Shown: positions 1-64,000 of the stretch, one piece after another
Layout: the number at the start of each line of letters is the position of its first letter
Position numbering within the stretch: the first letter of the stretch is position 1
From: Macrostomum lignano
Taxonomy: Eukaryota
Reading direction: 5' to 3'
DNA length: 64,000 nucleotides
NCBI GenBank assembly: GCA_002269645.1
Contig: NIVC01002121.1
Span: 1 to 64,000 of the forward strand
The notes under the pieces: model-generated
Database searches by the model: none
The model's input: the letters and a program-made list of their open reading frames with translations, nothing else
What the model was told of the DNA's origin: nothing
Made by a program: the position numbers and the translations under genes

Positions 1-854
1 GTTCTACCTCCGTTAAAAAAGGAAAAAGAAGATAATCGTATAATACTACTATAAGTAAGTAAGTACACGCATGTGCGCCTAAGCTTTGAATGAATCACGC
101 TACCAGAAAAAGATGTTACCAGAATAATACGCCATGAGCCATTTTCCCCTTTTAGCGCAACACGTGAATTGTCATGATACTATTTTGGATCAAAAACTTG
201 TCTATAAATACAAGCGATCTGAAGCGGTACCGGAGCCATTCTCCCCACGGAAGAGGAGCGCTCCGAAGAGGAAGCCTTAGGAGGACTTCCTGATCTACCA
301 AGTCAATCGAGACTCGGTCGAGTTGTTGCGGTAAGCCTTCCTTATTTGCGCCCGTTGTGTTAGAGACGTCTCGCTCAAGTCTATTGAGACTTGAGTCTAA
401 TTGAGTCTGTTGAGACTCTTGAGTCTGTTTAGACTCCATTGGTTGCAGTCTCCAGAAGGACTGCCCCTGATAGATCTTAGAGGACTATCAGTGGTTTCCG
501 GAGCTATACCTAGAGTGCATAGAGGCACTGCTAGAAGAAGGAGGCTTAATTTAGACCGCAGTTTGGCGCAGGGTACCCATTGTTGCTACGAGGCCTCTGA
601 TTGGTCCTGACGGAAGATACCGGCCGGAAGAACTTATCGGAAGTACAAGAGGAACCAGGACCAGAGCAACTGAAGAATCAAGGCGCCTGATCTACGAGAT
701 CTACTGACAAGTTCCTAGCGAGAACTACTCAAGAAATTCAAATCCGGATTAAAGGTAATTGAATACCTTCGTTTGACTTACTGGGTTGCCTAGCTGTTGA
801 GCTAGAAGTGATTGTTCCTTGATTATCGAAAGTCGGGTAATAAGGAACACATCA
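1..854 (+). repeat. 5' LTR, subtype A
   Basis: Matches 10808-11663 apart from two homopolymer indels near the start; ends ...AAGGAACACATCA. Confidence 0.95.
203..336 (+). promoter_or_regulatory. LTR TATA box (TATAAATA at 203) and downstream 5' splice donor (GCG|GTAAGC at 331)
   Basis: Both motifs recur at equivalent positions in all LTR subtypes despite divergent U3 sequences. Confidence 0.6.
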
Positions 855-856
855 AT

Positions 857-874
857 TGGTGATCTCGCCCTCTC
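857..874 (+). promoter_or_regulatory. Putative primer-binding site TGGTGATCTCGCCC
   Basis: TGG 2 nt after the LTR end in both full-length copies (857, 28046). The first 11 nt resemble a tRNA-Trp-type PBS, but the primer is not securely identified. Confidence 0.6.
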
Positions 875-1570
875 GGCACTACTCAAACCTTGAGCAATAG
901 CCTGGCCAAGCTATTGTAAAGTGACGACAGAGCGACTTCATTAATTTTGCGCGCACGTGTTAGAGTTAACACTTTTTAAGTCCGTTACGTTTTGAAACTC
1001 GAGTAAAATTTGGTGTACAGGTTTGAGCACCTGTCAAATTTGAGTACAGTTTGAGCACGCGTGTTAAAATTTTGTTTTGACGAGCTCGAGCAAGTGTGAG
1101 TTTAAAACAAAACCGAAATTAACTTCGTCGGTACACTGAAAACAAACCAAAAATAAAAAGAATCGTCGACGCAAAACAAACAAAAAATAACTGAAACATT
1201 TTGCCGGCACAAAAACTAAAACAAAACCGAAATTAATTGAAACTTCGTGGAGAGCAGAGTTAATTGACAAAAGAGAGAGAGTCAAAGAAGAGAAGAAAGA
1301 CTTTGCAAAGCAAGAAGACAAGTCCACTTCAACTTGAAGATACACTTTGCGGGACGCCGCATAAGTGCGAAATCAGCAAGCGAACAGAACAAGTTCATTT
1401 GAGGACAACCAGTGGCAGCAAGCCACACCGCATCCGAGGCCAGCGAATAACAAATCGACACCACAAGGCAATTCGTTACAGTCGAGGTTTATTCCGAGGC
1501 AAACACCACACTGGACGATCCGTTACAAATCGATCCAGATCTTGAACTACCGTTCTACCCTATCAACAAC

Positions 1571-3043
1571 ATGGCGCGGCGCAATCCAACGGTACACAGA
1601 GACATCAAAGAAACGGTCGGTACTTTCTCGATGGAGAAAGATTTTAACACATTTGTCGACCATTTTGACCTGGTATGTAGGGAATACAACCTACAAAATC
1701 CAGAGAAGGCACAGCTGCTGCCACCTCTTCTCCAAGGTACTGCGCGAGAAATTTACGGCAAGCTGGATGCGGCAACACAGCAAAATTATCCAGCACTAAT
1801 CATTCAACTGCGCGCGCATTTCAACCGTTGCGGCACAAACAGATCAGTGCTGCTGCACAAGTTGCATAACAGAAGGATGCAAGCAACAGAATCCTTCCTC
1901 GCCTTTGTGGACGATATCCGCCAGATAATTAAGGCACTGCATCAGCCACCGCTGCAAGCTGCGGACCAACCACCACTGGGAGCGGCAGAATTGGCCGCCA
2001 GAGAAAGACAACGATTGATGGATCGTGAACAAAACCTCATCCTGCACGTAATAAACAACGCACAGCCGTCACTTCGGGATAGACTTTTGCGTGAAAATAT
2101 CGAAACCGAAGAAGACCTTTTGCGTTGCGGAATGCAATGGGAAGCCAGTGCCCCATTAATGACGACAGGCAACAATGAAGTGCAGAAACTGACGCAGCAA
2201 CTAAACAAGTTAATGCAGCACCAGACAGCTGCTATCGCCGAACAAAAAAGACGAAATGAACAAGCCTCAGCCAGATGTTACTACTGCGGACAAGAAGGAC
2301 ATTATCAGATTAATTGTCCTCATTGGTCAACAAGATACGACAAGCCGCGACAGATATTCAACAATCAGAAGCCGCAGAAACCATGGCAGCACTATCAAAA
2401 TCGCCAACAACAAGGAATGAGACGCTTCGGAAATGATAGACGCTTCGGAAATAATGACCGCTCCGGAAATGATGGCCGCTTCGGAAACGAAGGCCGCTTC
2501 AGAAGTAATGGCTACAGGCCACGCAACGTCAGATACACACAAAGACAGCCGACGCAAGCAATGCCACGATACGCGAATGCCATCACGTACACACCGGAAA
2601 ATGAACAGCAAGAACAGCAAGTGTTCACAATTGACGACTTGGAAATGGACTTCACAGTCCCGGAACTTGACATCAGCTTGATCGAAAAGAAGACGACGCA
2701 CGAGGACAACACTGACAACACAGAAGAGACGAATGAAACCGAAATGATCAAATTAAAAGAGACCACCGGAGACAGCAGAGAAAACAGGAAGAAAGTAAAT
2801 CACAAGACAAGGGAGGAGGCGGAGAGCGACATCGGCAACGAAGAAAAGATGAAAACCGGCGAAGAAAACAACTATGAATCGACAACAGTGGATGACGACA
2901 AAACGAGCATGAAAGACAAAGAAATGAAAGAAGAAGAAGAATGTAGAAGTTACGGCAACGACCACGACTGCGAGGTGCGTGATGACACGAACGACTACCA
3001 AGCCGAAAGAGGAATGCAGGAAGAACGAGAGCGGAGAATCTAA
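1571..3043 (+). CDS. gag: Gag (capsid-like domain, CCHC knuckle CYYCGQEGHYQINC, RFGN repeats, acidic linker); separated from env-pol by a 1-bp deletion
   Basis: Ty3/gypsy capsid-type N-terminus and zinc knuckle. Copy 2 reads through this point (GAACTGAGA versus GAAC-GAGA at ~3026). Confidence 0.9.
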   Translation: MARRNPTVHRDIKETVGTFSMEKDFNTFVDHFDLVCREYNLQNPEKAQLLPPLLQGTAREIYGKLDAATQQNYPALIIQLRAHFNRCGTNRSVLLHKLHNRRMQATESFLAFVDDIRQIIKALHQPPLQAADQPPLGAAELAARERQRLMDREQNLILHVINNAQPSLRDRLLRENIETEEDLLRCGMQWEASAPLMTTGNNEVQKLTQQLNKLMQHQTAAIAEQKRRNEQASARCYYCGQEGHYQINCPHWSTRYDKPRQIFNNQKPQKPWQHYQNRQQQGMRRFGNDRRFGNNDRSGNDGRFGNEGRFRSNGYRPRNVRYTQRQPTQAMPRYANAITYTPENEQQEQQVFTIDDLEMDFTVPELDISLIEKKTTHEDNTDNTEETNETEMIKLKETTGDSRENRKKVNHKTREEAESDIGNEEKMKTGEENNYESTTVDDDKTSMKDKEMKEEEECRSYGNDHDCEVRDDTNDYQAERGMQEERERRI

Positions 3044-3090
3044 GTTCCGACAGCGATCAAGGCTACGAAATACAATGGAAAGATGAAGAA

Positions 3091-6000
3091 ATGGAAAAAG
3101 AACAGGTGAAAGAAAAGCCGAGTTCCGACAGCGACGAATGCTACGAGATCCGATACAAACGAAATGGTGAAGCCTATATTCAAACGGTCGACTACAAGAC
3201 AGAGAAAAGATACCAAACGCAATGGAGTGAAACAACGGAAACATCGGAAGAAGCCGCAGACGAAGATAATGAAATAACCAAAAAGCAAAGCGAATCAGAA
3301 GCCTTCCGCCTGGATCAGCCAATGGAACAACCGAAAGAATATGATGCGGACATGGAAGATAACGAATGGCGATCGCAGCCAATGCCAGCAAGGACAACGG
3401 CAAAATCCAAGAAGTGGAAAAACTGGCTATTCTGGATCATCGTGATACTACTGATAGCAGTAGTCGCCAAAGCAACGGCAACGGAAAAGCCAATGATTTG
3501 TCCAACGGATGCGCATATCCAACCGATGATCTACAAGATACCAACCGACATCAAATGCAGTTACTTCAAGACAAACCAGACAAAACCAAAGAAGATTACA
3601 CTCGATCTCTACAAGGCTAACATCAAGAAGCATCGACAACACGGGATAGTATGCTTCAGAGACAAGCACCTGGTGGAAAAAGTTTGGCGCGGACAATGGA
3701 ACCGGATCCGATTTAAACAACATGAGCTACATGTGTCGCACGCGGAATGCCTACAATGGAATCAAACACTATTTTCAAAGGATGGTGAACTGGAACCAGA
3801 TGAGAAGGTCGGCAACGCACAGCTGTTCAGAACAAAGAATTCAGCCAACGGTCGATATATTCACTTCTTCGGAAAATGGAAAGAATATATGGCACGCAAC
3901 AGCTACTTGATCAGAAATATTCCATTCTACTACAATCCGTACGAGAAAATGGAATCGTTACAGCTGCAACTAAGCGAATGTCGATACAGTGAAGGATGGT
4001 GTCCAACGCCGATTCTACGGAAGGAAGAACTACACAGTCTACCACTGAGTCCAACATATCATCAAGACTATCGATGGCAGATTGAGCACAGAGCACAATC
4101 ACACTATGAGGAACCGTACAAATCACGACAATACTTCTTCGCGTGGGAAGTTGAGCCGGAAATTGACTGCAAGCTTCAAAAGTATCACACAGTTGAAGGA
4201 GGACTACTGTCAAATACGTTTTTGGCAAAGTCAGGAGACTTGGCACTGACGTTTCAAAAGAAACCAGTCGAGCAAAAACTGAAATGCAAGGATACAGACA
4301 AGACACTATTCATCTCGGAACAAGAGATACCAGTCTACGTAAAGGATGAAGACAAACAAACCTTCTTGGCAATCATCAATGGAACGTATCAGCAACAAGA
4401 AAAACAGAATAGAAGACGACGTGACATCGAACGTCCCAAACTGGTGTCAAACCGGCTGTTGTCAGCAAAGATAACGGCTTTGGATCACAATCTACACAAC
4501 CAGTTAAACCACTTGCATCGAACACTGGTCCAGCTAACTTGCAAAATGCACGCAATCAACTTAAATTATGCCAGACAAAACTACTATGTCAACCCTACGA
4601 TGACTTTTCGTAAAATCACCGGAATGACGAACGTTTTGGCAGTTCCAATATACGAGCATCTGTTGATATACAAGTGCACGCCGATACAGCACTTTAACAT
4701 CTTGCCGTCAAACACGTCAACAACCTGCTACGATAAGCCAAGGATTGAAGCGTTCTACGAAGGAAAACGAATTCAGGGATTCTTGGACACGGTACACAAC
4801 ATCATCGTTGGCACCGCAATACCGAGACCTTGCACCACGGCAGTAAACTACTATCAACTGGACAATGCACTACACGTCATCAAAACAACTGGAACGACAG
4901 CAAACGTCACAGAACCGGAAGTAATCGTCGACGAAAACTACGACATGGAGGATTTGAAAATCCGATTCAACAGAACGAAGTATACGCCATTCGCCGATAT
5001 CCAACTTGACGAGATAACACCAGGATGGACGATCAACGACTTCTTGCAAGCGTTCATCACCCAACGCAAGATGATTCACCAGCTGTTCACAAGAAAGGAC
5101 AAAGGAACCGGGACAGGAAGATTTCCCGTCCTTGTTTCAATGGACAGCGCCATCAAATCATTTTGGACAAATAGCTTCTGGGAGCTGCTCAATGGAAGAG
5201 GCAGTCTCTATCAAGGATTCATCTTCTACGGTGCTTGCATTGTGTGGATTGTCACGGCAATCTTCATCATTTCATCGATCGTACGGTGCTTCAGTCAAAC
5301 TTGTCCAAGAGCTAAGAAGACAGTGAATGCCATAATGCAAAGAACGACAACGGAAAGCGACAACAGTTTAGAACTAACAGAAACTGCACATTGTGAGGTT
5401 CAAGGGCAACCGACACTAGCAACGCGGCTATATCCATCGATTCCGACAACACCAACGGCACCAAGGATACAACCACCCAACTATCAAGCAGAACAGCACG
5501 AGCCAAAATGGCCGGAAAACTACGTCTGTACGCTACACGCCGAGATTGGCAAAGCAATGGCTCAGGTCATTGTCAACAACTTGCCATGTCGAGCACTACT
5601 GGATTCAGGCAGCTCGATCACAGTCATCTCGCAACAATTATGCAACAAGCTACGACTCGCGGTACGACCAGCAGCAATCGCAGTTGCAGGAGCAGGAGGA
5701 CATTCACTCAACATCCTAGGAAAAGCAGATATCGACTTGAAAATTGCTAATAAACAGCTGACGGTCCCGACGTACATCATCGACAGACTACCAAACCAAG
5801 ACGTCATCGTTGGAATCGACACGTTCAAGCAGCTTCAACTACCATTGACCTTCGACTTCAACAAGCAAACGTTTAGGATCGACACGGTGGAGCAACCGCT
5901 GATCAACCAGATTCGAGTACTACCGAAAGTAACTCTGCAGCAAGATGTCATTATCCAGCCTGAAAGCGCATGCTGGGTCAGAGCGAAAACGACCAGCGCG

Positions 6001-9000
6001 GCAGATGAAGCAATGATATTTGATCCACACAGGAGAGTCACGGCAAAACATCAAATCATGATGCCTACGGCACTAGTGCTGGTTGCAAAGGATAAGCAAC
6101 TGCCAGTACAAATCTTCAACCCGAACACAGAAACGGTTCATCTACGACAAGGAATGTGCATCGGTCATCTCAACACCCAAGCATCGGTTATGCTGATTGA
6201 ACAAGCGACTCCACGACTAACAGAGGAAGAATTTCAAAAGAAGATCAATTTGGATGACAGCCCGATTACGGAACAGCAAAAGAGGAAAGTTCGACAGCTG
6301 TTGTGGAAGTACAACGAAGCCTTCTGCCATCATGATTACGACATCGGACGAGCCAAGGACATCAAACAGGAAATCAAACTTCTGCCGCACACGGAACCAA
6401 TTCAGTGCAAGCCGTACCCGATCGCCAAGCATCTGCAACAACACTTTGACGAAATCATCGATAAAATGCTAAAGCACGGCATCATCAGCAAAGCTATTTC
6501 GGCTTACTCCTCACCGTGCCTACTGGTACAGAAGAAGGAGACAAACGAAAGACGACTCGTATGCGACTTCAGACTGTTGAACAAGTACATACCGACGGAT
6601 CAGCAAAGCCTACCGAAGATCTCCGAACTACTAGCAAAGCTCAACACGGCAAAATTGTTCACGGTGTTCGACCTACGTCATGGATTTTGGCAAATTGAAA
6701 TCGAGAAAGAGTCACGACAGTACACGGCTTTCAAAACCTACAATGGACAAGTATACGAGTACAATCGATCGCCGATGGGACTTAGCAACAGCCCAGCAAC
6801 GATGAGTCGACTAACAGCATACATGCTAGCAGGATGCACGAACCTGCTGCACTATGTCGACGACATTTTAGCCTACGGAGAGGATTTCGAGCGACTCTAC
6901 GAAGCTACGGAGAAGGCCCTAGCGCTCATTCAACGCCAAGGTCTGAAGCTACAACCAACTAAATGCAAATTCTTCCGAGACAACGTGCGTTACCTGGGAC
7001 ATCAGGTGACAGCCAAAGGAATCTCACCGGACCCAGACAACGTGGAAAAGGTGAAGAAGTTTCCTACGCCAACCAGTATAACGAAGGTCCAATCATTCCT
7101 TGGACTTGCGCAATACTTCAGGAAGTTCTTACCTAACTTCGCAAAGACAGCAAAGCCACTGTACGACCTGCTCAAGTTCGACAAATGGAAGCAAGACAAC
7201 TGGACACAGAGACAACAGGAAAGTTTCGACGAAATCAAACGACAGCTGACATCAGACGCACTGCTACAGCATCCGGACTTCGACAAGCCCTTCATCATCG
7301 AGACAGACGCCTCAGGAACGGGACTCGGAGCAGTCCTACTACAGGAAACCGAGGACAAGAAGGAACGACCTATTGCCTACGTCAGTCGAGCACTCAAACC
7401 AAATGAAACAAAGTGGTCAGCTACGGAACGAGAGCTACTAGGAGTCTTGTTCGCCCTGCGACAGTTTCATTACTACATCTATGGTTCTCCAATACAGACG
7501 ATAGTACGCACGGATCATGCACCATTGACCTACGTCGTAACTACAAAAGGACAGACCAACAACCGACTCATCAGAATGACACTCAAGATCCAGGATTACA
7601 ACTACAAACTCGTCTACAAACCAGGAATTACCAACAAAGCCGCGGACGCCCTGTCAAGAGCCTATGAAGTCAACGCCATTCATCCAATCCCTAACATCAA
7701 GGAGTTGGTGGATGAAACCGAGCGCGACAACTTCTACCAAGCGGTTAAAGACGACGACAAGAACATCAAACTCAGTCCCATGGAACGAAAATTCCTACGC
7801 AAGCAACGACAACACCTAACAATCAATAAGTCACGGCTCTACTGGATGAGCGACAATAAACCCAAGATCTACATACCATATTCGTTTCGGCAAGCAATTC
7901 TCAACGAGCTACACGACAACCCACTCGCTGGACACCTGTCGGCAGCAAAGACCATCGCGAGAGTGGAACAATACTACTTTTGGCCAACTATGTACGGCGA
8001 CATCAAGCAGTATTGCAACAACTGCCATTCATGTGCTGCATCAAAGACAGGACGACGACAGAAACCGCAGCTACAGTCCATTCCGAAGTCGACTACAATG
8101 GACTGTCTAAGCATCGACATCACCGGACCGCTACCACCGAGCTGTCTCCAGGGCATCGCCTACACCTACATTCTAACCGCCTTGGATATCTTCTCGAAGT
8201 TTGCTATCGCCATACCGATACCGGACATCACAGCTCAGACAGTGGCAATGAGTTTCTTCAACGAAATCATTTGCAAGTACGGCACGCCGAAGAACCTCAC
8301 ATCGGACAACGGATCGCAGTTTACATCGCAACTGTTTCAGCAAGTCGTAAGGATTCTCAACATTACGCAGATCTACACATCGACCTACAATCCGAAGGCA
8401 AACATGGTTGAACGGTTTCACCGCAACCTGCACGAGATGATTACACATTTCGCGCACCAACAGCCGGAAGACTGGATCATCTACCTGCAATCTGTAACAA
8501 TGGCCTACAACAGCGCTATTCATCGATCAACGGACAATACGCCATTCTTCCTAATGTTTGGACGAGACTTCCAACCGCCGAATCTGCTCGCACAGCAATT
8601 GCTACCATCGCAGTACGTGGAAGTACCGACTTCCATTCAGAAATTCGTCACGCAACTACACCTCGCATGGAAGATCGCCAAGCACAACATTGACAACCAG
8701 GTGGCTCTGACCACCGGCAACGACGCGAGATCGACAACCCTGACGGCCGGCGACATCGTCTACCTACACTACCCGCCACAGCAGACGCATAAACATGCAC
8801 AGAAGTACAAAGGACCCTATCGAGTGGTCCAACTAACGTCACCAACAACGGCACGCCTGGCTAATGTACAAGATCCACATCAGCACCAGTTCTACGTACA
8901 CATTCATCGACTAAAGAAGATCAACACTGACACAGCGACGTTTCTACCGACATTAGACAACGCTGATCGCACGCGTTCAACGAACCGCCACATCGCGACG

Positions 9001-9066
9001 AAGCACGAGGAGACTCAAACGACAGATGTGAGCCAGCCACATGGCTACAACCTACGACCACGCTAG
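3091..9066 (+). CDS. pol: Env-Pol polyprotein: signal peptide, class III-like fusion glycoprotein, TM, then PR, RT, RNase H, integrase
   Basis: LLDSGS (5602), YVDD (6853), ETDASG, HHCC, D-D-E (DITG/DNG/VER), GPY, terminal YNLRPR. Upstream: hydrophobic WLFWIIVILLIAVVAKA, RRRR site at 4411, TM at ~5218-5283. Confidence 0.93.
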   Translation: MEKEQVKEKPSSDSDECYEIRYKRNGEAYIQTVDYKTEKRYQTQWSETTETSEEAADEDNEITKKQSESEAFRLDQPMEQPKEYDADMEDNEWRSQPMPARTTAKSKKWKNWLFWIIVILLIAVVAKATATEKPMICPTDAHIQPMIYKIPTDIKCSYFKTNQTKPKKITLDLYKANIKKHRQHGIVCFRDKHLVEKVWRGQWNRIRFKQHELHVSHAECLQWNQTLFSKDGELEPDEKVGNAQLFRTKNSANGRYIHFFGKWKEYMARNSYLIRNIPFYYNPYEKMESLQLQLSECRYSEGWCPTPILRKEELHSLPLSPTYHQDYRWQIEHRAQSHYEEPYKSRQYFFAWEVEPEIDCKLQKYHTVEGGLLSNTFLAKSGDLALTFQKKPVEQKLKCKDTDKTLFISEQEIPVYVKDEDKQTFLAIINGTYQQQEKQNRRRRDIERPKLVSNRLLSAKITALDHNLHNQLNHLHRTLVQLTCKMHAINLNYARQNYYVNPTMTFRKITGMTNVLAVPIYEHLLIYKCTPIQHFNILPSNTSTTCYDKPRIEAFYEGKRIQGFLDTVHNIIVGTAIPRPCTTAVNYYQLDNALHVIKTTGTTANVTEPEVIVDENYDMEDLKIRFNRTKYTPFADIQLDEITPGWTINDFLQAFITQRKMIHQLFTRKDKGTGTGRFPVLVSMDSAIKSFWTNSFWELLNGRGSLYQGFIFYGACIVWIVTAIFIISSIVRCFSQTCPRAKKTVNAIMQRTTTESDNSLELTETAHCEVQGQPTLATRLYPSIPTTPTAPRIQPPNYQAEQHEPKWPENYVCTLHAEIGKAMAQVIVNNLPCRALLDSGSSITVISQQLCNKLRLAVRPAAIAVAGAGGHSLNILGKADIDLKIANKQLTVPTYIIDRLPNQDVIVGIDTFKQLQLPLTFDFNKQTFRIDTVEQPLINQIRVLPKVTLQQDVIIQPESACWVRAKTTSAADEAMIFDPHRRVTAKHQIMMPTALVLVAKDKQLPVQIFNPNTETVHLRQGMCIGHLNTQASVMLIEQATPRLTEEEFQKKINLDDSPITEQQKRKVRQLLWKYNEAFCHHDYDIGRAKDIKQEIKLLPHTEPIQCKPYPIAKHLQQHFDEIIDKMLKHGIISKAISAYSSPCLLVQKKETNERRLVCDFRLLNKYIPTDQQSLPKISELLAKLNTAKLFTVFDLRHGFWQIEIEKESRQYTAFKTYNGQVYEYNRSPMGLSNSPATMSRLTAYMLAGCTNLLHYVDDILAYGEDFERLYEATEKALALIQRQGLKLQPTKCKFFRDNVRYLGHQVTAKGISPDPDNVEKVKKFPTPTSITKVQSFLGLAQYFRKFLPNFAKTAKPLYDLLKFDKWKQDNWTQRQQESFDEIKRQLTSDALLQHPDFDKPFIIETDASGTGLGAVLLQETEDKKERPIAYVSRALKPNETKWSATERELLGVLFALRQFHYYIYGSPIQTIVRTDHAPLTYVVTTKGQTNNRLIRMTLKIQDYNYKLVYKPGITNKAADALSRAYEVNAIHPIPNIKELVDETERDNFYQAVKDDDKNIKLSPMERKFLRKQRQHLTINKSRLYWMSDNKPKIYIPYSFRQAILNELHDNPLAGHLSAAKTIARVEQYYFWPTMYGDIKQYCNNCHSCAASKTGRRQKPQLQSIPKSTTMDCLSIDITGPLPPSCLQGIAYTYILTALDIFSKFAIAIPIPDITAQTVAMSFFNEIICKYGTPKNLTSDNGSQFTSQLFQQVVRILNITQIYTSTYNPKANMVERFHRNLHEMITHFAHQQPEDWIIYLQSVTMAYNSAIHRSTDNTPFFLMFGRDFQPPNLLAQQLLPSQYVEVPTSIQKFVTQLHLAWKIAKHNIDNQVALTTGNDARSTTLTAGDIVYLHYPPQQTHKHAQKYKGPYRVVQLTSPTTARLANVQDPHQHQFYVHIHRLKKINTDTATFLPTLDNADRTRSTNRHIATKHEETQTTDVSQPHGYNLRPR
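3424..5283 (+). other. env: Envelope glycoprotein domain (gB-like class III fusogen) embedded between gag and protease
   Basis: Signal peptide, Cys-rich ectodomain (CRYSEGWC), furin site, long amphipathic helix ending LTC..NP, CYDKP and RPCT motifs, C-terminal TM. Confidence 0.8.
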
Positions 9067-9080
9067 AGTTTAGAGAACAA

Positions 9081-9157
9081 CCCCGTGTAGTGACCGGGAT
9101 AAAGAATAGCACTACAGCTTCGCAAGCTTGTCGTAAAAGGCGACTAATCCGAGCGAC
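9081..9157 (+). ncRNA. Conserved structured cis RNA (H-type pseudoknot plus two hairpins) between the pol stop and RING-A
   Basis: Six copies (9081, 20607, 36253, 42695, 57254, 62859); compensatory TGTAGTG/CACTACA to TGTAGAG/CTCTACA change. Confidence 0.65.
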
Positions 9158-9186
9158 ACAAAGACAGCGACAAATTGACGACAATT

Positions 9187-9855
9187 ATGGGCAACGCACT
9201 GTCGAAACAGGCGCCCCAGCCTCAGCAGCTATATGACTGCCCGATATGTTTAACTGATGACTTGGCTGTCAAGCCACCGACTATTTGCATCAATGGACAT
9301 AAAGTTTGCGGACAATGTTTAAGTGATTCACACTATATTCAGCCCTGGCAGAGTTGTCCCCTCTGTAGAGATAGTTTGCGACAATGTGCCTATTGTTATT
9401 CTTGGCGCACGTTTCAATATTGTAACCACCAACATTTTATTTGCATGCACTGTTTGAAGCAAACCGCTAGTAGGGGCATTATAGGATGCCCCTTATGTAA
9501 CAGTATGCCCCGCGAAAACACTTTTAAGAAATGGTGTCGGATTATACCTGACCCAGCGCGTTGTTTATCCGTTTACACTATGCACACCTTAACCGCTATG
9601 AGTATCGAACGGCGGCTGGAGTTTTGGCCTGTACCTCGCTTCGTTCAGCGGTCGCGACGACAGCTACTATTATATGCTCATAGAAATCAAGGATTTTTGC
9701 GTCATTTGTCACCCTTGGAGATTGAGCGACATTTGCGGCAGTTTTTGCATGACCACGAATCATTTCACTGGACGCTACACGTATACTGCCACGCGCTTAA
9801 ACGATTAGTGCTCTCACGTAGCTATTTTATTTGGCTTTTTAGGTCTCACCGATAG
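9187..9855 (+). CDS. RING-A: tandem C3HC4-type RING protein with N-terminal MGNALSK myristoylation motif
   Basis: CPIC..CINGHKVCGQC..CPLC and CAYC..CNHQHFICMHC..CPLC; conserved in several copies. Confidence 0.85.
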   Translation: MGNALSKQAPQPQQLYDCPICLTDDLAVKPPTICINGHKVCGQCLSDSHYIQPWQSCPLCRDSLRQCAYCYSWRTFQYCNHQHFICMHCLKQTASRGIIGCPLCNSMPRENTFKKWCRIIPDPARCLSVYTMHTLTAMSIERRLEFWPVPRFVQRSRRQLLLYAHRNQGFLRHLSPLEIERHLRQFLHDHESFHWTLHVYCHALKRLVLSRSYFIWLFRSHR

Positions 9856-9925
9856 AACATATGCTTGTTACGTATCTTGAATAATCCTCAATCGTTCTAA
9901 CTATACCTATACCTATCGCCCACAG

Positions 9926-10557
9926 ATGACCGAGATGGATACCTGCCCCTGCTGCCTCGAGGCACGGAGCCGATGCTCCCGACTTGTGAATGGGGGCACC
10001 AGGTGTGCTTCCCCTGCGACGAGCGGGCGCGAGAAATTGGCGACGTGACGATCCTTACCGCCTGCCCCGTCTGTCGCAGACCGCGGGTCCAATGTGCCCT
10101 TTGCGGCGACCAGCCCAATGTACGACTCTGTTCAAATCGGCATTGGGTGTGTTTCAGCTGTCTTCAGCGGTACGGTGCACGAGACATCATGACGTGCACC
10201 GTGTGCCTGGCTCCGCTGTCCAACACAGCATCCGTACTACTGGCACCGATGCTCGCCGTACCGGAGCTAACGCTGGCGGAGCCGGATGAGCTAACCCTGG
10301 AACAGCTGGCCGTCGCCGTACGAACGTGGCCATGGCCGCTTCAGCATCAGGCCGACTGGCGGTGGTTACTAGACATCGCCAGGACTATGGTGCGTACAGC
10401 AGAACCGCTTACGACCATAGAGGCCTATCTGCTTTTGCTGGAGCGGACCGAGGATCCGCGATTCACTAAGTTTCAGTCGCTGTACTGGGCAGTGGCATCC
10501 CTGGTGGCGCGAACCACGCATCAGGTGAGCAGCCTGCTCAGGACAAGCTTCGGCTGA
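9926..10557 (+). CDS. RING-B: tandem RING protein, paralogue of RING-A (1-bp deletion at ~9965 in this copy)
   Basis: CPCC..CEWGHQVCFPC..CPVC and CALC..CSNRHWVCFSC..CTVC; intact 210-aa version at 37098-37730. Confidence 0.8.
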
Positions 10558-10760
10558 ATGCCTCGGCAGCAGCGCGAGGACAGCAGGTATCCCCGGCAGA
10601 AGACATGATTAACTTTAACTGAGCGTGGACTCAACACCACTAACCTTTATTAACACACAATGTATATTACGTGCATATATGTTAATAAAGAGAATTATGT
10701 AACCAATTTAAAGTTAAAGTATGGAATAATTCAATTACCCAAGATTTTTATTTCATTGTT

Positions 10761-10799
10761 AAAACTCGGGACGAGTTTTTTCGTAAAAAAGGGAGATTT
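10761..10799 (+). promoter_or_regulatory. Hairpin AAAACTCG-GGA-CGAGTTTT followed by polypurine tract AAAAAAGGGAG
   Basis: Directly precedes each family-G 3' LTR seen with its internal flank. Confidence 0.8.
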
Positions 10800-11663
10800 T
10801 GTAGAGTGTTCTACCTCCCGTTAAAAAAGGAAAAAAGAAGATAATCGTATAATACTACTATAAGTAAGTAAGTACACGCATGTGCGCCTAAGCTTTGAAT
10901 GAATCACGCTACCAGAAAAAGATGTTACCAGAATAATACGCCATGAGCCATTTTCCCCTTTTAGCGCAACACGTGAATTGTCATGATACTATTTTGGATC
11001 AAAAACTTGTCTATAAATACAAGCGATCTGAAGCGGTACCGGAGCCATTCTCCCCACGGAAGAGGAGCGCTCCGAAGAGGAAGCCTTAGGAGGACTTCCT
11101 GATCTACCAAGTCAATCGAGACTCGGTCGAGTTGTTGCGGTAAGCCTTCCTTATTTGCGCCCGTTGTGTTAGAGACGTCTCGCTCAAGTCTATTGAGACT
11201 TGAGTCTAATTGAGTCTGTTGAGACTCTTGAGTCTGTTTAGACTCCATTGGTTGCAGTCTCCAGAAGGACTGCCCCTGATAGATCTTAGAGGACTATCAG
11301 TGGTTTCCGGAGCTATACCTAGAGTGCATAGAGGCACTGCTAGAAGAAGGAGGCTTAATTTAGACCGCAGTTTGGCGCAGGGTACCCATTGTTGCTACGA
11401 GGCCTCTGATTGGTCCTGACGGAAGATACCGGCCGGAAGAACTTATCGGAAGTACAAGAGGAACCAGGACCAGAGCAACTGAAGAATCAAGGCGCCTGAT
11501 CTACGAGATCTACTGACAAGTTCCTAGCGAGAACTACTCAAGAAATTCAAATCCGGATTAAAGGTAATTGAATACCTTCGTTTGACTTACTGGGTTGCCT
11601 AGCTGTTGAGCTAGAAGTGATTGTTCCTTGATTATCGAAAGTCGGGTAATAAGGAACACATCA
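10800..11663 (+). repeat. 3' LTR, subtype A (864 bp)
   Basis: TGTAGAG...CATCA, preceded by PPT. Confidence 0.95.
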
Positions 11664-14450
11664 CTCGGACTCATCAACAACGCGAAAGCAAGGATCATTG
11701 TTCGTGAGGATTACTGTCCGAAGTTTCACAAGAGCAGACCTGTACCGTTTGCAATGAAGAAGCTTATTGAGGACGAACTCAATAACCTTGTCAACGAAGG
11801 GATCATATCAAAGCTGAGTTCATCAGATTGTGCTTCTCCCATTGTGCCAGTGCTGAAGAAAGATGGGAAATCAATCAGGATCTGCGCGGACTTCAAGAGG
11901 ACTATGAATCCACAGCTGGAAGTGGACAAGTATCCACTGCCTCGACAGGAGGAAATGTTTGCTACTTTGAATGGTGGGAAGTACTTTTCCAAGCTGGACA
12001 TTTCTCAAGCTTTTCTGCAGCTGGAGTTGGAAGAAAGCAGCAGAAAATTTACGACCATCAATACACACTTGGGATTGTATCAGTACAATCGACTAACAAT
12101 GGGCTTGGCTTCTGCTCCTGCTCAGTTCCAAGAAGCGATTGAGAAAATTCTCTGTGGACTGGAAGTTGTTGCTTACATCGATGATATTCTAATATCGGGA
12201 AGGTCACTCGAGGAACACGATCAGAAACTGCATAAAGTGTTGAAGACACTGCAATACAGGGGTGTCAGACTCAACAAGGACAAGTGCAAGTTTCGGCTGC
12301 AAAAAGTAGAATTCATGGGTCATATTATCAATAATGACGGACTGCACCCATCTCCTGACAAGGTAATTGCTGTGAGAAACGCACCGAATCCTACCAGTGT
12401 GTCCGAGGTTCGATCCTTGGTTGGACTTATTAACTACTATGGGAAATTCATACCCAACTCATCAACTGTTCTGGCGCCACTCAACCGACTCCTGAGAAAC
12501 GATGTGACATTCAGCTGGAGCAGTCAGTGCCAAGCTGCTTTGGACTCTGTGAAGTCAATTCTGACATCGGACCGGCTGCTGGTGCATTTCGACCCAAAGA
12601 AGCCGATCATCCTACACACTGATGCTTCGAAGTATGGGCTCGGATGTGTTCTGTCCCACACAATGCCAGGTGGTGCCGAGCTGCCTATCAGTTACGCATC
12701 AAGGACACTGTCACCAGCGGAGCAGAATTATTCTCAGCTGGAAAAAGAAGCGCTATCAATCATATTCGGGATCAAGAAGATCCATCAGTATCTATTCGGG
12801 AACAAGTTTATTTTGGTAACAGACCATAAGCCTCTAATTACTATTTTCGGAGAAAAGAAGGACATCCTGAGCATCGCAGCTAGCAGATTGCAACGTTGGG
12901 CAGTCTTGCTCTCTGCTCATCAGTACGAGATAAGATTTCGAAAGACAGAGGACCATGGCAACGCTGATGCGTTATCCAGGTTGCCATTGCCAAGTTCGAC
13001 GTCCCGAGTGGACAAAGTCATGGAACGTCGACTTCAAGAACTGCCTATCACCGCTGTCGAGATTCGTCGAGAGACAGCCAGGGATCCTATCCTGAGCAAG
13101 GTAATCAGGTTCTGCCAGAACGGTTGGCCGGAGAAATGTGAATTTGAGCTTGAGATATACCGTCAGAAAGGAAACGAACTCTGTCTTGAGCAGGGAGTCA
13201 TCTTCTGGGGTATACGCGCCATCATTCCATCTAGCCTCCAACACCAAGTTTTGGACCTGCTGCACGAAGGACACCCTGGGATTGTATCGATGAAATCGAT
13301 CGCTCGCCTGCACGTTTGGTTTCCGGGAATCGACCAACAGATTGAAAGAGCTGTGAAACAATGCAAGGGATGCGAACTGCAGCGAAGCAAACCACCAGAA
13401 TCTGCTGTTCACCCGTTGAGTTGGCCAGAAAAGCCATGGACGAGACTTCAGGCAGATTTTTTCGGACCGTGTTTCGGATTCAATTGGTTGGTAATCGTGG
13501 ATGCCACATCAAAATGGGTAGAGGTTTTTCCAATGAAAGTTTCCAGTGCCGCGAACACCATTCAACGCTTTCGAGAGACATTTGCTCGGTTTGGAATACC
13601 TCGACAGATACTGACCGACAATGGAAGCCAGTTTGCATCACAGGAGTTTGCTGAATTCACCAAGCGAAATAACATCCATCACATCTTCAGTGCTGTAGGA
13701 CATCCAAGAACCAACGGGCTCAGTGAGCGAATGGTTCAAACAGCCAAGAATGCGATCAGAGCAGGCATGAAGAGCCACGGTGATGCCATGCTGAGCCTGC
13801 ACAATTTCCTATTCCGCTATAGAAGCACGCCTCATAGCACGACGGGCAAGTCACCTGCCGAGATGATGCTTGCGTATGCAAGACGGACAAAGCTGGACTT
13901 CCTGAAGCCAGACACATACGGGAGAGTCCTGGATTCGCAAAGTAAGCAGATGATGCGCCGGGAACATATTCCTCACCGAGAGTTTCAGGCTGGAGATATA
14001 GTGCTAGCTCTTGATTTCAGGAGGGAAAAAGAAAACAAGTGGGCTCAAGCCAAAGTGTTGAAACAGACTGGGCCGCTGTCCTACCACGTGGAAGTCAACG
14101 GACGAATCTGGAAACGACACGTGGATCATCTGATCAAATCTGAAACCGAAGTTGTGCCCCAGCCACAGTGTGATTTCGACACAGAACTAACGCAAGCACA
14201 CAATGCCAAGAATAGCTACAAGTTGAAAAAGGATGCAAAAGAGGAAGCTGAATCGACGGGACCAAATCTAGAGCATCATGGTCAGACTGGCAAGTCTTCG
14301 CGGGCCATAGACAAAACTCGAAAGTTAGCCGCGTCATCAAGCTTCGATATCAAGCCAAAGGACGGCCAAGATGTCAAACAGCATCCGAACCAACGTGTTT
14401 TGCGTGACCGGTCAAAACTGAAGAAACCGGATTTTTTTGTTGCGAATTAA
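11664..14450 (+). CDS. pol: 5'-interrupted pol (RT-RH-IN) of an unrelated Mag/K02A2.6-like gypsy element
   Basis: RPVPFA, DKYPLP, YIDD, TDASKYGLG, LHEGHPG..C..C, TDNGSQF, ERMV. The true 5' boundary is the family-G LTR end. Confidence 0.9.
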   Translation, partial: LGLINNAKARIIVREDYCPKFHKSRPVPFAMKKLIEDELNNLVNEGIISKLSSSDCASPIVPVLKKDGKSIRICADFKRTMNPQLEVDKYPLPRQEEMFATLNGGKYFSKLDISQAFLQLELEESSRKFTTINTHLGLYQYNRLTMGLASAPAQFQEAIEKILCGLEVVAYIDDILISGRSLEEHDQKLHKVLKTLQYRGVRLNKDKCKFRLQKVEFMGHIINNDGLHPSPDKVIAVRNAPNPTSVSEVRSLVGLINYYGKFIPNSSTVLAPLNRLLRNDVTFSWSSQCQAALDSVKSILTSDRLLVHFDPKKPIILHTDASKYGLGCVLSHTMPGGAELPISYASRTLSPAEQNYSQLEKEALSIIFGIKKIHQYLFGNKFILVTDHKPLITIFGEKKDILSIAASRLQRWAVLLSAHQYEIRFRKTEDHGNADALSRLPLPSSTSRVDKVMERRLQELPITAVEIRRETARDPILSKVIRFCQNGWPEKCEFELEIYRQKGNELCLEQGVIFWGIRAIIPSSLQHQVLDLLHEGHPGIVSMKSIARLHVWFPGIDQQIERAVKQCKGCELQRSKPPESAVHPLSWPEKPWTRLQADFFGPCFGFNWLVIVDATSKWVEVFPMKVSSAANTIQRFRETFARFGIPRQILTDNGSQFASQEFAEFTKRNNIHHIFSAVGHPRTNGLSERMVQTAKNAIRAGMKSHGDAMLSLHNFLFRYRSTPHSTTGKSPAEMMLAYARRTKLDFLKPDTYGRVLDSQSKQMMRREHIPHREFQAGDIVLALDFRREKENKWAQAKVLKQTGPLSYHVEVNGRIWKRHVDHLIKSETEVVPQPQCDFDTELTQAHNAKNSYKLKKDAKEEAESTGPNLEHHGQTGKSSRAIDKTRKLAASSSFDIKPKDGQDVKQHPNQRVLRDRSKLKKPDFFVAN

Positions 14451-14499
14451 CTGAACTGAACTGTTTTGACTGAACAATTTTTTTAAAGAAAAGGAGGAA

Positions 14500-14701
14500 T
14501 GATATGTATGCCTTTTAGTACGAACTATGTCTATGGGCCAGACTGCGAGCTGAAGTTGAGCTGGATTAAAAGAGAGACAGTTCGCTAAGTTAGACGCTAA
14601 CGTGCGAGAAATACACACGGCGTAAAAGCCAGAGCCTTGAGCTGACTAAACTTCTAAGTTGCTTTACTTAGTGACTACGTGATTTGTGCAAAGACGTAAC
14701 A
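14500..14701 (+). repeat. Short 3' LTR (~200 bp) of the Mag-like element
   Basis: PPT AAAGAAAAGGAGGAA then TGATATG...GTAACA. Confidence 0.7.
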
Positions 14702-14705
14702 ATTT

Positions 14706-15770
14706 TGTAGAGTGTTCTACCTCCCGTAAAGAAGACATAAAAGTGTTAATGTACTACTCACACATTTTATTTAGTAGTAAATTGAAGAGCATGAATAAAG
14801 GTATGCTTTGAACTATGCGTAGATTCTGACTAACCAATAGGAAAAGAGAGACCTCGAGCATGCTAAATTTAGAAATCACCCAATCACGTGTAACCTGTAC
14901 GTGTCGAACGCAAACCCCAGGAAAGATGCATCATTCAACCGTACGCACGTGATTCAATCAAATGTAACTAAAAATAACTCGAATGCGATGACCAATCACG
15001 CGCTTTTACACTGAACCAATGGAGTAACTTTCTACCCTGCCAAGTTTGACAGCAACCAAACCGTGACCTTTTTGACAGCTGAAGAGTTGGACCCACGTGA
15101 CATCATGAGGGTCCATTTGCCTATAAATACAAGTGGTCCGGAACGGACCCGGAGCCACAATTTCTCCGGAAGGAGAAGAGCTCCGAAGAGGAAGCCACAG
15201 TCGGACTTCCTGGACCAAGACTCGGTCGGTTGTTGCGGTAAGCCTTCCTTATTTGCGCCCGTTGTGTTAGAGACGTCTCGCTCAAGTCCAGTGTGACTTG
15301 AGTTTGGTTTGAGTCTGTTGAGACTCTTGAGTCTGTTTAGACTCCACTAGTTGCAGTCTCCAGAAGGACTGCCCCTGATAGATCTTAGAAGACTATCAGT
15401 GGTTTCCGGAGCTATTCCTAGAGTGTATAGAGGCACTGCTAGAAGAAGGAGGCTTAATTAAGACCGCAGTTTGGCGCAGGGTACCCATTGTTAATTTGGA
15501 AGCTTCCTATTGGTCCGAACGACAGATTCCGGCCGGAACTACTTCTACGAAGAAGAAGGAAACTCGGACCAGGTCTACGCCTGAAGACAACTAGACGTCT
15601 ACGAGATCTACTGAGAGATCTACGGTTGAGGACATCTCAAAGACGAGATCTACGAATCCGGATTAAAGGTAATTAGATACCTTCTGTTGACTCACTGGGT
15701 TGCCTAGCTACAGAGCTAGAAGTGATTGTTCCTTGATTACTGCTGAGGACTGGTAATAAGGAACACATCA
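14706..15770 (+). repeat. Family-G LTR, subtype B
   Basis: Same termini as subtype A with a different U3; preceded by ATTT as at PPT junctions. Confidence 0.9.
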
Positions 15771-18700
15771 TTAGCACTAACGTTTCAAAAGAAACCGGTC
15801 GAGCAAAAGCTGAAATGCAAAGATACAGACAAGACACTATTCATCTCGGAGCAAGAAATACCAGTCTACGTAAAGGAGGACGACAAACAAACTTTTCTGG
15901 CAATCATCAATGGAACGTACAATTAACTCGAACGACAAGACAGACAACGACGCGACATAGAACGACCAAAACTAGTGTTAAACCGACTACTATCAGCGAA
16001 GATCACGGCTTTGGATCACAATCTGCATAACCAGCTAAACCACTTACACCGATCACTGGTTCAGCTAACTTGCAAAATGCACGCGATCAACCTGAATTAC
16101 GCGAGACAAAACTACTACGTCAACCCTACGATGACATTTCGCAAAATCACTGGAATGACAAACGTTTTGGCGATTCCAATATACGGACATCTTCTAATAT
16201 ACAAGTGCACACCAATTCAGCACTTCAACATCTTGCCGTCAAACACGTCAACGACATGCTATGACAAGCCGAGAATTGAAGCATTCTACGAAGGAAAAAG
16301 GATACAGGGATTCTTGGACACGGTCCACAACATCATCGTTGGCACCGCCATACCAAGACCTTGCACGACTGCAGCGAACTACTATCAACTAGACGATGCA
16401 CTACATGTCATCAAGACAACGGGAACGACAGCGAACATCACAGAACCGGAAGAAATCGTTGATGAAACTTACGACATGGAAGACTAAAAAATACGATTCA
16501 ACAGAACGAAATATACTCCGTTCGCCGATATCCAACTTGATGAGATAACACCAGGATGGACCATCAACGACTTTCTGCAAGTGTTTATCACACAACGTAA
16601 GATGATTCGCCAATTGTTCACACGAAAGGATAAAGGAACTGGAACGAGCAGATTCCCGGTACTCGTTAATATGGACAACGCTATACAGTCGTTTTGGACA
16701 AATAGCTTCTTGGAGCTACTAAACGGAAGAGGCAGCCTCTACCAAGGCTTCATCTTCTACAGCGCTTGTGTCGTATGGCTCGTCACGGCAATTTTTATCA
16801 TCTCGTCATTGGTACGATGTTTCAAAAACGCTTGCCCTAAGGCAAAGAGAACAGTGAACGCAATCATGCAACAGGCGACAATGGAAGAAGACAACAACTT
16901 GGAATTGACAGAAAACACACAACAGGAAACTCAAGGAGAGCCAACAGTATCAACGCGACTGTATCCATCGATTCCGACAACACCAACGGCACCGAGAATG
17001 CAACCGCCTACTTACCAGCCGGAGCGTCACGAACCAAAATGGCCAGAAAATTACGTTTGCACGCTACACGCTGAGATTGGCAAAGCAATGGCTCAAGTTG
17101 TCGTCAACAACCTACCCTGTCGAGCGCTACTGGACTCCGGCAGCTCCATCACAGTTATATCAAAGCAACTGTGCAACAAACTACGACTAGCGCTACGACC
17201 AGCAACAATCGCAGTTGCAGGAGCAGGACATTCACTAAACATTCTGGGAAAAGTCGACATCGATTTAAGGATAGCTAATAAGCAACTGACGGTTCCGACG
17301 TACGTCATCGACAAACTGCCAAACCAAGACGTTATCGTTGGAATCGAAACGTTCAAGCAGCTTCGACTACCATTGACCTTCGACTTCAATAAACAGACGT
17401 TCAAAATCGACACGGTCGAACAGCCACTAGTCAACCAAATTCGAGTACTACCAAAAGTGACATTGCAGCAAGACGTCATCATCCAACCTGAAAGCGCATG
17501 CTGGGTCAGAGCAAGAGCAACCAGTGCGGCGGATGAAGCAATGATATTCGATCCGAATAAAAGGGTCATGGCGAAACATCAAATTATGATGCCTACAGCT
17601 CTAGTACTGGTCGCACAAGACAAACAATTGCCAGTACAGATATTCAATCCAAACACGGAAACGGTACACCTTCGACAAGGAATGTGTATTGGTCATCTCA
17701 ACACCCAAGCGTCAGTTATGCTAATCGAACAGGCAACTCCACGACTAACGGAAGAGGAATTTCAGAAGATGATAAACTTAGATGACAGCCCGATCACGGA
17801 ACAGCAAAAAAAGCAAGTGCGACAACTATTGTGGAAGTACAACGACGCCTTCTGTCACCATGACTACGACATTGGACGAGCTAAAGACATCAAGCAAGAA
17901 ATCAAGCTTCTACCGCATACAGAACCGATTCAATGTAAACCGTACCCGATTGCCAAACATCTGCAAAGACATTTCGATGAAATTATCGACAAAATGCTGA
18001 AGCACGGCATCATCAGCAAGGCCATTTCAGCATACTCATCACCATGTCTCTTAGTACAGAAGAAAGAAACGAACGAAAGACCACTCGTATGCGATTTTAG
18101 ACTATTAAACAAACACATACCGACGGATCAACAAAGCCTACCAAAAATTTCGGAACTGCTAGCGAAGCTCAACACTGCGAAATTGTTCACGGTATTCGAT
18201 CTACGTCATGGATTTTGGCAGATAGAAATTGAGAAAGAATCGCGACAATATACGGCCTTCAAAACCTACAATGGACAAGTTTACGAATACAATCGTTCAC
18301 CGATGGGACTCAGCAACAGCCCAGCAACGATGGGTCGACTAACGGCATACATGTTAGCAGGATGCACAAACCTGCTACACTATGTCGACGACATCTTAGC
18401 CTACGGAGAAGATTTTGAACGACTCTACGCAGCTACGGAAAAGGCTCTAGCGCTTATCCAACATCAATGTCTTAAGCTGCAACCGACGAAATGCAAATTT
18501 TTCCGCGACAACGTACGTTATCTGGGACACCAGGTAACGGCCAAAGGAATCTCGCCGGATCCAGACAATGTGGAGAAAGTTAAAAAGTTTCCTACGCCAA
18601 CAAGCATAACGAAAGTACAATCATTTATCATTTCTTGGACTTGCGCAATACTTTCGGAAGTTCCTACCAAACTTCGCGAAAACAGCCAAGCCGCTGTACG

Positions 18701-20593
18701 ATTTGCTCAAGTTCGAAAATGGAAACAGGAGTACTGGACGCAACTACAGCAAGATAGCTTCGACGAAATCAAACGACAACTGACAACAGACGCACTACTA
18801 CAACACCCGGATTTCGACAGACCATTTATTATCGAGACGGATGCCTCAGGAACAGGACTCGGCGCAGTCCTGCTACAGGAAACGGACGACAGAAAAGAAC
18901 GACCCATCGCCTATGTCAGCCGAGCACTTAAACCAAACGAGACGAAATGGTCAGCAACAGAAAGAGAACTACTAGGAGTTCTGTTCGCACTACGAAAATT
19001 TCACTACTACATCTACGGCTCACCGCTACAGACACTGGTACGCACCGATCACGCACCGCTCACTTACGTGGTAACCACCAAAGGACAGACCAACAACAGA
19101 CTCATTAGAATGACGCTCAAGATCCAAGACTACAACTATAAGCTTGTCTACAAACCAGGAATCACGAACAAGGCTGCGGACGCTCTGTCAAGAGCCTACG
19201 AGGTTAACGCCATTCACCCGATTCCTAATATCAAGGAATTGGAAAATGAGACCGAGCAGGACAGCTTCTACAAAGCTGTTAAGACCGGCGGCACGGACAT
19301 CAAGCTAAGTCCAGTGGAACGCAAATTCCTGCGCACCCACACTTGACTATCAATAAGTCACGACTCTACTGGATGAGCGACAACAAACCAAGGATTTACG
19401 TGCCATACTCGTTTCGACGAGCCATATTGAACGAACTGCACGATAATCCCCTAGCTGGACACTTGTCAGCTACTAAGACTATCGGACGAGTGGAACAATA
19501 CTACTTTTGGCCGACTATGTACGGCGACATAAAGCAGTATTGCAACAACTGCCACTCATGCGCTGCATCAAAGACAGGACGACGACAAAAACCGCAACTA
19601 CAGTCAATACCGAAGTCAACAACAATGGACTGTCTCAGTATTGACATCACTGGACCGCTACCGCCAAGCTGTCTCAATGATGCAGCCTACACCTACATCT
19701 TGACAGCACTGGACATTTTCTCGAAGTTCGCCATCGCAATACCGATACCAGACATCACAGCACAGACAGTGGCAAGGTGTTTCTTCAATGACATCATTTG
19801 CAAGTACGGTTCACCAAAAACGCTCACGTCGGATAACGGATCACAGTTCGTATCACAGCTGTTTCAGCAAGTGGTAAAGATACTCAACATCACCCAGATC
19901 TACACGTCAACTTACAATCCGAAAGCTAACATGGTCGAACGGTTTCATCGCAATTTACATGAGATGATCACGCACTTCGCACATCAACAACCGGAAGATT
20001 GGATCATCTATCTACAATTGGTTACGATGGCTTACAACAGTGCCATTCACCGATCGACAGACAATACGCCATTTTTTCTGATGTTTGGACGAGACTTTCA
20101 GCCGCCAAACCTATTGGCTCAGCAACTGTTACCATCACAATATGTGGAAGTTCCGACATCTATCCAGAAATTTGTCACGCAGCTGCATCTAGCATGGAAG
20201 ATCGCCAAGCACAATATTGACAACCAAGTGGCTCTGACCACCGGCAACGACGCGAGATCAACGACTCTGACGGCCGGCGACATCGTCTACCTACACTATC
20301 CGCCACAGCAGACACATAAACATGCGCAAAAGTACAAAGGACCCTATCGAGTGGTCCAATTAACTTCACCGACAACGGCGTGTTTGGCTAATGTCCAAGA
20401 TCCTCACCAACATCAGTTCTACGTGCACATCCATCGACTAAAGAAAATTAACACGGACACGGCAACATTTCTGCCGTCACTAGACAACGCGGATCGCACG
20501 CGTTCAACGAATCGCCACGTAGCAACGAAGCACGTGGAGACACAGACTACAAGTGAGAATCAGCCGCATGGCTATAACCTACGACGACGCTAA
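15771..20593 (+). pseudogene. 5'-interrupted env-pol of a diverged family-G copy (several frameshifts)
   Basis: ORF pieces 15815, 15975, 16581 and 19343 are collinear with copy 1 from mid-env to the integrase end. Confidence 0.9.
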
Positions 20594-20708
20594 ATTTCGA
20601 GAACGACCCGTGTAGTGACCGGGATAAGAATAGCACTACAGCTTCGCAAGCTTGTCGTAAAAGGCGATTAATCTGAGCGACCAAGACACTAACTAAGTGA
20701 AGACGATT

Positions 20709-21377
20709 ATGGGCAACGCACTGTCAAAACAGGCGTTCCAACCTCAGCAGCGATATGACTGTCCAATTTGTTTAACTGATGACTAGGCTGTCAAGCCACC
20801 GATTATCTGTGTAAATGGACATCGCATATGCGGACAATGTTTAAGTAACGCTCATTATATTCAACCCTGGCAAAATTGCCCGTTATGTAGAAGTAGTCTT
20901 AGACAGTGTGACTATTGTTACTCCTGGCGCACATTTCAATTTTGTAGACAGGAACATTTTATTTGTATGCAATGCTTTAAAAGAACAACCAAACGAGGCA
21001 TCGTCGGGTGTCCCGTTTGTAACAACATACCGTACGGACGCGCCTTCAGGCAGTGGTGTCGCATACAACCCGAGCCTATGCGTATTTTAACCCTCGATAC
21101 TATTTGCACCTTACCCGCTATTACTATTGAGCAACGACTGGAGTTTTGGCCAGTCCCGCGCTCAGCTCAGAGATCGCGCTATGAATTGTTTTTATACGCA
21201 CATGAAAATCAAGGTCTACTGCGTCATATGGCACCTCTTGCTATAGATAGGCTCCTTAGGCAGTTTTTAAGTGCACAAAATGCGTTTCACTGGTCCTTGC
21301 GAATCTATTGTTACGCGCTTCAACGGCTTATTTTGTCACGCAGCAATTTTATATGGCTTTTGCGATATCCCCAGTAA
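20709..21377 (+). pseudogene. RING-A, disrupted (in-frame TAG and frameshift)
   Basis: MGNALSK start; GAC TAG where others have GAC TTG. Confidence 0.8.
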
Positions 21378-21439
21378 CATATTCAACTGTTAACGCCACA
21401 AGTCCTCAGGTTAATAACAATAATGTATGTTACCCGCAG

Positions 21440-22075
21440 ATGGACAACTACAACACCTGCCCCTGCTGTCTGGAAGTACGGGAGCCGATGCTCCCGACAT
21501 GTGAATGGGGGCACCAAGTGTGCTTCCCCTGCGACCAGCGGGCTCGAGAGGTAAACGGCGAAGTAACAATGCTGTTCGCCTGTCCGGTCTGCCGCAGGCC
21601 GAGGGTCCTTTGTGCCATCTGCGGCGACCAGCCTAACATCCAAGCCTGTGCAAGCAGGCACTGGCTGTGTTTTACATGTTTGCAGCGTTACGGTGCACGT
21701 GACATTCGCACGTGTACCGTCTGCCTGGCCCAGCTGACCGGCCTCGCGTCCCTCCTGCTCGATCAAATGTCAGTGATACCGGAGTTGGCGCTGAAAGAAC
21801 CAGACGCGCTTACGCTGGAACAACTGGCGGTCGCCGTCAGGTCTTGGCCATGGCCGTCCCGGCACTTGGCCGCCTGGCAGCACCTATTGGATATTGCCAG
21901 GACAATGGTCAGGGATATGGTAGCGACCACAGCGATAGACTGCTACCTGATCCTGCTGGAGCGGACGGAGGACCCGAGGTTCCTGTGGTTTCAGCCACTG
22001 TTCTGGGCGGTGGCCTGCTTGGTTGCCCGAGCTGCACAGCAAGTCACACACACGCTACAGATCAGTTTTGGCTGA
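21440..22075 (+). CDS. RING-B, intact diverged allele
   Basis: CAG|ATG start; tandem RING plus C-terminal WPWP helical domain. Confidence 0.8.
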   Translation: MDNYNTCPCCLEVREPMLPTCEWGHQVCFPCDQRAREVNGEVTMLFACPVCRRPRVLCAICGDQPNIQACASRHWLCFTCLQRYGARDIRTCTVCLAQLTGLASLLLDQMSVIPELALKEPDALTLEQLAVAVRSWPWPSRHLAAWQHLLDIARTMVRDMVATTAIDCYLILLERTEDPRFLWFQPLFWAVACLVARAAQQVTHTLQISFG

Positions 22076-22322
22076 ATGCCTCAACAGCTCACGGCGACAA
22101 GGTGCGGTAGGCCTACGGCGAAACTTGGACTCAACCAGGAGAGCCAGGACAGCGCACGACCATGACTAAAGGAACACTAACAGTCACGAATAGTAGAGTT
22201 TATACACGATGCCTTATGTATAAATACAGATTTTGGCACGTTTTTACTACTAGATGGTACAAACCACTGTTTTATTTCATTGTTTAAACTCGGGACGAGT
22301 TTTTTGTGAAAAAGGGAGAATT

Positions 22323-23315
22323 TGTAGAGTGTTCTACCTCCCGATAAAAGTAAAAAGTAAAAATCATAGATACTACTGTAAGTAAGCAAGTGCATGCATG
22401 CGCACTTAAGATAGAAAATGATGTAAGTTGCTATTTATAGCATATGAATCATGTGGCTATTTATAGCGGATGAATCATGTTGCAACATATGGCGACATAG
22501 TGATTCATGTTACTATTTATAGCATCAGAATGATTCATGTTACTATTTATAATAACAGCATGAGTCATGTTACTATATTTAACCACAATCAATCTTATTT
22601 CACCTTACAGCGCAACACGTGACTCATGGACAAAATGCCTATAAATATAAGTGGCCCAGAGCGGCACCGGAGTCATTCTCCCCACGGAAGAGGAGCGCTC
22701 CGAAGAGTGTGTCGATAGGACGACATACTAGTTAACCAGTCAACTAAGACTTGGTCTGATAGTTGCGGTAAGCCTTTCTTAATTGCGCCTATTGTTATTA
22801 GAGCCGGCTCGCTCTTGTCTGTTGAGACTTGAGTTTGATTAAGTCTATTGAGACTTTTGAGTCTGTTGAGACTCCTGTGGTCGTAGTCTCCCGAAGGACT
22901 ACCCTAGTAGATCGTAGAGGACCTACTAGCGATATCCGGAGCATACCTAGTAGAGTGCAGAGAAGCACCACTAGAAGAAGAAGGCTTAAGAGAAACCGCT
23001 ATATTTGGCGCAGGGATCCCATTGTCGACAAGAAGAATCTGATTGGCCCTGACTACATTACCGACCGGAAGTTACTTCATCGGAAGTAAAGAAGAAGCAA
23101 AGGGCCCGAAACAGGAGACACACAGAACCTGGTCTACGCGATCGCCGAAGGATCTACAGACGAGATCAACGAGAATCTACCGCGCGAATTAAGAAGAGAT
23201 ATCTCTGAGGAAAGTCGAGGTAAGTAATACCTTGTTGATAACTGGGTTGCCTAGCTAAATAGCTAGAAGTGGTGGTTCCTTGATTATTAAAAGACTGGTA
23301 ATAAGGAACACATCA
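22323..23315 (+). repeat. Family-G 3' LTR, subtype D
   Basis: PPT then TGTAGAG...CATCA; U3 with tandem CTATTTATAG / TGA(A/T/G)TCA units. Confidence 0.9.
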
Positions 23316-25254
23316 CATTTTATTTGCGCACAATGTATCAAGAAACTTGCTTCTCGCTCCCTCTGCCAATGTCCCATATGCGATGCCACCCCTCTACCTA
23401 AAGTTAACAACAAGCTTGCATGTATTTAAGCAAACTATAAACTGCAGCTTCACCCATTCACTTATGCTCTTTTCCATCAAATGCGATAGTTATACGCCTC
23501 AGAGCATGGCCCATAGCACGTATTGCTCATAAAAAACGTAAATACCTTGTACGCTATTCATCTTCCTATGGTTTTAGCCTCCGACAATTATCTCCATGAT
23601 GTAACCGCCCTTGTCGCCTGTCCGCTCCGTTGAGAGACGAACGCATGACTAGAGGGGGCAATGACCGTAGGCTGCCTATGACCGGGCAATGACCTGACGG
23701 ACCTCCAGCACCAGACTGTCTCGCCCACATGATTGATAGCTTTGGTAGCGCTTTGTGACCAGAGGGCCAAGGACCCACATGGACCCCACCTGTAGCCAAG
23801 GTGCAATAGTTGGTCACTCGGTCATAGTATGACCGAGTGGCTGCCACCACTCTATGTGACCTGGCGAACCTGGATCTTTCTACCAGACCTCTCGAGGCTA
23901 GAGCCCCGCCTGGGATGGTTACCAGGAGATTTAGGCTAACAGGGGAGACACATGCAGCCGAGTACAGGGACTCTGCTTGGGGCATGATCTGGAACTCTGG
24001 GCTCAATCTGGAGGATTTCTCAGCAGGGGATCCTTTGTGGCTGTGAGCGAGGCTGACTTGCGACTTTGATTACTAAGAGTAGTATGAGGCGAACATGTAC
24101 TGTCCATAGTTTAGATTGCTCAGGGCGAAGGGACGCGTCAGCATGGGGTTGCAACCAAGGCCTCTCCAAGGTCTTTACCATGACTCCCTCTCTCTGATTG
24201 GCTGCCGGCAGAATGACGTCAGAATGAGTCATGATGAGAAGCATGAGACCGGCATAGCAACATGAGAAATGGGAGAATTGCGCAATCCGGAGGTGGGGTG
24301 GGGGGATAATTGGCGCAGCGGGTGGTCGCGAAAGTGTTGCGCAAGCAAAAATTGAGAACAATGGGGCTGGGGTCGAGAACAAAGGAATTGGAAATCGGGG
24401 ATAATTGGGGAGAATCGAGAACAATAGAAAAGCAAACATAGGGGAAAAGGTGATAATTAGGTGCGAAAACGAGAACAATAGAAAGAGAAAATCGGAGAAA
24501 ATGTGATAATTGGTGGGGGTAAAGAGAACAAAAGGATCAAAAACGAGAACAATTGAAGCGGAGGTGGGGTGGGTATCGCATGAGAAATTTTGGGAGAACA
24601 ATGGCGTGAGAAAAGGTTGCGCAAGGGAGGGGGTGAGTCATCGATGAGTCATCGAGGGGAAGAAGGGGTCACACGACTTGCGTCACCGTTTGGGAGTTTG
24701 AGAAGGGATGGGGAGACGGTGAGCACACAAAATACTGTAAGTAGACGCAAAAAAGGGGGATAGCGCAGGAAAATAGTGCAGAGAGAGACAAAAAGAGAGG
24801 GGACAGGAAGAGTACAAGAAGAATAGGGTAGAGCGCAGGGGAGATACGGTGGAGGGGGAGGTACAGAGAGGGACAGGGAGCTCCGGAAAGGCAAATGTGG
24901 CGGCAGGGGAGACGGAGCCAAGGCAGCAGGGGGGTGCAGCAGAGCGGGAGTCTCCAGGCCTGGTCGGAGACCTGGCCGAGTCTCGACAGCTCTGTGCAGG
25001 GGGGGGGGGTGCACAGGATAGGAGGCACTTTCGAAAAAGTTCCCCTGCCCTATCCCGCGACCAGAGTGTGGTTACATCATCCACAAGAAATTGAACATAA
25101 GCGGTTTAAAATAGTTACAGATAAGGCTCTACACCCATGTCCGATCCTCTGTACAGTTCTAACGGCAATTATTCTGCATAATGAGGACTTATCTTACATA
25201 TTACCACCCCAAGAATCGTATCAGTACATTAGTTCCGACTCAGAAAATAATTAA
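23316..25254 (+). pseudogene. Highly diverged RING-A homologue, split by a solo LTR
   Basis: HFICAQCIKKLASRSLCQCPIC and LRAWPIARIAHKKRK..LRQLSP|QEIE align with RING-A. Confidence 0.7.
23597..25079. mobile_element. Solo LTR of an unrelated family (~1.48 kb)
   Basis: TGATGTAACC...GGTTACATCA perfect 10-bp inverted termini flanked by 4-bp TSD TCCA/TCCA; orientation not established. Confidence 0.8.
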
Positions 25255-25270
25255 TATCTTGCCAATAGAT

Positions 25271-25873
25271 ATGGGAGACTGCCCAATACGCCTCGACGCT
25301 AAGCCGTGCATGGTGCCTACCTGCGCATGGGGCCACCTGGTCTGCAACGACTGTGGCGAAAGAGAAGAACTTACACGATGTCCACTCTGTCGACAAGACA
25401 GGGTGTAGTGTATCATTTGCGGCGACCTCCCCCAACTCCAATTTTGCACCCAAGGCCATTGGAGTTGCGTTTCTTGTGCCGAAACAATCGCACGCCGCGA
25501 CATTCGGCATTGCCTAGAGTGCGGTTGGGCAATAACAACCACCACGCTAGACTACACGAGTAGACTACCAGTCGTTCCGGAAACCCAGCTCTACACGGAA
25601 CAAATAGCCACAATGTCCACAGCTGACCTGACGTGGGCCATCCGAACACGGCCCGTGACCTTACGCCAAGTCGTCTTCCGTGACAGACTGCTAGAAATGG
25701 GCCGCAACATCACGGTGGACACTACAATCACCACCGACGTGACAGCCTATCTCACCATCCTCGACAGGACAGAAGATACAGGCTACATACCACTTCAAGT
25801 CACATACTTGCCAATAGCTACCCTAATAATGCGGCTAAAAGTGGTTTCAAAAGTGGTGTCGCATCAAACCTGA
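25271..25873 (+). pseudogene. Highly diverged RING-B homologue
   Basis: CAWGHLVCNDC..CPLC, in-frame stop, then LTWAIRTRP and YLTILDRTED matching the RING-B C-terminus. Confidence 0.7.
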
Positions 25874-26180
25874 TGCCACTCGATGTCTCCGCGTGGATGA
25901 TATTCGCAATTTAAGTGCGCTACAGATTGAACAACTGTTGGAATTTTGGCCCGTACCTCGCATAGCTAGACGCTCGCGCAACAAATTACTTAACTTTGCT
26001 TTTGACCATAGACGAGTACTACGACATATGTTACCCCTTGATATCGTGCGACATTTACGCGATTTTTTACGAGAAAATAACATTAATCATTGGACCCTAC
26101 ACATATACTGTCATGCGATACAGAAGCTTATTAGAACCCACAGTCCTTTTGCGTGGCTTATACGATATGAATCAAATTGA
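25850..26180 (+). pseudogene. Second RING-A C-terminal half
   Basis: KWCRIKPDATRCL..LEFWPVPR..HWTLHIYCHAI. Confidence 0.7.
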
Positions 26181-26200
26181 ATTCCGAACTCTACCTGCAG

Positions 26201-26477
26201 ATGGCCGAGAACGACACCGACACCTGCCCGTGCTGCCTTGAGGCTCGGGAGCCGATGATCCCGACATGTGAATGGGGGCACCAGATGTGCTTCCCCTGCG
26301 ACGAACGGGCCCGGCAAATGGACGGCGAGGTGACCATGCTGTCCGCCTGCCCGGTCTGTCGCAGGCCGCGGATCCGCTGTGCCCTCTGCGGCGACCAGCC
26401 CAACGTCCAGGTCTGCGTGAGCAGACATTGGGTCTGTTTCAGCTATCTACAGAGGTACGGTGTACGAGGCATCATAC
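26201..26477 (+). pseudogene. RING-B 5' part, interrupted by a solo LTR; resumes at 39191-39555
   Basis: Removing the insert restores YGVRGIIQCTVCMSQ in frame. Confidence 0.85.
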
Positions 26478-28750
26478 TGTAGAGTGTTCTACCTCCCGTA
26501 AAGAAGACATAAAAGTGTTAATGTACTACTCACACATTTTATTTAGTAGTAAATTGAAGAGCATGAATAAAAGTATGCTTTGAACTATAAATATATTCGT
26601 ACTAACCAATAGGAAGAGAGAGACCTCGAGCATGCTAAATTTAGAAATCACCCAATCACGTGTAACCTGCACTTATCAAACTCAAACCCCAGGAGAAATG
26701 CATCATTCAACCGTACGCACGTGAACCAATCAAATGTAACTAAAAATAACTCGAATGCGATAACCAATCATGCGTTTTTACACTAAACCAATGGAGTAAC
26801 TTTCTAACCTGCCATGTTTGACAGCAACCAAACCGTGACCCCTTTTGACAGTTGAAGAGTTGGACCCACGTGACATCATGAGGGTCCATTTGCCTATAAA
26901 TACAAGTGGTCCGGAACGGACCCGGAGCCACAATTCCTCTGGAAGGAGAAGAGCTCCGAAGAGGAAGCCACAGTCGGACTTCCTGGACCAAGACTCGGTC
27001 GGTTGTTGCGGTAAGCCTTCCTTATTTGCGCCCGTTGTTGTTAGAGACGTCTCGCTCAAGTCCAGTGTGACTTGAGTTTGGTTTGAGTCTGTTGAGACTC
27101 TTGAGTCTGTTTAGACTCTACTGGTTGCAGTCTCCAGAAGGACTGCCCCTGATAGATCTTAGAAGACTATCAGTGGTTTCCGGAGCTATTGTAGAGTGTT
27201 CTGCCTCCCGCAAAAACATAAAAAAGAAGATAATCGTATAATACTACTATAAGTAAGTAAGTACACGCATGTGCGCCTAAGCTTTGAATGAATCACGCTA
27301 CCAGAAAAAGATGTTACCAGAATAATACGCCATGAGCCATTTTCCCCTTTTAGCGCAACACGTGAATTGTCATGATACTATTTTGGAGCAAAAAGTTGCC
27401 TATAAATACAAGCGATCTGAAGCGGTACCGGAGCCATTCTCCCCACGGAAGAGGAGCGCTCCGAAGAGGAAGCCTTAGGAGGACTTCCTGATATACCAAG
27501 TCAATCGAGACTCGGTCGAGTTGTTGCGGTAAGCCTTCCTTATTTGCGCCCGTTGTGTTAGAGACGTCTCGCTCAAGTCTATTGAGACTTGAGTTCATTT
27601 GAGTCTGTTGAGACTCTTGAGTCTGTTTAGACTCCACTGGTTGCAGTCTCCAGAAGGACTGCCCCTGATAGATCTTAGAGGACTATCAGAGGTTTCCGGA
27701 GCTATACCTAGAGTGCAGAGAGGCACTGCTAGAAGAAGGAGGCTTAAATTAGACCGCAGTTTGGCGCAGGGATCCCATTGTTAATTCGGAAGCTTCCCAT
27801 TGGTCCGAGCGACAGAATCCGGCCGGAACTATTTGAAGAAGAAAGAAGAATCGGACCCGATCTACAAACGAAAGTCAGAAGTGACTACACCTGCAACTAA
27901 AGCAAATCGAGAACTACTCCGAGAGATCTCCAAAGGACTCAAGGTAATTGAATACCTTCTGTTGACTTACTGGGTTGCCTAGCTATTGAGCTAGAAGTGA
28001 TTGTTCCTTGATTATCAAGAGTCGGGTAATAAGGAACACATCAATTGGTGATCTCGCCCTCTCGGCACTACTCAAACTTTTGAGCAATAGCCTGGCCAAG
28101 CTATTGTTAAGTGACGAGAGAGCGACTTCATTAATTTTGCGCGCACGTGTTAGAGTTAACACTTTTGAAGTCCGAACGTTTTGAAACTCGAGTAAAAATT
28201 TTGGTGTACAGGTTTGAGCACCTGTCAATTTTGAGTACAGTTTGAGCACGCGTGTTAATTTTTGTTTTAACGAGCTCGAGCAAGTGTGAGTTTAAAACAA
28301 AACCGAAATTAACTTCGTCGGTACACTGAAAACAAACCGAAAATAAAAGAATCGTCGACGCAAAACAAACAAAAAATAACTGAAACATTTTGGCCGGCAC
28401 AAAAACTAAAACCGAAATTAATTGAAACTTCGTGAAGAGCGGAGTTAATTGACAAAGAGAAAGAATCACAGACGAAAAAAAGCCTTTACAAAGCAAAAAG
28501 ACAAGTCCATCCCAACTTGAAGATACACTTTGCGGGACGCCGCATAAGTGCGAAATCAGCAAGCGAACAGAACAAGTTCATTTGAGGACAACCAGTGGCA
28601 GCAAGCCGCAACTTCGAGGCCAGCGAATAACAAATCGACACCACAAGGCAATTCGTTACAGTCGAGGTTTATTCCGAGGCAAACACCACACTGGACGATC
28701 CGTTACAAATCGATCCAGATCTTGAACTACCGTTCTATCCTATCAACAAC

Positions 28751-31700
28751 ATGGCGCGGCGCAATCCAACAGTACACAGAGACATCAAAGAAACGGTCGG
28801 TACCTTCTCGATGGAGAAAGATTTTAACACATTTGTCGACCATTTTGACCTGGTATGTAGGGAATACAACCTACAAAATCCAGAGAAGGCACAGCTGCTG
28901 CCACCTCTTCTCCAAGGTACTGCGCGAGAAATTTACGGCAAGCTGGATGCGGCAACACAGCAAAACTACCCAGCATTAATCATTCAACTGCGCGCACACT
29001 TCAACCGCTGTGGCACAAACAGGTCAGTGCTACTGCACAAGTTGCATAACAGACGGATGCAGCCAACAGAATCCTTCCTGACCTTCGTGGACGATATACG
29101 TCAAATAATTAAGGCACTGCATCAGCCACCGCTGCAAGCGGCGGACCAACCGCCACTGGGAGCGGCAGAATTGGCCGCCAGAGAAAGACAACGATTGATG
29201 GATCGTGAACAAAACCTCATCCTGCACGTAATAAAACACGCACAGCCGTCACTTCGGGATAGACTTCTGCGTGAAAATATCGAAACCGAAGAAGACCTTT
29301 TGCGTTGCGGAATGCAATGGGAAGCCAGTGCCCCATTAATGACGACAGGCAACAATGAAGTGCAGAAACTGACGCAGCAATTAAACAAGTTAATGCAGCA
29401 CCAGACAGCTGCTATCGCCGAACAAAAAAGACGAAATGAACAAGCCTCAGCCAGATGTTACTACTGCGGACAAGAAGGACATTATCAGATTAATTGTACT
29501 CATTGGTCAACAAGATACGACAAGCCGCGACAGATATTCAACAATCAGAAGCCGCAGAAACCATGGCAGCAATATCAAAATCGCCAACCACAAGGCATAA
29601 GACGCTTCGGAAATGATAGACGCTTCGGAAATAATGACCGCTCCGGAAATGATGGCCGCTTCGGAAACGAAGGCCGCTTCAGAAATAATGGCTACAGGCC
29701 ACGCAACGCCAGGTACGCACAAAGACAGCCAACGCAAGCAATGCCACGATACGCGAATGCCATCACGTACACACCGGAAAATGAGCAGCAGGAACAGCAA
29801 GTGTTCACAATTGACGACTTGGAAATGGACTTCACAGTCGCTGAACTTGACATCAGCTTGATCGAAAAGAAGACGACGCACGAGGACAACACCGACAACA
29901 CAGAAGAGGCGAATGAAACCGAAATGATCGAATTAAAAGAGACCACCGGAGACAGCAGAGAAAACAGGAAGAAAGTAAATCACAAGAAAAGGGAGGAGGC
30001 GGAGAGCGACACCGGCAACGAAGAAAAGATGAAGACCGGCAGAGAAAACAACTATGAATCGACAACAGTGGATGACAGCAAAACAAGCACGAAAGACAAA
30101 GAAATGAAGGAAGAAGAAGAATGTATGAGTTACGGCAACGATCACGACTGCGAGGTGCATGATGACACGAACGGATACCGAGCCGAAAGAGGAATGCAGG
30201 AAGAACTGAGAGCGGAAAATCTAAGTTCCGACAGCGATCAAGGCTACGAAATACAATGGAAAGATGAAGAAGTGGAAAAAGAACAGATGAAAGAAAAGCC
30301 GAGTTCCGACAGCGACGAATGCTACGAGATCCGATACAAACGAAATGGTGAAGCCTATATTCAAACGGTCGACTACAAGACAGAGAAAAGATACCAAACG
30401 CAATGGAGTGAAACAACGGAAACATCGGAAGAAGCCGCAGACGAAGATACTGAAATAACCAAAAAGCAAAGCGAATCAGAAGCCTTCCGCCTGAAACAGC
30501 CAATGGAACAACCGGAAGGATATGATGCGGACATGGAAGAAAACGAATGGCGATCGCGGCCAATGCCAGCAAAGACAACGGCAAGGTCCAAGAAATGGAA
30601 AAACTGGCTATACTGGATCATCGTGATACTACTGATAGCAGTAGTCGCCAAAGCAACGGCAACGGAAAAACCAATGATTTGTCCAACGGATGCGCATATC
30701 CAACCGATGATCTACAAGATACCAACCGACATCAAATGCAGCTACTTCAAGACAAACCAGACGAAGCCGAAGAAGATTACACTCGATCTCTACAAGGCTA
30801 ACATCAAGAAGCATCGACAACACGGAATAGTGTGCTTCAGAGACAAGCACCTGGTGGAAAAAGTTTGGCGCGGACAATGGAACCGGATCCGATTTAAACA
30901 ACATGAACTACATGTGTCGCACGCGGAATGCCTACAATGGAATCAAACACTATTTTCAAAGGATGGTGAACTGGAACCAGACGAGAAGGTCGGCAACGCA
31001 CAGCTGTTCAGAACAAAGAATTCAGCCAACGGTCGATATATTCACTTCTTCGGAAAATGGAAAGAATATATGGCACGCAACAGCTACTTGATCAGAAATA
31101 TTCCATTCTACTACAATCCATACGAGAAAATGGAATCGCTACAGCTGCAACTAAGCGAATGTCGATACAGTGAAGGATGGTGTCCAACACCAATTCTACG
31201 GAAGGAAGAATTACACAGTCTACCACTGAGTCCAACATATCATCAAAACTATCGATGGCAGATTGAGCACAGAGCACACTCACACTATGAGGAACCGTAC
31301 AAGTCACGACAATATTTCTTCGCATGGGAAGTAGAGCCGGAAATTGACTGCAAGCTTCAAAGGTATCACACAGTGGAAGGAGGACTACTGTCGAATACGT
31401 TTTTGGCAAAAGCAGGAGACTTGGCCTTGACATTTCAAAAGAAGCCGATCGAACAGGAACTCAAATGCAAGAATACGGACAAGACGCTGTTCATCTCGGA
31501 GCAAGAAATACCAGTCTATGTAAAGGATGACGACAAACAAACCTTCCTGGCGATCATAAACGGAACGTATCAACAACAAGAAAGGCAACGACGCGACATA
31601 GAACGTCCACGATTGGTGTCGAACCGTCTACTGTCAGCAAAGATCACTGCGCTGGATCACAACCTGCATAACCAGCTAAACCACTTACACCGGTCACTGG

Positions 31701-34700
31701 TTCAGCTAACTTGCAAAATGCACGCAATCAACTTGAACTACGCAAGACAGAACTACTATGTCAACCCTACGATGACATTTCGCAAGATCACGGGAATGAG
31801 AGAGGTTCTGGCAATTCCGATATATGGACATCTCCTGATATACAAGTGTACGCCGATACAGCACTTCAACATCTTACCGTCGAACACTTCAACAACTTGC
31901 TACGACAAGCCGAGAATTGAAGCATTCTACGAAGGCAAAAGAATACAAGGATTCTTGGACACGGTACACAACATCATCGTTGGCACCGCAATACCAAGAC
32001 CTTGCACCACTGCAGCAAACTACTATCAACTGGACGATGCACTACATGTCATTAAAACGACAGGAACGACAGCGAACATTACAGAACCAGAGGAAATTGT
32101 CGATGAAACGTACGATATGGACGATCTGAAGATACGATTCAACAGAACGAAGTACACACCATTCGCCGACATCCAACTCGATGAAATAACACCCGGATGG
32201 ACCATCAACGACTTCTAGCAAGCGTTCATCACTCAACGAAAGATGATTCGTCAACTCTTCACACGAAAGAATAAAGGAACGGGAACACACAATTTCGCGG
32301 TCCTTGTGTCGATGGACAACGCCATCCAATCGTTTTGGACAAACAGCTTCTTGGAGCTGCTTAACGGAAGAGGCAGCCTATATCAAGGCTTCATCTTCTA
32401 CAGCGCCTGCGTTGTTTGGATAGTCACGGCGATCTTTATCATCTCGTCGATAGTACGATGCTTCAGCAACACTTGCCCCACAGCGAAACGAACAGTGAAC
32501 GCCATCATGCAGAAGATACCAAGGGAAGAAGACAACAACTTGGAATTAACAGAGGATGCACGTCAAGAAACTCAAGGACAACCGACACCATCAACGCGAA
32601 TGTATCCATCGATTCCGACAACACCAACAGCACCGAGAATTCAGCCACCTACTTATCAGCCTGAACAACACGAGCCAAAATGGCCGGAAAATTACGTCTG
32701 CACGCTACACGCCGAGATTGGCAAAGCAATGGCTCAGGTCATTGTCAACAACTTGCCATGTCGAGCACTACTGGATTCAGGCAGTTCGATCACAGTCATC
32801 TCGCAACAATTGTGCAACAAGCTACGACTCGCGGTACGACCAGCAGCAATCGCAGTTGCAGGAGCAGGAGGACATTCGCTCAACATCCTAGGAAAAGCAG
32901 ATATTGACTTGAAAATTGCTAATAAACAGCTGACGGTCCCGACGTACATCATCGACAGACTACCAAACCAAGACGTCATCGTTGGAATAGACACGTTCAA
33001 GCAGCTTCGACTACCATTGACCTTCGACTTCAACAAGCAAACGTTTAGGATCGACACGGTGGAGCAACCACTGATCAATCAGATTCGAGTACTACCGAAA
33101 GTAACTCTGCAGCAAGATGTCATCATCCAGCCTGAAAGCGCATGCTGGGTCAAAGCGAAAGCGACCAGCGCGGCAGATGAAGCAATGATATTTGATCCAC
33201 ACAGGAGAGTCACGGCGAAACATCAAATCATGATGCCTACGGCACTAGTGCTGGTTGCAAGGGATAAGCAACTGCCAGTACAAATCTTCAACCCGAACGC
33301 GGAAGTGGTTCATCTACGACAAGGAATGTGCATCGGTCATCTCAACACTCAGGCATCAGTTATGCTGATTGAGCAAGCGACTCCACGAATAACGGAGGAA
33401 GAGTTCCAAAAGAAAATCAACCTGGACGACAGCCCGATTACGGAACAACAAAAGAAGAAAGTTCGACAACTGTTGTGGAAGTACAACGAAGCCTTCTGCC
33501 ATCATGATTACGACATCGGACGAGCCAAGGACATTAAACAGGAAATCAAGCTTCTACCGCACACGGAACCAATTCAGTGCAAGCCGTACCCGATCGCCAA
33601 GCATCTGCAACAACACCTTGACGAAATCATCGATAAAATGCTAAAGCACGGCATCATCAGCAAAGCAATTTCAGCCTACTCCTCACCGTGCCTACTGGTA
33701 CAAAAGAAGGAGACTAACGAAAGACGACTCGTATGCGACTTCAGACTGTTGAACAAGTACATACCGACGGATCAGCAAAGCCTACCGAAGATCTCCGAAC
33801 TACTAGCGAAGCTCAACACGGCAAAACTGTTCACGGTATTCGACCTACGTCATGGATTTTGGCAAATAGAAATCGACAAGGAATCGCGCCAGTACACAGC
33901 TTTCAAGACCTACAATGGACAAGTCTACGAGTACAATCGATCGCCGATGGGACTTAGCAACAGCCCAGCAACGATGAGCCGACTGACAGCATACATGCTT
34001 GCAGGATGCACGAACCTGCTGCACTATGTCGACGACATTTTGGCCTATGGAGAGGATTTCGAGCGACTCTATGAAGCTACGGAGAAGGCCCTGGCGCTCA
34101 TTCAACGCCAAGGTCTTAAGCTGCAACCGACGAAATGCAAATTCTTCCGAGACAACGTGCGTTACCTAGGACACCAAGTGACAGCCAAAGGAATTTCACC
34201 GGACCCAGACAACGTGGAGAAAGTGAAAAAGTTTCCTACGCCAACCAGTATAACGAAGGTCCAATCATTCCTTGGACTTGCGCAATACTTCAGGAAGTTC
34301 TTACCTAACTTCGCAAAGACAGCAAAGCCACTGTACGACCTGCTCAAGTCCGACAAATGGAAGCAAGACGCCTGGACACAGAGACAACAGGAAAGTTTCG
34401 ACGAAATCAAACGACAGCTGACATCAGACAAACTGCTACAGCATCCGGACTTCGACAAGCCCTTCATCATCGAGACAGACGCCTCAGGAACGGGACTCGG
34501 AGCAGTCCTACTACAGGAAACCGAGGACAAGAAGGAACGACCTATTGCCTACGCCAGTCGAGCACTCAAAACAAATGAAACAAAGTGGTCAGCTACGGAA
34601 CGAGAGCTACTAGGAGTCTTGTTCGCCCTGCGACAGTTTCATTACTACATCTATGGTTCTCCAATACAGACGATAGTACGCACGGATCATGCACCATTGA

Positions 34701-36238
34701 CCTACGTCGTAACTACAAAAGGACAGACCAACAACCGACTCATCAGGATGACACTCAAGATCCAGGATTACAACTACAAACTCGTCTACAAACCAGGAAT
34801 TACCAACAAAGCCGCGGACGCCCTGTCAAGAGCCTATGAAGTCAACGCCATTCATCCAATCCCTAACATCAAGGAGTTGGTGGATGAAACCGAGCGCGAC
34901 AACTTCTACCAAGTGGATAAAGACGACGACAAGAACATCAAACTCAGTCCCATGGAACGAAAATTCCTACGCAAGCAACGACAACACCTAACAATCAATA
35001 AGTCACGGCTCTACTGGATGAGCGACAATAAACCTAAGATCTACGTACCATATTCGTTTCGGCAAGCAATTCTCAACGAGCTGCACGACAACCCACTCGC
35101 CGGACACCTGTCGGCCGCAAAGACCATCGCGAGAGTGGAACAATACTACTTTTGGCCAACTATGTATGGCGACATCAAGCAGTATTGCAACAACTGCCAT
35201 TCATGTGCTGCATCATAGACAGGACGACGACAAAAACCACAGCTACAATCAATACCGAAGTCAACAACTATGGACTGTATCAGCATCGACATCACCGGAC
35301 CGCTGCCACCAAGCTGTATCCAGGGCATCGCCTACACCTACATTCTAACCGCCTTGGATATCTTCTCGAAGTTTGCTATCGCCATACCAATACCGGACAT
35401 CACAGCTCAGACAGTGGCAATGAGTTTCTTCAACGAAATCATTTGCAAGTACGGTACGCCGAAGAACCTCACATCGGACAACGGATCGCAGTTTACATCG
35501 CAACTGTTTCAGCAAGTCGTAAGGATTCTCAACATTACGCAGATCTACACATCGACCTACAATCCGAAGGCAAACATGGTTGAACGGTTTCACCGCAACC
35601 TGCACGAGATGATTACACATTTCGCGCACCAACAGCCGGAAGACTGGATCATCTACCTGCAATCAGTAACAATGGCCTACAACAGCGCTATTCATCGATC
35701 AACGGACAATACGCCATTCTTTCTGATGTTTGGACGAGACTTCCAGCCGCCAAATCTGCTCGCGCAACAACTACTACCGTCGCAGTACGTGGAAGTACCG
35801 ACTTCCATTCAAAAATTTGTCACGCAGCTACACCTAGCATGGAAGATCGCCAAGCACAATATTGACAACCAGGTGGCTCTGACCACCGGCAACGACGCGA
35901 GATCGACAACCCTGACGGCCGGCGACATCGTCTACCTACATTACCCGCCACAGCAGACGCATAAACATGCACAGAAGTACAAAGGACGCTATCGAGTGGT
36001 CCAACTAACGTCACCAACAACGGCACGCCTGGCTAATGTACAAGATCCACATCAGCACCAGTTCTACGTACACATTCATCGACTAAAGAAGATCAACACT
36101 GACACAGCGACGTTTCTACCGACACTAGACAACGCTGATCGCACGCGATCAACGAACCGCCACATCGCGACGAAGCACGAGGAGACTCAAACGACAGACG
36201 TGAGCCAGCCGCACGGCTACAACCTACGACCACGCTAA
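28751..36238 (+). pseudogene. Single Gag-Env-Pol reading frame (2,496 codons) with two amber stops (32216, 35216)
   Basis: One frame from gag ATG to integrase stop; TTG/CTG to TAG and AAG to TAG relative to other copies. Confidence 0.9.
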
Positions 36239-36358
36239 AGTTTCGAGAACAACCCCGTGTAGTGACCGGGATAAAGAATAGCACTACAGCTTCGCAAGCT
36301 TGTCGTAAAAGGCGACTAATCCGAGCGACACAAAGACAGCGACAAATTGACGACAATT

Positions 36359-37027
36359 ATGGGCAACGCACTGTCGAAACAGGCACCCCAACCTCAGCAG
36401 CTATATGACTGCCCGAAATGTTTAACTGATGACTTGGCTGTCAAGCCACCGACTATTTGCATCAACGAACATAAAGTTTGCGGACAATGTTTAAGCGATT
36501 CACATCATATTCAGCCATGGCAGAATTGTCCCCTCTGTAGAGATAGTTTGCGACAATGTGCCTATTGTTTTTCTTGGCGCACGTTTCAATATTGTAACCA
36601 CCAACATTTTATTTGCATGCACTGTTTGAAGCAAACCGCTAGTAGGGGCATTATAGGATGCCCCTTATGTAACAGTATGCCCCGCGAAAGCACTTTTAAG
36701 AAATGGTGTCGTATTATACCTGACCCAGCGCGTTGTTTATCAGTTTACACTATGCACACCTTAACCGCTATGAATATCGAACGACGGCTGGAGTTTTGGC
36801 CAGTACCTCGCTTCGTTCAGCGGTCGCGACGACAGCTACTATTATATGCTCATAGAAATCAAGGATTTTTGCGTCATATGTCACCCTTGGAGATTGAGCG
36901 ACATTTGCGGCAGTTTTTGCATGACCATGAATCATTTCACTGGACGCGACGCGTATACTGCCACGCGCTTAAACGATTAGTGCTCTCACGTAGCTATTTT
37001 ATTTGGCTTTTTAGGTCTCACCGATAG
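36359..37027 (+). CDS. RING-A
   Basis: Intact, near-identical to 9187-9855. Confidence 0.85.
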   Translation: MGNALSKQAPQPQQLYDCPKCLTDDLAVKPPTICINEHKVCGQCLSDSHHIQPWQNCPLCRDSLRQCAYCFSWRTFQYCNHQHFICMHCLKQTASRGIIGCPLCNSMPRESTFKKWCRIIPDPARCLSVYTMHTLTAMNIERRLEFWPVPRFVQRSRRQLLLYAHRNQGFLRHMSPLEIERHLRQFLHDHESFHWTRRVYCHALKRLVLSRSYFIWLFRSHR

Positions 37028-37097
37028 AACATATGCTTGTTACGTAACTTGAATAATCCTCAATCGTTCTAACTATACCTATACCTATCGCCCACAG

Positions 37098-37730
37098 ATG
37101 ACCGAGATGGATACCTGCCCTTGCTGCCTCGAGGCACGGGAGCCGATGCTCCCGAATTGTGAATGGGGGCACCAGGTGTGCTTCCCCTGCGACGAGCGGG
37201 CGCGAGAAATTGGCGACGTGACGATCCTTACCGCCTGCCCAGTCTGTCGCAGACCGCGGGTCCAATGTGCCCTTTGCGGCGACCAGCCCAATGTACGACT
37301 CTGTTCAAATCGGCATTGGGTGTGTTTCAGCTGTCTTCAGCGGTACGGTGCACGAGACATCATGACGTGCACCGTGTGCCTGGCTCCGCTGTCCAACACA
37401 GCGTCCGTACTACTGGCGCCGATGCTCGCCGTACCGGAGCTAACGCTGGCGGAGCCGGATGAGCTAACCCTGGAACAGCTGGCCGTCGCCGTACGAACGT
37501 GGCCATGGCCGCTTCAGCATCAGGCCGACTGGCGGTGGTTACTAGACATCGCCAGGACTATGGTGCGTACAGCAGAACCGCTTACGACCATAGAGGCCTA
37601 TCTGCTTTTGCTGGAGCGGACCGAGGATCCGCGATTCACTAAGTTTCAGTCGCTGTACTGGGCAGTGGCATCCCTGGTGGCGCGAACCACGCATCAGGTG
37701 AGCAGCCTGCTCAGGACAAGCTTCGGCTGA
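37098..37730 (+). CDS. RING-B (210 aa, intact)
   Basis: CAG|ATG start, tandem RING. Confidence 0.85.
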   Translation: MTEMDTCPCCLEAREPMLPNCEWGHQVCFPCDERAREIGDVTILTACPVCRRPRVQCALCGDQPNVRLCSNRHWVCFSCLQRYGARDIMTCTVCLAPLSNTASVLLAPMLAVPELTLAEPDELTLEQLAVAVRTWPWPLQHQADWRWLLDIARTMVRTAEPLTTIEAYLLLLERTEDPRFTKFQSLYWAVASLVARTTHQVSSLLRTSFG

Positions 37731-39749
37731 ATGCCTCGGCAGCAGCGCGAGGACAGCAGGTATCCCCGGCAGAAGATATGATTAACTTTAACTGAGCGTG
37801 GACTCAACACCACTAACCTTTATTAACACACAATGTATATTACGTGCAAATATGTTAATAAAGAGAATTATGTAACCAATTTAAAGTTAAAGTGTAGAAT
37901 AATTCAATTACCCAAGATTTTTATTTCATTGTTAAAACTCGGGACGAGTTTTTTCGTAAAAAAGGGAGATTTTGTAGAGTGTTCTGCCTCCCGCAAAAAC
38001 ATAAAAAAGAAGATAATCGTATAATACTACTATAAGTAAGTAAGTACACGCATGTGCGCCTAAGCTTTGAACGAATCACGCTACCAGAAAAAGATGTTAC
38101 CAGAATAATACGCCATGAGCCATTTTCCCCTTTTAGCGCAACACGTGAATTGTCATGATACTATTTTGGAGCAAAAAGTTGCCTATAAATACAAGCGATC
38201 TGAAGCGGTACCGGAGCCATTCTCCCCACGGAAGAGGAGCGCTCCGAAGAGGAAGCCTTAGGAGGACTTCCTGACATACCAAGTCAATCGAGACTCGGTC
38301 GAGTTGTTGCGGTAAGCCTTCCTTATTTGCGCCCGTTGTGTTAGAGACGTCTCGCTCAAGTCTATTGAGACTTGAGTTCATTTGAGTCTGTTGAGACTCT
38401 TGAGTCTGTTTAGACTCCACTGGTTGCAGTCTCCAGAAGGACTGCCCCTGATAGATCTTAGAGGACTATCAGAGGTTTCCGGAGCTATACCTAGAGTGCA
38501 GAGAGGCACTGCTAGAAGAAGGAGGCTTAAATTAGACCGCAGTTTGGCGCAGGGATCCCATTGTTAATTCGGAAGCTTCCCATTGGTCCGAGCGACAGAA
38601 TCCGGCCGGAACTATTTGAAGAAGAAAGAAGAATCGGACCCGATCTACAAACGAAAGTCAGAAGTGACTACACCTGCAACTAAAGCAAATCGAGAACTAC
38701 TCCGAGAGATCTCCAAAGGACTCAAGGTAATTGAATACCTTCTGTTGACTTACTGGGTTGCCTAGCTATTGAGCTAGAAGTGATTGTTCCTTGATTATCA
38801 AGAGTCGGGTAATAAGGAACACATCACTATTCCTAGAGTGCATATAGGCACTGCTAGAAGAAGGAGGCTTAATTAAGACCGCAGTTTGGCGCAGGGTACC
38901 CATTCTAATTGGAAGCTTCCCATTGGTCCGAACCACAGACGCCGGCCGGCACAAGACACAGAAGGAACTCGGACCCGGACTTCAGAGACAAGTCGGACGA
39001 CAGGCCTGATCGACAGATCTGTGACGAGATCTACGCGAGATCTTCAAGGACTCAAAAGAAGAGATCTACACATCCGGATTAAAGGTAATTGAATACCTTC
39101 TGCTGACTTACTGGGTTGCCTAGCTACAAAGCTAGAAGTGATTGTTCCTTGATTACAGTTGAGGACTGGTAATAAGGAACACGTCAATACAGTGCACAGT
39201 GTGTATGTCCCAATTGACCGGCTCAGCGTCTCTCCTGCTGGCGACCATGACAGCAATACCGGAGCTGACGTTGAGCGAGCCGGACACACTAACCCTGGAG
39301 CAGCTGGCCGTCGCCGTCAGAACGTGGCCATGGCCGCCCCAGCATCAGGCCTCCTGGCGAAGGCTACTCGACATCGCCAGAGCAATGGCGCGTGAGAGCG
39401 TGGAGCTCACGGCCATAGATGCCTACTTAACATTGCTGGAGCGGACCGAGGATCCGAGGTTCACATGTTTTCAGCCGCTCTTCTGGTCAATAGCGTGCCT
39501 GGCGGCCAGAACAGCCCGCCAGGTCGGCAGGCTGCTCGAAATAAGTTTCGGCTGAGCATCGAGGTGGAGAGACGAGGAAGGTGTTTTCAATGGCAATTGT
39601 GACTGAACGGACTCGAAGCAAGACACTATTAACACCTTTACTACAGCTACACTGTATGGAATTGAAGTTCCGAAATATATTCAATTATGCTGATATTCTT
39701 ATGCTAAATTAAAACTCAAGACGAGTTTTTTTGCGAAAAAGGGAGAATT

Positions 39750-40828
39750 TGTAGAGTGTTCTACCTCCCACAAAAGTAGAATAGAAATTATAGAATACTA
39801 CTATAAGTAAGCTAATGCAGGCATGCGCACCTAAAAGATAATTCGTGATACTAATTTTAGCAACCTATCAATCATGCGTGACCTACAATTGTCAAGTTGA
39901 ACCCCATCTGTGATTCATCATTGGTCACGTGCAACTACGATTGTCAAGTTAAACCGCATCTGCGATTCATCATTGGCGTGAACTCAGATGAACCCATCAA
40001 AGTATCTAAAAATAGCTCAGCTACGGTAATCAATCATGCGCGCTTACACTAGACTAGTTGCTTAACTTTCTACCCTGTCATGCTTGACAGCAACCAAAGC
40101 GTGACCCTTTGACATTACGAAAAAGGTGATGAACGACCTCACGAGGGGCCGTTTCTCTATAAATACAAGCGGACCAAAGCGGTACCAGAGTCAACTCCCG
40201 ACGATAGGAGAAGCTCCGAAGAGGGTGTCTTTAGGAAGATTCCCTGATCCACCAGTCGAACGAAAGACTTGGTCGAGTGTTGCGGTAAGCCTTTCTTATT
40301 TGCGCCAGTTGTTGTTAGAGACGTCTCGCTCGCTATTGAGACTCGAGTTCATTAAAGTCTATTGAGACTTTTGAGTCTGTTGAGACTCCCTTGGCTGTAG
40401 TCGCTCGAAGGACTACCCAAGTAGATCTTAGAGGAACTACTAGAGATATCCGGAGCATTACCTAGAGTGCATAAAGGCACTACTAGAAGAAGAAGGCTTA
40501 ATAGAAACCGCTATTTGGCGCAGGGATCCCATTGTTAATACGAGGCCTCTGATTGGTCCTGACTGAGGATACCGGGCGGAAGTCAATTCATCGGAAGTAC
40601 AAGAAGAACCAGGACCAGAACCAAAGAGGAGACAAGGCGCCTGATCTACGGATCATTTGAGACCAGAACTACTAGTGACTAAATCTACAGCGAGATCTAA
40701 GAAGAGTACTCAACGGAGGATCAACTAAAGGTAAGTGATACCTTTCTCTGATTACTGGGTTGCCTAGCAAAGTAGCTAGAAGTGATTGTTCCTTGATTAT
40801 CAAAGGACTGGTAATAAGGAACACATCA
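39750..40828 (+). repeat. Family-G 3' LTR, subtype C
   Basis: PPT then TGTAGAG...CATCA; third U3 type. Confidence 0.9.
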
Positions 40829-43800
40829 AACAAGAAAGTTTCGACGAAATCAAACGACAGCTGACATCAGACAAACTGCTACAGCATCCGGACTTCGACA
40901 AACCCTTAATTGAGACAGACGCTTCAGGAACGGGACTCGGAGCAGTCCTACTACAGGAAACCGAAGACAAGAAGGAACGACCTATTGCCTACGTCAGTCG
41001 AGCACTCAAAACAAATGAAACAAAGTGGTCAGCTACGGAACGAGAGCTACTAGGAGTCTTGTTCCCCCTGCGACAGTTTCATTACTACATCTATGGTTCT
41101 CCAATACAGACGATAGCACGCACGGATCATGCACCATTAACCTACGTCGTAACTACGAAAGGACAGACCAACAACCGACTCATCAGGATGACACTCAAGA
41201 TCCAGGATTACAACTACAAACTCGTCTACAAACCAGGAATTACCAACAAAGCCGCGGACGCTCTGTCAAGAGCCTACGAAGTCAACGCCATTCATCCAAT
41301 TCCTAACATCAAAAGAGTTGATGGATGAAACGGAAAACGACAACTTCTACAAGGCGGTCAAAACCTACGACAAAAACATCAAACTCAATCCCATGGAACG
41401 AAAATTCCTACGCAAGCAACGACAACACCTAACAATCAATAAGTCACGGCTCTACTGGATGAGCGACAATAAACCCAAGATCTACGTGCCATATTCGTTT
41501 CGGCAAGCAATTCTCAACGAGCTGCACGACAACCCACTCGCTGGACACCTGTCGGCAGCAAAGACCATCGCGAGAGTGGAACAATATTACTTTTGGCCAA
41601 CAATGTACGGCGACATAAAGCAGTATTGCAACAACTGCCATTCATGCGCAGCATCAAAGACAGGACGACGACAGAAACCGCAGCTACAGTCCATTCCGAA
41701 GTCGACCAAAATTGACTGTCTAAGCATTGACATCACCGGACCGCTACCACCGAGCTGTCTCCAGGGCATCGCCTACACCTACATCCTAACCGCCTTGGAC
41801 ATCTTCTCGAAGTTTGCTATCGCCATACCGATACCGGAAATCACAGCCCAGACGGTGGCAATGAGCTTTTTCAACGACATCATTTGCAAGTACGGCACGC
41901 CGAAGAACCTCACATCGGACAACGGATCGCAGTTTACGTCTCAACTGTTTCAGCAAGTCGTAAAGATTCTCAACATCACGCAAATCTACACGTCAACGTA
42001 CAACCCGAAGGCTAATATGGTGGAAAGGTTTCACCGCAACCTGCACGAGATGATTACACATTTCGCGCACCAACAGCCGGAAGACTGGATCATCTACCTG
42101 CAATCTGTAACAATGGCCTACAACAGCGCTATTCATCGATCAACGGACAACACGCCATTCTTCCTAATGTTTGGACGAGACTTCCAGCCGCCAAATTTGC
42201 TCGCACAGCAATTACTACCATCGCAGTACGTGGAAGTACCGACTTCCATTCAAAAATTCGTCACGCAACTACACCTTGCATGGAAGATCGCCAAGCACAA
42301 TATTGACAACCAGGTGGCTCTGACCACCGGCAACGACGCGAGATCGACAACCCTGACGGCCGGCGATATCGTCTACCTGCACTACCCGCCACAACAGACG
42401 CATAAACATGCACAGAAGTACAAAGGACCCTATCGAGTGGTCCAACTAACGTCACCAACAACGGCACGCCTGGCTAATGTACAAGATCCACATCAGCACC
42501 AATTCTACGTACACATTCATCGACTAAAGAAGATCAGTACCGACAAAGCAACGTTTCTACCGTCACTGGACAACGCTGATCGCACGCGATCAACGAACCG
42601 CCACATCGCGACGAAGCACGAGGAGACTCAAACGACAGACGTGAGCCAGCCGCACGGCTACAACCTACGACCACGCTAAAGTTTCAAGAACAAACCCGTG
42701 TAGAGACCGGGTCAGAATAGCTCTACAGCTTCGCAAGCTTGTCGTAAGAGGCGACTAATCCGAGCGACTTAAGACTACAAGACTACAAGTGGCGACAATT
42801 ATGGGCAACGCACTGTCGAAACAGGCGCCCCAGCCTCAGCAGCTATATGACTGGCCGGTATGTTTAGCTGATGACTTGGCTGTCAAGCCACCGACTATTT
42901 GCATCAATGAACACAAAGTTTGCGGACAATGTTTAAGCGATTCTCATTATATTCAGCCATGGCAGAATTGTCCCCTCTGTAGAAGTATTCTACGACAGTG
43001 CGCCTATTGTAATTCTTGGCGCACGTTTCAATACTGTAACCAAGAACATTTTATTTGCATGCACTGTTTGAAGCAAACCGCTAGTAGGGGCCTTATAGGA
43101 TGCCCCTTATGTAATAGTATGCCCCGCGAAAGCACCTTTAAGAAATGGTGTCGCATTACACCGGAACCAACGCGTTGCTTATCAGTTTATGATATGCACA
43201 CTTTAACCGCCATAAGTATCGAGCGGCGACTGGAGTTTTGGCCAGTACCTCGCTTCGTCCGGCGGTCGCGTAGACAATTACTACTATACGCTCATAACAA
43301 TCAAGGAATTTTGCGTCATATGTCACCTGTGAAGATTGAACGACATTTCCGACAATTTTTGCACGCTCATAATGCGTTTCACTGGACATTACATGTATAC
43401 TGCCACGTGCTTAAACGATTAGTTCTCTCACGTAGTTGTTTCATATGGCTTTTCCGGTCTCGCCAGTAGAACATATACTTGTTACGTATCTCGAATAATC
43501 CTCAATCGTTCTAACTACAACTACACCTATCGCCCACAGATGGCCGAGATGGATACCTGTCCCTGCTGCCTCGAGGCACGGGAGCCGAGGCTCCCGACTT
43601 GTGAATGGGGGCACCAGGTGTGCTTCCCCTGCGACGAACGGGCTCGAGCAATTGGCGAGGTGACGATTCTTTCCGCCTGCCCGGTCTGTCGCAGGCCGCG
43701 GGTCCAATGTGCCCTTTGCGGTGACCAGCCCAATGTCCAAGTCTGTACGAATCGGCATTGGGTGTGTTTCAGCTGTCTTCAGCGGTACGGGGCACGTGAC

Positions 43801-45255
43801 ATCATGACATGCACCGTGTGTCTGGCTCCGCTGACCAACACAGCGTCTGTGCTGTTGGCGCCGATGCTCGCTGTCCCAGAGCTGACGTTGGCGGAGCCGG
43901 ATGAGCTAACCCTGGAGCAGCTGGCCGTCGCCGTACGAACGTGGCCTGGCCATGGCCGCTTAAGCATCAGGCCGACTGGCGGATGCTGCTAAACATCGCC
44001 AGGACTATGGTGCGTACAGTAGAACCACTTACGACCATAGAGGCCTATCTGCTTTTGCTGGAGCGGACCGAGGATCCGCGATTCACTAAGTTTCAGTCGC
44101 TGTACTGGGCAGTGGCATCCCTGGTGGCGCGAACCGCACATCAGGTGAGCAGCCTGCTCAGGACAAACTTCGGCTGAATGCCTCAGCAGCAACGCGAGGA
44201 CAACAGGTATCCCCGGAGTAACGGACAAGTAACTGAACATAGACTTAACAGTACTAACCCTTATTAACACGCAATTTATGATACGAGTAAATATATAAAC
44301 AGTCTTACGTGTAAAGTGTACAATAATTCACCCAACCGATTTTCTTGTTTCATTGTTAAAACTCGGGACGAGTTTTTCCTAAAAAAGGGAGATTTTGTAG
44401 AGTGTTCTACCTCCCATTAAAAAAAGGTTAAAAGAAGATAATCGTATAATGCTACTATAAGTAAGTAAGTACACGCATGCGCGCCTAAGCTTTGAATGAA
44501 TCACGCTACCAGGAAAAGATGTTACCAAAATGATACGCCATGAGCCATTTTCCCCTTTTAGCGCAACACGTGGATTGTAATGATGCTATTTTGGATCAAA
44601 AAGTTGCCTATAAATACAAGCGGTCCGAAGCGGACCAGGAGCCAACTCCCGACGAGAGGAGAAGCTCCGAAGAGGAAGCCTTTAGGAGGACTTCCTGATC
44701 ACCAAGTCAATCGAGACTCGGTCGAGTTGTTGCGGTAAGCCTTCCTTATTTGCGCCCGTTGTGTTAGAGACGTCTCGCTCAAGTCTATTGAGACTTGAGT
44801 CTATTTGAGTCTGTTGAGACTCTTGAGTTTGTTGTTGAGACTCCATTGGTTGCAGTCTCCAGAAGGACTGCCCCTGATAGATCTTAGAGGACTATCAGAG
44901 GTTTCCGGAGCCATACCTAGAGTGCAGAGAGGCACTACTAGAAGAAGAAGGCTTAATTCAGACCGCAGTTTTGGCGCAGGGATCCCATTGTTAATTCGGA
45001 AGCTTCCCATTGGTCCGAGCGACAGAATCCGGCCGGAACTATTTGAAGAAGAAAGAAGAATTGGACCCGATCTACCAACGAAAGTCAGAAGTGACTGTAC
45101 GAGATCAACTAAAACTAATCGAGAGCTACTCCGAGAGATCTCCAAAGGACTCAAGGTAATTGAATACCTTCTGTTGACTTACTGGGTTGCCTAGCTACTG
45201 AGCTAGAAGTGATTGTTCCTTGATTATCGAAAGTCGGGTAATAAGGAACACATCA
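40829..45255 (+). mobile_element. 3' remnant of family G: RH-IN (40829-42679, frameshifted), pseudoknot, RING-A (42801-43469), RING-B (43540-44177, 5-bp duplication), LTR A (44396-45255)
   Basis: Collinear with copy 1; begins abruptly at the preceding LTR end. Confidence 0.9.
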
Positions 45256-46582
45256 GCGCTAACCCTGGAGCAGCTGGCCGTCGCCGTAAGAACGTGGCCA
45301 TGGCCGCTCCAGCATCAGGCTGACTGGCGGTGGCTGCTAGACATCGCCAGGACTATGGTGCGTGCAGAAGAACCGCAGAAGAGCTGGAGCGGACCGAGGA
45401 TCCGCGATTCACGAAGTTTCAGTCGCTGTACTGGGCGGTGGCATGCCTGGCGGCGCGGACGGTGCAACAGGTGTGCAGTCTGCTCAGGACAAGCTTCAGC
45501 TGAATGCCTCGGCAGCAACGCGAGGACAGCAGGTATCTCCGGCAGATAAGTGACAGCAACTGAGCACAGACTCAAAAATACTAACCATTATTAACAAACA
45601 ATGTACATTATATGTTAATAGAAGAATAAAATGTAAATGGTCTCACGCTTTAAGTGTAAAATACTTAACCACGCCGATTTCTTATGTCCTTGTTAAAACT
45701 CGGGACGATTATTTTCGTAAAAAAGGGAGATTTTGTAGAGTGTTCTACCTCCCGTTAAAAAGGTAAAAAAAGATAATCGTATAATGCTACTATAACTAAG
45801 TAAGTACACGCATGTGCGCCTAAGCTTTGAATGAATCACGCTACCAGGAAAAGATGTTACCAAAATGATACGCCATGAGCCATTTTCCCCTTTTAGCGCA
45901 ACACGTGGATTGTAATAATGCTATTTTGGATCAAAAAGTTGCCTATAAATACAAGCGATCTGAAGCGGTACCGGAGTCATACTCCCGACGAGAGGAGAAG
46001 CTCCGAAGAGGAAGCCTTAGCACGACTTCCTGATCAACCTGTCAATCAAGACTCGGTCGAAGTATTGCGGTAAGCCTTCCTTATTTGCGCCCGTTGTGTT
46101 AGAGACGTCTCGCTCAAGTCTAGTGGAACTTGAGTTTTTTTTAGTCTGTTGAGACTCTTGAGTCTGTTTAGACTCCACTGGTTGCAGTCTCCAGAAGGAC
46201 TGCCCCTGATAGATTTTAGGAGACTATCAGTGGTTTCCGGAGCTATACCTAGAGTGCATAGAGGCCCTGCCAGAAGAAGGAGGCTTAATTAACACCGCAG
46301 TTTGGTGCAGGGATCCTATTGTTAATTTGGAAGCTTCCAATTGGTCCGAGCAACAGAATCCGGCCGGAACTATTTGAAGAAGGAAAGAAGACTCGGACCC
46401 GAACTACGAACGACAGTCACAAGAGACTACAGACGAGATCTACCCGAGATCGACATTGAAGAGACACTTCATAAGGACTCAAGGTAATTGAATACCTTCT
46501 GTTGGCTTACTGGGTTGCCTAGCTACTGAGCTAGAAGTGATTGTTCCTTGATTATCGAAGTCGGGTAATAAGGAACACATCA
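45256..46582 (+). mobile_element. Short 3' remnant: RING-B tail, PPT, LTR A (45734-46582)
   Basis: LTLEQLAVAVRTWPWP... directly after an LTR end. Confidence 0.9.
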
Positions 46583-46852
46583 TCAGGCATAGTTCAGAAT
46601 TCCCCTAACTAACCAATTAACACGCTTCCAACACTGCCCCCAACTCCTTCCCGACGATATCATCCTCTGCATTATCCTACTGGCACTCTTTGCACTATTA
46701 CAAATTCTACAGAATTTAGCATCATTTGGTTAATCATTTCTTCAGCGTCATCGAAACTACTTGCAGGACCGACACTCCGCACATCCAGCTTTTGATGTCT
46801 CGGAAACTTCATAATACAGTAAATACTTTTAATCGTTTACTCTAATTTAAAC

Positions 46853-47741
46853 ATGAACATATTCAGGCAAATGCGCATCGACATCCAGGGCCTTACTGCT
46901 TTTGATGATAATCCGTTATTCAACTACCTGTGTGAAACGTACTATTGCCCACATCGTCGTAATTTCATTTATTATCACCCCTCCTATCTTTCGCCCTTCC
47001 CGTTTCCTCGAACTGCCATTCCAGGTTTCCTTGCTTTACGATCTATTCAACTGTAACGGACGTCTCTCTCTCACCTCCGATTTCGCCTTTACCATCACTG
47101 AGTCCTACCTACGCCACAAATCCAACTCCTGCCAATGTTCTATCCCGGGACAGATAGATAATATTCTATTCCACATCGAGGGCCTCCATACCCCACCCCT
47201 GCGAGGAACCTTTAAGTCTGCTATCGTCGAGCTAGCATTCCACCGCCAGGAGTTCGAGGTGCTCTTCCGCACCCTGCGTTGTGTCAATTTCCACACCGCC
47301 AATCCTCTCAACTACGAATATCTCCGCCGAGTGTACCGTAACAAACTCGATGACATGGAATGTGAACGATATGATCAATTGCTCCAGAGCTTTGTTCCCC
47401 CCGTTTCCGACTCACCCTCGAGCCTGTTTAACCTTGCCTTACACCAACTCCGCCACCACTTCTGGTCGACCTGGACTCGCCATCGCAGCAGTCCTAGGGG
47501 TCAGGCCATTGAAGCCTACTTCCTCACCCTTCCCCGGTTTCATCGGGAACACATTGTTGGTCACCCTGAGTTCGTCGACGACCCCTGTTTTGACGTCAGC
47601 GATTCCCCTTGCCCCAATCTCGAAGGCAAATCACTCGTGTCGCGGAAAACGGTTCACCCCGCGACTACCGCTGGCTGGTCCGACGCTTGGATTGCCTCCG
47701 CATACGGTGGTCGCCTTAATTACCTTATTCCCTCCCCCTAA
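46853..47741 (+). pseudogene. ORF-X, unknown ~290-aa protein (frameshifted near 47020) of another repeat family
   Basis: Homologues at 59854-61081 and a tail at ~53440 with protein-level conservation (AYGGRLNYLIP / AHGGRLSYIIP). Confidence 0.55.
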
Positions 47742-48427
47742 GCCGCAATTTCTATGGCCTCAGCACCAAACCCCCTCGGGCCCTGTAAATATACTATACT
47801 CTCTCATTGTCTTTTGAGTACAGTTTCATTTCCAACTCACTTTCTGTTACCTTCGCAGCTGCATTGTGTAAACACTATTTTGAAAATGTTCATTTGGTCG
47901 ACAAAAATTATAAAATTCAAAACCTCAAAAAGCACGTCTCCATTTATTCTTCTTCGCTTCATCTATGCTAGCCGATTCACATAGTATTTTCGTAGCCTGC
48001 GACAAACTCAAAATGATCATTAGATCGCAAAAAAAAAATAAAACTTGAAAATACAAAAAACAATGCATCTGCTTCTCATTTCTTTTGTATAATCCGTAGT
48101 GCTATTAACTTGTTAAATTTGCGAAATGATCAGTCCGATCAATAAAAAATTATAAAATTTCAAAAATTTAAAATAGCAAATTTACAAAATTACAAAAAAC
48201 AATACTCTACGCTTGCTTATAATTGGGAGATCAACCCCTAGCTGAAACTCGTCAGAAATTCAAAATTCAAATTCGCAATTTAAAAGCCAGAACAAATTCT
48301 CAAAAGAAAACTGCCAAATTCTAAGAAGAAAACTGCCGAATTCATGAAAAGAAAACTGCCGATTTCAATGATACAAATTCGATTTTATTGGCCACCACTG
48401 ATGTCCGTCTAGTCCAACATTCAAAAG

Positions 48428-49441
48428 TGTAGAGTGTTCTACCTCCCACAAAAGTAGAATAGAAATTATAGAATAACTACTATAAGTAAGCTAATGCAGG
48501 CATGCGCACCTAAAAGATAAATTCGTGTTACTAATTCTAGCAACCAATCAATCATGCGTGACCTACAATTGTCAAGTTAAACCCTATCTGCGATTCATCA
48601 TTGGCGTGAACTCAGATGAACCCATCAAAGTATCTAAAAATAGCTCAGCTACGGTAATCAATCATGCGCGCTTACACTGGACTAGTTGCTTAACTTTCTA
48701 CCCTGTCATGCTTGACAGCAACCAAAGCGTGACCCCTTGACATTTACGAAAAAGGTGATGAACGACCTCATGAGGGGCCCGTTTCTCTATAAATACAAGC
48801 GGACCAAAGGAGAAGCTCCGAAAGGGTGTCTTTAGGAAGACCAGGCGAACGAAAGACTTGATCAAGTGTTGCGGTAAGCCTTTCTTATTTGCGCCAGTTG
48901 TTGTTGAGACGTCTCGCTCAAGTCTATTCTGTCTTGAGTCTATTTGAGTCTGTGGAGACTCTTGAGTCTGTTTAGACTCCCTTGGCAGTCGTCGTCCGAA
49001 GGACTACCCTAGTAGATCTTAGAGGAGCTACTAGAGATATCCGGAGCATTACCTAGGGTGCATCGAGGCACTGCTAGAAGAAGAAGGCTTAATTGATACC
49101 GCTATTCGGCGCAGGGTACCCATTGTTGATACGAAGCCTTTGATTGGTCCTGACTGCAGACACCGGCCGGAAGTCAATTCATCGGAAGTACAAGAAGAAC
49201 CAGGACAAGAGCAACCTGATCTAACCTGATCAACCTGATCAAGGCGCCTGATCTAAGAGAACAACTAAGAGATCCACAGACGAGATCTACATACGAGAAC
49301 TACCCCAGGAGACATAGGAAGACACTGCTAATCCGGATTAAGGTAATTAAATACCTGCAGTTGATTACTGGGTTGCCTTGCTACTGAGCTAGAAGTGATT
49401 GTTCCTTGATTATCGAAACTCGGGTAATAAGGAACACATCA
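48428..49441 (+). mobile_element. Subtype-C solo LTR
   Basis: Empty site visible in the duplicate at ~61735 (CATTCA GGAG CTCC); flanks AAAG/GGAG (imperfect TSD). Confidence 0.85.
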
Positions 49442-49725
49442 GGAGCTCCTTTATTAAATTTAGTTTCAATAAAAGTTTTAGAACCGATCAAAAAGGCAGT
49501 TCAATTCAAAATTACTTTGATTACCAAAGCTCGTTGCAGAACACAGTTGAAAAAATCACACAGTCTCTCTTTTTTCTCCCTTCCCCAGCCAGTCCGCCAA
49601 CCGCAACCCTTAAAATCATTGCCGTCTGCTCACTTTGAATTTGACACACTTTCTTTAATTTATCCCACTATACACTACATTTTTGTGATATCGTTGTCTT
49701 GAAATTAATGATCGAATTCTTGTTG

Positions 49726-50100
49726 ATGACCTCACCTATCCGAGAATTACGTTTCGGATCAGTATTTCAAAGCTCAAATCTTAACAGATCTGAACAAAAT
49801 TTTGAAATTTCTAACCGTCAAGTAGGCGAACAGCTCCACGAAATAGTTCACCAGTTCCTCATCTGCTTCTATCAGACAACGTTGAATTTAATAACCCACT
49901 TGCGGATCATTTTGAACAAAACCGTACACACTCGCCAGCACCTAGTCCCATTCTAAACGACGCGGACGAGACAATTCAACAACTTGCAAATGCTATTGCT
50001 AACGAACCTACTCTGGAAATGGCTGATCAGGAAGCCGCTCGTCATGTTGATGCTGCAGCCACTAATGCTGTTCGCGAACTCACTGATGTTATGAATCGCA
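49726..50100 (+). pseudogene. Gag-like N-terminus of an unrelated element, truncated by a deletion into a family-G LTR tail (~50100-50279)
   Basis: MTSPIRELRFG / MTTPVRDLRSG (copy at ~62020), helical IQQLANAIANE; no catalytic motif seen. Confidence 0.4.
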
Positions 50101-50353
50101 GCCCGATCCAAGAGATCACACAGAGATCAAAGCGAGATCTACAGAAATTCAAGGAGTACTCCGAAGAAGAAGCAAGTCAAGGTAAGAAGTACCTTTGTCT
50201 GATAACTGGGTTGCCTAGCTACAGAGCTAGAAGTGATTGTTCCTCGATTATCAAAGGACTGGTAATAAGGAACACATCAGGCTAAGGCTTTCTATGCCTA
50301 CGCGATTTTAACTATCCAACTATTACTAATCTGCTACCGTCCGAGGAGTTACT

Positions 50354-50625
50354 ATGGAAGCGCAACTGGAGAGGACGAAGGAAACGGCTGAGCGGTGGTG
50401 GTGGATTTGTCGACGGCTGTGGCAGCTGGAAATTCTATTACAAGACGGCTGGCCACGAGACAAAGCGGGGCAGACGGCGGGGCCTTCAACTGCTGTCACT
50501 GTTCGGGCGGCTGGTCATACCTGTTCGCAAGTGGTGTGAGCGCCGCCTCGAATGGTGGCAGGAACTCCGGCAAGTCGAGGAGATTGTAGCGGGACGACGC
50601 TGGGGTAACTTTATTCTAGTTTAAT
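50354..50625 (+). pseudogene. ORF-Z, small Trp/Arg-rich ORF (1-bp frameshift) of family Y
   Basis: WICRRLWQLEILLQDGWPRD matches LLCRRLWELELLLEDGWPRD at ~53960-54030. Confidence 0.45.
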
Positions 50626-50872
50626 GTAATTGAAGGGGCTAACTGACTGAAGGTAGGGGTAACTTGAATTTAATTTTCCCTTTTTTTGTAATTTTTGTAT
50701 AGCTTTTTGTAGATATGCTAACGATAATTGAATTACTTATTAGTGTACATATATTTATATTGTTGTTGTTGCGATTACCCTTTTTGTGTGTAGATGTTTG
50801 TAAAATACATAATTAAACTAACCTGTTTAACTATTTAAATCAACGCAGGCTGCTTTTGAGAAAAGGGGGAAA

Positions 50873-53419
50873 TATGGGCAAAGTTCTATTTTAGCAAAGC
50901 GAGGAATAGATAGTATTAAAAGTAGTTTTTGTAAAACCGGGAACAAGATGGCTAACAAAATTAGTAGGGCAGAAGCTGTATCACTGAACATCTATTGCCT
51001 TTGGCAATAGGGAGATGGGAGAAAAGTGGAAGTTATTTTGATCTTAATCCATCATGCAAAACGGGAAATGGCTAGGAAAAAATTCCAGGGGAAATTAGTT
51101 GTCAGAGATTGCGAAAAGGTCGCTGGACCGGATGTAGAGTGTTCTACCTTTCGTAAAAAGACATAAAAGTGTTAACGTACTACTCACACATTTTATTTAG
51201 TAGTAAATTGAAGAGCATGAATAAAGGTATGCTTTGAATTATGAGTATATTCTGACTAACCAATAGAAAGAGAGAGACCTTGAGCATGCTAAATTTAGAA
51301 ATCACCCAATCACGTGTAACCTGTACGTGTCGAACGCAAACCCCAGGAAAGATGCATCATTCAACCGTACGCACGTGACCCAATCAAATGTAACTAAAAA
51401 TAACTCGAATGCGATGACCAATCACGCGCTTTTACACTGAACCAATGGAGTAACTTTCTAACCTGCCAAGTTTGACAGCAACCAAACCGTGACCTTTTTG
51501 ACAGCTGAAGAGTTGGACCCACGTGACCTCATGGGGGTCCATTTGCCTATAAATACAAGTGGTCCGGAACGGACCCGGAGCCAAGAATCTCCGAGAGAGA
51601 AAGCTCCGAAGAGGAAGATCTGCAGCAGACTTCCTGAAGCAACTCGAAGACGTGGTCGAGTTCTTGCGGTAAGCCTTACTCATTTGCGCCTGTTGGTTGA
51701 GACGTCTCGCTCAAGTCTAAGAGTTACTTGAGTTTATTGTGAGTCTGTTGAGACTCCTGAGTCTGTTTAGACTCTACTGGTTGCAGTCTCCAGAAGGACT
51801 GCCCCCGATAGATCTTAGAAGACTATCAGTGGTTTCCGGAGCTATACCTAGAGTGCATAAAGGCACTACTAGAAGGAGTAGGCTTATATTAAACCGCAGT
51901 TTGGCGCAGGGATCCCCATTGTTAATTTGGAAGCTTCCTATTGGTCCGAACGACAGATTCCGGCCGGAAATACTTCTAAAGGAGAGAAGAAGGAAACTCG
52001 GACCCGATCGACACCTGAAGACGTCTAGAAGTCTACAAGATCTACTAAGAGATCTACAGTTGAGAACGACTCAAGAACGAAATCTAAGAATCCGGATCAA
52101 AGGTAATTGAAGACCTTCATTTGATTACTGGGTTGCCTAGCTACAGAGCTAGAAGTGATTGTTCCTTGATTACAGTTGAGGACTGGTAATAAGGAACACA
52201 TCACGGAGATGGGATGGCAGGATAAGGCTGGCCTGGACAGTTTGATTACGGAAAAGATTTTCTCGTGGGAGATGAAGTTGAGTGATGGTTTTAATCAAGA
52301 AAGGAGGTCTCTCTGGGAGATTAAGTATGCGCGCGAAGTCTGACTTGGGCAGCTTGTTTAAGATAAGGATTTGTTGGAGGGCACTGAAGTTGATTAAACA
52401 CACAAGAAAATTCCCAAGCATCCTAATCTCTACATCAAAATGATCTATAAAGGACAACCGCCAGAATCAGCAATCCGAAAAAAACTTGTGTGGATAAGGA
52501 TTTGATGGATGGGGCTCATGGGGTTTGCAAACAGTAAGTTTTAGGCTCTAATCAAGAAAATGATGGAAGGCTAGACAAGCGGTCTGCAAAAATAAGCAAA
52601 AAGGTTTTCCGGATGAAGCACGCAGGCTCGGCAAACAGCCAATCTTGGGCTTTAATCAAGGAAGATAATGAATGGTCAGGCAAGCAGCCTGTCTAATAAG
52701 CGAAAAAGTTTTCTGACAGCAACAAATTGGTGGCTCCAGATTTTGATTAATGTTTGCTGTAGTGACTTTGTTTGAATAGCTCGTCAGGTTTTTTACGTTT
52801 TCGTTCTTTCTTTCGGGCGCTTAACGGCGCAGAAAATCTGAGATAAGCCAGTTTTCTAGATGTGGCCACACACTGGGAAAAAACCGAGGAGGAAATCGAA
52901 TAGCTAAGTCACTTTGGAGAGTTTCAAGTTTACTTGAGGAAATCCAGAGTAGACTTTGCTATTCTATGGAAAAGCAGTGAAGAAAGAAGCGTCCAACATT
53001 AAATAAACTTGAACAATTGATGATGCCGCGGTCTTTGAAAAATCGAAGCTTGGAAGCTTGAACAATTGAGGATCCGAATAACTGAATTGAATTTCTGCAT
53101 TGAAGCTCTGAGGCTTGAGAATAAGAACTCGATATCATACGTTCGACGACGTTTCTTGAATTGAGTTGAAATTGTAATTGTTCCGGAACGAAAATGAATT
53201 GACTTTCATGGATCCTTTGAATTTGAAACAACTTGAATCACGTCTCAGTGCACTGTACAAAACTTGGAACCGATTTGAATTCTGAATTTAAATTTGAGAG
53301 CTCGTGATTTACGATTCATTTTTCGAATATGATAACGACAGTCTCGAATGCTCAAATGGGAGGGGAGGAGGAAGCCCCGTGCGGTGGGAAACGCTTCCCC
53401 TCGGCGAGTTCAACCGATA
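50873..53419 (+). repeat. Candidate LTR of family Y (interrupted by solo LTR 51133-52203)
   Basis: Preceded by purine tract GAGAAAAGGGGGAA; non-coding; AATAAA near 53002; ends only weakly inverted (TATGGG...CCGATA). Confidence 0.3.
51133..52203 (+). mobile_element. Subtype-B solo LTR
   Basis: TSD CGGA/CGGA. Confidence 0.9.
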
Positions 53420-53732
53420 TGTAGAGTGTTTGACCTACTAAAGCGCATGGCGGGCGCCTTAGTTATATTATCCCCCTTCAAGCCGCAATTCCGATAGCAT
53501 TAGCACCGACTCCTTCAGGCTCTGCAATGTACTATAATCTTTCATTGTCTTTTGCTCATAGTCTCATTTCTATATCTGTCTCCGTTACAACTACATTGTA
53601 TTGCATTGTACAAACACTATTTCAAAATGAAATAAATTCATAAATTTCAATATGATAAAACTTAAAAACACAAAACAGACAATACAACTGCTTATAGTTC
53701 ATTTTGTATAATTAACATTTTAAACTTCGCAG

Positions 53733-53954
53733 GAGCATTGGGATAAAGCTGATGTCCGCTGGACTTGCACTATCGTGGTCCTGGTGGTGCTGGGGGCACT
53801 GGTGTTACTGTCACTATTGTGCCAGTGCTCGGTCTGCCGACAGTGCTATCGTTGTTTTCGTCGCTGTTGCTGTCGCGCGGGCCCATCAGAAACACCGGCC
53901 GCCGTGGCCGATGCGGAAGCGCCGTCGGTGGAGTCGGTAGAAGCGGCCGTGTGA
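53733..53954 (+). CDS. Putative exon encoding a small single-pass membrane protein with a Cys/Arg-rich juxtamembrane tail
   Basis: AT-rich intron-like stretch ending TTCGCAG, then EHWDKADVRWTCTIVVLVVLGALVLLSLLCQCSVCRQCYRCFRRCCCRAG...; no ATG, so absent from the ORF track. Confidence 0.45.
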   Translation, partial: EHWDKADVRWTCTIVVLVVLGALVLLSLLCQCSVCRQCYRCFRRCCCRAGPSETPAAVADAEAPSVESVEAAV

Positions 53955-54057
53955 GCGCCCTGGCTGCTTTGCCGGCGGCTATGGGAGCTCGAGTTGCTGC
54001 TGGAGGACGGCTGGCCCCGTGACACGAAGCGGGGTACACGGCGGGGTTCTCGGCTCC

Positions 54058-56735
54058 GCATCAACAACCGGACGACTGGATCATCTACCTGCAATCCGTA
54101 ACAATGGCCTACAACAGCGCTATTCATCGATCAACGGACAACACGCCATTCTTCCTAATGTTTGGACGAGACTTCCAGCCGCCAAATTTGCTCGCACAGC
54201 AATTACTACCATCGCAGTACGTGGAAGTACCGACTTCCATTCAAAAATTCGTCACGCAACTACACCTTGCATGGAAGATCGCCAAGCACAATATTGACAA
54301 CCAGGTGGCTCTGACCACCGGCAACGACGCGAGATCGACAACCCTGATGGCCAGCGATATCGTCTACCTACACAACCCGCCACAACAGACGCATAAACAT
54401 GCACAGAAGTACAAAGGACCCTATCGAGTGGTCCAACTAACGTCACCAACAACGGTACGCCTGGCTAATGTACAAGATCCACATCAGTACCAGTTCTACG
54501 TACACATTCATCGACTAAAGAAGATCAACACTGACACAGCGACGTTTCTACCGACACTAGACAACGCTGATCGCACGCGATCAACGAACCGCCACATCGC
54601 GACGAAGCACGAGGAGACTCAAACGACAGACGTGAGCCAGCCGCACGGCTACAACCTACGACCACGCTAAGGTTTCGAGAAGCTATGAGCTATGAGTATC
54701 GAACGACGGCTGAAGTTTTGGCCAGTACCTCGCTTCGTTCAGCGGTCGCGACGACAACTACTATTATACGCTCATAGAAATCAAGGATTTTTGCGTCATA
54801 TGTCACCCTTGGAGATTGAGCGACATTTACGGCAGATTTTGCATGACTATGAAACATTTCACTGGACACTACACGTATACTGCCACGCGCTTAAACGATT
54901 ACTTCTCTCACGAAGCTATTTTATTTGGCTTTTTAGGTCTCACCAGTAGAACATATGCTTGTTACGCATCTTAAATAATCCTCAATCGCTCTAACTATAC
55001 CTATACCTATCGCCCACAGATGGCCGAGATGGATACCTGTCCTTGCTGCCTCGAGGCACGGGAGCCGAGGCTCCCGACTTGTGAATGGGGGCACCAGGTG
55101 TGCTTCCCCTGCGACGAACGGGCTCGAGCAATTGGCGAGGTGACGATTCTTTCCGCCTGCCCGGTTTGTCGCAGGCCGCGGGTCCAATGCGCCCTCTGCG
55201 GTGACCAGCCCAATGTACGAATCTGTCCAAATCGGCATTGGGTGTGTTTCAGCTGCCTTCAGCGGTACGGGGCACGTGATATCATGACGTGCACCTTGTG
55301 CCTGGCTCCGCTGTCCAACACGGCGTCTGTGCTATTGGCGCCGATGCTCGCTGTCCCAGAGCTGACGTTGGCGGAGCCGGATGCGCTAACCCTGGAGCAG
55401 CTGGCCGTCGCCGTACGAACGTGGCCTGGCCATGGCCGCTTCAGCATCAGGCCGACTGGCGAATGCTGCTCAACATCGCCAGGACTATGGTGCGTACAGT
55501 AGAACCACTTACGACCATAGAGGCCTATCTGCTTTTGCTGGAGCGGACCGAGGATCCGCGATTCACTAAGTTTCAGTCGCTGTACAGGGCAGTGGCATCC
55601 CTGGTGTCGCGAACCGCACATCAGGTGAGCAGCCTGCTCAGGACAAACTTCGGCTGAATGCCTCAGCAGCAACGCGAGGACAACAGGTATCCCCGGCAGA
55701 TGGAGTAACAGACAGTAACGGGGCATAGACTTAACAGTACTAACCCTTATTAACACACAATTTAAGCTACGAGTAAATATATAAATGGTCTTACGTGTAA
55801 AGTGTACAATAATTCACCAAACCGATTTTCTTATTTCATTGTTAAAACTCGGGACGAGTTTTTCGTAAAAAAGGGAGTTTTTGTAGAGTGTTCTACCTCC
55901 CGTTAAAAAGGTAAAAAGAAGATAATCGTATAATGCTACTATAAGTAAGTAAGTACACGCATGTGCGCCTAAGCTTTGAATGAATCACGCTACCAGGAAA
56001 AGATGTTACCAAAATGATACGCCATGAGCCATTTTCCCCTTTTAGCGCAACACGTGGATGGTAATAATGCTATTTTGGATCAAAAAGTTGCCTATAAATA
56101 CAAGCGGTCCGAAGCGGACCAGGAGCCAACTCCCGACGAGAGGAGAAGCTCCGAAGAGGAAGCCTTAGGAGGACTTCCTGATCACCAAGTCAATCGAGAC
56201 TCGGTCGAGTTGTTGCGGTAAGCTTTCCTTATTTGCGCCTGTTGTGTTAGAGACGTCTCGCTCAAGTCTATTGAGACTTGAGTCTATTTGAGTCTGTTGA
56301 GACTTTTGAGTCTGTTTAGACTCCATTGGTTGCAGTCTCCAGAAGGACTGCCCCTGATAGATCTTAGAGGACTATCAGTGGTTTCCGGAGCCATACCTAG
56401 AGTGCAGAGAGGCACTACTAGAAGAAGAAGGCTTAATTCAGACCGCAGTTCGGCGCAGGGTACCCATTGTTAATTCGGAAGCTTCCCATTGGTCCGAGCG
56501 TTAGAATCCGGCCGGAAATACTAGAAGAAGAAACGAAGATTCGGACCCGATCTACAATCGAAAGTCAACTTGTCTATTGAAGACCACGAGATCTACACGA
56601 GAACAACAACGAAGAGATATCTCCAAGGACTCAAGGTAATTGAATACCTTCTGTTGACTTACTGGGTTGCCTAGCTACTGAGCTAGAAGTGATTGTTCCT
56701 TGATTATCGAAAGTCGGGTAATAAGGATCACATCA
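54058..56735 (+). mobile_element. Family-G 3' remnant: IN tail, deleted pseudoknot/RING-A N-terminus, RING-B with 5-bp duplication, LTR A (55882-56735)
   Basis: Collinear with copy 1 apart from a deletion at ~54680. Confidence 0.9.
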
Positions 56736-59583
56736 GAGACTTCCAGCCGCCAAACCTATTGGCACAGCAACTACTACCATCGCAGTACGTGGAAGTACCG
56801 ACTTCCATTCAAAAATTCGTCACGCAACTACACCTCGCATGGAAGATCGCCAAGCACAATATTGACAACCAGGTGGCTCTGACCACCGGCAACGACGCGA
56901 TATCAACAACCCTGACGGCCGGTGATATCGTCTACCTACACTACCCGCCACAGCAGACGCACAAACATGCACAGAAGTACAAAGGACCCTATCGAGTGGT
57001 CCAACTAACGTCACCAACAACGGTACGCCTGGCTAATGTACAAGATCCACATCAGTACCAGTTCTACGTACACATTCATCGACTAAAGAAGATCAACACT
57101 GACACAGCGACGTTTCTACCGACACTAGACAACGCTGATCGCACGCGTTCAACGAACCGCCACATCGCGACGAAGCACGAGGGGACTCAAACGACAGACG
57201 TGAGCCAGCCGCACGGCTACAACCTACGAACACGCTAAAGTTTCGAGAACAAACCCGTGTAGAGACCGGGTCAGAATAGCTCTACAGCTTCGCAAGCTTG
57301 TCGTAAGAGGCGACTAATCCGAGCGACTCCACAAGCGAACTCTACAATCGACTTCATAACTGCAACTGACGCTTGGCTAACGACTATGGGCAATGCACAG
57401 TCTAGACTGGTGACCCAGCCAAGGCAACTCTATGAATGCCCTGTCTGTTTGGAAGATGACCTGCATATAAAACCACCAACCATTTGTATAAATAATCATC
57501 GCATATGCGGAACGTGCTTGTGTGACGCGCATCATATCCAACCCTGCCAAAGCTGCCCCCTATGTAGTACACCTTTTCACGTTCAATTTTGAACAAAGTC
57601 CAGTTCTAAAAAAACTAGCGGAAATTCAATTCAGACAATTCCGACTGGGGACAGTTTTGTCTATGGCTAAACCTCGCTTCCGTAGCAGAATGTTTTGAAC
57701 TGGGGTTTGTTGCCCCAGTCTGAATTGTCTGAATTGAATTTCCGCTAGTTTTTTTAGAACTGGACTTTGTTCAAAATTGAACGTGAAAAGGTGTAGTCTG
57801 ACGCAGTGCGCCTATTGTTACTCGTGGCGCTCCCCGTACCAAATCTGCCCCGGTACCAAATCTGTGCAAGTCGGCACTGGGCCTGTGCCGGCTGTCTTCA
57901 TAGGTACGGTGCGCGAGATATCCAAACGTGCACCGTGTGTCTGGAGGCGGTGATGCATTCCACGGCACTGCTGCTGGCTACTATGGCGGTAGTGCCGGAG
58001 TTGTCGCTCACCGAACCGGACCTCCTAACCTTGGAGCAGCTGGCGATCGCCGTGCGGTCATGGCCGTAACCGCTCCAGCATCAGGCGGCGTGGCGGCATC
58101 TGCTTGGCATAGCTAGAGACCTGGCGAGACATCAACCCGGTCTCACCGCCATCGACGCCTACTTGAAGCTGCTGGAGCGGACGGAGGACACTCGCTTCGT
58201 ACGGTTTCAGCCGTTGTACTGGGCAGTGGCGTGCCTAGCTGTGCGAACCGAACAGCAGATCGGCACCCTGCTCCAGATAAGCTTCGGCTGAACGTCTCGG
58301 CGGCGCATTCGGCAGGCAGGCGTATGTGAACGGACGGCCAGATGCATTTTACTGGACATAACTGTAGATAGATACGGATAGTATTAAGCCTTACTAACAA
58401 GTACATACTGTACAGTTCGCAGATTTAAAAAATATATATACTCCCTGAACAAATATTTCAAGATACCTGAAACTTTTACCTCGAAAGCCTTCTTATGTGT
58501 AAAACTCGGGACGAGTTTTTTGTAAACATGGGAGATTTTGTAGAGTGTTCTACCTCCCGTAAAGAAGACATAAAAGTGTTAATGTACTACTCACACATTT
58601 TATTTAGTAGTAAATTGAAGAGCATGAATAAAGGTATGCTTTGAACTATGCGTAGATTCTGACTAACCAATAGGAAAAGAGAGACCTCGAGCATGCTAAA
58701 TTTAGAAATCACCCAATCACGTGTAACCTGCACTTGTCAAACTCAAACCCCAGGAGAAATGCATCATTCAACCGTACGCACGTGAACCAATCAAATGTAA
58801 CTAAAAATAACTCGAAAGCGATAACCAATCACGCGTTTTTACACTAAACCAATGGAGTAACTTTCTAACCTGCCATGTTTGACAGCAACCAAACCGTGAC
58901 CTTTTTGATAGTTGAAGAGTTGGACCCACGTGACATTGTGAGGGTCCATTTGCCTATAAATACAAGTGGTCCGGAACGGACCCGGAGCCACAATTCCTCC
59001 GGAAGGAGAAGAGCTCCGAAGAGGAAGCCACAGTCGGACTTCCAGGACCAAAACTCGGTCGGTTGTTGCGGTAAGCCTTCCTTATTTGCGCCCGTTGTGT
59101 TAGAGACGTCTCGCTCAAGTATAGTGGAACTTAAGTTTATTTGAGTCTGTTGAGACTCTTGAGTCTGTTTGGACTCCACTGGTTGCAGTCTCCAGAAGGA
59201 CTGCCCCTGATAGATCTTAGGAGATTATCAGTGGTTTCCGGAGCTATACCTAGAGTGCATAGAGGCACTGCTAGAAGAAGGAGGCTTAATTAAGACCGCA
59301 GATTGGCGCAGGGATCCCATTGTTAATTCGGAAGCTTCCAATTGGTCCGAGCAACAGAATCCGGCCGGAACTATTTGAAGAAGGAAAGAAGACTCGGACC
59401 CGAACTACGAACGACAGTCACAAGAGACTACAGACGAGATCTACCCGAGATCGACATTGAAGAGACACTTCATAAGGACTCAAGGTAATTGAATACCTTC
59501 TGTTGGCTTACTGGGTTGCCTAGCTACTGAGCTAGAAGTGATTGTTCCTTGATTATCGAAGTCGGGTAATAAGGAACACATCA
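56736..59583 (+). mobile_element. Family-G 3' remnant: IN tail, pseudoknot, RING-A/RING-B deletion fusion, LTR (58539-59583, B-type U3)
   Basis: Starts at FGRDFQPP codons directly after an LTR end. Confidence 0.9.
57570..57793. mobile_element. MITE, 224 bp, Tc1/mariner-type
   Basis: 72-bp perfect TIRs (CACCTTTTCACG.../...CGTGAAAAGGTG), TA on both sides, inserted in RING-A. Confidence 0.9.
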
Positions 59584-59853
59584 TCAGGCATAGTTCAGAA
59601 TTCCCCTAACTAACCAATTAACACGCTTCCAACACTGCCCCCAACTCCTTCCCGACGATATCATCCTCTGCATTATCCTACTGGCACTCTTTGCACTATT
59701 ACAAATTCTACAGAATTTAGCATCATTTGGTTAATCATTTCTTCAGCGTCATCGAAACTACTTGCAGGACCGACACTCCGCACATCCAGCTTTTGATGTC
59801 TCGGAAACTTCATAATACAGTAAATACTTTTAATCGTTTACTCTAATTTAAAC

Positions 59854-61081
59854 ATGAACATATTCAGGCAAATGCGCATCGACATCCAGGGCCTTACTGC
59901 TTTTGATGATACTCCGTTATTCAACTACCTGTGTGAAACGTACTATTGCCCACATCGTCGTAATTTCATTTATTATCACCCCTCCTATCTTTCGCCCTTC
60001 CCGTTTCCTCGCACTGTTAAGCCTGCTATTCCTGATTCCCTACTTTATGATCTCTTCAATTGTGACGGACGCTTCGATCTCGTAGCCGACTTCACCTTCA
60101 CCATTGCTGAGTTCTACCTGAAGCACGATTCCTACAGCAGCCAATGCTACATCCCGGGACAGATAGACAATATTCTATTCCACCTCGAGGGCCTCCATAC
60201 CCCACCCCTGCGAGGAACCTTTAAGTCTGCTATCGTCGAGCTAGCCATCCACCGCCAGGAGTTCGAGGTGCTCTTCCGCACCCTGCGTTGTGTCAATTTC
60301 CACACCGCCAATCCTCTCAACTACGAATATCTCCGCCGAGTGTACCGTAACAAACTCGATGACATGGAATGTGAACGATATGATCAATTGCTCCAGAGCT
60401 TTGTTCCCCCCGTTTCCGACTCACCCTCGAGCCTGTTTAACCTTGCCTTACACCAACTCCGCCACCACTTCTGGTCGACCACTTCGGGGCAGATAGAATA
60501 TGCTATTCCACCTCGAGGGCCTCCATATCCCACCCCTGCGAGGAGCCTTTAAGTCCGTAATCGTCGAATTAGCCATTCAACGCCAGTACTTCGAGGTACT
60601 CTTCCGCACTCTGCGTTGCGTCGATTTTCACACCGCCGGTCCTCTTACCTACAAATATCTCCGCCAAATATACTGTCACAAAATTAATGACTCGGAGTGT
60701 GAACGCTACGACCAATTGCTCCAGAGCTTTGTTTCCCCCGTTTCCGACTCACCCTCGAGCCTGTTTAACCTTGCCTCACACCAACTCCGCCACCACTTCT
60801 GGTCGCACTTCTGGACGCGCCATCGCGGCAGTCCTAGGGGTCAGGCCATTGAAGCCTACTTCCTCACCCTTCCCCGGTTTCATCGGGAACACATTGTTGG
60901 TCACCCTGAGTTCGTCGACGACCCCTGTTTTGACGTCAGCGATTCCCCTTGCCCCAATCTCGAAGGCAAATCACTCGTGTCGCGGAAAACGGTTCACCCC
61001 GCGACTACCGCTGGCAGGTCGAACGCTTGGATTGCCTCCGCATACGGTGGTCGCCTTAATTACCTTATTCCCTCCCCCTAA
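59854..61081 (+). pseudogene. ORF-X second copy with an internal ~330-bp diverged tandem duplication
   Basis: ORFs 59854-60552 and 60500-61081 repeat the LFHLEGLH...HQLRHHFWS block. Confidence 0.55.
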
Positions 61082-62302
61082 GCCGCAATTTCTATGGCCT
61101 CAGCACCAAACCCCCTCGGGCCCTGTAAATATACTATACTCTCTCATTGTCTTTTGAGCACAGTTTCATTTCCAACTCACTTTCTGTTACCTTCTCAGCT
61201 GCATTGTGTAAACACTATTTTGAAAATGTTCATTTGATCGACAAAAATTATAAAATTCAAAACCTCAAAAAGCACGTCTCCATTTATTCTTCTTCGCTTC
61301 ATCTATGCTAGCCTATTCACATAGTATTTTCGTAGCCTGCGACAAACTCAAAATGATCATTAGATCGCAAAAGATAACAAAACTTGAAAATACAAAAAAC
61401 AATGCATCTGCTTCTCATTTCTTTTGTATAATCCGTAGTGCTATTAACATGTTAAATTTGCAAAATGATCAGTCCGATCAATAAAAAATTATAAAATTTC
61501 AAAAATTTAAAATAGCAAATTTACAAAATTACAAAAAACAATACTCTACGCTTGCTTATAATTGTGAAATCAACCCGTAGCTGAAACTCGTCAGAAATTC
61601 AAAATTTAAATTCGGAATTTAAAAGCCAGAACAAATTCTCAAAAGAAAACTGCCAAATTCTCAGAAGAAAACTGCCGATTTCAATGATACAAATTCGATT
61701 TTATTGGCCACCACTGATGTCCGTCTAGTCCAACATTCAGGAGCTCCTTTATCGAATTCAGTTTCAATAAAAGTTTTAGAACCGATCAAAAAGGCAGTTC
61801 AATTCAAAATTACTTCGATTACCAAAGCTCGTTGCAGAACATAGTTGAAAAAATCACACAGTCTCTCTTTTTTCTCCATTCCCCAGCCAATACGCCAACC
61901 GCAACCCTGAAGGCCACTGCCGTTTGCTCACATTGAATTTGACACACTTGCTTTATCCCACTATCCACTACATTTTTGTGATATCGTTGTCTTGAAATTA
62001 TTGATCGAATTCTTGTTGATGACCACACCTGTCCGAGATTTACGTTCCGGACCAGTATTTCAAAGCTCAAATCTTAACAGACCTCCTGAACAAAATTTAG
62101 AAATTTCTGACCGTCAAGTAGGCGAACAGCCTCCACGAAATAGTTCACCAGTTCCTAATCTATTTGTACCAGATAACGTTGAGCTTAACAACCCTCTTGC
62201 GGATCATTTTGAACAAAACCGTACACACTCGCCAGCACCTAGTCCCATTCTAACAGACACGGACGAGACAATTCAACAACTTGCAAACGCTATTGCTAAC
62301 GA

Positions 62303-64000
62303 ACGGACAATACGCCATTCTTTCTAATGTTTGGACGAGACTTCCAGCCACCAAACCTATTGGCACAGCAACTACTGCCATCGCAATATGTGGAAGTCCC
62401 GACGTCCATTCAAAAGTTCGTCACGCAACTACACCTAGCATGGAAAGTGGCCAAGCACAACATCGACAATCAGGTGGCTCTAACCACCGGAACCGACACG
62501 AGATCGAGAACTCTGACAGGCGGCGACATCGTCTACCTGCACTACCCGCCACAGCAGACGCATAAACATGCACAGAAGTACAAAGGACCCTATCGAGTGG
62601 TCCAGCTGACATCACCAATAACGGCACGCCTGGCTAATGTGCAGGATCCTCATCAGCACCAATTCTACGTGCACATTCATCGACTAAAAAAGATCAACAC
62701 TGACACGATGACGTTTCTACCGTCACTAGACAACGCTGATCGCACACGTTCAACGAACCGCCACATCGCAACGAAGAACGAGGAGACTCAAACGGCGAAC
62801 GAGAGCCAGCCACACGGCTAAAATCTGCGACCTCGTTAAGCTACAAAAAAAGACAAAACCCGTGTAGAGACCGGGTCAGAATAGCTCTACAGCTTCGCAA
62901 GCTTGTCGTAAGAGGCGACTAATCTGAGCGACTTCAAACTTCGAGCAACGACGACAATGGGCAACGCACTGTCCAAGCAGGCGCCCCAAGTACAGCAACT
63001 ATATGACTGCCCTGTCTGTCTGGAAGAAGATTTGTGGATAAAGCCACCAACCATTTGTATAAATAATCATCGCATCTGTGGAACATGCTTACGTGACGCG
63101 CATTATATTCAATCTTGGCAACTCTGCCCCCTATGTAGGAGTAGTCTGACGCAGTGCGCCTATTGTTACTCATGGCGCACCTTTCAATACTGTCGTCACA
63201 ATCATTTTATCTGCATGCAGTGCTTGAAACGCACCGCTAGCAGAGGCATCATAGGGTGCCCTGTCTGTAACACCATGCCGACGGACAGCACTTTCAAGAA
63301 GTGATGTCGCATAAAGCCGGACGTATCACGCTGTTTATCTGTATATAATATTCATACCCTGACAGCCATGAGTATAGAACGGTTGCTGGAGTTTTGGCCA
63401 GTACCCCGTTGTGCTCAGCGCTCGCGCTACGAATTGATTCTTTACGCACATAATCATCAGGGCATATTACGACATATGCTACCCCTCGAGATAGCACGGC
63501 ATTTGCAAAATACTTTACAAGCCCATAACGCCTATCATTGGACACTGCATATTTATTGTCATGCGTTAAAACAGCTTATTTTATCACGCAGTTACTTCAT
63601 ATGGCTTCTACGGTATCCACAATGAGCTCTGTTACGCACAAATGCAAGCACTATGAAGGATGTACTAATAAATCATGACCCTACAACCCACAGATGAACG
63701 CTGACGACGCATGCCCCTGCTGCTTGGAGACGCGGGACGAAACGGTCCCGACATGCGAATGGGGACACCGAGTGTGTCTCTCTTGCGACACCGCGGCCCG
63801 ACAGCTGACCGGCGAGATCACCATGCTGTCGGCGTGCCCAACATGTCGCAGGGCGAGGGTCACATGTGCATTGTGCGGCGAGCAGCCCCAGTACCAAATC
63901 TGTCCAAGTCGGCACTGGGCCTGTGCCGGCTGTCTCCATAGGTACGGTGCACGAGATATCCAAACGTGCACCGTGTGTCTGGAGCCGGTGATGCATTCCA
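62303..64000 (+). mobile_element. Family-G 3' remnant: IN tail, pseudoknot, RING-A (62957-63625, TGA at 63302), RING-B from 63694 running off the window
   Basis: Collinear with copy 1. Confidence 0.9.

Follow-up and report, generated by a model that had tools for sequence, protein, structure and literature searches.

The locus analyzed here poses the question whether an endogenous retrovirus of the flatworm Macrostomum lignano produces Gag, Env and Pol, arranged in that sequence, from one reading frame, and how such a polyprotein might be processed and released. The window that we examined comprises 64,000 nucleotides (assembly GCA_002269645.1, contig NIVC01002121.1, positions 1 to 64,000) and contains three copies of the element (Table 1). 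A database protein of 98% identity likewise names this host. We consider it likely that this is a recently mobile Ty3/gypsy retrovirus of M. lignano with a single Gag-Env-Pol frame, which is processed and buds as proposed below.

Table 1. Features of the Gag-Env-Pol element copies in the window.
Feature	Position	Strand	Remarks
Copy 1 5' LTR	1..854	+	start cut by window/contig edge
Copy 1 primer binding site	857..870	+	14 nt complementary to tRNA-Val(AAC) 3' end
gag	1571..2590	+	capsid-like helical region; a single CCHC zinc knuckle at 2276-2317; Gly2 absent
Acidic low-complexity linker, NC to signal peptide	2591..3402	+	contains copy 1 frame break near 3,026
Putative internal signal peptide	3403..3480	+	basic n-region, 15-residue h-region, A-x-A at putative cleavage site
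gB-like class III fusogen ectodomain (predicted)	3481..5217	+	579 aa with 12 Cys and 6 sequons for N-glycans; furin site at 4411-4422
Transmembrane anchor	5218..5283	+	by hydropathy
Cytoplasmic tail / Pol leader	5284..5520	+	candidate protease site 5320-5337; LYPSI 5428, PTAP 5452, PPNY 5473
Aspartyl protease and spacer	5521..6183	+	DSG at 5602; Pfam Asp_protease_2 E=1e-9
Reverse transcriptase and RNase H	6184..7665	+	YVDD 6853; Pfam RVT_1, RT_RNaseH
Integrase	7666..9066	+	HHCC, DDE core, GPY motif; Pfam Integrase_H2C2, rve
Accessory ORF A	9187..9855	+	222 aa; RING-like zinc fingers in tandem; sub-threshold Pfam match to zf-RING_2 (E=1.6e-4)
Accessory ORF B	9901..10557	+	tandem RING-like paralogue; broken near start in copy 1
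Copy 1 polypurine tract	10785..10796	+	
Copy 1 3' LTR	10800..11663	+	864 nt, TG...CA
Copy 3	15771..23315	+	5'-truncated, begins inside env; ~81% identity to copy 1
Copy 2	27190..38826	+	full length, 4-bp target-site duplication, sits inside solo LTR

The sequence-only reading had described copy 2 (28751-36238) as one frame from the gag start to the integrase stop that is interrupted by two amber mutations, and it indeed holds one frame that runs from ATG to TAA over 2,495 codons and contains TAG in frame at just two places (32216, 35216). In copy 1, gag starts with the ATG at 1571, and a separate Env-Pol frame of 2,026 aa spans 2986-9066; the longest ORF in shuffled DNA of this frame averaged 100 aa and reached at most 198 (200 shuffles). 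The one-base break assigned to this copy is recognizable, relative to copy 2, as a frame-changing indel, and the postulated polyprotein length of 2,498 aa is seen directly in unbroken genomic copies rather than by mending copy 1. Copy 3 lacks gag and the signal peptide. Gag, Env and the full Pol share one natural frame of 2,439-2,498 aa in 9 of 17 M. lignano stretches that were fetched because of their long frames; a frame length of 2,370 aa or more was reached in 12 of 79 Env matches. The placement of Env between Gag and protease is confirmed in the window and in the unbroken genomic copies. Among 59 homologs, eight carry a CCHC knuckle, Env and protease in that order.

The element is young and recently mobile: the LTRs of copy 1 are identical over all 853 aligned bases (853/853), and the ectodomain is 100% identical in 12 of the 79 genomic Env matches. 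Target duplications of 4-5 bp flank 16 of 20 young insertions. We rejected self-targeting, in which new insertions would aim at existing copies of the element; the flanks of these 20 insertions do not match the element, the sole match being to the interior of one 5' LTR itself. The window copies represent a long form (LTR spacing about 10,810 nt) that carries both RING genes, and a short form of the same family has a spacing of 9,705-9,759.

Gag gave a Pfam match to zf-CCHC (E=2e-4). Its single-sequence AF2 model is poor (pLDDT 46, no fold match) and does not prove the absence of a matrix domain; the search for Gag homologs among near-length proteins returned none at E<=0.001, which is no evidence of absence. 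Downstream of the linker (29% D+E in copy 2), a hydrophobic, signal-like stretch follows a basic run (3403-3420) and occupies 3424-3480, where a signal peptide had been proposed; our call is based on hydropathy and the -3/-1 rule. All 29 examinable homologs possess a hydrophobic stretch at the equivalent place, 16 of them with an upstream CCHC knuckle in the same protein. Might this stretch be a signal-anchor that is not cleaved, so that Env would cross the membrane twice and remain a loop joined to both Gag and Pol until it is processed by furin and the viral protease? Two transmembrane domains flank the ectodomain in some gB-type Envs (Chary and Hayashi, 2026; PMC13524379), and Pro-rich residues lie near the putative cleavage site in two copies of the second family. 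We nevertheless regard a signal-anchor as unlikely, given that the h-region spans merely about 15 residues before A-x-A, that in most homologs the conserved start P-M-[IL]-C comes directly behind small residues, and that the alignment of the Env model with gB sets in at residue 1-2, which is the N-terminal strand of the mature protein.

With a cleaved internal signal peptide, the following course of events can be proposed. Translation would begin in the cytosol; the signal peptide would thread Env into the ER, where signal peptidase would free the Env N-terminus; the transmembrane anchor would halt transfer, and PR-RT-RH-IN would emerge in the cytosol on the Env tail. The signal-peptide stump and the long acidic tether would hold Gag at the same membrane, replacing a matrix domain, and Env trimers cut by furin in the Golgi would collect Gag and Pol at one membrane. 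Budding would rely on ESCRT, recruited through the PTAP, YPxL and PPxY motifs of the Env tail. The viral protease would then cut behind NC, within the Env tail and at the joints of the Pol enzymes, and the gB-like protein would fuse the particle with a neighboring germ-line or stem cell. We depart here from the sequence-only reading, which had signal peptidase release Gag: the cut occurs on the luminal side, so that the hydrophobic stretch would remain on Gag as its C-terminal anchor and keep it at the membrane, and it is consequently the viral protease that probably frees Gag, at candidate sites behind NC and within the Env tail. Capsid biology in flaviviruses and HCV offers an analogy for a Gag that keeps its C-terminal anchor after the signal peptidase cut. 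The 1:1:1 stoichiometry that had been deduced stands for synthesis only. Only tentatively do we propose a matrix-less mode of budding in which Gag is held by the Env signal peptide on its acidic tether, the ESCRT late domains no longer lie in Gag but in the Env tail (a p6-like peptide between the transmembrane anchor and protease), the protease trims this tail at maturation, and two or three tandem-RING proteins encoded by the element aid in budding or act against host defense; this combination appears possible to us rather than likely.

The single frame might instead represent the genomic form only, with splicing, internal starts or selective degradation yielding mostly Gag or Gag-Pol without Env for intracellular movement, at ratios far from 1:1:1. 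A Gag:Env ratio of 1:1 is high for a retrovirus, which favors this alternative. Cer1 has spliced RNA besides genomic RNA (PMC3315495), and Tor elements express env by internal promoters or splicing (PMC4402516). Among the holders of the sequence on record, none is listed as RNA. Yet contigs of four runs, which are only guessed to be RNA, bridge gag, linker and signal peptide (1675-3528) as well as env, transmembrane anchor and protease (4415-5705); not one of the 12 contig joints listed shows GT-AG ends or connects gag with pol, bearing in mind that contigs drop rare forms and that cover of an ORF is no proof of transcription. We hence consider it quite unlikely that the frame is genomic only, and retain translation of the entire polyprotein.

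The proposed resemblance of Env to gB is upheld by both profile and fold. The AF2 model of the ectodomain (pLDDT 78) matches HSV-1 gB in Foldseek (E=7e-23), nyamivirus G is the top BFVD fold match (E=4e-26), and comparison with herpesvirus gB gives a VIA Z of 12.7 over 402 residues (rmsd 6.2). A profile search reached EBV gB at E=3e-17; as a single sequence, the ectodomain yielded only a sub-threshold Pfam match and no match among PDB sequences, gB being reached by profile and fold only. As modeled, Env is a gB-like class III fold. By hydropathy, it is flanked by the signal peptide and, at the position previously assigned, by the transmembrane anchor; the R-x-R-R site is kept in all three copies (4411 in copy 1, 31583 in copy 2, 15942 in copy 3), as had been reported.

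One may ask whether Env retains this fold just to serve as a scaffold on which Gag and Pol assemble at the membrane, cell fusion having been lost and the mid-polyprotein position preventing loss of the protein. An in-frame position does force conservation free of stop codons. However, such a position keeps the frame open, not the residues: dN/dS of the linker is about 1.25 over 111 codons (neutral) versus 0.05 for Env, which is under purifying selection like gag (0.09) and Pol (0.06), and the furin site, the cysteines and the full gB domain set are retained. A mere scaffold is therefore very unlikely, and we favor a fusogen. Finally, the single frame could be an artifact, produced by misassembly or by gag, env and pol genes that are in truth separate and happen to be joined in frame. 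The broken state of both window copies and a possible double assembly of one locus (two unbroken stretches share one insertion site) could be cited in favor of this reading, which is already refuted by at least eight independent unbroken frames in two families with Env identity of 63%, and read contigs that agree with a continuous frame and fused homologs in other organisms leave it practically no credence.

The ESCRT late-domain motifs LYPSI, PTAP and PPxY precede the protease in the Env tail. They are retained in three M. lignano families, with the order of PTAP and YPx[IL] swapped, and one family 2 copy is devoid of PTAP. In 32 homolog tails, which are not independent of each other, P[TS]AP occurs 6 times against 0.27 expected (0/500 shuffles) and YPx[LI] 5 times against 0.98 expected (1/500 shuffles); PPxY is not enriched (61/500 shuffles), and only 11 of the 32 tails have any late motif. 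Under the matrix-less mode of budding considered above, this enrichment in distant homologs would suggest a design shared by Gag-Env-Pol elements across phyla. Candidate protease sites of the V-x-x-[IL] type are conserved at domain borders, with one candidate behind NC and another within the Env tail, the latter not clearly kept in family 3. Our literature search, which included parts of PMC13524379, found no description of late domains in Env tails.

The two RING ORFs downstream of pol probably encode accessory ubiquitin ligases that are dispensable in cis. Their RING-clan Pfam matches (E 2e-4 to 0.2) lie below cut-offs; atlas neighbors are viral RING proteins (score 0.91, low recognition). 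ORF A has a dN/dS of 0.13-0.23; among near-length proteins it has no homologs at E<=0.001, again no evidence of absence. We rejected a myristoylated, arenavirus-Z-like matrix as a general feature of ORF A, as the M-G-x-x-x-S start occurs in the window family only and Gly2 is missing in other families. Cover of the RING genes by read contigs is thin in three of the four runs, which we do not take as evidence. No RING ORFs in gypsy elements were found in our literature search, and the text of PMC5408684 does not contain the term RING.

Judged from its sequence, the element is a Ty3/gypsy endogenous retrovirus, an errantivirus in the wide sense. Its Pol order is PR-RT-RH-IN, as in Metaviridae; it has the TG...CA LTRs, tRNA primer site, polypurine tract and 4-6-bp target duplication typical of Ty3/gypsy; and the best PDB sequence match of RT/RH (copy 2 equivalent) is Ty3 Gag-Pol (E=5e-77), ahead of caulimovirus, foamy virus and MLV RTs. 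A Bel/Pao assignment (Belpaoviridae, Tas-like) was rejected: there is no Pfam match to Peptidase A17 or DUF5641, and env precedes PR; a weak DUF1759 match in Gag is the sole Bel/Pao-like Pfam trace, and one homolog (P0066) is of Bel/Pao type. An F-type env that is separate, spliced and located 3' of pol, as in insect Errantivirus (gypsy/ZAM type), is absent from the element.

The design is not as novel as initially thought: GAG-ENV-POL Ty3/gypsy elements with a gB-type Env have been published from nematodes, bryozoans and flatworms (Chary and Hayashi, eLife 2026; PMC13524379), and the window thus holds no element of a new kind. Such elements do not form one clade (PMC13524379); in the parts of that study consulted, the Macrostomum element falls into RT clade S with Oikopleura, nemertean, annelid and springtail elements, and nematode elements into clades R and Y. 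Its main text does not mention polyprotein, single ORF, fused, frameshift or in-frame, the window Env is absent among the flatworm sequences of its structure table, and neither a model of processing nor late domains nor RING genes are described in the sections consulted on HSV/gB-type errantiviruses. Our literature search found nothing further on continuous gag-env-pol ORFs (PMC12801592 has no env in its text or 5 supplements), no prior description of the tRNA-Val primer site, late motifs in the Env tail or two tandem-RING genes after pol, and no account of the processing, assembly or release of a Gag-Env-Pol polyprotein. The late motifs, candidate protease sites and RING genes yield checkable predictions on the working of a gB-like fusogen without gH/gL in a non-insect animal, and Macrostomum, a laboratory model with RNAi and transgenesis, provides a tractable example of a young Gag-Env-Pol family.

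With herpesvirus gB and mono-/jingchuvirus G, the modeled Env shares the whole-ectodomain fold, the long central helix and the furin site preceding it; it differs in its low identity to gB and G proteins (9-15%), its smaller size and its production inside a Gag-Pol polyprotein, and, compared to gB, in the lack of a gH/gL partner. Nematode endogenous retroviruses (NERV) reportedly possess one uninterrupted gag-env-pro-pol ORF together with a glycoprotein resembling that of nyamiviruses, reminiscent of the top BFVD match of the window Env, in hosts of a different phylum. Their env lies before pol, as cited from the 2022 study of Sacco et al. (J Gen Virol 103:001739). The Bel/Pao elements Ascaris Tas and mosquito Anakin likewise combine an LTR element with a gB/chuvirus-like class III fusogen, but their Env follows integrase and their protease is of the Pao-type A17, absent here. 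The HSV/gB-type errantiviruses of Chary and Hayashi agree with the window element in Ty3/gypsy Pol, GAG-ENV-POL order, a class III gB-like Env flanked by a signal peptide or two transmembrane domains, and near-identical copies. Their Platyhelminthes_Rhabditophora_Mlig_errantivirus_2 from M. lignano (ENV_HSV type; PMC13524379, Supplementary file 1), whose primer tRNA is entered as 'others', has a primer-site 12-mer that is the reverse complement of window positions 857-868 and begins 2 nt after the LTR in both, an LTR of 863 nt (864 nt in window copy 1) and an LTR spacing of 9,727, within the range of the short form and in contrast to the long-form window copies with both RING genes. Compared by table description rather than by sequence, it and the window element very probably belong to the same family.

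One LTR element occurs repeatedly in the window, with two copies at full length and many others partial. Copy 2 is a single frame of 2,495 codons broken only by two TAG stops, as the sequence-only reading had described it, and relative to it copy 1 carries a single net indel that shifts the frame at about 3,026, the position at which the break had been placed. Continuity from gag to env is therefore visible in copy 2, and that from env to pol in copy 1; in the shuffle control of the Env-Pol frame, the longest ORF was at most 198 aa. The signal-like stretch, the TM segment and the R-x-R-R site were likewise found where they had been claimed.

Coordinates of the features of the element and its surroundings
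Feature	Position	Strand or copy	Remarks
Gag-Env-Pol frame	28751-36238	copy 2	TAG at 32216 and 35216
Signal-like stretch	3424-3480	copy 1	hydrophobic
TM	5218-5283	copy 1	
R-x-R-R		all three copies	
5'-truncated pol of another gypsy element	11610-14450	+	RT-RH-IN; 946-aa frame; ~30% identical; adjoins 3' LTR of copy 1; presumably Mag-like
Solo LTRs, longer variant (~1,070 nt)	26478-39186 and 51133-52203		4-bp duplications; copy 2 lies inside the first
G-skewed part	24001-25000		skew 0.4; within non-element stretch 23320-26218
C-rich repeated region, twice	46857-47817, 59824-61157		ORFs of 190-290 aa; within non-element stretches 46583-48427 and 59584-62301

Copies elsewhere in the genome do not normally keep gag and env-pol in separate frames. 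A search for Env, in which 75 of 261 candidates were scored, gave 79 matches, 12 of them inside frames of at least 2,370 aa. Among 17 fetched stretches (these 12 and five others), nine (L031-L037, L039, L040) encode Gag, the whole of Env and the whole of Pol as a single 2,439-2,498-aa frame; two of the nine have common flanks and may be one locus. The remaining eight comprise two whose frame extends from Gag through most of integrase, one with a gag deletion and five that are broken. Two of the unbroken stretches belong to a second family (identity 71% in Gag, 63% in Env, 72% in Pol), so that the fusion predates the present burst. Contigs of four sequencing runs, whose RNA origin is a guess and not on record, span gag-linker-signal peptide and env-TM-protease, and the 12 joints listed from them include none with GT-AG ends and no in-frame gag-to-pol joint skipping env. 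The single Gag-Env-Pol frame is the normal state of this element.

Gag-Env-Pol fusion is widespread: 8 of 59 homologs have CCHC, Env and protease motifs in this order within one predicted protein, five of them with RT as well, although these counts rest on gene models in which false joins are possible. A hydrophobic stretch lies immediately upstream of Env in all 29 examinable homologs, with a zinc knuckle further upstream in 16 (counted without a shuffled control). One homolog is a Bel/Pao element with Env downstream of integrase. Of the homologs P0021 and P0017, one has a NADAR domain ahead of the gB-like Env and the other is a chimeric gene model.

The proposed likeness of Env to gB was borne out by profile and by predicted fold. 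The Pfam model Monjiviricetes_fusion gives a weak, sub-threshold match to Env (E=8e-6) and also hits 25 of the 43 members of our alignment, which comprised the ectodomain, two own-genome relatives and 40 of the 59 homologs (the longest and some short ones omitted). Searched against the PDB, a profile built from this alignment found herpesvirus gB in 49 of 50 rows, led by EBV gB (E=3e-17). The AF2 model of the ectodomain (pLDDT 78, pTM 0.53) matches HSV-1 gB in Foldseek (E=7e-23, TM 0.50), as well as nyamivirus, chuvirus and herpesvirus glycoproteins, and aligns with postfusion gB from residue 2 over 402 residues (Z 12.7, rmsd 6.2). By these comparisons Env is a class III fusogen, with fusion and infectivity as predicted properties. 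A comparison of copies 1 and 2 gives dN/dS values of 0.05 (Env), 0.09 (Gag) and 0.06 (Pol) versus ~1.25 for the linker (111 codons): Env is maintained for its sequence and not merely as an open frame. Synonymous divergence is 0.52 in Env (3481-5217 versus 30662-32389) and 0.13-0.14 in Gag and Pol; recombination between subfamilies therefore appears to swap env segments.

Judged by its sequence, Pol is of the Ty3/gypsy type: its order is PR-RT-RH-IN, its best PDB match is Ty3 Gag-Pol, and it contains no Pao protease. The LTRs begin with TG and end with CA, and the 5' and 3' LTRs are identical at 853/853 positions in copy 1 and 852/854 in copy 2. The 14-nt primer site matches the genome's own tRNA-Val(AAC) genes, which are arranged in pairs ~840 nt apart (L088, L090, L092). 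Target duplications of 4-5 bp flank 16 of 20 young insertions, located in unrelated DNA; the young dispersed copies show no targeting of their own kind. A database protein, 'retrovirus-related polyprotein [Macrostomum lignano]', is 98% identical across the part of Env that it covers.

All element matches in the window lie on the + strand (BLAST 46/46, 45,848 bases; LTR starts 14/14; LTR ends 15/15), as does the Mag-type pol, and most copies lack the 5' part (eight LTRs with PPT, two with primer site). Several same-strand matches also occur on contigs C87, C1130, C272 and C4009. Such a nest may be a flamenco-like cluster, a reading suggested by the unidirectional piRNA clusters of up to 94 kb described for Macrostomum in PMC4604429, or a graveyard of LTR recombination.

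Translation would start in the cytosol with CA, NC and a 330-residue acidic linker, followed by a run of basic residues and a 15-residue hydrophobic stretch acting as an internal signal. The ectodomain would then enter the ER, the TM would serve as stop-transfer, and Pol would be left on the cytosolic side. Signal peptidase had been proposed to release Gag; since it cuts on the luminal side, Gag would instead stay anchored in the membrane, in the manner of flavivirus and HCV capsids. Gag lacks Gly2, and such an anchor could take the place of a matrix domain; the Gag fold model, which is poor and without a fold match, does not prove that MA is absent. Candidate cleavage sites for the viral protease are the conserved V-x-x-[IL]-type sites that lie downstream of NC, 13 residues past the TM, before PR, and at PR/RT and RH/IN; the tail site is doubtful in the third family. 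The suggested 1:1:1 stoichiometry is retained for synthesis only.

Late-domain motifs such as PTAP, YPxL and PPxY recruit ESCRT in retroviral Gag. Here LYPSI, PTAP and PPNY are packed into 19 residues of the ~80-residue tail between TM and protease, where PTAP and PPxY have their sole occurrences in the polyprotein. PTAP and YPx[IL] recur in both other families in swapped order, one copy lacking PTAP. Across the tails of 32 homologs (3,424 aa; 500 shuffles), P[TS]AP occurs six times versus 0.27 expected (0/500 shuffles; five in the other 33,707 aa) and YPx[LI] five times versus 0.98 (reached in 1/500), while PPxY, with two occurrences, is not enriched; 11 of the 32 have at least one such motif. 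Assembly would rest on Env trimers bringing Gag and Pol together, with ESCRT drawn in by the tail and maturation of the particle carried out by the protease. Budding without matrix, with late domains carried on the Env tail, is a tentative proposal that we consider somewhat more apt to fail than to hold.

Two tandem-RING-like ORFs lie between pol and the 3' LTR, and two or three paralogues were present in all seven stretches examined from three families (dN/dS 0.13-0.40). A search with the first ORF for homologs of similar length elsewhere found none at E<=0.001; the Atlas neighbours are viral RING proteins, weakly matched. Most of this cassette has been lost from a short form of the family, whose LTR spacing is 9.71-9.76 kb (eight contigs) against 10.81 kb in the long form (four); since the LTR starts of the short form are nevertheless identical, the cassette is dispensable in cis. 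Two further families (L036, L037, L044 and L048-L055; Env 62-63% identical) have the same layout with 2-3 RING ORFs. Several cassette matches outside the scored Env matches (e.g. contigs C301, C525, C1063) may represent relatives that lack env or are more distant, and G000:C2447:182788-202549, with three LTRs spaced 9.73 kb, is a short-form tandem dimer or an assembly artefact.

For nematode elements, Sacco and colleagues are reported to have described a continuous gag-env-pro-pol ORF in 2022, which would put the continuous frame already in print. Our literature search, covering few subscription journals, found no report of late-domain motifs located in the tail of Env, of the RING cassette or of the tRNA-Val primer. 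Env is unmentioned in the available text of a Macrostomum LTR survey (PMC12801592). Chary & Hayashi (PMC13524379) report an HSV/gB-type Env, in the order GAG-ENV-POL, for Ty3/gypsy elements from three phyla, Nematoda, Bryozoa and Platyhelminthes, and they cite Sacco et al. 2022 for env lying ahead of pol in nematode elements. The terms for a single continuous frame that were looked for are absent from their main text, and figure panels may show such a frame. The single polyprotein with a gB-like Env is thus real and well supported, but it is already known, gene order and Env class being published (PMC13524379). In the table of that paper, Mlig_errantivirus_2 (ENV_HSV, 16 copies, LTR 863 nt, LTR spacing 9,727) has a primer 12-mer identical to that of the window element and, matched on such table features, very probably represents the same family.

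Follow-up and report, generated by a model that had tools for sequence, protein, structure and literature searches.

Do env-carrying gypsy elements outside insects leave cells? Cell exit of such elements has been argued from intact genes and folds, and GAG-ENV-POL elements with a gB-type Env are described from nematodes, bryozoans, and flatworms (accessible text of PMC13524379). The question is addressed here with a 64,000-base stretch of Macrostomum lignano DNA (the window, analyzed at its full length). An earlier, sequence-only reading had noted three ESCRT late-domain motifs in it, placed them in the cytoplasmic tail of an Env protein, and proposed that budding is driven from this glycoprotein tail rather than from Gag. 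The three late-domain motif classes and their partners are set out in PMC519032, as far as its accessible text goes, together with their occurrence in retroviral Gag: PTAP/LYPxnL in HIV p6, PPxY in MLV and RSV, YPDL in EIAV, and double motifs in M-PMV and HTLV-1.

The element is a Ty3/gypsy retrotransposon with a gB-type Env

Copy 1, which lies on the plus strand, is a retrovirus-like Ty3/gypsy LTR retrotransposon (Metaviridae). Its 5′ LTR (1 to 854) begins just upstream of the window and is 99.8% identical to 10808 to 11663; the 3′ LTR spans 10799 to 11663. The primer-binding site (PBS), TGGTGATCTCGC (857 to 868), follows 2 bases after the 5′ LTR. Gag (1571 to 3043) consists of a capsid, one CCHC knuckle, and an acidic spacer, and Pol has the order PR-RT-RH-IN. 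A frameshift near 3.0 kb, absent in the other copies, splits gag from env-pol. The env-pol frame of 2026 aa encodes TM1, ectodomain, TM2, linker, protease, reverse transcriptase (RT), RNase H, and integrase. Unbroken Gag-Env-Pol frames exist in natural copies, with lengths of 2538 and 2535 aa (L031 and L032) and also of 2503 and 2502 aa, the last from what we call the 51% family (L034).

TM1 (3427 to 3483; hydropathy, 2.41) is an internal signal-like helix with a basic front, and the A-x-A at its end is a predicted signal peptidase site. Behind it lies an Env ectodomain of the herpes gB type (class III; 3481 to 5190), with an RRRR furin-like site at 4411 to 4422. A profile built from the ectodomain together with 49 relatives matched herpesvirus gB chains at an E value of 3e-15; the match to PF24664 (E value, 3.7e-5) was below the Pfam cutoff, and a single-sequence search of solved structures with Env gave no match. 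TM2, the Env anchor (5215 to 5283; hydropathy, 2.43), is followed by the linker, by an aspartic protease (5563 to 5832, DSG at 5602; PF13650 and PF13975), and by RT, RNase H, and integrase up to the stop (6529 to 9066; PF00078, PF17919, PF17917, PF17921, and PF00665).

A gB-type ectodomain and an env gene placed after gag and before pol, with a membrane helix on each side, are features of the GAG-ENV-POL HSV/gB-type errantiviruses. Matched by description rather than by sequence alignment, the family is most likely the published Platyhelminthes_Rhabditophora_Mlig_errantivirus_2, whose entry gives the same PBS 12-mer, the same gene order with a gB-type Env between two helices, an 863-base LTR, and 16 intact copies (accessible text of PMC13524379). 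The fit covers the PBS (the 12-mer is also common to the 51% family), LTR length (about 864 bases), env class, host, and copy number, with at least 109 matches in the host genome (G000), 18 of them at 100%. The copy listed for the entry is about 1.1 kb shorter between the LTRs than copy 1 (PMC13524379). Only two near-identical protein homologues were found by word-indexed search, and a 99% identical protein is labeled Macrostomum lignano.

Two accessory open reading frames (ORFs) follow pol: a RING-like ORF (9187 to 9855; PF13639, E value 2e-4) and a paralogous cysteine-rich ORF (9901 to 10557), the front of which is broken in copy 1. The pair is also found after pol in the 51% family, and further window copies lie at 20709, 36359, 57386, and 62957. 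The first ORF starts with MGNALS, as in copy 1, or MGNAQS (MGxxxS, myristoylation-like) in five window copies and is without a late-domain motif. A membrane-bound RING protein near ESCRT motifs is reminiscent of arenavirus Z or host membrane E3 ligases. The segment from 9509 to 10750 was skipped in contigs of two of four sequencing runs, and two more had loose ends at 9509; an element variant without most of the accessory ORFs thus seems to exist. Directly after the 3′ LTR of copy 1 (11610 to 14450), a different gypsy-type RT-RH-IN frame of 946 aa begins. Altogether, 45,776 of the 64,000 window bases match the family of copy 1, and all 45 matches of at least 80 bases lie on the plus strand. 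Such nesting of fragments in a single orientation resembles a uni-strand piRNA-cluster-like locus or a site of self-targeting insertion.

The motifs lie in the linker that joins the Env anchor to the protease

The motif block of copy 1, LYPSIPTTPTAPRIQPPNY (5428 to 5484, plus strand), holds LYPSI, an ALIX-type motif of the form hydrophobic-YPx[L/I] (5428 to 5442), the TSG101-type motif PTAP (5452 to 5463), and the Nedd4/WW-type motif PPNY (5473 to 5484). YPSI had been taken as a variant of YPxL, in agreement with Vincent 2003, whose title, as cited in PMC2171039, describes YPxI as an ALIX-type variant. The two further blocks reported earlier were confirmed on the plus strand: LYPSIPTTPTAPRMQPPTY starts at 16959 (to 17015) in copy 2, which is 81% identical and lacks gag and the front of env, and MYPSIPTTPTAPRIQPPTY starts at 32600 (to 32656) in copy 3 (27189 to 38826), which is 94% identical and has gag in frame with env and two in-frame stops. 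Shuffling of the 96-residue linker brought all three motif classes together in 4 of 200,000 cases.

All three motifs sit in a linker of about 80 to 96 residues from TM2 to the protease, inside one Gag-Env-Pol frame. Hydropathy and domain order predict that Gag is cytosolic, that TM1 leads the ectodomain into the lumen, and that TM2 returns the chain, so that the linker and Pol are cytosolic. No stop follows the Env tail, and the frame runs into protease, RT, RNase H, and integrase. Given this predicted topology and the frame order, the motifs lie behind the Env anchor, in a linker and not at a C terminus. The description as an Env cytoplasmic tail is therefore apt for the predicted cytosolic side and the place behind the anchor, but the segment is not a free tail. 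Canonical motifs are thus present in a variable region that faces the cytosol by predicted topology. The Gag-Env frames of P0023, P0056, and P0063, three distant proteins, seem to end after the tail; there, the motifs (PPAY and IYPSL in P0056) would lie in an Env tail that really is C terminal, and Pol would have a frame of its own.

The linker also holds candidate sites for the element's protease. TVNAIMQ (5320 to 5340), 13 residues after TM2, is invariant in 7 of 7 columns, with seven synonymous and no nonsynonymous variants among 30 haplotypes, and a second such word, YVCTL (5521 to 5535), lies at the protease start. The VNAI word recurs at the RNase H/integrase border. A pattern derived post hoc from TVNAIMQ matches the 2026-aa chain five times, in each case at a domain border or close to one, and the matches include this VNAI and the VCTL at the protease start. 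By analogy with Ty3 polyprotein processing, the VNAI- and VCTL-like words may be protease sites, and maturation would then turn the motif segment into a p6-like peptide about 65 residues long. No conserved late-domain motif was found in Gag of the family of copy 1. A YPAL in Gag was rejected as a late domain: it lies within the capsid fold and is not conserved, relatives having YHTL or YPNM.

The block is conserved under selection within the family

In every pair of the three window copies, 17 of the 19 residues of the block were identical, compared with 14 to 18 of the 27 residues ahead of it and 3 to 4 of the 5 residues after it. The claim that the flanks diverge around conserved motifs holds for the linker, but not for the protease start behind it, where 56 to 60 of 60 residues were identical. 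Because they are 81 to 94% identical in DNA, the three copies alone are weak evidence of conservation. In all, 57 copies (window and G000 loci) were read, a part of the at least 109 matches picked to span the identity range; 54 of them kept all three motifs. The exceptions were one with PPAP for PTAP and two that were frameshifted within the block.

A check on selection, as had been proposed, was run on 30 distinct haplotypes. Nonsynonymous and synonymous variants numbered 10 and 17 in the block and 38 and 20 in the adjoining linkers (Fisher P = 0.019). A slightly different haplotype set gave 7 and 15 against 32 and 19 (P = 0.021), with 17 of 22 invariant columns in the block against 11 of 32 in the linkers (P = 0.003); the haplotypes are related, which makes these P values optimistic. 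Frameshifted copies disturbed the ectodomain/TM2 columns in one set and the protease columns in the other, and the motif and linker columns were unaffected. The x of PPxY differed between copies (N, T, G, or I); its P, P, and Y had silent variants only. As judged by these variant counts, the motif block is under purifying selection relative to its linkers.

Conservation of this kind might also come from a nucleotide-level signal or from structure at the N terminus of the protease, the motifs themselves being chance products of a proline-rich linker. Consistent with this, seven codon columns within YPSIPTTP (5434 to 5454) were without silent variation in the 30 haplotypes (shuffle P = 0.03), and several YPx[L/I] words lie 36 to 62 residues upstream of the catalytic Asp. 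However, the PTAP and PPxY codons do vary silently, the RNA fold under the block had a z score of −0.34, and the second frame over the block was not conserved (stop-free lengths of 27 to >100 codons among copies). Neither an RNA fold nor an overlapping frame accounts for the silent run of seven codons.

Motif order and class change between env families of the genome

Seven of the eight env families scored in G000 carry a motif in the TM2-protease linker; L037 and L125 were too broken and were left out. The linker of the 51% family is only 27% identical to that of copy 1 and has PTAP followed by IYPKI, the swapped order, in five of six copies read; the sixth, the unbroken L034, has PNAP for PTAP plus IYPRI. 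PSAP was present in all six copies read of the 29% family. Other linkers contain PSAPP and LYPTL (P0006, a Macrostomum lignano protein), PSAP and IYPTI (L123/126/127), PSAPP and LYPTI (L129), or LYPKI only (L121/122/128/130), and that of L124 has no motif. Motif order and class are shuffled between the families, which points to repeated gain and loss under selection.

Such changes also bear on the origin of the linker, which could be the old p6-like end of Gag, cut off from it by the insertion of env between nucleocapsid and protease and keeping, now or formerly, a Gag-type role independent of Env. Lentiviral p6 sits ahead of the protease, relatives carry PPxY on the Gag side (PPPY or PPAY ahead of TM1 in the 51% family), and Gag of one env-less family in G000 (L107/L111/L143) ends in PTAP, inside a double-coding stretch. 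Yet a p6-like end inherited from Gag fits poorly with the differences in order and class between families, and among distant proteins, the env-less knuckle-to-protease segments, which are few and short as controls, had a motif in 0 of 14 cases versus 15 of 41 for the Env-protease linkers (Fisher P = 0.006; by length, P = 0.03). We regard a purely Gag-inherited role as very unlikely; the reading concerns origin and is compatible with a role of the linker in scission from Env-Pol. In the same env-less gypsy family (L143:1993-2800), Pol starts with a cold-shock domain (PF00313; E value, 1.3e-6), with a coiled region before the protease.

Late-domain motifs are enriched in the linkers of distant relatives

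The search for distant relatives scanned 1.84 billion representatives and gave 164 matches, the best 150 of which were used. A fixed rule was applied to 153 proteins. Env, TM2, and protease were present in 44, from which 3 of the family itself were removed to leave 41; 20 had Env and TM2 without protease (17 kept, with at least 60 residues), and 14 were the env-less knuckle-to-protease proteins. The rule set aside 41 protease fragments, 25 proteins with Env but no TM2 call, 5 whose Env was unscored, and 4 that fell into no class.

P(T/S)AP, PPxY, or YPx(L/I) occurred in 15 of the 41 linkers, against 2.5 expected from whole shuffles (P ≤ 0.0005) and 2.6 from 12-residue local shuffles, in a search whose query held the motifs and may favor motif-bearing matches and whose copies are not independent. 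With the proteins lacking a protease included, the count was 20 of 58 (3.5 expected), and each class alone was significant (P ≤ 0.0015). Relatives matched by the ectodomain alone had motifs in 11 of 34 linkers (2.1 expected); PTAP and YPxL were significant in this subset, but PPxY was not (2 versus 0.76; P = 0.17). When P0006 and two motifs near TM2 were removed, 17 of 55 linkers remained positive, with 3.3 expected and a shuffle maximum of 9. Motif density per 1,000 residues and class was 1.1 to 1.5 in the linker and 0 to 0.24 in ectodomain, Pol, and Gag; it was 5- to 30-fold lower in the other regions of the same proteins. Late-domain-type contexts were also in excess (P[TS]APP, 5 versus 0.05; hydrophobic-YPx[LI], 6 versus 0.46). 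Control motifs were flat (other YxxPhi, 34 versus 31.6; P[^TS]AP, 3 versus 2.8; PPx[FW], 2 versus 2.2). Of 20 distant proteins checked for a species label, three had one: P0006 (Macrostomum lignano) and two motif-bearing proteins labeled as nematode, from Acrobeloides nanus (P0081) and Caenorhabditis tropicalis (P0089).

These counts weigh against chance in a proline-rich linker, since local shuffles and permuted decoys fall short of them and the lone high decoy, [TS]APP, overlaps PTAPP in five of seven cases. Together with the results on the RNA fold, the second frame, and the silent codon changes, this largely refutes chance or nucleotide constraint as the explanation, which we consider most improbable.

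Lack of conservation in distant relatives had been named as a result that would speak against late domains. The enrichment stands on one side, and on the other, 26 of the 41 distant linkers have no canonical motif. On a quick env tree of 57 rows, a motif was present in 24 and absent in 33, with 14 changes, at least 9 of them forced by strong branches; the Gag regions of motif-less relatives do not compensate. The motif label was somewhat clustered (10 of 500 shuffles were as low), and one supported clade of seven had no motif in any member. The motifs are conserved under selection and independent of position among relatives, yet absent from most of the distant set.

The same motifs work in cargo sorting of cell proteins. 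In the element, they could recruit ESCRT and Nedd4 to sort Env-Pol or to turn it over, by sending it to multivesicular bodies or lysosomes, where surplus Pol would be trimmed, or by bringing it to the assembly site. Translation of one frame would give Gag and Pol at 1:1, and two RING-like ORFs follow pol. No splice joint was seen within gag-env-pol in contigs of four of four runs; this is a weak point, as the runs are presumed to be RNA and their contigs cover gag-env-pol but show neither expression level nor absence of splicing. However, general sorting signals were not enriched, neither the YxxPhi controls nor acidic dileucine (7 versus 5.7), and pairs of different motif classes co-occur in one linker (4 versus 0.1), as in viral late domains. 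A role in sorting or turnover is therefore unlikely in our view. At this single site, YPSI might still be a plain YxxPhi endocytosis signal, a class that was not enriched.

The host genome encodes candidate TSG101- and ALIX-type partners

A TSG101 UEV gene (E value, 7e-39) and genes with ALIX-type V domains are present in the host genome. Aligned to human TSG101, the host UEV domain keeps Y68 and M95 and has H in place of Y63; these three residues have roles in the binding pocket, and the change at Y63 counts against the late-domain reading. The predicted complex of the host UEV domain and the linker peptide scored 0.39 versus 0.04 for the best control, with a partner pLDDT of 43 to 45 and 69% contact agreement. 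In a benchmark without peptides, passes with scores of ≤0.60 were seen for 5 of the 78 solved pairs and for every one of the 4 mismatches that passed. The score likely stems from likeness to solved TSG101-PTAP complexes, and the prediction lends weak support to TSG101 binding. Overall, the motifs are very probably working ESCRT/Nedd4 ligands. A tandem repeat between TSG101 exons (L132:2091-2606) reads IYPSIPPDPH in one frame, like the YPSIP of the element, which is probably a coincidence.

A proposed model for scission from an Env-Pol precursor

With the selection, the enrichment, and the flat controls, the motifs behave as selected late-domain motifs, and to this extent, their earlier description as ESCRT late domains is borne out. 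They probably serve as a late domain for the scission of enveloped particles from a membrane-anchored Env-Pol precursor. The element has a single frame for the chain Gag-TM1-gB ectodomain-TM2-linker-PR-RT-RH-IN. TM1 is predicted to act as an internal signal that leads the ectodomain into the ER lumen, with Gag and linker-Pol staying in the cytosol. Cleavage by signal peptidase would leave two products at 1:1, namely, Gag, held to the membrane by TM1, and Env-Pol, a type I membrane protein. Gag would form the shell, and the Env-Pol linker would recruit ESCRT to the neck of the bud, with budding either from the plasma membrane or into an endosome and with TSG101, ALIX, and a Nedd4-type ligase as candidate partners in scission. 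During maturation, the element protease may cut the VNAI- and VCTL-like words, which would free the p6-like peptide and leave a short Env tail. Since the linker that would recruit ESCRT is on the Env-Pol chain, scission would depend on Env and Pol both being present.

Late domains recruit the scission machinery and do not bend the membrane. The contrast drawn earlier between glycoprotein tail and Gag is correct in that Gag is without a conserved motif, but it is too sharp: Gag-Env-Pol is one polyprotein, the motifs lie in an Env-protease linker between protease-site-like words, and relatives have PPxY on the Gag side.

Foamy virus budding is Env dependent, with PSAP in Gag and separate genes, and the flavivirus capsid is tethered by the signal helix of the next protein, with no Pol inside the particle. 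The element would resemble the former in needing Env for release and the latter in its capsid-signal anchor. The three motif classes are also those of retroviral Gag, where they cluster in a disordered spacer that lies ahead of the protease and is likely freed by it; unlike there, the spacer of the element is on the Env anchor, separated from Gag by two helices and the ectodomain, and is present once per Pol chain (compare the accessible text of PMC519032). Bluetongue virus NS3 is a natural membrane protein that uses PSAP and PPRY for exit, but it is nonstructural, does not act as a fusogen, and has no polymerase fused to it (accessible text of PMC7409164). EABR/p9 fusions engineered onto glycoprotein tails (a CEP55 segment and p9) released enveloped particles, and few or no particles were obtained with HIV p6 or Ebola VP40 1-44 attached to a spike tail; these fusions also recruit ESCRT from a fusogen tail but, unlike the element, are artificial (accessible text of PMC10121106).

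The Gag-Env-Pol order, the element class, and probably the family were already known, and late domains themselves are textbook knowledge. For the motifs in the TM2-protease linker, no earlier description was found in open-licence PMC and bioRxiv, where a search for papers on late domains in Gag-Env-Pol elements gave none. Sacco 2022 (doi 10.1099/jgv.0.001739) is said to have described such elements first in nematodes and may discuss the polyprotein. The terms "late domain," "ESCRT," "cytoplasmic," "budding," and "single ORF" do not occur in the main text of PMC13524379, and the accessible part of PMC12801592 mentions neither late domains nor env.

The class-wide excess of motifs at one cytosolic position is an independent line of sequence evidence for a step of membrane scission, and it names host factors in a species that is amenable to RNAi and whose genome carries numerous near-identical copies. 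It also offers a natural example of a retro-transcribing element whose late domains stand behind a class III fusogen. Gag-Env-Pol elements, as far as can be judged from sequence, likely exit cells as enveloped particles, and an extracellular stage of this element is suggested. More tentatively, and with slightly more doubt than belief, the Gag-Env-Pol elements of flatworms, nematodes, and other invertebrates may be budding, enveloped, retrovirus-like agents made from one twice-membrane-spanning capsid-fusogen-polymerase chain, in which Pol enters the particle as the tail of Env and the call for ESCRT has repeatedly, and with differing sets of motifs, been placed on the Env-Pol linker, so that only particles with both Env and Pol would be released.

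Follow-up and report, generated by a model that had tools for sequence, protein, structure and literature searches.

A covarying double-pseudoknot RNA behind the pol stop codon of Macrostomum lignano Gypsy elements and at the 5′ ends of non-LTR retroelements

The carrier element and its motif copies

The window (the whole stretch analysed, 64,000 nt of Macrostomum lignano contig NIVC01002121.1) is a dense array of Ty3/gypsy elements, present as whole, partial and solo LTR copies. Here, we describe an RNA fold of ~70 letters carried by an M. lignano Ty3/gypsy clade with gag, an envelope-like region, pol and two RING genes (RING-A and RING-B). The features of the first element, followed by the other motif copies in the window, are as follows.

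1-854, 5′ LTR
1451-3043, gag
2986-9066, + strand, env-like/PR/RT/RNaseH/IN frame
9064..9066, + strand, stop codon of this frame, 15 nt before stem 1
9080, + strand, 5′ end of a downstream RNA as predicted from non-LTR copies; the conserved U (9086) lies 6 nt further on
9082..9085, + strand, stem 1, 5′ strand, pairing with 9095-9098
9086..9094, + strand, conserved U (9086, probably loop 1) and stem 2, 5′ strand, with a single bulged A (9093)
9095..9098, + strand, stem 1, 3′ strand
9099..9108, + strand, loop 3, a variable portion and then conserved AGAAUA (9103-9108)
9109..9116, + strand, stem 2, 3′ strand
9116..9128, + strand, helix X, 9116-9118 with 9126-9128 around a 7-nt loop
9130..9147, + strand, conserved hairpin GUCG-UAARAGG-CGAC, then UAA
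9148-9157, tail TCCGAGCGAC, particular to subfamilies A and B
9148..9186, + strand, variable spacer, G-poor and AUG-free
9187..9855, + strand, RING-A frame (222 aa), with a weak RING match below the Pfam cut-off
9900..9928, + strand, branch-point-like word and YAG adjoining the RING-B AUG (9926), a candidate splice acceptor
10800..11663, + strand, 3′ LTR, 99.8% identical to the 5′ LTR
20603..20678, + strand, motif copy, subfamily A2, with one G-C to G-U change in the hairpin
36250..36326, + strand, motif copy, subfamily A
42691..42765, + strand, motif copy, subfamily B, with a swapped stem 2 pair
57250..57324, + strand, motif copy, subfamily B
62855..62929, + strand, motif copy, subfamily B

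The two LTR pairs compared were 99.8% and 99.5% identical, and such near-identity indicates that the Gypsy element of the window transposed recently. The UniRef name of a 98% identical protein is Macrostomum lignano retrovirus-related polyprotein. The envelope-like region lies between gag and protease and not past integrase, an unusual gene order for Ty3/gypsy (window 2986-9066), and has a weak Pfam match to a Monjiviricetes fusion protein (E 3.7e-5, below the cut-off). Directly after the 3′ LTR, a separate RT/RNaseH/integrase element occupies 11610-14450.

The letters and both stems of the motif were found at 9082-9147 (+ strand). A preliminary description had placed its start at 9081; the letters stand, and stem 1 begins at 9082. 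The window holds 6 occurrences of the 17-nt motif head where chance alone predicts 0.16, and a covariance model search recovered the same 6 copies with no further strong match. The change of stem 2 from TGTAGTG/CACTACA to TGTAGAG/CTCTACA, reported earlier at 42695, 57254 and 62859, is present in all three copies; these share other letters as well, which suggests one subfamily and a single swap, not three separate events. One element copy in the window has a deletion at about 54681-54689 that takes out the motif together with the RING-A start.

Across the 764-Mb M. lignano genome there are about 100 motif copies (77 exact matches to a motif 22-mer; 104 matches to a 20-mer at ≤2 mismatches, 100 of the 104 listed). 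A search with RING-A as the query, which does not select for the motif, yielded subfamilies C and D, and 14/20 stretches retrieved in this way contained the motif. In subfamily C, stem 2 takes yet another, third form. Between subfamilies A and D, the motif is 96% identical, compared with 67-70% for the end of pol, 52-53% for RING-A and 44-53% for the spacer; of the ~77 nt first described as nearly invariant, the tail at 9148-9157 is particular to subfamilies A and B. The motif starts 10-18 nt past the pol stop in 8/8 Gypsy representatives. It was absent from ten more distant Gypsy loci (27-37% integrase identity) and, in the M. lignano genome, from seven hairpin-only matches and six APE-element loci. 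Two loci (L006 and L196:287-361) have the motif and the RING-A start behind RING-B-like sequence instead of pol, so the cassette can move by recombination. Among individual copies, the decay changes in L082 are mostly of CpG type, and L081 has lost its X loop between two AGCT repeats.

RING-A begins with MGNALS. The MGNxxS start, presumably a myristoylation-like pattern, occurs in subfamilies A and B and not in C and D. No homologue was found among 82 candidates at E 0.001, and Atlas matches at 0.90-0.91 were weak RING leads. In 25 of 26 distinct spacers (32-70 nt, AUG-free), the first AUG past the motif is that of RING-A. Readthrough and a frameshift pseudoknot were rejected as routes into RING-A because in-frame stops lie at 9088 and 9145 on the path from pol and because the RING-A AUG occurs in all three frames relative to pol (8 representatives). 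A splice acceptor for RING-A was likewise rejected, since the spacers have no conserved acceptor and 3/26 contain no AG at all.

At RING-B, a branch-point-like word and YAG adjoin the AUG, with an identical CAG-ATG junction, at 6 window places (9900-9928 and near 21433, 37091, 43533, 55013 and 63687) despite sequence divergence, and RING-B is probably reached by cis- or spliced-leader trans-splicing. The sequencing-run search returned 24 runs, all as contigs, with no holder listed as RNA. Contigs from four runs (four studies) covered 30/30 bins of 200-10790, their RNA origin being a guess; among the matches listed they had no joint into RING-A. Contigs cannot show RNA ends, and this outcome was given no weight either way.

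Fold and covariation

Covariation was assessed in 29 families with an AGAAU anchor, and the 8/37 families without it were set aside. A model with a 4-bp stem 1 and an 8-bp stem 2 gave a mean of 10.69 against 9.36 with permuted and refitted 3′ strands (0/5000), where the families are kin and the counts are not to be taken as probabilities. All six stem 2 pairs tested (six/six) change on both sides across 29 distinct rows, with 51 cells of two-sided change against 16.5 after shuffling and ≤14 in slid controls, in an alignment that was fitted to the model and leans towards it. The pair at the stem 1 junction is G-C in 15 families and C-G in 9. The first stem 2 pair is U-A in 23/29 and barely varies; given this and pseudoknot geometry in general, the conserved U more likely belongs to loop 1 than to stem 2. 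The stems first proposed from the window alone, CCCG/CGGG and TGTAGTG/CACTACA, are borne out.

Downstream of the first pseudoknot, the fold continues with a second. Of the 29 families possessing AGAAU, 26 have the start of AGAAUA 23-24 nt upstream of GCUU; insertions in loop 3, hairpins included, fall 5′ of AGAAUA. Helix X has 3 bp (A-U, G-C, then U-G in 17 families or C-G in 12) and a variable loop of 6-10 nt that in most relatives pairs with a strand past UAA (helix Y; 4.52 pairs vs 3.52 when permuted, 0/5000). The fold is therefore two tandem pseudoknots, with the GUCG-UAARAGG-CGAC hairpin in the last loop. The middle hairpin of the preliminary description is conserved only as the 3-bp helix (A-U, G-C, Y-G) with a variable loop, as part of this second pseudoknot. 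Helix Y keeps its register in subfamily C and in the majority of non-LTR copies. It is shifted in A and B, while D and invertebrate iridescent virus 6 (IIV-6) lack it; in the window copy at 9116..9128 it is weak and out of register.

No covariation of the 3′ hairpin was found among the families compared, the sole support for its pairing being a single change from G-C to G-U. Its invariance outside Macrostomum is partly a search artefact, because the searches required the hairpin; looser viral scans for hairpin variants yielded 4, 66 and 3 loci, of which just two, both already known, were real. Nested-only folding of four window copies (+ strand) gave no stability signal (z −0.07 to −0.82), so the support for the fold is comparative and not thermodynamic. 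The covariation in unrelated elements strongly supports selection on the pseudoknot as a functional cis RNA, as had been proposed from the window.

Distribution and the 5′ boundary of non-LTR copies

An exact 20-mer scan of metagenome contigs returned 53 loci, of which 44 had further motif features, some decayed. The other nine (L094, L108, L115, L128, L135 and L139-L142) were antisense matches in bacterial genes and were dropped, as were 30/33 loci from genome contigs, antisense within bacterial coding sequence; 36 antisense bacterial loci served as controls. AGAAU, which was outside the search pattern, starts 22-28 nt upstream in 21/29 metagenome families vs 4/36 of these controls. The overall count of 29/37 families includes four from Macrostomum and four found with GAAT in the pattern.

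Viral and genome contig scans added five loci (L143, L144, L153, L163 and L171). The first is IIV-6, which we take to be the same as Chilo iridescent virus, and has the motif at L143:2978-3051, between 206R and the next ORF. L144 is a 6.9-kb RNA virus record in which the RdRp frame ends ~25 nt before the motif; the complete fold is kept, and the remaining 120 nt hold no long frame. Its RdRp matched one insect-genome protein and no solved structure. The last three are motif-bearing retroelement sequences that had been binned with bacterial genomes (two of them titled Sedimenticola) and are probably host DNA. A 17-mer that includes the loop particular to the subfamily hit 9 viral loci, none with the full motif, and no match was found in the phage collection searched. 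In two loci (L133 and L098) the motif is repeated in tandem, with units of 74 and 76 nt.

Directly behind the motif lies an APE endonuclease frame in five loci and an RT frame in one (6/12 proteins scanned), which suggests RTE-like and R4-like elements. The carriers as a whole (non-LTR, Gypsy, DNA virus and RNA virus) have no common Gag or RT lineage.

The non-LTR copies begin precisely at the motif. In one metagenome family, six insertions have unrelated sequence upstream and become alike at the first G of stem 1 (−61). L163, a complete element of ~507 nt, has a 12-nt target-site duplication flush against its first stem 1 G and again after a CCAA tail, ~507 nt on; a screen for target sites found a repeat of at least 9 nt in 5/36 loci, and L163 was the sole convincing case. 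The distance from the element end to the conserved U is 6 nt for the L095 family, L163 and L120, and 5-6 nt for the L091 family. Non-LTR elements copy their RNA by target-primed reverse transcription; since the copies begin at the base of stem 1, the RNA started there. The equivalent window position is 9080. In the non-LTR copies only, the motif shares with HDV-like ribozymes an element 5′ end flush with the first helix base. A twister-like cut at UAA is excluded, because the copies retain everything 5′ of it.

Proposed function and comparison with known RNAs

The motif probably defines a new RNA 5′ end, which in the Gypsy element would be that of a subgenomic RING-A mRNA. Our favoured reading, held at a little under even confidence, is self-cleavage by an undescribed class of ribozyme. 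A compact double-pseudoknot RNA would set the 5′ end at the first stem 1 base, and the entire fold would remain part of the 3′ product, a feature of HDV-like and hatchet ribozymes. For non-LTR elements, the cut would release the element RNA from a host co-transcript. In the Gypsy clade, cutting a fraction of transcripts behind the pol stop would leave an uncapped, LTR-polyadenylated RNA whose first AUG is the RING-A start; by analogy, its end would be at 9080, made by RNA chemistry and not by an exonuclease, and the product would be translated. The weakened helix Y in Gypsy A, B and D and in IIV-6 is what attenuation would predict, and it could also be simple decay. More tentative is the full proposition, that one undescribed self-cleaving class extends across animal non-LTR elements and DNA and RNA viruses and is attenuated in the env-bearing Gypsy clade for a RING mRNA.

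Self-cleavage is favoured because the structured RNAs described at this site in non-LTR elements are ribozymes, because the size and complexity of the motif fit ribozyme candidate criteria, and because slow ribozymes before ORFs are tolerated in linear virus genomes, with modest cap-independent translation. HDV-like ribozymes are placed at the 5′ end of R2, L1Tc, baggins and RTE (PMC6765202), cleavage by the 5′ twister of the RTE element Perere-3 supported translation of a reporter (PMC8501958), and Chilo iridescent virus is listed among carriers of HDV-like ribozymes (PMC8256844). PMC10085705 gives 50-80 nt, pseudoknots and conserved positions as candidate criteria, and PMC13725137 describes slow ribozymes before ORFs as tolerated in linear RNA viruses and used for cap-independent translation. 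The tandem arrays with the motif as unit (L133 and L098) were also counted in favour. Against self-cleavage, no catalytic nucleotide or known ribozyme core could be mapped onto the motif, a cut inside a recently mobile element would destroy its genomic RNA, and the ten non-hammerhead candidate motifs assayed in PMC10085705 showed no cleavage. A flush 5′ end is equally expected of a class 3 exonuclease-resistant RNA (xrRNA; PMC12397905), and an internal promoter could yield one as well.

An xrRNA of new fold is the next candidate and is held to be clearly less likely. The pseudoknot with its docked 3′ domain would stall XRN1/XRN2 and leave a stable 3′ RNA from stem 1; the Gypsy clade would obtain its RING-A subgenomic RNA out of decay intermediates, leaving intact genomes unharmed. 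Being non-destructive, it is compatible with recent transposition. It also suits the position right past a stop, both in the 8/8 Gypsy representatives and in L144, where no long frame follows. PMC6299227 places xrRNAs in 3′ UTRs and intergenic regions, before coding subgenomic RNAs, with a P1 that can match the 5′ end. Yet the topology of the motif is unlike that of class 1/2 or class 3 as described in PMC12397905, frameshift pseudoknots by themselves do not stall Xrn1 according to PMC10321173, and no case of a pseudoknot xrRNA in a retrotransposon was found in the titles and abstract starts of the literature searched. Ribozyme and xrRNA, named without ranking in the preliminary description, are the two readings left from its list, and self-cleavage, exonuclease-block and IRES readings can combine.

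A translation element only (an IRES or reinitiation helper for RING-A and for uncapped retroelement RNAs, with the 5′ end made otherwise) is improbable. The AUG-free spacers, the first-AUG position of RING-A in 25/26 and the lack of a conserved acceptor (3/26 spacers AG-free) would suit it, as would the coding frames close behind the motif in non-LTR copies and an unvarying hairpin that could bind a conserved host factor. It leaves the flush element boundary unexplained, however, and L144 keeps the full fold with no long frame behind. Factor-less intergenic IRESs have a fixed spacing and frame to the start, whereas both vary here.

It is quite doubtful that the motif is an already published ribozyme that went unrecognised here, for example the HDV-like ribozyme of RTE or of Chilo iridescent virus. 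The host range (RTE 5′ ends and the same iridovirus) mirrors that of HDV-like ribozymes, and the CUAA before the closing strand resembles HDV J4/2. HDV-like ribozymes follow the order P1-P2-P3-L3-P3′-P1′-P1.1-P4-J4/2(C)-P2′, with a 7-bp P1 starting at G, but the covarying helices of the motif are not in this HDV-like order (P1, P2, P3, P1.1, P4). A descriptor of the order, run without a positive control, matched 2/19 families in sense, 0/19 in antisense and 0/4 Macrostomum subfamilies. The Rfam check suggested in the preliminary description placed no family on the motif: Rfam 15 gave 0 matches in the window, only two miRNA matches around the motif (E 3.6 and 6.1), and no match covering the motif among 20 and 12 related loci. 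Six 15-mer spellings of the motif had no occurrence in the literature searched.

An internal promoter, packaging or reverse-transcription signal is just as doubtful: a promoter would also give a flush 5′ end, and CpG-rich conserved words could be factor sites, but the stems covary as the sequence changes, an RdRp virus, which has no DNA stage, also carries the motif, and the carriers have no common Gag or RT lineage. The packaging signal and reinitiation element proposed earlier likewise fit badly, because the carriers share no Gag and often have no upstream frame, and because non-LTR elements start with the fold and one DNA and one RNA virus contain it. Mimicry of an LTR end was rejected, as stem 2 resembles the LTR start in its first letters only.

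The RNA family is real, widely spread and, as far as the literature searched goes, apparently undescribed; no description of the motif was found there, and there is a small but real chance that the family is already in print elsewhere. The novelty is the RNA family, and its likely job has known parallels. About ten small self-cleaving ribozyme classes are known. Three xrRNA classes are known (PMC12397905). Either outcome, ribozyme or xrRNA, would add a fold. If true, the proposal would explain the precise 5′ end of some promoter-less non-LTR elements, show that an RNA module has passed among non-LTR elements, an LTR element and a pair of unrelated viruses, and add a third route, beside splicing and readthrough, to the expression of 3′ accessory genes in LTR elements.

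The known ribozyme cores did not match, in agreement with the preliminary description. The HDV-like ribozymes of R2, L1Tc, baggins and RTE resemble the motif in their exact position at the non-LTR 5′ end, their double pseudoknot, the retention of the fold on the 3′ RNA, their listing in the same iridovirus and a proposed aid to uncapped translation. The motif, whose activity is putative, differs in helix order and in having no P3-L3-P1 core and no Rfam match. The twister T-variants of Perere-3 (RTE, Schistosoma mansoni) likewise lie at a flatworm RTE 5′ end with a target-site duplication beside them and translation downstream, and both RNAs have UAA flanked by two helices. Twister, however, has T1/T2 pseudoknots and cuts in the UAA loop, at the U-A of loop 1, and its 5′ part is lost from copies, whereas motif copies keep all from stem 1; no twister model matched on the motif. 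A twister-P1-like match (L136:210-275, 30.6 bits, below the gathering score of 67.2) lies ~40 nt upstream of a copy with a damaged first pseudoknot; a functional replacement of the motif is possible, and the match is readable either way.

Pistol shares with the motif a short P1 with a loop pseudoknot, an A-rich linker and a G-C right past the pseudoknot. Inspection of 29-37 families of the motif, found in eukaryotes and viruses and not in bacteria, showed neither a P2 nor a G-U at a P3-P2 junction; there was no Rfam match, and the motif has an extra conserved hairpin. PMC4604425 and PMC6154101 describe pistol as P1, P2 and P3 with a pseudoknot between the P1 loop and the P2-P3 junction, cleaved at GU. 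Hatchet is cleaved at the first stem base, like the proposed cut here, and its conserved residues lie in linkers further downstream and in an internal loop. It is set apart by its four stems P1-P4, conserved P1-P2 linker and P2-P3 bulge (PMC4604424), with no pseudoknot of P1 in that description and no Rfam match on the motif. Hammerheads, non-circular permutations included, were rejected: the conserved blocks CUGAnGA and GAAA (PMC10085705) were found next to three stems in 0/19 families in sense and 1/19 in antisense.

The class 3 (plant virus) and class 1 (flavivirus) xrRNAs resemble the motif in lying after a stop or before a gene, in being pseudoknotted and in an end at the base of the first stem. 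Class 1/2 forms a three-way junction with a double pseudoknot and a ring round the 5′ end, and class 3 has stacked P1-P2 with an apical loop that pairs with the 3′ end, Xrn1 halting at the P1 base (PMC12397905). The helix order of the motif is not that of the three-way junction; its first loop pairs mid-motif, and a further domain follows. Its carriers are retroelements and a DNA virus, and a ring is only conjectural. Linear RNA viruses of fungi and plants have hammerhead, delta and twister ribozymes in their UTRs which, like the motif, are small and placed before an ORF, with the genome kept partly intact and with a subgenomic RNA and cap-independent translation proposed; they belong to known classes, whereas the motif is another fold, in an LTR retrotransposon.

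Follow-up and report, generated by a model that had tools for sequence, protein, structure and literature searches.

A Ty3/gypsy retroelement of the flatworm Macrostomum lignano carries, between pol and the 3' LTR, a cassette of paralogous genes whose products each contain two RING fingers. Judged from their sequences, these genes are selected, likely spliced and predicted to encode ubiquitin ligases, with host defence proteins, acted on in trans, as the likely substrates; for this composite reading, we put the chances at about even. The evidence comes from the window, that is, the whole stretch of 64,000 nucleotides analyzed here, and from related copies and proteins; the parts of the first element and the cassettes, given by their coordinates in the window, are on the forward (+) strand.

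The host retroelement

The window is a nested cluster of copies of one LTR element family. Its first copy, a Ty3/gypsy element, extends from a 5' LTR (1-854; the first bases precede the window start, and there is a TATA box at 203) to a 3' LTR of 864 nt (10800-11663). The two LTRs are 99.8% identical over 856 columns, and this copy is therefore young. The gypsy features found in it are the protease-RT-RNase H-integrase order, the LTRs, a primer binding site that follows the LTR end (857-868), and, immediately 5' of the 3' LTR, a polypurine tract (10785-10796) recognized by inspection of the sequence. The polyprotein begins with gag, which includes a CCHC knuckle (1571-3043), and continues with env, protease, RT, RNase H and integrase (3091-9066); a break between 3043 and 3091 interrupts the frame in the first copy, and in the copy at 28751, gag and env share one uninterrupted frame. 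In the env-pol region, which is 98% identical to one Macrostomum lignano protein, the Pfam domains RVT_1, RT_RNaseH, rve and Asp_protease score above their cut-offs. The env, of the class III fusogen-like type, matches PF24664 with an E-value of 3.6e-5, below the Pfam cut-off, and has hydrophobic segments at each end and a basic cleavage-like site. Pol stops at 9066, and RING-A and RING-B lie in the stretch from there to the 3' LTR.

The LTR and the primer binding site match a catalogue entry typed ENV_HSV, Mlig_errantivirus_2 (PMC13524379), which, as far as the entry goes, comes from the same species and has an 864-nt LTR, the identical 12-mer in the primer binding site and a gB-type env. Given the match in LTR length and primer binding site, the element is already catalogued. 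Flatworm errantiviruses are described in the accessible text of the same paper as GAG-ENV-POL elements with a gB-type env (Chary and Hayashi, eLife, PMC13524379).

The window also contains another gypsy pol 3' of the first element's 3' LTR (11754-14450; RT, RNase H and integrase, 898 aa), a second repeated ORF family just 3' of LTR copies (46905-47741 and 59854-61081; weak Pfam match to TetR_C_42, E 0.14-0.2), and short LTR-to-RING fragments in many tandem repeats (38772-63990).

Tandem-RING proteins with an unclassified helical domain

RING-A is intact in the first copy (9187-9855) and encodes 222 aa, with RING1 at residues 18-61, RING2 at 67-104, a helical domain at ~135-220, and a myristoylation-like start. 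RING-B (9926-10557), likewise composed of RING1, RING2 and the helical domain, is frameshifted in this copy; its end at 10557 was placed correctly in the sequence-only reading, and its start has to be moved to 9926, because a one-base frameshift near 9965 leaves the listed ORF (9973-10557) without the first CxxC. An intact RING-B copy is found at 37098-37730. As initially proposed, each ORF encodes two RING fingers, both of the C3HC4 type with eight zinc ligands in RING spacing: in RING-A, C-x2-C-x12-C-x3-H-x2-C-x2-C-x12-C-x2-C for RING1 (C18-C60) and C-x2-C-x8-C-x3-H-x2-C-x2-C-x11-C-x2-C for RING2 (C67-C104). The suspected paralogy of RING-A and RING-B is borne out by 25% identity over 195 columns (E 1e-13). 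Across 22 diverse proteins of the family, 14 of the 16 zinc ligands are invariant and the other two are at least 90% conserved, and the Trp-Pro motif of the helical domain is invariant. RING-A and RING-B are each built of two C3HC4 fingers with six residues between them, followed by a linker and the helical domain. The difference in base composition noted earlier is real (RING-A, T 0.30; RING-B, G+C 0.61; pol, A 0.33), and the GC3 contrast extends to the other subfamilies checked, with low values in A (0.30-0.45) and high ones in B (0.61-0.71).

In spacing and sequence, the first finger comes closest to that of SIAH/Sina, as had been suggested from the spacing: the best PDB profile match is the RING of SIAH1 (E 7e-6, RING1), and Sina_RING is detected in 19 of the 22 members at E <= 0.05, although in the three window proteins scanned, Pfam RING scores, Sina_RING included, are below the curated cut-offs. 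For RING2, the profile matches are weaker (RINGs of BRE1, MAT1, TRIM56 and RNF213, E 0.003-0.02). SIAH proteins combine a RING with zinc fingers and a TRAF-like beta-sandwich that serves as the substrate domain, whereas the proteins described here have a second RING in place of the zinc fingers and an all-helical domain in place of the beta-sandwich. The AlphaFold2 models are confident (pLDDT 88.0 and 89.3, pTM 0.79), and in both, the C-terminal domain is entirely helical (pLDDT ~90), with no TRAF-like beta-sandwich. Foldseek searches of PDB and BFVD gave no match at E <= 0.001; what the structural comparisons retrieve are single RINGs, with no clear match to the helical part, and the best VIA Z scores are 4.9 and 5.5. 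Thus, the fold of the helical domain, searched within whole-protein models, is best treated as unclassified, and we do not claim that it is new. Viral RING E3 ligases, such as herpesvirus ICP0, baculovirus PE38 and the RINGs of giant viruses, are deployed against host defence; they are among the single-RING fold matches, but none of these reaches E <= 0.001, and the confident matches span about one RING.

In established RING biochemistry, a Pro and the "linchpin" Arg are involved in the binding and activation of the E2. In RING1, Pro after ligand 7, Arg after ligand 8 and a hydrophobic residue after ligand 2 are present in all 22 proteins, whereas in RING2, Arg is found at the linchpin position in none of the 22 and Pro in 14; in the window-type RING-B, a Cys is located between ligands 1 and 2, where most RINGs have Ile or Val (4 of the 22). 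RING1 is therefore likely the E2-activating finger and RING2 likely is not, and it appears quite probable that both proteins have E3 ligase activity, a prediction that derives from these conserved positions. An RBR ligase contains an IBR domain between RING1 and RING2; here, with only 6 residues separating the fingers, there is no room for one. Prediction of an A-B complex in a run that did not use alignments scored 0.00, that is, gave no answer.

The cassette family and its relatives

The window contains six further cassettes in various states of preservation. Both genes are intact, as ORFs, at 36359-37730. The diverged cassettes at 20709-22075 and 62957-64000 each have one stop in RING-A; RING-B is intact in the former, with the start at 21440, and extends past the window end in the latter. 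At 42801-44177, RING-A is open with the first Cys replaced and RING-B is frameshifted; at 54680-55657, only the 3' part of RING-A and a frameshifted RING-B are present. The cassette at 57386-58291, of the MGNAQSR type, is broken; an 83-nt inverted repeat, 99% complementary, interrupts its RING-A copy (57568-57795).

A search of genome G000 yielded at least 151 matches each for RING-A and RING-B, with 150 scored of the 246 and 211 candidates, respectively. In the regions inspected, there are two-gene cassettes (window, C240, C583 and C301 types) and three-gene cassettes (C1063, C1405, C391, C4009 and C272 types). The A-type gene is always the first in the cassettes inspected, the A types form one well-supported clade, and the A/B duplication is deep in the tree. 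The claim that the pair is retained across diverged subfamilies holds for the genes, but not for the MG motif at the start of RING-A. Compared with the window copy, the C240 copy is 99.5% identical in the RT and only 74% identical in RING-A, and the dS of RING-A is 1.6 vs 0.54 in the adjacent integrase, a pattern that suggests a possible exchange of cassettes between near-identical backbones. Full-length cassettes are concentrated on a few contigs with tandem fragments, possibly piRNA-cluster-like or heterochromatic. Near some RING cassettes (L031:6409-13737 and L046-L047), there are unrelated ORFs, capsid-like and DNA-polymerase-like, which by eye resemble those of Polintons/Mavericks.

Among 1.84 billion protein representatives, 141 matched at E <= 0.001, and coverage of the whole protein was found in only four: P0008, which is built of the RING-cassette family's own pieces, and three Logan proteins. 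The latter share 30-41% identity with the G000 sequences that they match best, so the RING family likely exists in other genomes. For two distant relatives, the top G000 matches are the RING-A and RING-B places already found, part of which were inspected as DNA. A word-indexed search for proteins of similar length found nothing for RING-A (82 candidates) or alignment A3 (1465 candidates); in ESM Atlas, RING-A retrieved nothing beyond generic viral RING clusters, and the helical part of RING-B had no usable match; and no relative turned up in the viral and metagenome contigs scanned. Neither a close characterised relative nor a host source gene was found in the protein, structure and genome searches, and by this measure the tandem-RING plus helical architecture is without a characterised relative.

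Purifying selection on the RING genes

We estimated dN/dS by the Nei-Gojobori method among natural open copies, leaving out saturated pairs. The values for RING-A are 0.05-0.28 in the 19 pairs, of 21, for which dS could be estimated, and those for RING-B are 0.14-0.30 in 14 of the 15 pairs; the exception among the latter is a pair with 98% identity, whose value of 0.53 is based on 8 changes. For close pairs of the other paralogues, the range is 0.15-0.31. Binomial P values in the three pairs tested range from 2e-5 to 2e-19. Constraint extends over the five segments of RING-A (pN/pS 0.20-0.35 in each), and there is no sign of positive selection in any RING-A domain at the resolution of segments. 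In the adjacent integrase, dN/dS is 0.03-0.13 (a range that excludes L033, whose ORF fuses env with integrase); thus, the RING genes are constrained and yet change faster. Values near 1 had been named at the outset as speaking against selected accessory genes; those obtained are mostly 0.1-0.3, so that, on the substitution patterns, the RING genes are functional accessory genes under purifying selection.

Putative splice signals and expression

ORFs located 3' of pol need messages of their own. The conserved sequence G|GTAAGC (325-336), with the junction at 330|331, is a putative major splice donor and ends a first exon that is free of ATG in every LTR copy listed; the donor G|GT(A/G)AGC is present 80-160 nt past the TATA anchor in 43 of the 48 distinct LTR copies. 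The putative RING-A acceptor (9100-9150, with the AG ending at 9117) belongs to a CAG|CT that all 17 distinct A starts have 61-98 nt 5' of their ATG, the interval being free of other ATGs, and the putative RING-B acceptor (9905-9925) is directly 5' of the start codon. Of the 29 distinct B starts, 20 have a CAG immediately next to the ATG, and 24 have one within 6 nt, compared with 4 of 127 ATGs in gag-pol; the five B starts with no adjacent CAG are all in third-position genes. Two RING starts without a nearby Met were left out of these counts. As the copies are related, neither these counts nor those of truncated copies below represent independent events.

One contig of run X5, which we only guess to be an RNA run and in which read depth cannot rank genes, joins exactly 330 to a sequence that resembles the LTR around its AG site at 617, and in the public gene model P0008, a prediction, an LTR exon ends at the donor and is joined directly to the RING-B start. 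Among the contigs listed from four runs, there are no joins of the donor to a RING acceptor, so that splicing of the RING messages is what we infer; two contigs run across the RING-B acceptor unspliced. Taken together with the conserved signals, RNA from the LTR promoter is probably spliced from 330 to alternative acceptors, yielding one message per RING gene.

Alternatively, spliced-leader (SL) trans-splicing, which is used by about 30% of the genes of this host, where operons also exist (as given in the accessible part of PMC8629364), could possibly supply the RING messages. We rank this possibility lower because a conserved cis donor is already present upstream, no leader was detected among the loose contig ends listed, and the distances from the A acceptor to the ATG occur in all three frames, even though the leader ends in ATG. 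The RING-A acceptor is followed by a conserved short inverted repeat (9127-9146), present in 16 of the 17 A-type starts, including diverged subfamilies and deleted copies; this could be a cis-acting RNA element.

Loss of the cassette and elements without pol

Among the matches listed, two truncated patterns account for 23 rows and 20 rows, respectively, vs 25 near-full-length rows, with classes assigned by match pattern; 5 truncated rows of the first pattern and 2 of the second were inspected. Of the 25 near-full-length rows in this set, 19 are without stops, and 19 are on five multi-copy contigs, whereas the truncated ones are dispersed, 23 rows on 22 contigs and 20 rows on 20 contigs. The assembly of this species is reported as redundant in the accessible text of PMC12801592, and copy counts are therefore rough. 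In the first deletion class, an open MG-RING1-RING2 frame is left, without the helical domain and RING-B (all 5 examined); in the second, RING-A is broken and RING-B is absent (2 examined). Five whole deleted elements have LTRs that are 99.2-100% alike and are 10.58-10.71 kb long vs ~11.67 kb for the full form, and one cassette-deleted element has an open env-pol frame of 2346 aa. From these structures, cassette-deleted copies have spread twice, by two different deletions. The listed span of Mlig_errantivirus_2, 10,591 nt, fits the cassette-deleted form of the first class (10,578-10,623 nt) rather than the ~11.67-kb form, and this may explain how the cassette escaped notice; neither "RING" nor "ubiquitin" appears in the paper's main text or in 7 of its supplements (PMC13524379).

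The reverse situation is also found. In C301, C525 and C2869, a 1008-aa ORF joins gag, env and the integrase end, without protease and RT, and both RING genes are open in all three. Elements of this kind, at L093:2766-9639, L094:2222-9095 and L033, are non-autonomous and 6.87 kb long, and consist of the 1008-aa frame, in which Env is represented only in part, and the two open RING genes; 4-bp target duplications are present, and the LTRs of L093 and L094 are 99.8-99.9% identical. As far as these variants can tell, the cassette is dispensable in cis. The excess of truncated copies fits a costly or self-limiting cassette just as well as it fits action in trans.

Myristoylation-like starts and late motifs

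The starts MGNALSK at 9187 and MGNAQSR at 57386 are both present, as reported from the sequence alone. However, the MG motif is limited to 10 of the 17 distinct A-type starts, all from the window subfamily, and is absent from the other 7, from all B starts and from the outside relative P0009. Within the 10 MG starts, Gly2, Asn3, Ala4 and Ser6 are kept in all, Ser6 on four different codons. Of the membrane-anchored E3 system envisaged in the sequence-only reading, the E3 part is backed by the E2-activating hallmarks of RING1, whereas anchoring finds no support across the family, the motif being confined to one subfamily. The proposed assistance in budding is weakened: the 22 RING proteins contain no PTAP or PPxY and only one loose, weak match to YPxL, and the polyprotein carries late motifs of its own: of 8 ORFs examined, all contain PPxY and 6 contain PTAP. 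In the first copy, YPSI, PTAP and PPNY, which we take to be ESCRT late-domain motif types, cluster between the Env transmembrane segment and protease (5431-5484), and this suggests that ESCRT-driven budding may be encoded in the single polyprotein.

Arenavirus Z has one RING and C-terminal late motifs. The resemblance to the RING-cassette proteins, a myristoylation motif plus a RING, applies to the window subfamily only, and the cassette proteins differ in that they have a second RING as well as a helical domain and lack PTAP and PPxY. Given the patchy MG motif and the lack of late motifs, a Z-like role is not the core function of the RING family. Accessory ORFs in gypsy elements have a precedent in sORF1 and sORF2 of the MDG1 group, which, in the accessible text of PMC11952523, are under purifying selection and have MGxxxS/T in 4 of 6 cases; unlike the RING genes, these are small, located upstream of gag and without RINGs, and sORF2 is a transmembrane, fusogen-like protein (PMC11952523).

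Possible functions of the RING proteins

An anti-defence role, one of the two proposed from the sequence alone, is our best guess for the RING proteins; the putative splice signals, the three-gene cassettes and the cassette-deleted lineages had gone unnoticed in that reading. Under this scenario, RNA from the LTR promoter would be spliced from 330 to alternative acceptors, as in complex retroviruses; RING1 would recruit and activate E2~ubiquitin, RING2 would be structural or bind partners, and the helical domain would pick the substrate. The substrates would be host proteins that restrict the element, in which case the products would be a shared good that deleted copies can borrow; myristoylation would be a later addition that sends RING-A to membranes in the window subfamily only. 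Genes that are conserved and yet fast-changing, duplicated, apparently exchanged, probably separately expressed and droppable fit a host-aimed trans factor better than a structural part. A wider proposition is that the layout of complex retroviruses evolved independently in this invertebrate retrotransposon lineage, with a single LTR donor feeding an expandable cassette of tandem-RING ligases that combine a catalytic finger, a non-catalytic finger and an unclassified helical domain for targeting, and that destroy host silencing or immunity factors in trans, and with cassette-less cheaters and pol-less helpers coexisting; we advance this tentatively, with the chances somewhat against it.

The same catalytic signature would be expected of ligases that act on the element's own products, in the turnover of Env or Gag, in trafficking, or in self-limitation of copy number, and among the matches listed, the cassette-less lineages are the most dispersed and full-length rows are clustered. 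We nevertheless consider this unlikely: the RING genes diverge much faster than the accompanying pol and stay open in elements without protease and RT, and the presence of several paralogues suggests several targets. That RING-A is instead a myristoylated matrix protein or budding helper, which like arenavirus Z takes part in particle assembly with Env, seems to us quite unlikely. The invariance of Gly2, Asn3, Ala4 and Ser6 in the MG starts, the presence of env in the element, and the open MG start and both RINGs in the commonest deletion class (5 of the 5 examined) are all compatible with such a role, but the A elements without the motif (7 of 17 starts, along with all B types) have the same gag-env-pol layout, the late motifs are in the polyprotein and not in the RING proteins, and the second deleted lineage spread with RING-A broken.

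The RING proteins could also be non-catalytic zinc-finger adaptors, either E2 decoys or regulators of nucleic acids or export like Rev or the CERV of Cer1. RING2 has no catalytic Arg, a conserved inverted repeat is located 5' of RING-A, and small spliced regulators are reported to be typical of complex retroelements (PMC10309623). Yet the Pro and Arg of RING1 are kept across paralogues with ~25% identity, which indicates E2 activation, and no cis-essential role is apparent, making this option decidedly unlikely. Lastly, passive carriage of recently captured host genes without a function in the element is very improbable. The base composition unlike that of pol and the frequent loss of the cassette could be explained in this way, but dN/dS far below 1 largely refutes it, the duplication that gave rise to A and B lies deep in the tree, there is conservation of the splice-like signals, and the distant relatives lead back, in G000, to the known RING-A and RING-B places.

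Novelty and implications

No description of the cassette was found in the searchable literature, with Repbase, the 2020 LTR classification of the species, subscription papers and bioRxiv supplements outside this scope. In PMC12801592, "ring" occurs 0 times in the main text, and the 150 matches in the supplement are in a transcript-annotation table. The closest parallel among flatworm gypsy elements is the giant planarian Burro/GYPSM1, for which the accessible text of PMC6431247 describes additional domains (AIR1, MATH/TRAF, BIR and SUMO-like) with links to ubiquitination and apoptosis, and proposes that these meddle with the host; these domains, however, are mostly inside a ~5,000-aa polyprotein, and a 3' cassette of paralogous tandem-RING genes is not described there (PMC6431247). 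Thus, the RING cassette is apparently undescribed; the element kind is known, and prior annotation is possible.

HIV and other retroviruses have restriction factors destroyed by ligases that they recruit from the host. A retroelement that encodes a RING-ligase family of its own would, if this is true, represent a different solution. To our knowledge, few counter-defence proteins of animal transposons are known. Because Macrostomum lignano is a laboratory model, is amenable to RNAi and transgenesis and has a described piRNA pathway in stem cells (PMC4604429 and PMC12801592, accessible parts), the substrates of the RING proteins would name host factors that limit the element, and natural intact, deleted and helper-like variants are available side by side for comparison.
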